Source: a virus
Lineage: Duplodnaviria; Caudoviricetes
Reading direction: 5' to 3' (one strand)
IMG/VR virus record: IMGVR_UViG_3300040985_000790
Coordinates: 1-24,272 of that record
DNA: 24,272 nt
The notes beneath the pieces were generated by a model. It was not told the DNA's origin, searched no databases, and saw only the letters and a program-made list of their open reading frames with translations. A program made the translations under genes and the position numbers. Positions 1 to 24,272 of this stretch are shown piece by piece. Position 1 is the stretch's first letter; each line of letters begins with the position of its first letter.

Positions 1-23
1 GCCTTTTTACTTTTCTTAGGCAT
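1..23 (-). CDS. 5' end of a basic protein (MPKKSKK...), truncated by window edge
   Basis: ATG 1 nt after the stop of the 190-aa ORF; open to the window edge; same Lys-rich style as neighbours. Confidence 0.5.
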
Positions 24-24
24 C

Positions 25-597
25 TTAGTAGCCCCGAGCTTTGCCGCCACCTTTACCGAGCCAGCCACCAGTCTTCGCACGGACTACACGCTTTTTAGCA
101 GGGGCTTTCTTTTTAGAGTGTTGGCGCATACCATCCTTATCACGTTTGGTCAACCCCATCTCTTCTCGCTTCTGAGCATCGCTGGCGTTAGCTGTGCGTT
201 TAATAGTTTTCTTCTTAGTCTGTTTACGCTGACCATCTTTACCACGATTAGTCCCACCAAGAATCTGCTGGATTTCTTTCTGGGAAAGACCTTCCATCCA
301 ATCAGCCGATGCTACCTTTTTACCTTTACCCACTTTACCACCATCTTTATATTTTTTTAATTTCATAGCCTCTTCAGCCTTTTTCTTTGGAACTTTACGG
401 CGTGGGGATATAGGACGAATGGGCTTCCCCTTTAGAGCATCATTTTGAGCAGGACTTAATTTTTTACCTGCCTTTTTATCTGCTTTAGCCTTTAATTTGA
501 ATTTATAGGAACGTAGAGCCGATCCTTTCCGAGCAGTAGAATCTACACTTTTAGCCGCTGCTTTCCGTCCTAAAGCAATAAGTTTACTTGCAACCAT
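25..597 (-). CDS. Lys/Arg-rich hypothetical protein, possibly internal virion/DNA-binding
   Basis: 190-aa ORF with AAGGA RBS; extremely basic; KDGGKV / KTGGWL / GGGKARGY motifs; in structural operon. Confidence 0.75.
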   Translation of the reverse strand: MVASKLIALGRKAAAKSVDSTARKGSALRSYKFKLKAKADKKAGKKLSPAQNDALKGKPIRPISPRRKVPKKKAEEAMKLKKYKDGGKVGKGKKVASADWMEGLSQKEIQQILGGTNRGKDGQRKQTKKKTIKRTANASDAQKREEMGLTKRDKDGMRQHSKKKAPAKKRVVRAKTGGWLGKGGGKARGY

Positions 598-601
598 GAT
601 A

Positions 602-1282
602 TTATCCTTTTCTCACTTTGCCGAAGCCTTGCTTCTGCCTATGTTGATTAACACCTTTATACCCTACTTTTCCTCCAGCATTCCGTCTGATGGTTCCTTC
701 CATCATCTGGATGAGATCAGCAGGGGATGCTGACTCGACTTGAGGCTTATCAAAGCCCCCCTTATGCATTCCTTCAGCAGCCTGATCACGGGTAAACCCT
801 GTGTCTTTCTTCAGTCCGATGTTGGGATTTCCTCCACCAGTCTCGCCACCACCCTGTCGGGCTTGTTTGTTCATACGAGAATCAAACTCACCATAAGACT
901 CTATAGCCTCAGACTTCTTCTGTGCAGCCCGTTTCTTTTTCTTACTTACTTTAATCTTCGGACGATCATCCTTCCTACGCTGTACCCCAATCTCTGTGGT
1001 CATACTATCCTCAGGACGTTTACGCATGGACTTACGTAAAGATTCACTTTGGGAAGCTTTAGAAGGACCCTTCTTCTTCTCTTTAATTTTCTTAGGCTTC
1101 TCTTTAGCTTTAGCTTTAGCCTTAGTAGCTTTAACCTTATCTGCTGCTTTCTCCATCTTCTTCATAGCATCATTCACCCTACGTGAACCATACTTCTTTA
1201 CAGCAGCAGCCCTTCCCTCTTGACCAGCAAACTTCTTAACAGTCTGCCACGCAACTCCAGCAACCTTACTTTTAACACTCAT
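602..1282 (-). CDS. Lys-rich hypothetical protein, possibly internal virion protein
   Basis: 226-aa ORF; TAATG overlap with upstream gene; GGAG RBS; poly-Lys tracts; NAGGKV motif. Confidence 0.75.
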   Translation of the reverse strand: MSVKSKVAGVAWQTVKKFAGQEGRAAAVKKYGSRRVNDAMKKMEKAADKVKATKAKAKAKEKPKKIKEKKKGPSKASQSESLRKSMRKRPEDSMTTEIGVQRRKDDRPKIKVSKKKKRAAQKKSEAIESYGEFDSRMNKQARQGGGETGGGNPNIGLKKDTGFTRDQAAEGMHKGGFDKPQVESASPADLIQMMEGTIRRNAGGKVGYKGVNQHRQKQGFGKVRKG

Positions 1283-1938
1283 TAATTCTCTCCCTTAACT
1301 ACGTTATTATCCGCACCCTCAGGGGAGCGTGGGGTTTGCATATCATCTCTTCGTGTTCTACGTGCCTGATTACGAAGTGACTCGACACCGGTCAGGTATC
1401 TCTTTTCAAATAATTCTACAACCTGCCAATTCTTTTGGAAGACCATTGCCTCTACCATACATGCGTTGAAGAGGGTATCGTAACATCTGTCAGTGAAGTA
1501 ATTTGTTTCTGAAACAGATGAAAGGGCAGTAGGCTTAGAAATATGAACCACAGTCCCGTCATAAGCAGATGTGGGGGTAGGGGCTAACTTGACTGTGGTA
1601 TCCCCTGTACGTGCATAATAAGCTGGAGTCCCAGTGCTGGCACTTACAGGCCAATAGTCATTAAGGAACTCGTCAGTCCTAAGGAGGAGGTTGATCCTGC
1701 TACCATCAGCAATAATATTGAAGTTCTTAACAATACGTGTCCCAGTAGGGAGGGTGACTTCCGCAGTTGATACAGGTACAGCTACAGACGTAAATGTCAT
1801 CAGACCATAATCATCAAGGTCACGGGTAAGTCTTTCCTCTCCCCTGTTAATCATCTTAGGGAGATTGGACAGGAACTCAGTCCCGTCATTCTCACAGGCT
1901 TCCGTCAGGTCAGTAACTAAATAACTATAACTGGTCAC
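1282..1938 (-). CDS. putative head-tail adaptor / tail tubular-type protein
   Basis: 218 aa with GTG start; N-terminal helix 'INRGEERL' then 'GTPAYY...LAPTP' pattern typical of podoviral adaptor proteins; downstream of the capsid gene. Confidence 0.6.
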   Translation of the reverse strand: MTSYSYLVTDLTEACENDGTEFLSNLPKMINRGEERLTRDLDDYGLMTFTSVAVPVSTAEVTLPTGTRIVKNFNIIADGSRINLLLRTDEFLNDYWPVSASTGTPAYYARTGDTTVKLAPTPTSAYDGTVVHISKPTALSSVSETNYFTDRCYDTLFNACMVEAMVFQKNWQVVELFEKRYLTGVESLRNQARRTRRDDMQTPRSPEGADNNVVKGEN

Positions 1939-1948
1939 TACAATATCC

Positions 1949-2254
1949 TTATCCGTAGAATACGGTTATTGTACTGGCCGATGTTGGGGCAGCTACACTG
2001 ACCAACCCATCAACCCTGATTCCAATATCTGGTAATGTGATTTGAGTATTGTCACTTACAGTGCTGATGGCAAACTTAATGATGTTTCCTGCTGTTGACC
2101 CGATGGGGGTGACAGAGGTTCCATCTAAAGTATAGGTTCCAACTCCAGTTGCATAGATAGCCCTGATACGGGTATCTTGAACTGTGGCAGAAGTAGTGAT
2201 ATCCACAAGAACTCCTGAACCTACTAGATGGGCTGAACGAATGGGTGTGGGCAT
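1949..2254 (-). CDS. small beta-rich putative virion protein
   Basis: 101-aa ORF, AAGGAG RBS, Thr/Val/Gly-rich, ends '...GIRVDG...ITVFYG'. Confidence 0.7.
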   Translation of the reverse strand: MPTPIRSAHLVGSGVLVDITTSATVQDTRIRAIYATGVGTYTLDGTSVTPIGSTAGNIIKFAISTVSDNTQITLPDIGIRVDGLVSVAAPTSASTITVFYG

Positions 2255-2292
2255 ACTATCTCCTTATAACCGTCTGACGAATACTAAACCTT

Positions 2293-2321
2293 ATTATATG
2301 CGGTAGGTAGGGACTATACAA
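2293..2321 (-). promoter_or_regulatory. sigma70-like promoter TTGTAT-N17-TATAAT
   Basis: perfect -10, 17-nt spacer, intergenic, immediately after the capsid terminator. Confidence 0.7.
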
Positions 2322-2352
2322 ATAAGAAAAGGGGCTCCCGAAGGAACCCCTT
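2321..2352 (-). terminator. intrinsic terminator after major capsid gene
   Basis: minus strand GGGGTTCC-TTCG-GGAGCCCC followed by TTTTCTTATT. Confidence 0.85.
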
Positions 2353-2378
2353 AACTTTACTTGATATGGTTTGACAGA

Positions 2379-3287
2379 TTAGCTGGAACCAGCCGCTCCG
2401 AACCATTGACGCCAATCACTCCAGCCGAAGCCATAACGCTCACGGCACTTATAACGGAGGTTGCCAGTATCGAAATCTTCGTCCATCTTGGTCTGAAGAC
2501 CAACACGGGTGAACATTTTCGTACCATTCGGGCAATCCGTTTTAAGGAACCAAGCGTTGGTATCAGTGAAACGACGATTGATGTGGAACCCACCGGGAAC
2601 AACACCAAGATGGCGAACACTGTTGATATCGTTGTTTCCGCCACCAGTCGTACCGGGGGAGTTAAGCAACGTATCAGCAGTAAAGGCCAAGTCAGAGGGG
2701 ACATGCAGTGAAACTGCACCAGCACCTACCAAGATTCCACGATCATCTTCGATCTTGGAAATGGAGATGGTGGCCGTTTCTACAGCCGACTCCGACAAGT
2801 CAGTGGCACCAATGTAGTTGGATTGGTTACCATCACCCACAGTCGGGTGAGCCGCTGAGAAGAGTTCAACACCATCTCCACCTGCATAAGCAGAGTTGAA
2901 GCTGTTGTTGAAAACGTCAGCCGCTTTAACCTGTTTGGTGTTCGACATAGCACGGGCCAGAGCTTTGGCACGGACTTTGGAGAACGTATCATACAAGTTA
3001 TCTTCCATAGCCTCTTCAGTAAGGGCGAATGCCAACGCGATGGTTTCCATCGTGTAACGGGAAGTATAACCTTCCTGTGCATCGTCATACTGAACAGCGG
3101 CACCTTCACCTTTAGTAGGTGCAGTGCCGAAACCAGTGAACAGTACTTCCTCTTCGAAAGAACGATCAGAAGTTTCCATTTCAAATAGAACCTTATGCTC
3201 ATCGTTGACTTCCCCATAGGAAACACCAAACACATCATTCAGACCCGGAAGGAGTTCTTTAGCAATGCTTGCGCGATTAATAGCCAT
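2379..3287 (-). CDS. major capsid protein (HK97 fold, Mu gpT-like family)
   Basis: 302 aa; 'MAINRASIAKELLPGL', 'SDRSFEEE', 'TEEAMEDNLY', 'DFDTGNLRYKCRERYGFGWSDWR'; strong RBS; followed by terminator. Confidence 0.9.
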   Translation of the reverse strand: MAINRASIAKELLPGLNDVFGVSYGEVNDEHKVLFEMETSDRSFEEEVLFTGFGTAPTKGEGAAVQYDDAQEGYTSRYTMETIALAFALTEEAMEDNLYDTFSKVRAKALARAMSNTKQVKAADVFNNSFNSAYAGGDGVELFSAAHPTVGDGNQSNYIGATDLSESAVETATISISKIEDDRGILVGAGAVSLHVPSDLAFTADTLLNSPGTTGGGNNDINSVRHLGVVPGGFHINRRFTDTNAWFLKTDCPNGTKMFTRVGLQTKMDEDFDTGNLRYKCRERYGFGWSDWRQWFGAAGSS

Positions 3288-3305
3288 GTTTAATTACTCC
3301 TTTCT

Positions 3306-3878
3306 TTAACCAGCCGAAACGCCCACAGTGACATAAGCGTCAATGTGGTCAATCAGCCGAACTTCAACTTTAGGAAACGCATCACCAGCAGCGTTGCCCG
3401 GAATCTTATGGATGGCGATGGGCATGATCGCAAGATCATCACCACGGGTGCCAGCCTTCATTCCGAAACCACTACGACCAGTAACAGTCGAACCCGCACC
3501 CAACGTAACATCAAACGTAATGCTGTTGAGATCACCTGCCGTAACAGATGCATCAGCTTGGATGATGTAGGTTGCGCTCGGATCGTCTTGGACGTTCACT
3601 ACAATGTCCGAAGCGGACGTTGAAGCGGGCCAATACTTACTCCATTTGGGTTCTCCATCAGCAGTATAGCTGACACCCATAAATACACCGACAATTTTAT
3701 CGGTGGTAACCGTGTTGTAGACTTCAATGTTCCCCGCATTCATCGTAACAAGATCACCAACAAAGATGTTGGAAGCGTAACCTGATGCTAACGTGTAATC
3801 ATTCATACCGTTAGTGTTAGCACCACTGCCACGCATACGCGAAGGACGGAAGCCATCAAGTGCTTTAGATAGAGCCAT
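3306..3878 (-). CDS. putative capsid decoration/cement protein
   Basis: 190 aa, AGGAGG RBS, 'GFRP...IFVGDLV...GVFMG...DDP' pattern; directly upstream of the capsid gene. Confidence 0.6.
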   Translation of the reverse strand: MALSKALDGFRPSRMRGSGANTNGMNDYTLASGYASNIFVGDLVTMNAGNIEVYNTVTTDKIVGVFMGVSYTADGEPKWSKYWPASTSASDIVVNVQDDPSATYIIQADASVTAGDLNSITFDVTLGAGSTVTGRSGFGMKAGTRGDDLAIMPIAIHKIPGNAAGDAFPKVEVRLIDHIDAYVTVGVSAG

Positions 3879-3935
3879 TTGATATTCCTCCTAATTATTT
3901 GACAATTAAGTTTTGATGATCTCCTACGTAACCCT

Positions 3936-4433
3936 TTAGTCTTGGAAAGATGGAGTACGTCCTTTGATCACCTGTGATTTACTTCTATTCGAAATAGGAG
4001 CCCTTGAATCATTATTGGACATCAACTGTGAATTAACAGCGTCCATCATCTGGTGACTCTTACCCTCATAGAACTCTTTACGGGCTATAGCTTTATGCGT
4101 TGGAATCATCGCCAACGAAACATCTCCACGACAGACTGTTCCACTATAACGCCCTTCGTCCTTCACGACAGAACTCTGAGCCATCTCGGGGACATCTTCA
4201 AGTGCCACAAAATCCCATCCTTCTTGAATCCGCTTACCTACATTCTGGATGTCATCCTTACCCTTGAGAGTGATTCTGATCCAGCGTAGTGACAAACCCT
4301 GATCTGCGAAACGATCAATTACGACTTGGGGGATGTCTAGTAAGTTAGGTTCTTCAAAGGAATAGTCTTCGAAAGCTCTTGCTTCAGTTTCTCGACTTAC
4401 CTCAGTACGTGCCATATCTTCAATACGTGTCAT
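3936..4433 (-). CDS. conserved phage head-module protein
   Basis: 165 aa, GGAGG RBS; 'LRWIR...D..NV.KRIQEGW.FV' motif seen between scaffold and capsid genes in this phage type. Confidence 0.75.
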   Translation of the reverse strand: MTRIEDMARTEVSRETEARAFEDYSFEEPNLLDIPQVVIDRFADQGLSLRWIRITLKGKDDIQNVGKRIQEGWDFVALEDVPEMAQSSVVKDEGRYSGTVCRGDVSLAMIPTHKAIARKEFYEGKSHQMMDAVNSQLMSNNDSRAPISNRSKSQVIKGRTPSFQD

Positions 4434-4450
4434 AATAATTATCCTCCACG

Positions 4451-5428
4451 CTATACGTTAATTTCGGTATAACCACCATCAGCCTTATCGGCTTCAAGTT
4501 TTCGTTGGGCATACCGTTCAAGTGGGATTCCCCATTTTTCAGCAAGTCGTACATCCTCTTGTGTGAGTTTGACTTTCTTAGAACTGGGAGTCTTAATGGT
4601 AGGAGAGCGTGACCCTCCTGCAACCACTTGTGAAGTTTCAGTCGTGTCTTCATCACGGGGTTCGTCTTTTGTTTTAAACTTACTTGGGAGAACGTCCCTT
4701 AGACGGGTGTCGATCTCTGTGTAAAATTCATCATCGGATGGATCATAACCTTCTTCCTTTAACTGTGCATCAATTGCCAGCGCAGTTGCAGTCATAATTT
4801 GGTCTGTCCCAAACCAACTGTCATTGTCTGTTGCCCATTTAACTGCCATAGGATCGTAGTTGGCAGGGTTTACTTCTTCAATAGTCTTAGGAACCGTGAT
4901 AGGGGCCTGAGCCTGTTCTGCCTTTTCAGCTTCCTTGTAATCTTCATATGCCCCTTTAGCATTGATGACTGCTGCCATCTCTAACTGGGCCTGATTCAAA
5001 GAGGTCTGGGCTTTGACAATGGCATCCGAATCATTCTCATCAATAGCATTCTTATAAACAAGCTGTGCCTGTGTGATGCGTTCATTCAGAGAAATTTCTG
5101 ATGCGTCAATATTTTTCTTTTGAACGGTGACTAACTCAGTAGCCTTTTCTTGGAGTCGGCTCTCGTATTCATTAATACGTGCTTGCATTGATGTGATAGT
5201 GTCTTCACGATCTTTGCGTTGCTTGATAAGCTGACGGATGCGCTTCTGCGCCCCTTGAGTTTCGATACCGTCTAATTCTTTTGGGGGGGTTTCTTTTTCT
5301 TGAGAGGGGGCAGGTTCCTGTACTTCTTCAGTTTCTTCAGGGGCTGCTTCAATCTCAAACTCTACTTTAGGTTCTGCTTTGTCTTCTGTGGGCTCGACTT
5401 TAGTCCACTCGTCTACTACGTCACTCAT
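4451..5428 (-). CDS. putative capsid scaffolding protein
   Basis: 325 aa, acidic N-terminus, long coiled coil ('QKRIRQL'), 'W...N.SWFG.D', C-terminal 'VKLTQEDVRLAEKWGIPLERYA' helix-turn. Confidence 0.7.
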   Translation of the reverse strand: MSDVVDEWTKVEPTEDKAEPKVEFEIEAAPEETEEVQEPAPSQEKETPPKELDGIETQGAQKRIRQLIKQRKDREDTITSMQARINEYESRLQEKATELVTVQKKNIDASEISLNERITQAQLVYKNAIDENDSDAIVKAQTSLNQAQLEMAAVINAKGAYEDYKEAEKAEQAQAPITVPKTIEEVNPANYDPMAVKWATDNDSWFGTDQIMTATALAIDAQLKEEGYDPSDDEFYTEIDTRLRDVLPSKFKTKDEPRDEDTTETSQVVAGGSRSPTIKTPSSKKVKLTQEDVRLAEKWGIPLERYAQRKLEADKADGGYTEINV

Positions 5429-5481
5429 TTTATCTCCTACGCCACTGCGATGTGGTCGGTTACGCCTTATGTATATAGAAA

Positions 5482-5510
5482 ACTATACACCTTACTATAG
5501 GGGTATCCAA
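5482..5510 (-). promoter_or_regulatory. sigma70-like promoter TTGGAT-N17-TATAGT
   Basis: 17-nt spacer; intergenic, upstream of the scaffold-capsid genes. Confidence 0.55.
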
Positions 5511-5513
5511 ATT

Positions 5514-5930
5514 TTAATTGGATAAATTATATGTGGTGTCCAGATAAGTTGGGTCACCGACATTCATAAAGACCTGATCATCAAAGATCAACAGGAGTTT
5601 AACACCCTGATAGATCATCTTAAGACCAGCATTCTTCCCATAACAAATGTAATCCCCCACCTGACACCATTTCCCATTAGGGAATTTAGCTTTGTCCTCA
5701 TAGGCTAGTTCGCCTAACTTAAGGACACGGCCGACTGTGGTGAGGTAAGAAATGTCATCTTTGGTTGAATCAGGTAGGATAATCCCACCTTTGGTCTTAG
5801 CTTTGATAGAAACAGGACGGACAAGGATATGATACCCCTTAATGTCCGGTAGGAGTTCAGGGTCTGGTACGTCACCCTCCTGAACCCACTGATCGTTCTT
5901 GATAGCTTTACCCATCTGAACTTGCTGCAT
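5514..5930 (-). CDS. groES: co-chaperonin GroES (Cpn10 family)
   Basis: 'GYHILVRP...KTKGGIILPD...GRVLKLG...VGDYI.Y...G' Cpn10 signature including the mobile loop. Confidence 0.9.
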   Translation of the reverse strand: MQQVQMGKAIKNDQWVQEGDVPDPELLPDIKGYHILVRPVSIKAKTKGGIILPDSTKDDISYLTTVGRVLKLGELAYEDKAKFPNGKWCQVGDYICYGKNAGLKMIYQGVKLLLIFDDQVFMNVGDPTYLDTTYNLSN

Positions 5931-6124
5931 TAGTCATCATCCTCATAGTCTGTACGTTTTCTGATAGTGTCTAGGACTAAGTCAATACCAAGTTCTATTC
6001 CTTGAATAGTCCCAACCAGTTCACGATAATGAGAATAATCCGAAGCTCCACCAGACGCAAGGAGATTCTTCAAGTCTTCTACTTTTTCTTTCGCCTGTTG
6101 TTTTAGTTCAGTATGGAGTTGCAT
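5930..6124 (-). CDS. small conserved phage protein
   Basis: 64 aa; TAATG coupling on both sides; 'DYSHYRELVGTIQGI' motif commonly found between portal and GroES. Confidence 0.75.
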   Translation of the reverse strand: MQLHTELKQQAKEKVEDLKNLLASGGASDYSHYRELVGTIQGIELGIDLVLDTIRKRTDYEDDD

Positions 6125-6279
6125 TATTTCCCTGTGAGTTTATTGGAAGACTTCGGGGGGCATACGTATGAGTCAGGGTCCCGCTTATTCAGGATACCAA
6201 CCTGCGCCCGTGCGCTCCATTTGTCAGCAGGGACCTTGCTCCAGTCCCCAACATCTTTACCGCTTTTCTTACTTTCCAT
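6124..6279 (-). CDS. 51-aa hypothetical protein (MESKKSGKDVGDWSKVPADKW...), not in ORF track
   Basis: AAGGAG RBS; starts 1 nt after the portal stop; TAATG overlap with next gene; fills the gap exactly. Confidence 0.7.
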   Translation of the reverse strand: MESKKSGKDVGDWSKVPADKWSARAQVGILNKRDPDSYVCPPKSSNKLTGK

Positions 6280-6280
6280 C

Positions 6281-8755
6281 TTATTTCTCCTTTTTAGTCA
6301 GTTCATGTGATTGTTCTTGTACGGCTAATTTACTGATAAGGTCAACCACCTTCATCCCCTTTGCAGTATCGTCATCGGTTTCATGTTTGATCATGTCCAT
6401 CAGAAGACCTAAAGCCATCTTCACCTCATCAGCTTTTCGGTCTTTCTCATTCTCTTCGATAGCTGAAATACCTTTGGCCCCATCAATCTGAGCCTTCATC
6501 ATAACTTCTGCCTGTCGGATATCCAACTCCTTATCCTTCAAGGCTCCGTCAAGCTGGGCATCCATAAGTTTGAAGTTGATAGTCTTATCCTCAAGCTCCA
6601 GTCGTCTGGCCTCCATCATAACCATCTGCTCTTCAGGGGATGGGGGTCCTTTGGCAGCTTGCTCATTAGCAATTACAACCTTCTGTGCAGCCTCGGCCAT
6701 AACCTTTTCAATGTTGGCAGGATTATCACCGGACATCTGTTTGGTCAGACCATTCATCTGTTCCTGATAAGCCATCACAGAATGTTCCTGAATGTTGGAA
6801 GACAGGAGGGGGACAATCCTCTGCATGATAGGGTTGGCCCCATTCTTAGGGTCTTGTAAGTAGGCCATCTTCACTTTGATGTGTGAGTCATGGTCCTGTC
6901 CAGCAAAGGCTTTAATAGCCATCCCCTTTGTTGTAGCCATGATATCTGATACAGGATCAAGGGGCTGTGGTTCTGGTTTCTTAGGCATGATCTTATCAAT
7001 GTTAGGATAGTTGGCTTGCTCAAGGACTGTCCTGTTTAGTTCTTCCATGTTGAACATACCAGCAGGGGACTTCTCAGCCATCCCCTGTACCATCTGTGTC
7101 ATCATCATACGATGGGCAGATGATGGAATGTTGGGATCACTGACAGGGGCGATGTCTATCTGTCCATCATAATCCTTACGGAAGACCTGCCCTTCACCTC
7201 CAACAACATCGAAGGGGTATTTGGAAGGGAGGTGTTCATAGTTCAGACGGGCAATAACCTGAAGCTCTTCCTTCTGAGCTTTATGGAATCTCTTATGGAT
7301 GCTGGTCCCAAACTTAGAGGAAGCTTCCAACAGGGCCATCGTAGTCCCTACTGGGCCATAGCTTGACACATCACTTAACATCTTATCGTGTTGATCAGCA
7401 AAGGATTCCCCTGCATCCTGTACGAATCCCAGCATCTGGAATAGGGTTGGGGAAGGTTCTTTGTTTGGATTCGGCAGAAGGGCCTTTGTAAGGTCCACCC
7501 CTGTTGCTTCCACTTCCCTCCACTCACCGGGGGCTATAGGTTCATTACCACCAACAACCCTGACCCCTTTAGCTTTGAAGCCGCCCGGAAGTGTGGCGAA
7601 CTGTCCTGCATCTATCAAAGCCCTCATAGCACTTGTGGCTGTTGCAGACATGTTCCCCAGTAAATGTATGTACCCCATACCATAAAAACCAAAGCCCGGT
7701 ACGAACTTGTAATGGGTGAAGAAAGGTTTACGTGTATAGGTTTCGTCATCTTCATCATAGTTCCTACGGATGGCAAGGACACTGCCTGTCCCTTTCTCCA
7801 CAGTCACAATGTAAGGGAGGGTGAGGTTATCTTCCTCTTCTTCCAATCCTTCTATGGAGAGGTAACAGTGTTGTTCCAACAGTTCAAACTGTGGGTCACT
7901 GTCAGCATTCTGAGAAACCCCATTAATCATATTCACCTTCTCAGCCAAGCTGGACAGGTTGATGATGGAAGCTTCTGGTAGGTCAACATCAGCATACATC
8001 CCACTGAGGATATGACGTTCCATATCACGGGGGGAACAGTCGATGAGGTGGGTGTAGCGTTCTGCCATGTCTAAGTTCTGGGCGAAGTTGTTAACCACAA
8101 ACCTGTCAGCAGGGACTAGCTCATCCACTGGACGTTTGTATGTGGCATCATAGTACGCCTTCTTGAAAGCAGACCCCATCACTGAAGAGAAGAGCATCAT
8201 CCGTTCGGAGTTGTCATAGTACTCCTTCATCTGCTCAGTCAACTGCCAGTTCATATGTTCCTTGATGCGCTTGGCCTGTGCCTGTTTCTCATCAGAGTAA
8301 CGACCAAACATCTGCGCTTTCACAGGCCCAGCAGGGGGGAGGAGTTCCTGTGTGGCTTTAGATTGGAACTTGACCGCCGCCTCCAAAATCATTGGATGGA
8401 CGGCGGTGCAAGCCCCTTCGAAAGGTTCGTCAGTCTCTTCCAGTTTTAGACCTAATAAATCGAACCCCCTCTCGAATATACGTTCCCATTCAGAGCGAGA
8501 CTCTAAATCGGAATTACAATTGTTTACAACGTCTGCCCCAATTTCCTGTAAGGCATCGTCATCTAATTTTTCTACAAGGTTGGAATAGAAGCCATCACTA
8601 TAGGAAAGGACAGTGTTTGCTTCCCCTGCACCAAAGTCAACCATAACCCCACCATCATCCTCAGGGGTGATAGTAGCATTAGGGGACTCCTCTGCATCTA
8701 CAACAATATCAGCAGGAGGGGTGGTCACATCATAAGGATTTTGTTCGACAGCCAT
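6281..8755 (-). CDS. portal protein (P22-like, long C-terminal coiled coil)
   Basis: 824 aa next to terminase; 'EPFEGAC..VHP', 'GSAFKK.YYD', 'PGFGFYG.G.IHL.G', 'PVGTTMALLE', 'PVSDPNI'. Confidence 0.9.
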   Translation of the reverse strand: MAVEQNPYDVTTPPADIVVDAEESPNATITPEDDGGVMVDFGAGEANTVLSYSDGFYSNLVEKLDDDALQEIGADVVNNCNSDLESRSEWERIFERGFDLLGLKLEETDEPFEGACTAVHPMILEAAVKFQSKATQELLPPAGPVKAQMFGRYSDEKQAQAKRIKEHMNWQLTEQMKEYYDNSERMMLFSSVMGSAFKKAYYDATYKRPVDELVPADRFVVNNFAQNLDMAERYTHLIDCSPRDMERHILSGMYADVDLPEASIINLSSLAEKVNMINGVSQNADSDPQFELLEQHCYLSIEGLEEEEDNLTLPYIVTVEKGTGSVLAIRRNYDEDDETYTRKPFFTHYKFVPGFGFYGMGYIHLLGNMSATATSAMRALIDAGQFATLPGGFKAKGVRVVGGNEPIAPGEWREVEATGVDLTKALLPNPNKEPSPTLFQMLGFVQDAGESFADQHDKMLSDVSSYGPVGTTMALLEASSKFGTSIHKRFHKAQKEELQVIARLNYEHLPSKYPFDVVGGEGQVFRKDYDGQIDIAPVSDPNIPSSAHRMMMTQMVQGMAEKSPAGMFNMEELNRTVLEQANYPNIDKIMPKKPEPQPLDPVSDIMATTKGMAIKAFAGQDHDSHIKVKMAYLQDPKNGANPIMQRIVPLLSSNIQEHSVMAYQEQMNGLTKQMSGDNPANIEKVMAEAAQKVVIANEQAAKGPPSPEEQMVMMEARRLELEDKTINFKLMDAQLDGALKDKELDIRQAEVMMKAQIDGAKGISAIEENEKDRKADEVKMALGLLMDMIKHETDDDTAKGMKVVDLISKLAVQEQSHELTKKEK

Positions 8756-8806
8756 TTATAAGGTCCTTCTATCTTAGAGCCCTTTGCAGGGAAAACTGGA
8801 TACCTT

Positions 8807-8835
8807 AATATAAAAGGTTTTGGCGTAGGATACAA
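8807..8835 (-). promoter_or_regulatory. sigma70-like promoter TTGTAT-N17-TATATT
   Basis: same -35 as the promoter at 2293-2321, 17-nt spacer, intergenic upstream of portal. Confidence 0.6.
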
Positions 8836-8840
8836 GTAAG

Positions 8841-10454
8841 TTACAGCCAATAAGATTTCCTCTGCTTGACATATTGATTGAGGTCTTCCTCTTCATCCCT
8901 ATCATCTGTGTGGATAAGGTGCCATGAATCCCTTATGTACATCACTGCCATAGTACATGCATCCACCATATCATCATGTCTTGCGTTGGGGAACTGGAGG
9001 AGTTCATCTACTAAGGCATTGCCCCAGTCTGTGTTGGGGACCCATACCTGTCCATTCTCAAAGTAGGGGGATGCTGCATACACCCTTGAAATTTTATCAC
9101 GGTCTGGTAGATATTCAAGGATAGGGATACGGCTCCTCTTCAAGTCCTGTATCAGGGACTGACCAGAAGCTTTCTTTTCTATTATACATATATCAGGTTT
9201 GTAATCATTGAATAACTCTTGGGATAATCGACGTAGGTCAGGGTACTCATACCTTCCATAGTTATTCCCTAAGAGGATTATGTTTGGGATGGCAACTTCC
9301 CTGCCTGTCTCCTCATCTTCCTCGTAATAGGTGAAGACCCCCCATGTTTGTATGACTGAGTTATCTGCTGTGTTTGCTGTGGAGAATGCTGTGTCATATG
9401 TTTGGATGACGAAGTCACATATTGGGGGGTCATCTGCTTCCCAACGCTGTATCCATTTACGTTTAATGATGCCACCCTCATCTGGTGTGGGGTCCTGCAT
9501 ATAGAGTGCGTTCCAGTATCTTGAACCTTCTGAAGCTTTGATCTCTTGCTCATCTAGTCTGAGTATCTTGTCTGGTTTCCATTCGGGGAAGTAGGAGGAA
9601 CCTACAGGGAGGTCAAGGAGTTGGGCAGCATCCTCATCTAACCATGCTGGGATACGGATGACATCCCACTTTAACTCTAGGCCGAACTCTTCCTGCTGAC
9701 GCAGTAACCACCCACATATGTCATCGTAGTGGTATCTGGTGTTGATGATGATGATTGCCCCATTGGGCATGACACGGGTTCTGAGGCCAGAAGGATACCA
9801 CTCTTTAATGTACCTACGACCTGCTTCGGAGATGGCATCTTCTTCGGACATGACATCATCCAACAGGGCCACATGGGCTCCCCGTCCTGCAATCTGTGAC
9901 TTGACCCCTGCTGCATAGTATGACCCATTCTTATTTGTTTTCCATTTCCCTGCTGCTTTTACATCTGCACGGAGGAATACCCCTTTGAATATTTTACTGT
10001 AGTCCTCAGAGTTAACCAAATCCCTTACTGATCTGCCAAAGTCAGAGGCTAGTTGATCTGCGTGAGAGACAGACATGATCTCATGTGAAGGGAAATGGCC
10101 TATGTACCATGCAGGGAATAGCTTGGAACAGACAACACTCTTCGAAGAACGTGGGGGGAGGAAGACCATCAGACGTTTGACTGACCCATCAACTACCCCC
10201 TGTAGTTTATGACAGAGGACTTCAATATGCTTCCCCATCTTAAAGTCAGGGACAAGGCGGGGGGCTTCCCTTCTGACGAAGGTAAGGAAATCCTTATTAC
10301 ATTGTTGATTGGCTAACTCAGCCAAGGCATTACGGAGGTCTTGATATTTCTTCAGGGAATGCTGGGAGAGTTCTTCAGTACCCTTTACCTTTTTTATTTC
10401 TTCCACAGAGGGAGGTAGATGTTTATCGGGTTCTGGTTTAAGTTTTGTAACCAT
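8841..10454 (-). CDS. terL: terminase large subunit
   Basis: Walker A 'PPRSSKS', Walker B 'ALLDD', 'NTRYH.DD', 'LYMQDP', RNase H acidic residues 'YDTA', 'IEKKASG', 'HDDMVDA'. Confidence 0.95.
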   Translation of the reverse strand: MVTKLKPEPDKHLPPSVEEIKKVKGTEELSQHSLKKYQDLRNALAELANQQCNKDFLTFVRREAPRLVPDFKMGKHIEVLCHKLQGVVDGSVKRLMVFLPPRSSKSVVCSKLFPAWYIGHFPSHEIMSVSHADQLASDFGRSVRDLVNSEDYSKIFKGVFLRADVKAAGKWKTNKNGSYYAAGVKSQIAGRGAHVALLDDVMSEEDAISEAGRRYIKEWYPSGLRTRVMPNGAIIIINTRYHYDDICGWLLRQQEEFGLELKWDVIRIPAWLDEDAAQLLDLPVGSSYFPEWKPDKILRLDEQEIKASEGSRYWNALYMQDPTPDEGGIIKRKWIQRWEADDPPICDFVIQTYDTAFSTANTADNSVIQTWGVFTYYEEDEETGREVAIPNIILLGNNYGRYEYPDLRRLSQELFNDYKPDICIIEKKASGQSLIQDLKRSRIPILEYLPDRDKISRVYAASPYFENGQVWVPNTDWGNALVDELLQFPNARHDDMVDACTMAVMYIRDSWHLIHTDDRDEEEDLNQYVKQRKSYWL

Positions 10455-10469
10455 TAAATCCTTTTACCC

Positions 10470-10829
10470 TTAGTGGGGTTTAAGTTTAATTTTTTCAGGG
10501 TCAAGTCCAAATTCATCCTTATGCATAAGGATTAAGTTGTTCCTGAAGTTGGATAGTTCCTGTAAGGCATTGTAGAAAGAGTGACGGAGGGAGGCAGAGT
10601 TAGGACTATCCCCAAACATAAGTGGGGTCATTGCAACAATCTCCATCAACTCTTTTACTGTTAGGGTCAGGACCTGTAAGGAACCTTCTGTACTTATGAT
10701 AGGCTTGTCCATCATCTCAGAAGCTTCACTTTCCTTTATGTTGAACACAGAGGCAAGGTCCTGTATAACTTCTCGTCTTGATATACCTTCTAAGTCTTCC
10801 ACTAGGTCTTTGACTTCTTTTATTTTCAT
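10470..10829 (-). CDS. hypothetical protein (candidate terminase small subunit by position only)
   Basis: 119-aa helical ORF with GAGGTG RBS directly upstream of terL; no diagnostic motif recognised. Confidence 0.65.
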   Translation of the reverse strand: MKIKEVKDLVEDLEGISRREVIQDLASVFNIKESEASEMMDKPIISTEGSLQVLTLTVKELMEIVAMTPLMFGDSPNSASLRHSFYNALQELSNFRNNLILMHKDEFGLDPEKIKLKPH

Positions 10830-10872
10830 GATTCAACTCACCTCTATGGGAAGAATATCGGGTATAAGATAA

Positions 10873-10901
10873 ATACTAGCATACTCTCCATAGGGAATCA
10901 A
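10873..10901 (-). promoter_or_regulatory. sigma70-like promoter TTGATT-N17-TAGTAT (extended -10 TGn)
   Basis: 17-nt spacer, AT-rich UP-like tract upstream, heads the leftward arm. Confidence 0.55.
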
Positions 10902-11207
10902 CAAAGTTTTCATAAAAAATAATAGAAAAATAATTTGTCAGAACATGGGAATGGTGTTACCCTAAGAAGAACGGGGGTAAACCCCTATAGAGTTAGTAGG
11001 GTTAGTGATTATAATAGGGTTATGTGGTGGTTACACAGGACTCTACTGTCTACTATCATCCCTTACAGAAGTATGTAAGGGTAATAAAGGTAATCCTCTA
11101 ATAACTATTAGGGTAATCAATAAATATATGGTCACATATGTAGATATATTGCACATATAAAACAAACGTGTTCAATATAATCTATTCCTTAAGCCGAAGG
11201 CTTCGCC

Positions 11208-11293
11208 TTGGCTATATCCCCTAGAATTTTTATAAAAAATATTTTATATACATAGTCAATTTCCATAGTTGGCTACATTCCCTAGAATTTTTA
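11208..11293. repeat. 25-bp direct repeat TTGGCTAYATYCCCTAGAATTTTTA x2
   Basis: 11208-11232 and 11269-11293, 23/25 identical, in an AT-rich non-coding region. Confidence 0.85.
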
Positions 11294-11370
11294 AAAATTT
11301 ATTTGAGTAGTGTATATATATCACACGCATGCCCACACATTTGCGGGGTGGGGTCCCTAAGGGGACCCGA

Positions 11371-11506
11371 TGTGACATAAATGACACACCACACTCCTTA
11401 GAGTGTGACATATTTGCAACACTTCCTCCTTCGGAGGACTTCGTTAACCCCACCCTAAAGGGTGACTGTGTCATTTCTGCCACACTAGTGTGACATTTCG
11501 GCAACA
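11371..11506. repeat. four 18-bp TGT-N12-ACA pseudo-palindromes (TGTGWCAT-N4-GNNACA)
   Basis: 11371-11388, 11404-11421, 11467-11484, 11489-11506. Confidence 0.85.
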
Positions 11507-11685
11507 CTGCATGGCTCAGTAGAGCCACCTTTTCCCCCCATCAGACTAGCTAAGTAGCTAGAAACAAACCAAACCCTCTATTATGAAGGGTTACACCATC
11601 CACCATCACATCATCACGTCATCACCCACCAGACCCTGCGTCCCATCCCGCAGTCTAGAAAGGTAATCGACTAGGTTTAGACTAC

Positions 11686-11736
11686 TTAGGTATACACTAA
11701 GAGAGAGTTCTTACGAACTCTTAGATGTATACCTTA
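11686..11736 (+). repeat. intergenic hairpin family, copy 1
   Basis: TTAG-GTAT-ACACT-N24-AGATGT-ATAC-CTTA. Confidence 0.9.
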
Positions 11737-11752
11737 AAGGAAGGCTGACCAG

Positions 11753-11911
11753 ATGAATTACAAGGATGCTATTGCCCCGATGTTGCTCTTAGCAACAGTA
11801 GTTGGAATTGCAGTGTTCGGCATAGATGCCATTGGTTACATTCATGAATGGGAAGTTGAGAACGACTTTCCTTATGGAAAGTTATGTGACCTCTACCGCA
11901 ATTGCAGATAA
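11753..11911 (+). CDS. 52-aa small membrane protein (MNYKDAIAPMLLLATVVGIAVFGID...), not in ORF track
   Basis: AAGGAAGG RBS right after hairpin copy 1; one hydrophobic segment. Confidence 0.65.
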   Translation: MNYKDAIAPMLLLATVVGIAVFGIDAIGYIHEWEVENDFPYGKLCDLYRNCR

Positions 11912-11932
11912 GCAAGGCTTCATAATAGAGCC

Positions 11933-11961
11933 TTGACATTCCCCCTTCGGGGGACTACAAG
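11933..11961 (+). promoter_or_regulatory. candidate early promoter TTGACA-N17-TACAAG
   Basis: perfect -35, 17-nt spacer (containing a CCCC-TTCG-GGGG hairpin), -10 lacks the final T. Confidence 0.45.
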
Positions 11962-11976
11962 ACCTTACCCAAACCA

Positions 11977-12028
11977 TTAGGGTATACACTGAGGGAGAGT
12001 TCTTACGAACCCTCAGATGTATCCCTTA
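11977..12028 (+). repeat. intergenic hairpin family, copy 2
   Basis: TTAG-GGTAT-ACACT-N24-AGATGT-ATCC-CTTA; compensatory changes relative to copy 1. Confidence 0.9.
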
Positions 12029-12039
12029 GAAAGAGGACG

Positions 12040-12237
12040 ATGACGATGACCGATACACAAATTGCCGTAAACCAATTGAACCATGAACTGTTCCTAAAGA
12101 ACAGCCCATTCGAAGCTGTCGCTGAAGACTTCGGTAACGAAGTTATGCCCCATGTTTCAGTGTGGAACACTGCAACTGGTGACTTCTTCGGCTCCTTTGA
12201 CGATGCCAGTGAAGCTTCCTTTGCCTTGAAGGTGTGA
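12040..12237 (+). CDS. hypothetical protein
   Basis: 65 aa, AGAGGA RBS. Confidence 0.7.
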   Translation: MTMTDTQIAVNQLNHELFLKNSPFEAVAEDFGNEVMPHVSVWNTATGDFFGSFDDASEASFALKV

Positions 12238-12324
12238 CTGTCTGATGGCTCTCATAATAGGGAGCCATCTAATAGTCCCATCCCCCTTTCTCCTTTAGGA
12301 GAACAACTACGGAGTATTGAAACG

Positions 12325-12516
12325 ATGTTTACCCCTGAGGAACTAACGTTCCTTCGACACGTTGTAAAGCACACAAGCCTAGCATGGGTTCGTGAGCATA
12401 ACATCAACATACCTGTTGATAACCCTTATGACGAATTGGAATGGATTGGGGACTTCTATGACAAGCTCATGGAGCTTGACCCTGTTAAGATGCCTGTTCG
12501 TTTTAAACTCGGATAA
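12325..12516 (+). CDS. hypothetical protein
   Basis: 63 aa, GGAG RBS. Confidence 0.7.
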   Translation: MFTPEELTFLRHVVKHTSLAWVREHNINIPVDNPYDELEWIGDFYDKLMELDPVKMPVRFKLG

Positions 12517-12544
12517 CCAACCCTCCTGAAAGGAGAAACATACA

Positions 12545-12838
12545 ATGTCCTACTACGTTACACTGTCTGTAGACAGTGAGAACAAGATCGGTTCCATAAA
12601 GGAACTGCGTCTTGCCTTCTGCCCCTCTCTCGTTGGCTTAAAAGAAGCCAAAGAGACTATTGAGTGGATTATCACTCATGGTTGGGGACACACCCCTGAT
12701 GGTCGTCTGATCATCTCCGATGATATGGCTGCTGCTGCTGCCCTATCCACCTTTGTTGGTAATCACCAACACATTAACTTTTGGGGTTTCGAGAAAATCG
12801 AAACTGAACCCAATGTTTACAGGGTTCCAACCCGCTAA
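12545..12838 (+). CDS. protein with ribosomal bL12 (L7/L12) C-terminal-domain-like motif
   Basis: 'NKIGSIKELR...GLKEAKETIE' matches the bL12 CTD pattern K(I/V)xxIKxxR...GLKEAKxxVE; AAGGAG RBS. Confidence 0.7.
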   Translation: MSYYVTLSVDSENKIGSIKELRLAFCPSLVGLKEAKETIEWIITHGWGHTPDGRLIISDDMAAAAALSTFVGNHQHINFWGFEKIETEPNVYRVPTR

Positions 12839-12847
12839 CATCCAAAT

Positions 12848-12880
12848 AGCCTGACAAGATTAACATCTTGTCGGGCTTTT
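12848..12880 (+). terminator. 13-bp stem-loop with short U tract (AGCCTGACA...TGTCGGGCTTTT, copy A)
   Basis: AGCCTGACAAGAT-TAAC-ATCTTGTCGGGCT-TTT just after the stop codon. Confidence 0.55.
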
Positions 12881-12892
12881 GGTGGTATAACC

Positions 12893-13048
12893 ATGAAAAG
12901 CGGTTACGTTATCTATCCCAACAGTAACCTATGGTTAAGCAGAGGGATGGTGCAAGTCTATAGAGTCCGATGTAGACCTAAGGAGCTGGTAGACCTGCAA
13001 CTGCACGGCAGTACACCTGTAGATGTTCCAAATATGGAACCGGAGTGA
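12893..13048 (+). CDS. 51-aa hypothetical protein (MKSGYVIYPNSNLW...), not in ORF track
   Basis: GGTGG RBS-like site; fills the gap on the coding strand. Confidence 0.45.
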   Translation: MKSGYVIYPNSNLWLSRGMVQVYRVRCRPKELVDLQLHGSTPVDVPNMEPE

Positions 13049-13120
13049 TGTGAAATAAAATCACCATAGGTGAAGCTGATAATCAAAGGCGGCGTTTATT
13101 ACCTTTAACCGGAGGTTAAG

Positions 13121-13393
13121 ATGAAAAAGTTTGTTATAAACATCTTCTTAATCGAAGATGGTGAAAACTCTGCTTTGCAGATTTGGAAAGCCACTAAAAA
13201 AGGTAAACCCCAACCCTCTTGGGTTGAAGTAAGGGGTAATGTTAACTGGTGGAGTAAGGACTCCACCTTTTGGAAGGTAATCGACATTAAACGTATCAAC
13301 TCTTCAGAGTTGTTTGCTGGTCGTACTACCTGCCTGATCCCTGAGTGGGATGGATGGGAGTACGTTGCTTCCATCTTGGAAGAACAACCCTAA
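13121..13393 (+). CDS. hypothetical Trp-rich protein
   Basis: 90 aa, GGAGGT RBS. Confidence 0.75.
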   Translation: MKKFVINIFLIEDGENSALQIWKATKKGKPQPSWVEVRGNVNWWSKDSTFWKVIDIKRINSSELFAGRTTCLIPEWDGWEYVASILEEQP

Positions 13394-13397
13394 ACCC

Positions 13398-13448
13398 TTA
13401 GAGATACACTAATAGACGACTCTACGAGTCTATTAGATGTATCACTTA
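13398..13448 (+). repeat. intergenic hairpin family, copy 3
   Basis: TTAG-AGAT-ACACT-N24-AGATGT-ATCA-CTTA. Confidence 0.9.
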
Positions 13449-13470
13449 AACATAGATTGGAGAATTTGAA

Positions 13471-13785
13471 ATGACGAGCAAAGTTATGTATAAGTCCCAT
13501 AAGGATGGGATGGTCAACGTCGATGAAATGAGTGAAACTCACCTTCGGAATGCTTTTAAGAAGCTCATCCGTGAGGGCCTCACCCCAGAGGGTGAAGTGG
13601 TTGTCGATAAAGTCAACCCGAAGTCAGCTACTAAAGCCCTAAAGGCTTTGGACACTGCCAAACAAGCCATCACCTTGATGGGTACTGCGGCCTCTACAGA
13701 GGGGACGGATTGGTGGGAGAAAGCCATTAATGGCATGACCAACATCCAAGTCCAACTCAATACTTATATTGAGGAAGATGCCTAA
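13471..13785 (+). CDS. hypothetical protein
   Basis: 104 aa, GGAG RBS; N-terminal 'DEMSETHLRNA' motif. Confidence 0.75.
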   Translation: MTSKVMYKSHKDGMVNVDEMSETHLRNAFKKLIREGLTPEGEVVVDKVNPKSATKALKALDTAKQAITLMGTAASTEGTDWWEKAINGMTNIQVQLNTYIEEDA

Positions 13786-13808
13786 CTGTTCCTAAAGGAA
13801 CACCACAT

Positions 13809-13847
13809 AAGCCTGACAGGTGCTGTGAAAAGCCCTGTCGGGCTTTT
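13809..13847 (+). terminator. stem-loop with short U tract (AGCCTGACA...TGTCGGGCTTTT, copy B)
   Basis: same outer stem as 12848-12880, different apex. Confidence 0.5.
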
Positions 13848-13904
13848 ATGCGTTAAAAGCGATAAAGTTATTTTATCGTTTCTGACGCATAACCGGAGGT
13901 TATA

Positions 13905-14135
13905 ATGCAAGTTGAACGTACTTCCCTCATCACAGGTAACGTGTCCACTATGGACATAGACGTTACACAGGAAGCACTGGTGCTTTATGCAAGTGGCACC
14001 GTCCTTATTCAGGACGTTTTCCCTACCTTGTCATTAGATGAACGTGAGTTCATCAAGACTGGTATCACTCCAGAGGAGTGGGATGCAGCCTTCCCTGATG
14101 AAGATGATGAATACATCATCGACCCACCATTTTAA
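13905..14135 (+). CDS. conserved phage hypothetical protein
   Basis: 76 aa, GGAGGT RBS; 'IQDVFP.LS.DEREFIKTGITPEEW' motif familiar from aquatic phages. Confidence 0.8.
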   Translation: MQVERTSLITGNVSTMDIDVTQEALVLYASGTVLIQDVFPTLSLDEREFIKTGITPEEWDAAFPDEDDEYIIDPPF

Positions 14136-14143
14136 TTAAACCC

Positions 14144-14195
14144 TTAGGTGTTACACTAATAGACGACTCTACGAGTCTATTAGATGTAACCCTTA
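14144..14195 (+). repeat. intergenic hairpin family, copy 4
   Basis: TTAG-GTGTT-ACACT-N24-AGATGT-AACC-CTTA; 37-nt core identical to copy 3. Confidence 0.9.
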
Positions 14196-14199
14196 CAAA

Positions 14200-14421
14200 A
14201 TGAGGCCAAACCAAATGATGATTGTCCATTACGACAGCAAGAAATTGCTGAAAGCTGCCGTTGGTGAAGCCCTTCGGTATACCGAAACCTCCATGTTTGG
14301 ACCTGAATACAAGTCCGATGGCCGGTTCTGTGTGGCAAGACGACCCCACCTACAAGGTGGTGGCCGTGAGTTCTTTGCCGAAGTAACGATGTCTGACGAC
14401 ATCATAATTGATGTGAAATAA
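14200..14421 (+). CDS. conserved phage hypothetical protein (start may be 14215)
   Basis: 'Y.SKK.LK..VG..L.Y.ETSMFGPEY...REFFA.VTM....I..VK'. Confidence 0.75.
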   Translation: MRPNQMMIVHYDSKKLLKAAVGEALRYTETSMFGPEYKSDGRFCVARRPHLQGGGREFFAEVTMSDDIIIDVK

Positions 14422-14435
14422 GGAGTATATATCAT

Positions 14436-14639
14436 ATGAAGAAGCGTTCCTACCTTGGTGTAAACACCATCTCTCGCTCCCGTTTGTATAAAAAGCGGTG
14501 GGGCATCCAACTTCTAAAGAAGTCGATTGCCTTCCATACCGGATACGATACTTTGTATCTGTTCGCCCCATTCACCTTCTGGAACTTACGTTCCATCAAT
14601 GATTGGCTGGGGTTTGTCACTGTTCATACTGAACCGTGA
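14436..14639 (+). CDS. hypothetical basic protein
   Basis: 67 aa, TAAGGAG RBS. Confidence 0.65.
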   Translation: MKKRSYLGVNTISRSRLYKKRWGIQLLKKSIAFHTGYDTLYLFAPFTFWNLRSINDWLGFVTVHTEP

Positions 14640-14706
14640 GAGCTTTACATGGGGGATACATTAGTGTATCCTCCTTATAAAGCCCTTACCCTTGATCAGG
14701 CTCTAA

Positions 14707-14780
14707 GGGCAGGTGTGGCGTACCTTGTTCCGAGATTCCCTAACGGGATTAGTCGACACTCGACAAGGTACGTCATGCCC
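14707..14780 (+). ncRNA. candidate structured ncRNA upstream of the tRNAs
   Basis: GGGCA/TGCCC, TGGCGTACCTTGT/ACAAGGTACGTCA, CGAG/CTCG and apical TCCC-TAAC-GGGA pairings; no ORF. Confidence 0.4.
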
Positions 14781-14796
14781 CGGTTACATTATTTAT

Positions 14797-14872
14797 AGGA
14801 CGGTAGCAAAGTCTGGTAATGCAGCGGATTGCAAATCCGTAATCGTCAGTTCAAATCTGACCCGTTCTTCCA
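14797..14872 (+). tRNA. tRNA-Cys (GCA)
   Basis: acceptor AGGACGG/CCGTTCT, anticodon arm GCGGA-TTGCAAA-TCCGT, T arm GTCAG-TTCAAAT-CTGAC, U73, encoded CCA. Confidence 0.92.
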
Positions 14873-14874
14873 TT

Positions 14875-14942
14875 TAGGTATCTTTAGATACACCGGAGAT
14901 ACGGCTAACGCCTAAGAAAAAGGTCGTATCTTTAGATACCTA
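14875..14942. repeat. two copies of the palindrome GTATCT-TT-AGATAC bounding the inter-tRNA spacer
   Basis: 14878-14891 and 14926-14939; outer TAGGTATCT/AGATACCTA can also pair. Confidence 0.8.
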
Positions 14943-14947
14943 TCTTT

Positions 14948-15021
14948 GTTGGTATAGTTCAATGGTAGAACAACTGATTCCAAACCAGTAGATGTGGGTT
15001 CGATTCCTACTACCAATGCCA
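14948..15021 (+). tRNA. tRNA-Trp (CCA)
   Basis: acceptor GTTGGTA/TACCAAT, D arm GTTC-AATGGTA-GAAC, anticodon loop TTCCAAA, T arm GTGGG-TTCGATT-CCTAC, G73, encoded CCA. Confidence 0.92.
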
Positions 15022-15042
15022 ATCCCAACCCTAAAGGAGGGT

Positions 15043-15225
15043 ATGATGAAGAAAGTTAAAGTCCATACCCTAAGCCAAAGGCTTAAACCAAAGGGTAAAC
15101 GGAATGCTATCCAACAACACTGTTGGAAGCGTGGTCACTCAGTAGAGGGTGACAAACGTAAGCTGGAAAGCCGTAAGGCTTGCCGTAAACCTTTCCAAAG
15201 GGGACATGATGATAACCATACGTAA
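15043..15225 (+). CDS. small basic hypothetical protein (true start after the tRNA)
   Basis: AAGGAGG RBS before ATGATG; 60 aa, Lys/Arg-rich, 'DKRKLESRKACR'. Confidence 0.65.
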   Translation: MMKKVKVHTLSQRLKPKGKRNAIQQHCWKRGHSVEGDKRKLESRKACRKPFQRGHDDNHT

Positions 15226-15358
15226 TAAATGGATACTCCAACTGTTTGGTTGGAGGGACCGCCGTAAAGATAAAAGCATTGGTAATGCCTTCCCTTCCTA
15301 CGTTACAGCAGGTAAGGGACTGTGGTTGAAATGGTTTTTGTTACAATTCAAACCCTAA
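15206..15358 (+). CDS. 50-aa hypothetical protein
   Basis: AAGGGGA RBS; short overlap with upstream ORF. Confidence 0.55.
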   Translation: MMITIRNKWILQLFGWRDRRKDKSIGNAFPSYVTAGKGLWLKWFLLQFKP

Positions 15359-15369
15359 AGGAGGTATAA

Positions 15370-15576
15370 ATGGCATCTGTTAAACTTAAGCCCAACACCA
15401 ACCGATTACGACAGTTATGTCGTGATCATGGTGATGTATGGGACACTGACCCAATTGCAGGAGCATGGCTAATGCCATGTTTCAAAGGTGAGTTGGGTAT
15501 AACAATTATATCTAAAGATAAATCCCATCACCGTAATGTCCCATTCAGTATATGTGAGGTGCTACATGATGAATAA
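15370..15576 (+). CDS. hypothetical protein
   Basis: 68 aa, AAGGAGGT RBS. Confidence 0.75.
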   Translation: MASVKLKPNTNRLRQLCRDHGDVWDTDPIAGAWLMPCFKGELGITIISKDKSHHRNVPFSICEVLHDE

Positions 15577-15754
15577 CATTCTCCCCTTTAAAGCTCCACC
15601 ATCTTTGATGGTTGAGTGTTCACACTGCAAAACTAAGATGCTAAAGCATTATCACTCTAACCTTACACCGTATTGTTCGTACGAGTGTGGTGCTTTAGCA
15701 CAGCCTGAGCATGTTAAAGTTGTAAAACGGGGAGAAACACTTGATCATGGTTAA
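15566..15754 (+). CDS. small Zn-finger-like protein
   Basis: GAGGTG RBS; CSHC...YCSYEC. Confidence 0.6.
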   Translation: MMNNILPFKAPPSLMVECSHCKTKMLKHYHSNLTPYCSYECGALAQPEHVKVVKRGETLDHG

Positions 15755-15821
15755 ATTTATGTTGGAACTCTATACTTTGATACTGTTTACAGCATCACTT
15801 TACGGTGTGTTCCTTTTGTAA
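15747..15821 (+). CDS. 24-aa hydrophobic peptide (MVKFMLELYTLILFTASLYGVFLL)
   Basis: GGAG upstream, 8-nt overlap with previous ORF, fills the gap; single TM-like segment. Confidence 0.4.
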   Translation: MVKFMLELYTLILFTASLYGVFLL

Positions 15822-15833
15822 AAGGAAATTGAA

Positions 15834-15974
15834 ATGAAACCACATAATTATAACAACATTCACAGGGTCTTAGACCCTTTCGCCCCTAAGGGGTACTCAT
15901 TCCTGTATAAGGATATGATCTTTAACTCATTCGTAGAGGCTAAAGCCTACGTTGAAGCATTGGAGTTGATATGA
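15834..15974 (+). CDS. 46-aa hypothetical protein (MKPHNYNNIHRVLDPF...)
   Basis: AAGGA RBS; ATGA overlap with the HD gene. Confidence 0.6.
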   Translation: MKPHNYNNIHRVLDPFAPKGYSFLYKDMIFNSFVEAKAYVEALELI

Positions 15975-16354
15975 GTGACATACACACAGCAGCTTACTTA
16001 GTAAGTAAGCACATGAGCTTGGAAGGGGTAAGGCATTCCCTCTCCGTCTATGGTTCTGTAAAGAGAACCACTGAAATAATTGAATTGGTTGCCCTTTTAC
16101 ATGACTTGGTAGAGGACACCGATGTTTCTGTAGAAACAATAGCAGGTCATTTCGGATGGCAGGTTGCCGATGCCGTTGATGCTATCTCCCGAAGGGAAGG
16201 TGAGTTGTATTTACAAGAATACATACCACGGGTTAAAAAGAACCCTCATGCCCATATCGTTAAGGTACATGACCTGAACGAGAACCTATCACGGGATGGT
16301 AAGGACTCCCTAAAGGAGAGGTACCGTAAGGCATTGGAATTGTTGAATGATTAG
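15971..16354 (+). CDS. HD-domain hydrolase, RelA/SpoT (p)ppGpp-hydrolase / MESH1-like
   Basis: 'VALLHDLVEDT', 'FG..VA.AV..IS', 'Y...V......VK.HD...NL' motifs. Confidence 0.8.
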   Translation: MSDIHTAAYLVSKHMSLEGVRHSLSVYGSVKRTTEIIELVALLHDLVEDTDVSVETIAGHFGWQVADAVDAISRREGELYLQEYIPRVKKNPHAHIVKVHDLNENLSRDGKDSLKERYRKALELLND

Positions 16355-16404
16355 GGATACACTTATAGATATACACTTTGTGTATCTATAAGATGTATCA
16401 CTTA
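16351..16404 (+). repeat. intergenic hairpin family, copy 5
   Basis: TTAG(stop)-GGAT-ACACT-N27-AGATGT-ATCA-CTTA. Confidence 0.9.
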
Positions 16405-16423
16405 AAGGAAAGGATGTGATGCG

Positions 16424-16792
16424 ATGGGAACGAATTATTATTGGTCGGAACCTGATGAAATATGTCCCACCTGTAACCACAACAGTGGTGCAAAGGAAAT
16501 ACATATAGGTAAATCAAGTGCTGGTTGGGAGTTTATGTTCCACGGTACTGCCCACCTAAAGAGTTGGTCTGCATGGAAACAATTCCTTTACCTGAATTTA
16601 GGTGAGGGTAAAATTTTAGATGAGTATGGGCAACAATATACCTATACTGAAATGGTTGCCTGTGTAGAGGATCGTAAACACCCTAAAGCATTAGCCTCTC
16701 CTTTTAAGGAGGCAGTGAAGGGTGGATATTTTAATAAAGGATATTGGATGGACCATGACGGGTACAGTTTTTGTGAAGGAGAATTTTCGTGA
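16424..16792 (+). CDS. conserved phage hypothetical protein
   Basis: 122 aa; 'MGTNYY...CPTC...HIGKSSAGW.F.F...I.DEYG' motif. Confidence 0.8.
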   Translation: MGTNYYWSEPDEICPTCNHNSGAKEIHIGKSSAGWEFMFHGTAHLKSWSAWKQFLYLNLGEGKILDEYGQQYTYTEMVACVEDRKHPKALASPFKEAVKGGYFNKGYWMDHDGYSFCEGEFS

Positions 16793-16965
16793 CAGTATAT
16801 ATACTCCAGCTTGTATGGATACTATCAAGTGGTTCATACATATTTGAATTGACCCCACCTTTTGATAAAAAGTACCAGTGTTTACATACACTTACACAAT
16901 TCGATAAGGTGATACAGTCTGGCCGTTACCAACAACTTCGTTGTATTAAAGTGAGGTTTGAATAA
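16789..16965 (+). CDS. 58-aa hypothetical protein (GTG start; VTVYILQLVWILSSG...), not in ORF track
   Basis: AAGGAG RBS; GTGA and TAATG overlaps at the two ends; hydrophobic N-terminus, two Cys. Confidence 0.7.
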   Translation: MTVYILQLVWILSSGSYIFELTPPFDKKYQCLHTLTQFDKVIQSGRYQQLRCIKVRFE

Positions 16966-17186
16966 TGGATGAAATGTTAAATGAAGTATGGCTTGTGTGT
17001 TGGACCGAGTACGGCGCACCGGACTTCGGGGTTGTCGAAGCCTATGCCTCTAAAGAGTTAGCCGAAGTGGCTTGTGATGTATGGAGCAGGGTATCCGATC
17101 AACACTATATAGTGATGCCTTGTCCTATTCGTAAAGATGTAACCCATATCCCTAAAGGAGATAGCAATGACAGATATAGTTATTAA
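16965..17186 (+). CDS. hypothetical protein
   Basis: 73 aa, GAGGT RBS; 'GVVEAYASKELAE'. Confidence 0.7.
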   Translation: MDEMLNEVWLVCWTEYGAPDFGVVEAYASKELAEVACDVWSRVSDQHYIVMPCPIRKDVTHIPKGDSNDRYSY

Positions 17187-17442
17187 TAAATGTTATGGTG
17201 GCTTCAATCTTTCTATAGAAGGGCGGGATTATTACAATAAATTAGCAGGGAAGTCAGAGGACTACTGTTGGGATATAAATCGTGATGATCCTCACCTTGT
17301 GGAAACCGTGAGGTCTTTAGGAGAGGCGGCGAATGGAATGTGTGCTGACCTAATAGTAGTCACCATCCCTGATGATGTGAAGTGGCACATTGATGACTAT
17401 GATGGTATAGAAACCATCCATGAAAACCATAGGAGTTGGTAA
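17167..17442 (+). CDS. conserved phage hypothetical protein
   Basis: 'VINKCYGGF.LS...RDDP.LV..V..LG...IDDYDG.E.IHE' widespread phage motif; AAGGAG RBS. Confidence 0.85.
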   Translation: MTDIVINKCYGGFNLSIEGRDYYNKLAGKSEDYCWDINRDDPHLVETVRSLGEAANGMCADLIVVTIPDDVKWHIDDYDGIETIHENHRSW

Positions 17443-17674
17443 ATGGAAATAGATTTAGAAGTATATCCATATGATGTTATGTCGGAACAGGATATGGAGA
17501 CATTACAAATTGATTTCTTAAACATGATGAAATTTACAGTCGAACTCTATAGAGGGGATGCAAGTAGATTACGCCGAATGAAATCCATCTTATCTAAATA
17601 TGGATTGGCTTTATCAGAAGATTGTTATCATGATATTCAACACGTTGATTGTTTAACATAGGAGTTGGTAAATG
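17428..17674. repeat. 18-bp perfect direct repeat CATAGGAGTTGGTAAATG flanking a 72-aa ORF
   Basis: 17428-17445 and 17657-17674. Confidence 0.9.
17443..17661 (+). CDS. hypothetical protein
   Basis: 72 aa, AGGAG RBS inside the repeat. Confidence 0.7.
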   Translation: MEIDLEVYPYDVMSEQDMETLQIDFLNMMKFTVELYRGDASRLRRMKSILSKYGLALSEDCYHDIQHVDCLT

Positions 17675-18343
17675 AAATACACATTGAAGCAAGCGAAGCT
17701 TGATGGGGGTAACGTGTCTAGTGGTAACACTAAGATGCCCGGTACGTCCTATGCTTTAGATGCCTTTGCCTGTAACGTAGGCAGCAGGTTACGTGACCTG
17801 TCAGGCAGCGTGTGTTCGGATTGCTATGCAATACGGATACAGAAGTTCCGTCCTAACGTAGATAAATCCTACAAATCCAATCAGGAATTGGTGGATGGTC
17901 TATCTTTAGATACCTTATCCAAGTGGGTCAGTGGTGTGGTACATCAGATAAAGAAACGTAACGTATCCCACCATAGGTGGTTGGATGCCGGTGATGTCCC
18001 GTCTGTCTTGTTCTTACAAGGGGTGATGGCAGTGTGCTTACTAACACCTGCTGTTAAGCATTGGCTCCCTACCCGTGAGTTAGGGTTAGTTAAACGGTGG
18101 CTCTCAGAAGGGGGCTATAGACCAGCCAACCTTTGTGTTAGGGTATCAGCCCCTATGGTAGGAGATAGCCCTGTACGGACAACCTCAGGCATCCTAGAGG
18201 GGGTACAGACTAGTACTGTCCATATAAAAGGGACAGAACATGAGGGAGTAGGGTGTGAAGCCTCCCTAAATGGGAACAATTGCGGTGATTGTCGTGCATG
18301 TTGGGACATTAACGTACCTAACGTATCATATCCCCGTCATTGA
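17672..18343 (+). CDS. phage GP88-family Cys-rich protein
   Basis: 'KMPG.S..L.A..C..G..L....GSVC..CYA', 'RW.DAGD', 'HWLPTRE', 'C..CRACW', C-terminal 'Y..H'. Confidence 0.75.
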   Translation: MKYTLKQAKLDGGNVSSGNTKMPGTSYALDAFACNVGSRLRDLSGSVCSDCYAIRIQKFRPNVDKSYKSNQELVDGLSLDTLSKWVSGVVHQIKKRNVSHHRWLDAGDVPSVLFLQGVMAVCLLTPAVKHWLPTRELGLVKRWLSEGGYRPANLCVRVSAPMVGDSPVRTTSGILEGVQTSTVHIKGTEHEGVGCEASLNGNNCGDCRACWDINVPNVSYPRH

Positions 18344-18414
18344 TAATTTTGATGTTCATTCCCTATAGTATAAGATACATACAGTGCTTGTGTTATTAAC
18401 AATAGGAGGTGAAC

Positions 18415-18930
18415 ATGGAATGTTCTGTAAAAAGGTGTAAACAGACTGTTAGAAGTAAAGGATTATGTCAGACGCATTATAGTCGATCATTAATATACGG
18501 TGACCCTACTGTATGTAATAGGATAGCTTCTTATGAAGGGATAGTTTGTTCTGTAGAGGGATGTGATCGCCGCCCTATTTCTAGGGGCTGGTGTGCTAAA
18601 CATTATTGGAGGTGGCAAAAATACGGGAACCCTGATGAGCCTTTAAAAAAGAATATGAATGCTACTGGATGGATCACTGTTCAAGGGTATAAAAAAATAA
18701 AAGTAGGGAAAGAATATTTCTATGAGCATAGACATTTAATATCTAAACATTTAAACCGACCTTTAAAATCACATGAAAATGTACACCATATTAATGGTAT
18801 CCGTGATGATAACCGAATAGAAAACTTAGAATTGTGGTCTACATCACAACCCTGCGGTCAACGTATTAAAGATAAAATTAAATGGGCTAAAGAATTTTTA
18901 AAAGAGTACGGGGAATATCCGAAACATTAA
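18415..18930 (+). CDS. HNH (homing) endonuclease with two N-terminal Zn-finger repeats
   Basis: two CSV..C......G.C..HY repeats; 'EHR......L.R.L...[21 protein letters not shown]'; visibly more AT-rich than neighbours; AGGAGG RBS. Confidence 0.9.
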
Positions 18931-19033
18931 TATGAAAATATTATTAGTAGGGGTACTCAACTTCAAGAGAAAGACAGAGAACGTATAGACTATTGGATGG
19001 ATAAGTATTATCCCTCTGTTAATTGGCAACACT

Positions 19034-19081
19034 TTAGAGAGACATAGAGTATTAATAAAATGAATACTCATGTATCTCTTA
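19034..19081 (+). repeat. intergenic hairpin family, degenerate copy 7
   Basis: TTAG-AGAG-ACAT-A-GAGTATT...AATACTC-ATGT-ATCT-CTTA, followed by AAGGAGG RBS. Confidence 0.65.
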
Positions 19082-19097
19082 TGAAGGAGGATTTGAA

Positions 19098-19472
19098 ATG
19101 AAAGTATTGATTTGTGGTGGCAGAGACTTTGATGATTACCTAAAGGTATTGGAAACCCTTGATCAAATACATGGTTTCAACCCTGAGTGTGGTGCCTGTG
19201 ACGATAACATAACTGTTATCATACACGGTGCAGCACGTGGTGCCGACACACTCGGAGGTAAATGGGCTTCCGATAGGGGGATACCAGTTGAGGTATACCC
19301 TGCCCAATGGAATAAATATGGTAAGAAAGCAGGGTTCCTTCGGAATACACAGATGCTTGAGGAAGGTCAACCAGATATGGTTGTTGCTTTTACAGGTGGA
19401 AGGGGTACAGATATGATGGTAAACCTATCAGCTAAAGCTGGAGTACAGGTGGAGGATAAACGGGATGGATAA
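19098..19472 (+). CDS. SLOG-superfamily protein (YspA/DUF2493-like)
   Basis: 'MKVLICGGRDF', 'IIHGAARGAD', 'AG..RN.QML', 'AF.GGRGT..MV'. Confidence 0.85.
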   Translation: MKVLICGGRDFDDYLKVLETLDQIHGFNPECGACDDNITVIIHGAARGADTLGGKWASDRGIPVEVYPAQWNKYGKKAGFLRNTQMLEEGQPDMVVAFTGGRGTDMMVNLSAKAGVQVEDKRDG

Positions 19473-19680
19473 ACCGAATTATGATGCCGTTTACAATGAT
19501 GATGGCTCAGAAAATTTAGATAAGACCTATGAAAGGTCTGTCTTGAATGTCCGCTACCTCTATGAGGTAAAGAAAATCCCCATCCCGATGGCGTGTAATC
19601 AGGTACAGGAGAAGATGCACCTTACATATCAGGAGAGGGAACGTCTTTATAAAGAATCGAAGGAGAAGTACGGTGACTAA
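19465..19680 (+). CDS. hypothetical protein
   Basis: 71 aa, GGAGG RBS, overlaps upstream stop. Confidence 0.7.
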   Translation: MDKPNYDAVYNDDGSENLDKTYERSVLNVRYLYEVKKIPIPMACNQVQEKMHLTYQERERLYKESKEKYGD

Positions 19681-19858
19681 AGAAATGTTTCTGACTGCAC
19701 ATGATGAATTGATTGAGGAATATATGGAAGCTAACCCTAACGTGTCTTGGGAGGAGGCAGTAGAAATATGTGCTAAACCTGCCCTTGATAGGGCTTCGGA
19801 TATGTATGCTGACCTATGTGATAGGGCGCATGATGAGTGGAAGGATGCACAATTATGA
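19673..19858 (+). CDS. acidic hypothetical protein
   Basis: 61 aa, GTG start, AAGGAG RBS. Confidence 0.7.
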   Translation: MTKEMFLTAHDELIEEYMEANPNVSWEEAVEICAKPALDRASDMYADLCDRAHDEWKDAQL

Positions 19859-20118
19859 TAGAACATAATGTTGAAAAGTGTTGGAGGGTATGGAACTCTG
19901 GTTCATCCCGACATCTGGTACATTTAGAGGGGGCTAACGCTCCATATAGTGTGAACATGAATGACATGGACACACTCAACATGGCTGCTGCTGCACCTAC
20001 TATGTTTGATTTACTTAAACGTTGTTTCGATCAAGGGTTGGTACAAAATGGGAGTACCTTAAAGGAGATTGAGGATGTCCTATTAGATGCAACTGAAGGT
20101 TATAAATACAGAGGATGA
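19855..20118 (+). CDS. hypothetical protein
   Basis: ATGA overlap; 'AAAPTMFDLLK' resembles the common phage 'LIAAAPEL' motif. Confidence 0.7.
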   Translation: MIEHNVEKCWRVWNSGSSRHLVHLEGANAPYSVNMNDMDTLNMAAAAPTMFDLLKRCFDQGLVQNGSTLKEIEDVLLDATEGYKYRG

Positions 20119-20444
20119 ATACGATGGATGCTTATAAGATAGTTGAGGTAGTGGATGGTCAAATTAAGACACTCTTTCACGGTCTTAATGGGTCACGTTC
20201 AGTCCCTAAAGGGAAGTGGTTGGAAGCCACTGAGGTGATGGGTAAGGATGGTACGTCTAAGACCAGCTACTTAACTGGTTGGCATACCCTACTGTCCTTA
20301 CAGGATGCAGAAGATTACATGACTAGCTTTACTAAACGACTTGACATACTACATATAGTACCATGTGTAATTGGTGGACGAATCAGACCCAAAGCACACT
20401 CACCCTCACCTGTATGGTTGAGCCGTTGGATAAAATTTGTTTAG
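20115..20444 (+). CDS. hypothetical protein
   Basis: 109 aa, ATGA overlap; 'AYK...TLFHG...W....Y.TGWH'. Confidence 0.75.
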   Translation: MNTMDAYKIVEVVDGQIKTLFHGLNGSRSVPKGKWLEATEVMGKDGTSKTSYLTGWHTLLSLQDAEDYMTSFTKRLDILHIVPCVIGGRIRPKAHSPSPVWLSRWIKFV

Positions 20445-20493
20445 ATAGACACTGATAGTTTCTACTCTGTAGAACTATCAGATGTCTTTCTTA
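20441..20493 (+). repeat. intergenic hairpin family, copy 6
   Basis: TTAG(stop)-ATAG-ACACT-N26-AGATGT-CTTT-CTTA. Confidence 0.9.
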
Positions 20494-20507
20494 GATAGGA
20501 GAATGTG

Positions 20508-22652
20508 ATGAAAGTATTTGGCGATAAGGTTAATGATGTTGATATGGCAGGGCTGATGGCCCAGTCTGAGTTCACCATCACCGATGGTTCCAAGATTATT
20601 GAAATGATTTTGGATAACGCATACACTGACCCGATCACCGCAACAGTACGGGAGATTGGACAGAACGCTAGTGAGGTAGACCCTGACTGGCACTTCCACT
20701 TCCCAACTATGTTGGAGCCGTTCATTGCTATCACTGACAACGGTACTGGTATGTCTAAAGAGGATGTGATTACATTCGCTTCTGGTATTGGTGCATCCAC
20801 TAAGGATGGTGACAACAGTAAGGTAGGTGGGTTCGGTATCGGGTTGAAGGTTCCCTTCACCATGTCGGATCAGTACACCCTCATCAGTAAGTTTGAGGGG
20901 ATGGAGTATTCATTCACCGCATTCAAAGATGACATGGGCAGGGCGCAGTTCATACAGAACTATGAGCGAGGGACTGATGACCCTAACGGGTTTGAGGTTA
21001 GGGTGCCGGTAGATGCCGATGACTTCGATGAAGTTAAGACCAAAGCTATAGCTGCATACCAGTACTTCGATCCCAAACCGTCCACTAACATGGACATTGA
21101 GTGGGAGGAGGCTGAGTATGATATGCAAGGTGATGATTGGGGACTGCTGACTAAGCAGGAGAATAGATACGGTTATAAGCCAGCCCTCCACCGTTCAAAG
21201 GCTATTATGGGAAACCTATGGTATCCCATTGAGAGTAGTGAAATCAGTGAGGAGTATCAAGACCAAGCGCAAGTGATTTTAGATCACGGGATAGACTTGC
21301 GGTTCCCTATCGGGGCATTGAAACTCCCGTTGTCCCGTGAAGGTATCCTCTATAATGATAACACCAAGGCGAAGATACGGGAGAAGGTGGAAGAAATAGC
21401 GCAGTTTATATTAGATGAGTTCGAAAGGACTGTATCCTCTGCCCCTTCCCTTTGGGAAGCAATGAAGCTGTATAATAATAGTTCAAGGATGGTCACCCGA
21501 CTACAACATAAAAGTATTAATGACATCACCTGTAAGGGACACGTTGTAACCAACGCTGTGAAGCTAAAGCTCCCATGTGATGCTGCCTGTTATGTGATAG
21601 ACAAAAGCCGCTTCCGCTTAAAGACCCTGAACCTACAACAACACCGTCTTAATAAACATATAGAAGATGGTACGGTTTACATAGGGTATCAGGAAAATAA
21701 GAATGTGATGGTGGTATCAGATGATACTAAACGTATACCATCCAGACTCCTATCCTATGTTAAGGAGTTTAACAAAACTGATCAAACGTACCTATTCCAA
21801 TGTGCAGAGGAGGATAAAGCTGAACTCTTCACCTATCTACAGGATGTGGTTGGGTTGCATGATGGGGTTGACTTTGATGTGGTTGTACCTGAATACAAAC
21901 TCTCTAAAGAGGAGAGGGAAAAATATAAAACAACAGTGACTAAACTAGTAACCTTCCATAACAAGCGACAAAGGCATGGGTGGCACCGGAGTGATAAAGA
22001 TCACTGGAATAAGAGTAGCCCTGTTGAGTTAGATACTAGCACTGGTATCTACATAGACCTACGGAACTACGAGCCACATGATTCAAAGTATATCACCACC
22101 ACCAACCAACTTAATAGTGTATATAAATACATGATGGATGGTGGGTTCATCCCTAAGGATGCTGTGTTGTTCGGCTGTCCCGGTAGTGTTAAGAACAAAC
22201 TGAAAGATCACACTAACTTTATCCACATAGATGAGGCCATTGACCTATGCCTTGAGGTTTACCTCCACCTAAACGAAGGTAAGGCACAGACTTATGCAAG
22301 GTATGAGGGGGTGGTGGATTTTGTGAATGATAATAATAGTTTGTTTGACAAAAGTATAGAGGTTGAAGGAAGTTTCTTCACCCTCCTGTCCAATATAAAA
22401 AGAAACTTCAAAGAAACCATCAGCAAAGCTGAAAGCTACACCACATACCAAGGTATGAAAGGTATCTCTAATGTTGTATCCCAACTAAGGGATGCAGTGG
22501 TTGTGAATGTAAGTGAAAGTTCTATTGAGGAATCAATAGAACGTAGGTTTAAGGTAAAATATCCTTTACTATCTCACATAAATATGTATAATGTTAATGA
22601 AATGGATGTACAAGAGTACATCTATATGAAGGAGAACTGTGAACATGTCTAA
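20508..22652 (+). CDS. rIIA: rIIA-like protein with N-terminal GHKL (Hsp90-like) ATPase domain
   Basis: 'Y.DPI.A.VRE...NA', 'I.DNG.GMS', 'STK', 'GGFGIG.K.PF' GHKL motifs; ~715 aa; directly upstream of rIIB. Confidence 0.85.
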   Translation: MKVFGDKVNDVDMAGLMAQSEFTITDGSKIIEMILDNAYTDPITATVREIGQNASEVDPDWHFHFPTMLEPFIAITDNGTGMSKEDVITFASGIGASTKDGDNSKVGGFGIGLKVPFTMSDQYTLISKFEGMEYSFTAFKDDMGRAQFIQNYERGTDDPNGFEVRVPVDADDFDEVKTKAIAAYQYFDPKPSTNMDIEWEEAEYDMQGDDWGLLTKQENRYGYKPALHRSKAIMGNLWYPIESSEISEEYQDQAQVILDHGIDLRFPIGALKLPLSREGILYNDNTKAKIREKVEEIAQFILDEFERTVSSAPSLWEAMKLYNNSSRMVTRLQHKSINDITCKGHVVTNAVKLKLPCDAACYVIDKSRFRLKTLNLQQHRLNKHIEDGTVYIGYQENKNVMVVSDDTKRIPSRLLSYVKEFNKTDQTYLFQCAEEDKAELFTYLQDVVGLHDGVDFDVVVPEYKLSKEEREKYKTTVTKLVTFHNKRQRHGWHRSDKDHWNKSSPVELDTSTGIYIDLRNYEPHDSKYITTTNQLNSVYKYMMDGGFIPKDAVLFGCPGSVKNKLKDHTNFIHIDEAIDLCLEVYLHLNEGKAQTYARYEGVVDFVNDNNSLFDKSIEVEGSFFTLLSNIKRNFKETISKAESYTTYQGMKGISNVVSQLRDAVVVNVSESSIEESIERRFKVKYPLLSHINMYNVNEMDVQEYIYMKENCEHV

Positions 22653-23436
22653 CCAATATCAAGGTCACATCGTGACATCAAACCTCATCACCATCATTAC
22701 GGATGATGACACACTCACCGTACCTGCATCCCATATTGCCTATGAGGCAGTGAAGGAAGCCCTCTTAACAGAGGAGTATGGTGAGGCAGTAGAGCTTGCT
22801 GATGCTACCCGTACCATCAACACCTTCGGTGAAGGTCTTGTCTATGTTCAAGAGGGTGTTGTATTCTACAACGGACATGAGATGCACAACGCATTGACCC
22901 GTAGGATCAGCAGCATGGTGCAGGAAGGGTTCAGTGTTGGACCCTTAGTAAACTTCCTTAATAACCTTATGGAGAACCCAAGTGGACGGGCAGTGAAGGA
23001 ACTCTATAGGTTCCTTGAGTGTAACCAACTCCCCATCACACCGGATGGTCATTTCCTTGCTTACAAGAATGTGAATGAGGATTATATGGATCGTCACTCA
23101 CGTACCTTTGACAACTCCGTTGGGTCTGTATGTGTGATGCCACGTAATGAAGTGATGGATGACCCCAACCAGACCTGTAGTGCTGGCCTCCACTTCTGTT
23201 CTATAGAATACCTCAAAGGATTTTGGGGTTCAGATGGTCACACTATGGTAGTGAAGATTCATCCTGCTGATGTTGTCAGCATCCCTGTTGATTACAACAA
23301 CAGTAAGGGACGGTGCTGTGCATATGAGGTTATCGCTGAACACTACGATGGTACAGAGGATACGTTGTCACACTCTAGTGTAAGCAACGTTGGATACCAT
23401 AACAAAAGGGATAGCTACGGACGCTTCGTAGCTTAA
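22645..23436 (+). CDS. rIIB: rIIB-like protein
   Basis: 'L.ENPS......LY.FL....LPIT.DG.FLAYK.V', 'M.RN.V.DD...TCS.GLH', 'VKI.P.DVVSIP.DYN..K.R.C.YEV'. Confidence 0.88.
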   Translation: MSNQYQGHIVTSNLITIITDDDTLTVPASHIAYEAVKEALLTEEYGEAVELADATRTINTFGEGLVYVQEGVVFYNGHEMHNALTRRISSMVQEGFSVGPLVNFLNNLMENPSGRAVKELYRFLECNQLPITPDGHFLAYKNVNEDYMDRHSRTFDNSVGSVCVMPRNEVMDDPNQTCSAGLHFCSIEYLKGFWGSDGHTMVVKIHPADVVSIPVDYNNSKGRCCAYEVIAEHYDGTEDTLSHSSVSNVGYHNKRDSYGRFVA

Positions 23437-23448
23437 CAACCCTGCTCT

Positions 23449-23483
23449 GCACCTGAGTATGTGTTTAAAAGGCTCAGTTTTTT
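23449..23483 (+). terminator. terminator-like stem (CTGAGT/GCTCAG + T6), possibly a pseudoknot
   Basis: intergenic after rIIB; additional GCAC/GTGT pairing possible. Confidence 0.4.
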
Positions 23484-23496
23484 GAAAGGAAATAGG

Positions 23497-23670
23497 ATGG
23501 ATGATCATTGTCCTGTATTAGACACTGTTGAGTTTAATGCTAGAGAGAAATGCCGTAACTGTGCAATACAACAACGTAATCGTAACGCTGCTTATGAACA
23601 TAAGATTGCTATGCTTAAAAACGTACTCGGCAACCGCATCGAAGAACTTGAGGCTGAGATGCGGCGATAA
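23497..23670 (+). CDS. 57-aa hypothetical protein
   Basis: AAAGGA RBS; CRNC; C-terminal 'RIEELEAE' coiled coil. Confidence 0.6.
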   Translation: MDDHCPVLDTVEFNAREKCRNCAIQQRNRNAAYEHKIAMLKNVLGNRIEELEAEMRR

Positions 23671-23711
23671 TCACCGCAGGTTAAAACTGCACTTGAACTT
23701 GAGGAGAAGAT

Positions 23712-23789
23712 ATGGAATATAAAATATGGCTTGAAAAAGCCATCAAAGATTATTGGGTACGCTACCAGCGTATGGAAGGGTTTGAGTAA
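23712..23789 (+). CDS. 25-aa peptide (MEYKIWLEKAIKDYWVRYQRMEGFE)
   Basis: strong GAGGAG RBS 5 nt upstream. Confidence 0.45.
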   Translation: MEYKIWLEKAIKDYWVRYQRMEGFE

Positions 23790-23825
23790 TGAGCCTATGC
23801 AGCAATATTATTTGGTCTTTAGATA

Positions 23826-24209
23826 ATGAAAAGGAGAATGACGGTGGTTGACGCGAAGATGACAGCGCCGGTAATAGATTTGGAAACGACATATCGGCCC
23901 GATAAGGCGGTAAAGGTCCTTAATATGCACCATACCGGAACACCCGAAGTCATCGAGTTTAGCGGTGAGGTTTTTGATAATCGGCGCTCGGTCGATGCAC
24001 TGATGGCGCAGCTTGCCAAAACCAAGAAAACGGCGGAGCGGCTGCAAAAAGTGATGGAGAAAATATGGTCCGAAGTGCGCGGCGGCGTCCCCATGACTAT
24101 GCCAACGGTGCAACATATTCGCGCCCTGCAACGCATTCATGGGGTTGCTCAAGCCGCTCTGTACACGAACCCACCAACGCCCGTTTACCCAAAATCGGAG
24201 GAAAGCTGA
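23826..24209 (+). CDS. hypothetical protein (start uncertain), GC-richer than the rest of the arm
   Basis: 127-aa ORF; TGATG overlap with next gene; AAGGAG near the start. Confidence 0.65.
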   Translation: MKRRMTVVDAKMTAPVIDLETTYRPDKAVKVLNMHHTGTPEVIEFSGEVFDNRRSVDALMAQLAKTKKTAERLQKVMEKIWSEVRGGVPMTMPTVQHIRALQRIHGVAQAALYTNPPTPVYPKSEES

Positions 24210-24272
24210 TGGCTGACCTAATCGCTGTCATGCGAAAGATGGTTCAGGATATAATTGATAACCCAATCCGCT
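24209..24272 (+). CDS. partial hypothetical protein (MADLIAVMRKMVQDIIDNPIR...)
   Basis: GGAGG RBS, TGATG coupling, open to the window end. Confidence 0.55.
   Translation, partial: MADLIAVMRKMVQDIIDNPIR

Follow-up and report, generated by a model that had tools for sequence, protein, structure and literature searches.

Stem-loops placed between phage genes are known from two systems that come closest to the element described here. The T7 sites R0.3, R0.5, R1.1, R4.7 and R18.5 are stems of ~50 nt and two helical turns with a 3'-arm defect at 10-13 nt, one of them cut at position 5887 (PMC8708148). They lie just before SDs in the host-transcribed early operon and at middle genes. The PeSLs of T4-type phages are repeated intergenic stem-loop and SD units in a hypervariable early region, built from a near-consensus sigma-70 promoter and a GC-rich terminator stem; flanking copies collapse to one on gene loss, and there is no dedicated recombinase (PMC2839356, PMC4122927). 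Further likenesses are integron attC sites, with one hairpin per small gene, variable stems and conserved unpaired bases, and the hairpin promoters of the N4 virion RNA polymerase, which lie upstream of early genes and have a GNA/GNNA-type template-strand loop (PMC13037366). We found that a large uncultured marine phage group carries ~50-base, nearly perfect hairpins between its early genes, ahead of the ribosome-binding site. They constitute an uncatalogued cis-element that resembles known T7-type sites and PeSLs. PeSLs were the only prior description found in the openly accessible literature searched.

The window, the whole 24,272-nt stretch analysed here (IMGVR_UViG_3300040985_000790), contains seven such hairpins (Table 1). 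A first-pass annotation, made from the letters alone, had reported six copies of one sequence pattern and a degenerate seventh, each placed before the next gene, two of them overlapping the upstream TAG stop and none followed by a U tract. All of this was borne out: the six copies are exact matches (0 in 100 shuffles), the seventh is present, a start codon follows each of the seven after 11-22 nt, and no U tract occurs at any of them. All seven are unusually stable (z -3.3 to -5.8; 0/200 shuffles equally stable), and a covariance model built on the seven copies and four homologues detected no further copies in the window. The reported paired variation is likewise real, with 93.8% of cells pairing in 11 copies (0/500 shuffles) and 9/16 pairs changing on both sides (4/500 shuffles). 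No Rfam 15 family was matched at gathering score; the only hits were tRNAs and chance matches.

Table 1. Hairpins of the window and their surroundings.
Hairpin	Position	Strand	Context
1	11686..11736	+	precedes first early ORF (11753); loop TTAC; bulged A 10 nt from loop-closing G
2	11977..12028	+	precedes ORF 12040/12046
3	13398..13448	+	4 nt past stop 13393; precedes ORF 13471; loop TAC
4	14144..14195	+	8 nt past stop 14135; precedes ORF 14215
5	16351..16404	+	overlaps TAG stop of HD-domain gene; precedes ORF 16424
6, degenerate	19034..19081	+	precedes SLOG/YAcAr gene at 19098
7	20441..20493	+	overlaps TAG stop of ORF 20115-20444; precedes rIIA-like gene at 20505

The six full copies are 51-54 nt long; their arms measure 21-24 nt, and the bulged A, at 10-13, stands directly before TG. 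The upper parts of hairpins 3 and 4 are identical. Two features had been missed earlier: all six have, close to the loop, a bulge of 1-4 nt on the 5' arm, and in five the lower stem contains a further mismatch or bulge. The bulged A and basal T.T mismatch, originally called invariant, are lineage-specific; in the wider clade the shape is kept with other letters. Moreover, every window copy is framed as TTA-[G...C]-TTA; because one triplet stands at both ends, the T.T mismatch need not be a selected unpaired base. A promoter-like TTGACA-17-TACAAG can be read from the sequence at 11935-11963, upstream of hairpin 2. A likeness of the window family's 5' arm to SP6-type promoters was rejected, since it is out of register and absent in other lineages, and no polymerase accompanies it.

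The element is spread through the phage's clade, with 100 distinct hairpins at 46 loci. Stems are lineage-specific and follow one plan: a short loop, a small apical bulge, a 3'-arm defect 10-13 nt down, a 21-23-nt arm and then the SD. In a set of 89 hairpins, from which four terminus-type hairpins had been left out beforehand, 54 stems end at 21-23 nt. The first 3'-arm defect lies 10-13 nt from the apical loop in 53/88 (and in 6/6 full window copies), with three hairpins having no 3'-arm defect at all; of the single bulges, 66 sit in the 3' arm and 22 in the 5' arm. An upstream stop is found within 10 nt in 41/69 hairpins and a start codon 11-30 nt downstream in 55/86; SD plus start follow in 61/76, compared with 7 in reverse, at a median stem-to-SD distance of 8 nt. 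Only 2/89 stems are followed by a U tract, so the hairpins do not look like intrinsic terminators. Copies also adjoin primase and polymerase genes, and none occurs in the structural segments of clade genome G001 or in window positions 1-10454. The arrays are missing from close relatives and are thus dispensable. No ORF of G006 is common to the hairpin-bearing G001 and G007 and missing from G002 and G003, which lack hairpins; this suggests that the factor involved comes from the host.

By analogy with T7, we propose that these intercistronic stems are candidate RNase III-type mRNA processing sites, and give this reading about an even chance of being correct. We infer that the fold acts in RNA. 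The hairpins would form in early and middle mRNA, and host RNase III would cut near the mid-stem defect, as at T7 R sites, probably making a single cut in the 3' arm some 11-13 nt away from the loop. The upstream message would then keep a protective 3' hairpin and the downstream message would get a short leader. The stem of the predicted transcript comprises about two helical turns, as at T7-type sites. The five T7 sites are 49-53 nt long; their 3' arms measure 22-24 nt, and cleavage falls 11-12 nt away from the loop. An AU-G context is seen in 4/5 T7 sites and is matched by the window family's bulged A and TG. In contrast to T7 sites, the clade hairpins have an apical bulge of about 3-5 nt and AT-rich, lineage-specific stems with no common proximal-box word, number up to about 11 per genome, are homogenised among themselves and appear to serve as gene-exchange joints, in phages where no RNA polymerase of their own is seen.

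The original proposal of RNA processing is supported by geometry and position, but not by the sequence determinants of RNase III. Few G.U pairs, the lack of fit to E. coli cleavage preferences and some flipped apices speak against it. The G.U share is 0.6-2.6%, compared with 21% in the five T7 sites and 9.8% in E. coli substrates. G.U pairs do lean to the sense strand (31/1179 vs 10/1138; 12 vs 4 in another count); with the defect zone set aside, the strand counts are 6:3 (p=0.51). Scored with a pair matrix obtained for E. coli in vivo (PMC6212723 Table S4), the stems do no better than permuted stems and, at the predicted register, worse (z -2 to -3), with the reservation that the matrix derives from double-cut E. 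coli sites and may not suit the phage's host. The classical RNase III consensus does not discriminate, T7 sites included; verified sites often fit it poorly (PMC5371410). In three genomes, five hairpins that precede sense genes have a flipped apex; these were counted by eye because automatic classification of apices was noisy.

A large share of the covariation resembles the product of DNA template switching. Among 115 two-sided changes, 37 are transitions and 78 transversions, with only 2 Watson-Crick-to-G.U steps; in rRNA, transitions make up 61% (PMC8794818). As a caution, near-perfect covariation in phage hairpins can arise from template switching and is by itself no proof of an RNA fold. 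The earlier claim of selection on structure and unpaired bases holds in so far as the paired variation is real, but such variation, taken by itself, cannot show here that an RNA fold is under selection. On the RNase III reading, template switching may keep the arms perfect and selection the defects. The same changes, together with the scarcity of G.U pairs, favour a reading in which the hairpins are mainly DNA structures that fold in single-stranded or transiently supercoiled DNA and direct gene exchange, perhaps cut by the phage's own junction resolvases, their place before SDs merely marking safe cassette boundaries. We regard this as fairly unlikely. Template switching maintains true RNA stems too (PMC8794818). 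The inverted apex of the L008 hairpin, whose outer arms are unchanged, fits the DNA reading; the near-central asymmetry of nearly all copies counts against it, as central asymmetry should hinder cruciform extrusion.

We further compared gene content around the hairpins. In group A, four close relatives, 22/35 homology-block ends have a hairpin no more than 10 nt away in both genomes; the corresponding figures are 8-11% for positions at large and 17/47 for gene boundaries (the pairs not being independent). This clustering suggests that the hairpins also act as PeSL-like cassette joints, and in L038 compared with L042 two flanking copies collapse to one where genes were lost, as with PeSLs. However, a gene-level breakpoint test on seven independent pairs was not significant (13/17 vs 38/57, p=0.56). 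The suggestion that early genes are shufflable cassettes whose content changes exactly at the hairpins is therefore upheld within group A and not in the wider test. Hairpins, being repeated, would mark points of early-gene gain and loss in this one set of close relatives, probably through ordinary homology-driven recombination in shared basal arms. Of cross-genome hairpin pairs sharing a flank, 22/26 share one flank only, and group A has no orphan or chimeric arms; both observations agree with exchange directed by DNA structures. Against such direction, the core follows the upstream flank in 5/11 pairs and the downstream flank in 4/11, that is, without polarity, and copies flank essential replication genes. 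In G006, identical copies stand before the primase-helicase gene and directly after the DNA polymerase gene, and recombination between them would delete both. Eight DNA runs gave 0 joints between copies at a depth mostly below 6, too shallow to inform.

No dedicated recombinase was found. The PF00589 tyrosine recombinase is absent from G001, G006 and G007 (at least 97% complete; 14/14 controls positive; the window's own genome is a fragment). The attC analogy fails with it: there is no tyrosine recombinase in these three genomes, no upstream-gene polarity and no conserved core boxes, copies stand at core replication genes, and any strand bias is towards the sense strand. Junction-resolvase domains are present, T7 endonuclease I and endonuclease VII in G001 and endonuclease VII in G006, as the DNA-structure reading would have it; yet these are general replication genes.

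A rather unlikely alternative keeps the stems in mRNA and leaves them uncut: the defects would shield the stems against RNase III, and the stems, acting as insulators or as barriers to 3' exonucleases, would set segment stability and keep the next SD free. The stop-SD placement supports it as much as it supports processing, and so do the missing RNase III sequence signature, the persistence of a tip-deleted copy in L021 and the capacity of bulges to uncouple binding from cleavage (PMC1540722). A barrier, however, has no need of a constant length of two turns and a defect placed where T7 sites are cut. Doubtful, too, is a recombinase-free cassette system in which quasi-palindromes, kept perfect by template switching and detuned by set bulges, would fold in replicating DNA, be cut by the phage's own junction resolvase and shuffle early genes at the hairpin bases, and also process mRNA.

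Quite improbable is a PeSL-type promoter/attenuator, whose stem would weaken read-through and whose sigma-70 promoter, overlapping the 5' arm, would restart transcription. TTGACA-like hexamers occur within 60 nt upstream of 32/89 hairpins (11 downstream), full promoter-like sites overlap or precede 19/89 (7.8 +/- 2.4 expected), and one G006 copy lies 24 nt upstream of a clear promoter. Yet 70/89 have no such site, -10 positions are scattered, a U tract is lacking, the stems are AT-rich rather than polyG/polyC, and so short a stem-to-SD distance leaves no room for a separate promoter. Unlike PeSLs, the clade hairpins mostly lack a promoter in a constant position, and what is conserved is the long AT-rich stem and its set defects. 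The gain and loss of genes at the repeated unit, a PeSL trait, is seen in group A only. Finally, N4-like template-strand hairpin promoters or non-autonomous mobile elements are largely refuted and very improbable: when read on the template strand the commonest loops are GTAA or GTA, which belong to the mini-hairpin loop class (PMC13037366), and the TTA found at either end of the window family is reminiscent of a target duplication, but stems are ~20 bp rather than 5 bp, loops are variable and can be flipped, conservation is absent from the terminal sequences, arrays are missing from close relatives, and in G001, G006 and G007 neither a T7-type RNA polymerase (T7 control positive) nor a Y1 transposase (6/14 controls positive) was detected by sequence search, nor did the largest structural-arm proteins match Pfam.

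The element is represented by some 100 natural variants in a widespread clade of uncultured marine phages, and it links expression as well as gene turnover in the early (host-takeover) region to a single element. If RNase III cuts these stems, the set would amount to a naturally occurring mutational scan that probes substrate geometry beyond E. coli, and T7-type processing would extend to phages without their own RNA polymerase. Searches with the window's exact pattern returned mostly chance matches (true copies 1/6 in IMG/VR and 5/68 in metagenomes), one of the true copies (L146) being the same phage as the window. No blastn match was found among cultured phages, and no family-type array in the examined parts of CRP-901, DSL-LC04 and HTVC023P. 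GP88-anchored loci were mostly unrelated phages without arrays, and a host search matched contigs in unrelated MAGs. The G001 early region also holds an ocr-like gene.

Six full hairpin copies were recovered on the plus strand where the first-pass annotation had placed them, with none in 100 shuffles, and all seven hairpins, including the degenerate one, folded much more stably than shuffled sequence. The paired variation described for the stems was borne out by covariation across 11 aligned copies. No Rfam family matched the hairpins, and a literature search found no description of the element. A covariance model returned no eighth window copy but matched two L336 copies on which it had not been trained, with weak matches in other clade loci; it gave none in T7 or in the portions covered of three cultured relatives. 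The same sequence was recovered in independent marine DNA runs with a single letter difference, outside the hairpins.

In this 24-kb fragment, the structural arm lies on the minus strand and the early arm on the plus strand. Its terminase has 567 IMG/VR relatives, the best 80 of 567 at 65-75% identity, and is only ~40% identical to those of cultured phages (e.g. HTVC023P). The near-complete relative G001 encodes a primase-helicase, DNA polymerase A, T7 endonuclease I, endonuclease VII and an ocr-like protein. The ocr-like DNA mimic (PF08684) lies in the early region of the clade. The window's rIIA- and rIIB-like genes are unusual in a T7-like replication module.

The window's exact letters were rare elsewhere, and relatives bore their own hairpin families in comparable positions. 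From loci found through terminase, DUF932, GP88 and an apical-motif scan covering 125 of ~360 stretches, at least 100 distinct hairpins were gathered in 46 loci; removing four terminus-type hairpins, one too close to a locus end, and near-duplicates left 89. Because of how the hairpins were found, the set is skewed to a TTAC-type loop. The common plan at the apex was a 3-5-nt loop, then 3-6 bp. In 80 of 89 hairpins a 3-5-nt bulge interrupted the 5' arm; in 54 of 89 the stem came to its end at 21-23 nt along the 3' arm, and the first 3'-arm defect (bulge or mismatch) fell at 10-13 in 53 of 88, only 3 having none. In 41/69 the upstream stop lay within 10 nt, and in 55/86 the distance to the next start was 11-30 nt. 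Every main branch of the terminase tree had members with arrays; L079, L080 and L068 had none, though their sisters carry them. The hairpin-bearing genome G006 has identical copies before primase-helicase and directly after DNA polymerase; none of its ORFs was common to hairpin-bearing G001 and G007 yet absent from both hairpin-free genomes. L068, which has no long hairpins, carries four copies of a short double palindrome immediately ahead of SDs at comparable junctions, and an L021 hairpin has lost its tip and kept its lower stem.

The five hairpins found in the T7 record were 49-53 nt long and are cut 11-12 nt from the loop. The six full window copies were alike in length (51-54 nt) and in the position of the bulged A (10-13, then TG). 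For T7 R1.1, PMC8708148 gives the cut at 5887. Target-site defects restrict the enzyme to cutting a single strand, and a stabilising 3' hairpin remains, according to PMC3867540 and PMC1540722. The scarcity of G.U pairs counts against RNase III: they made up 2.6% (plus) and 0.9% (minus) of interior pairs in clade hairpins, but reached 21% for T7 and 9.8% for E. coli substrates (in whose core only 9/590 were G.U).

In four close relatives (G001, L038, L042, L044), single genes between hairpins were each present or absent independently. With hairpins masked, a hairpin stood no more than 10 nt away in both genomes for 22/35 dense-array block ends; the corresponding background was 8-11% of positions and 17/47 gene boundaries, and the six pairs share genomes. 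L042 offers a clean case, a single hairpin that has the upstream flank of one L038 copy on one side and, on the other, the downstream flank of a second L038 copy lying two genes further on. Of 26 cross-genome hairpin pairs sharing a flank, 22 shared one only; the core followed the upstream flank in 5/11 and the downstream flank in 4/11, and no orphan arms were found in this group. It seems from this that exchange takes place in the shared basal arms and has no attC-like polarity. In the full set of 14 pairs, only 37/149 block ends lay within 30 nt of a hairpin in both genomes. A gene-level breakpoint test reached significance when pooled (60/78 vs 128/234), but seven independent pairs did not reach it (p=0.56). 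Gene gain and loss at hairpins, as in the proposed cassette model, is thus seen in the four close relatives, without significance at gene level across independent pairs; the comparison covered relatives, the window having no close relative that allowed it on its own seven copies. Integron attC sites are associated with a recombinase and travel with the upstream gene. No tyrosine recombinase was detected in G001, G006 or G007 (controls worked), and with no polarity in 11 pairs the suggested attC analogy falls away. Like PeSLs, the repeated promoter-early stem-loops of T4-type phages, the hairpins of the four relatives are repeated gene-exchange joints. Of the readings considered, we favour, at about even confidence, T7-like RNase III processing stems turned into PeSL-like joints by repetition; by analogy, the element would work like both a T7 R site and a PeSL.

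Among two-sided changes between nearest neighbours, transversions (78) outnumbered transitions (37), and 2 steps led to G.U; 40 of the changes were AT/TA swaps, which register shifts may inflate, and without them the split was 38 to 37. In five hairpins of L033, L027 and L008 that precede sense genes, the apical bulge sits on the 3' arm, L008 holding both apex forms on one outer stem. The apical bulge was a tandem duplication in 22/54 automatic calls. In PMC8794818, 61% of two-sided rRNA changes are transitions, and template switching perfects arms and inverts loops while also maintaining real RNA stems. The transversion excess, flipped apices and duplicated bulges are as expected from such switching; perfect pairing therefore says little in favour of an RNA function. 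Switching would erase the defects, and it is from these, which differ in sequence between lineages, more than from pairing, that we infer selection. A mainly DNA-level role is unlikely; nearly all copies carry an asymmetry near the centre, which should hinder cruciform extrusion.

Also against RNase III, the pair matrix derived from E. coli in vivo (PMC6212723 Table S4) showed no enrichment over permuted stems and, at the predicted register, a negative z; the matrix comes from double-cut sites, may lack power for single-cut ones and may not suit the host. The classical RNase III consensus, as printed in PMC4357697, failed to separate even T7 sites. That the stems are uncut RNA barriers is at least as doubtful as a DNA-level role. 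Promoter-like sites were enriched (19/89 vs 7.8 expected), but most copies lacked one and positions were scattered, which rules out fixed promoters, sets the hairpins apart from PeSLs proper and renders promoter/attenuator units more doubtful still. A U tract followed only 2/89, in line with its reported absence from the window copies, ruling out intrinsic terminators. Hairpin promoters or mobile elements are very improbable, as neither T7-type RNA polymerase nor Y1 transposase was detected in G001, G006 or G007 (controls worked).

Coordinates of features in the window and its relatives
Feature	Position	Strand	Remark
CCTAAAGG	11454, 13638, 13791, 15030, 15354, 16309, 17151, 19139, 20205	+	
CCTAAAGG	12292	-	
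ATAATA-loop hairpins	11916-11936, 12246-12271	+	
ATAATA-loop hairpin	11572-11592	-	
Terminator-like hairpins	12849-12881, 13811-13851		related; G.U pairs, T run
Long G.U-containing hairpins	13846, 14639		14639 ahead of tRNA-Cys
~22-nt repeat	11402, 11465, 11487		
tRNA-Cys	14797-14872		early arm
tRNA-Trp	14948-15021		early arm
rIIA- and rIIB-like genes	20505-23436		directly 3' of hairpin 7
ocr-like gene	L260 (G001) 13714-14046		
Double palindromes	L068 ~1330, 1605, 3070, 4695 from terminase start	reverse	
Tipless hairpin	L021 ~1300	reverse	junction orthologous to L158 7521

Other repeats were also present. CCTAAAGG occurs 10 times in the window against 1.0 expected, always in the early arm, and three of these occurrences provide the SD for the gene that follows. 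Two of the three short ATAATA-loop hairpins lie just 3' of stop codons. A ~22-nt repeat found three times where non-coding sequence separates the two arms, with similar words in L080, L079 and L090, is possibly an operator or genome-end signal.
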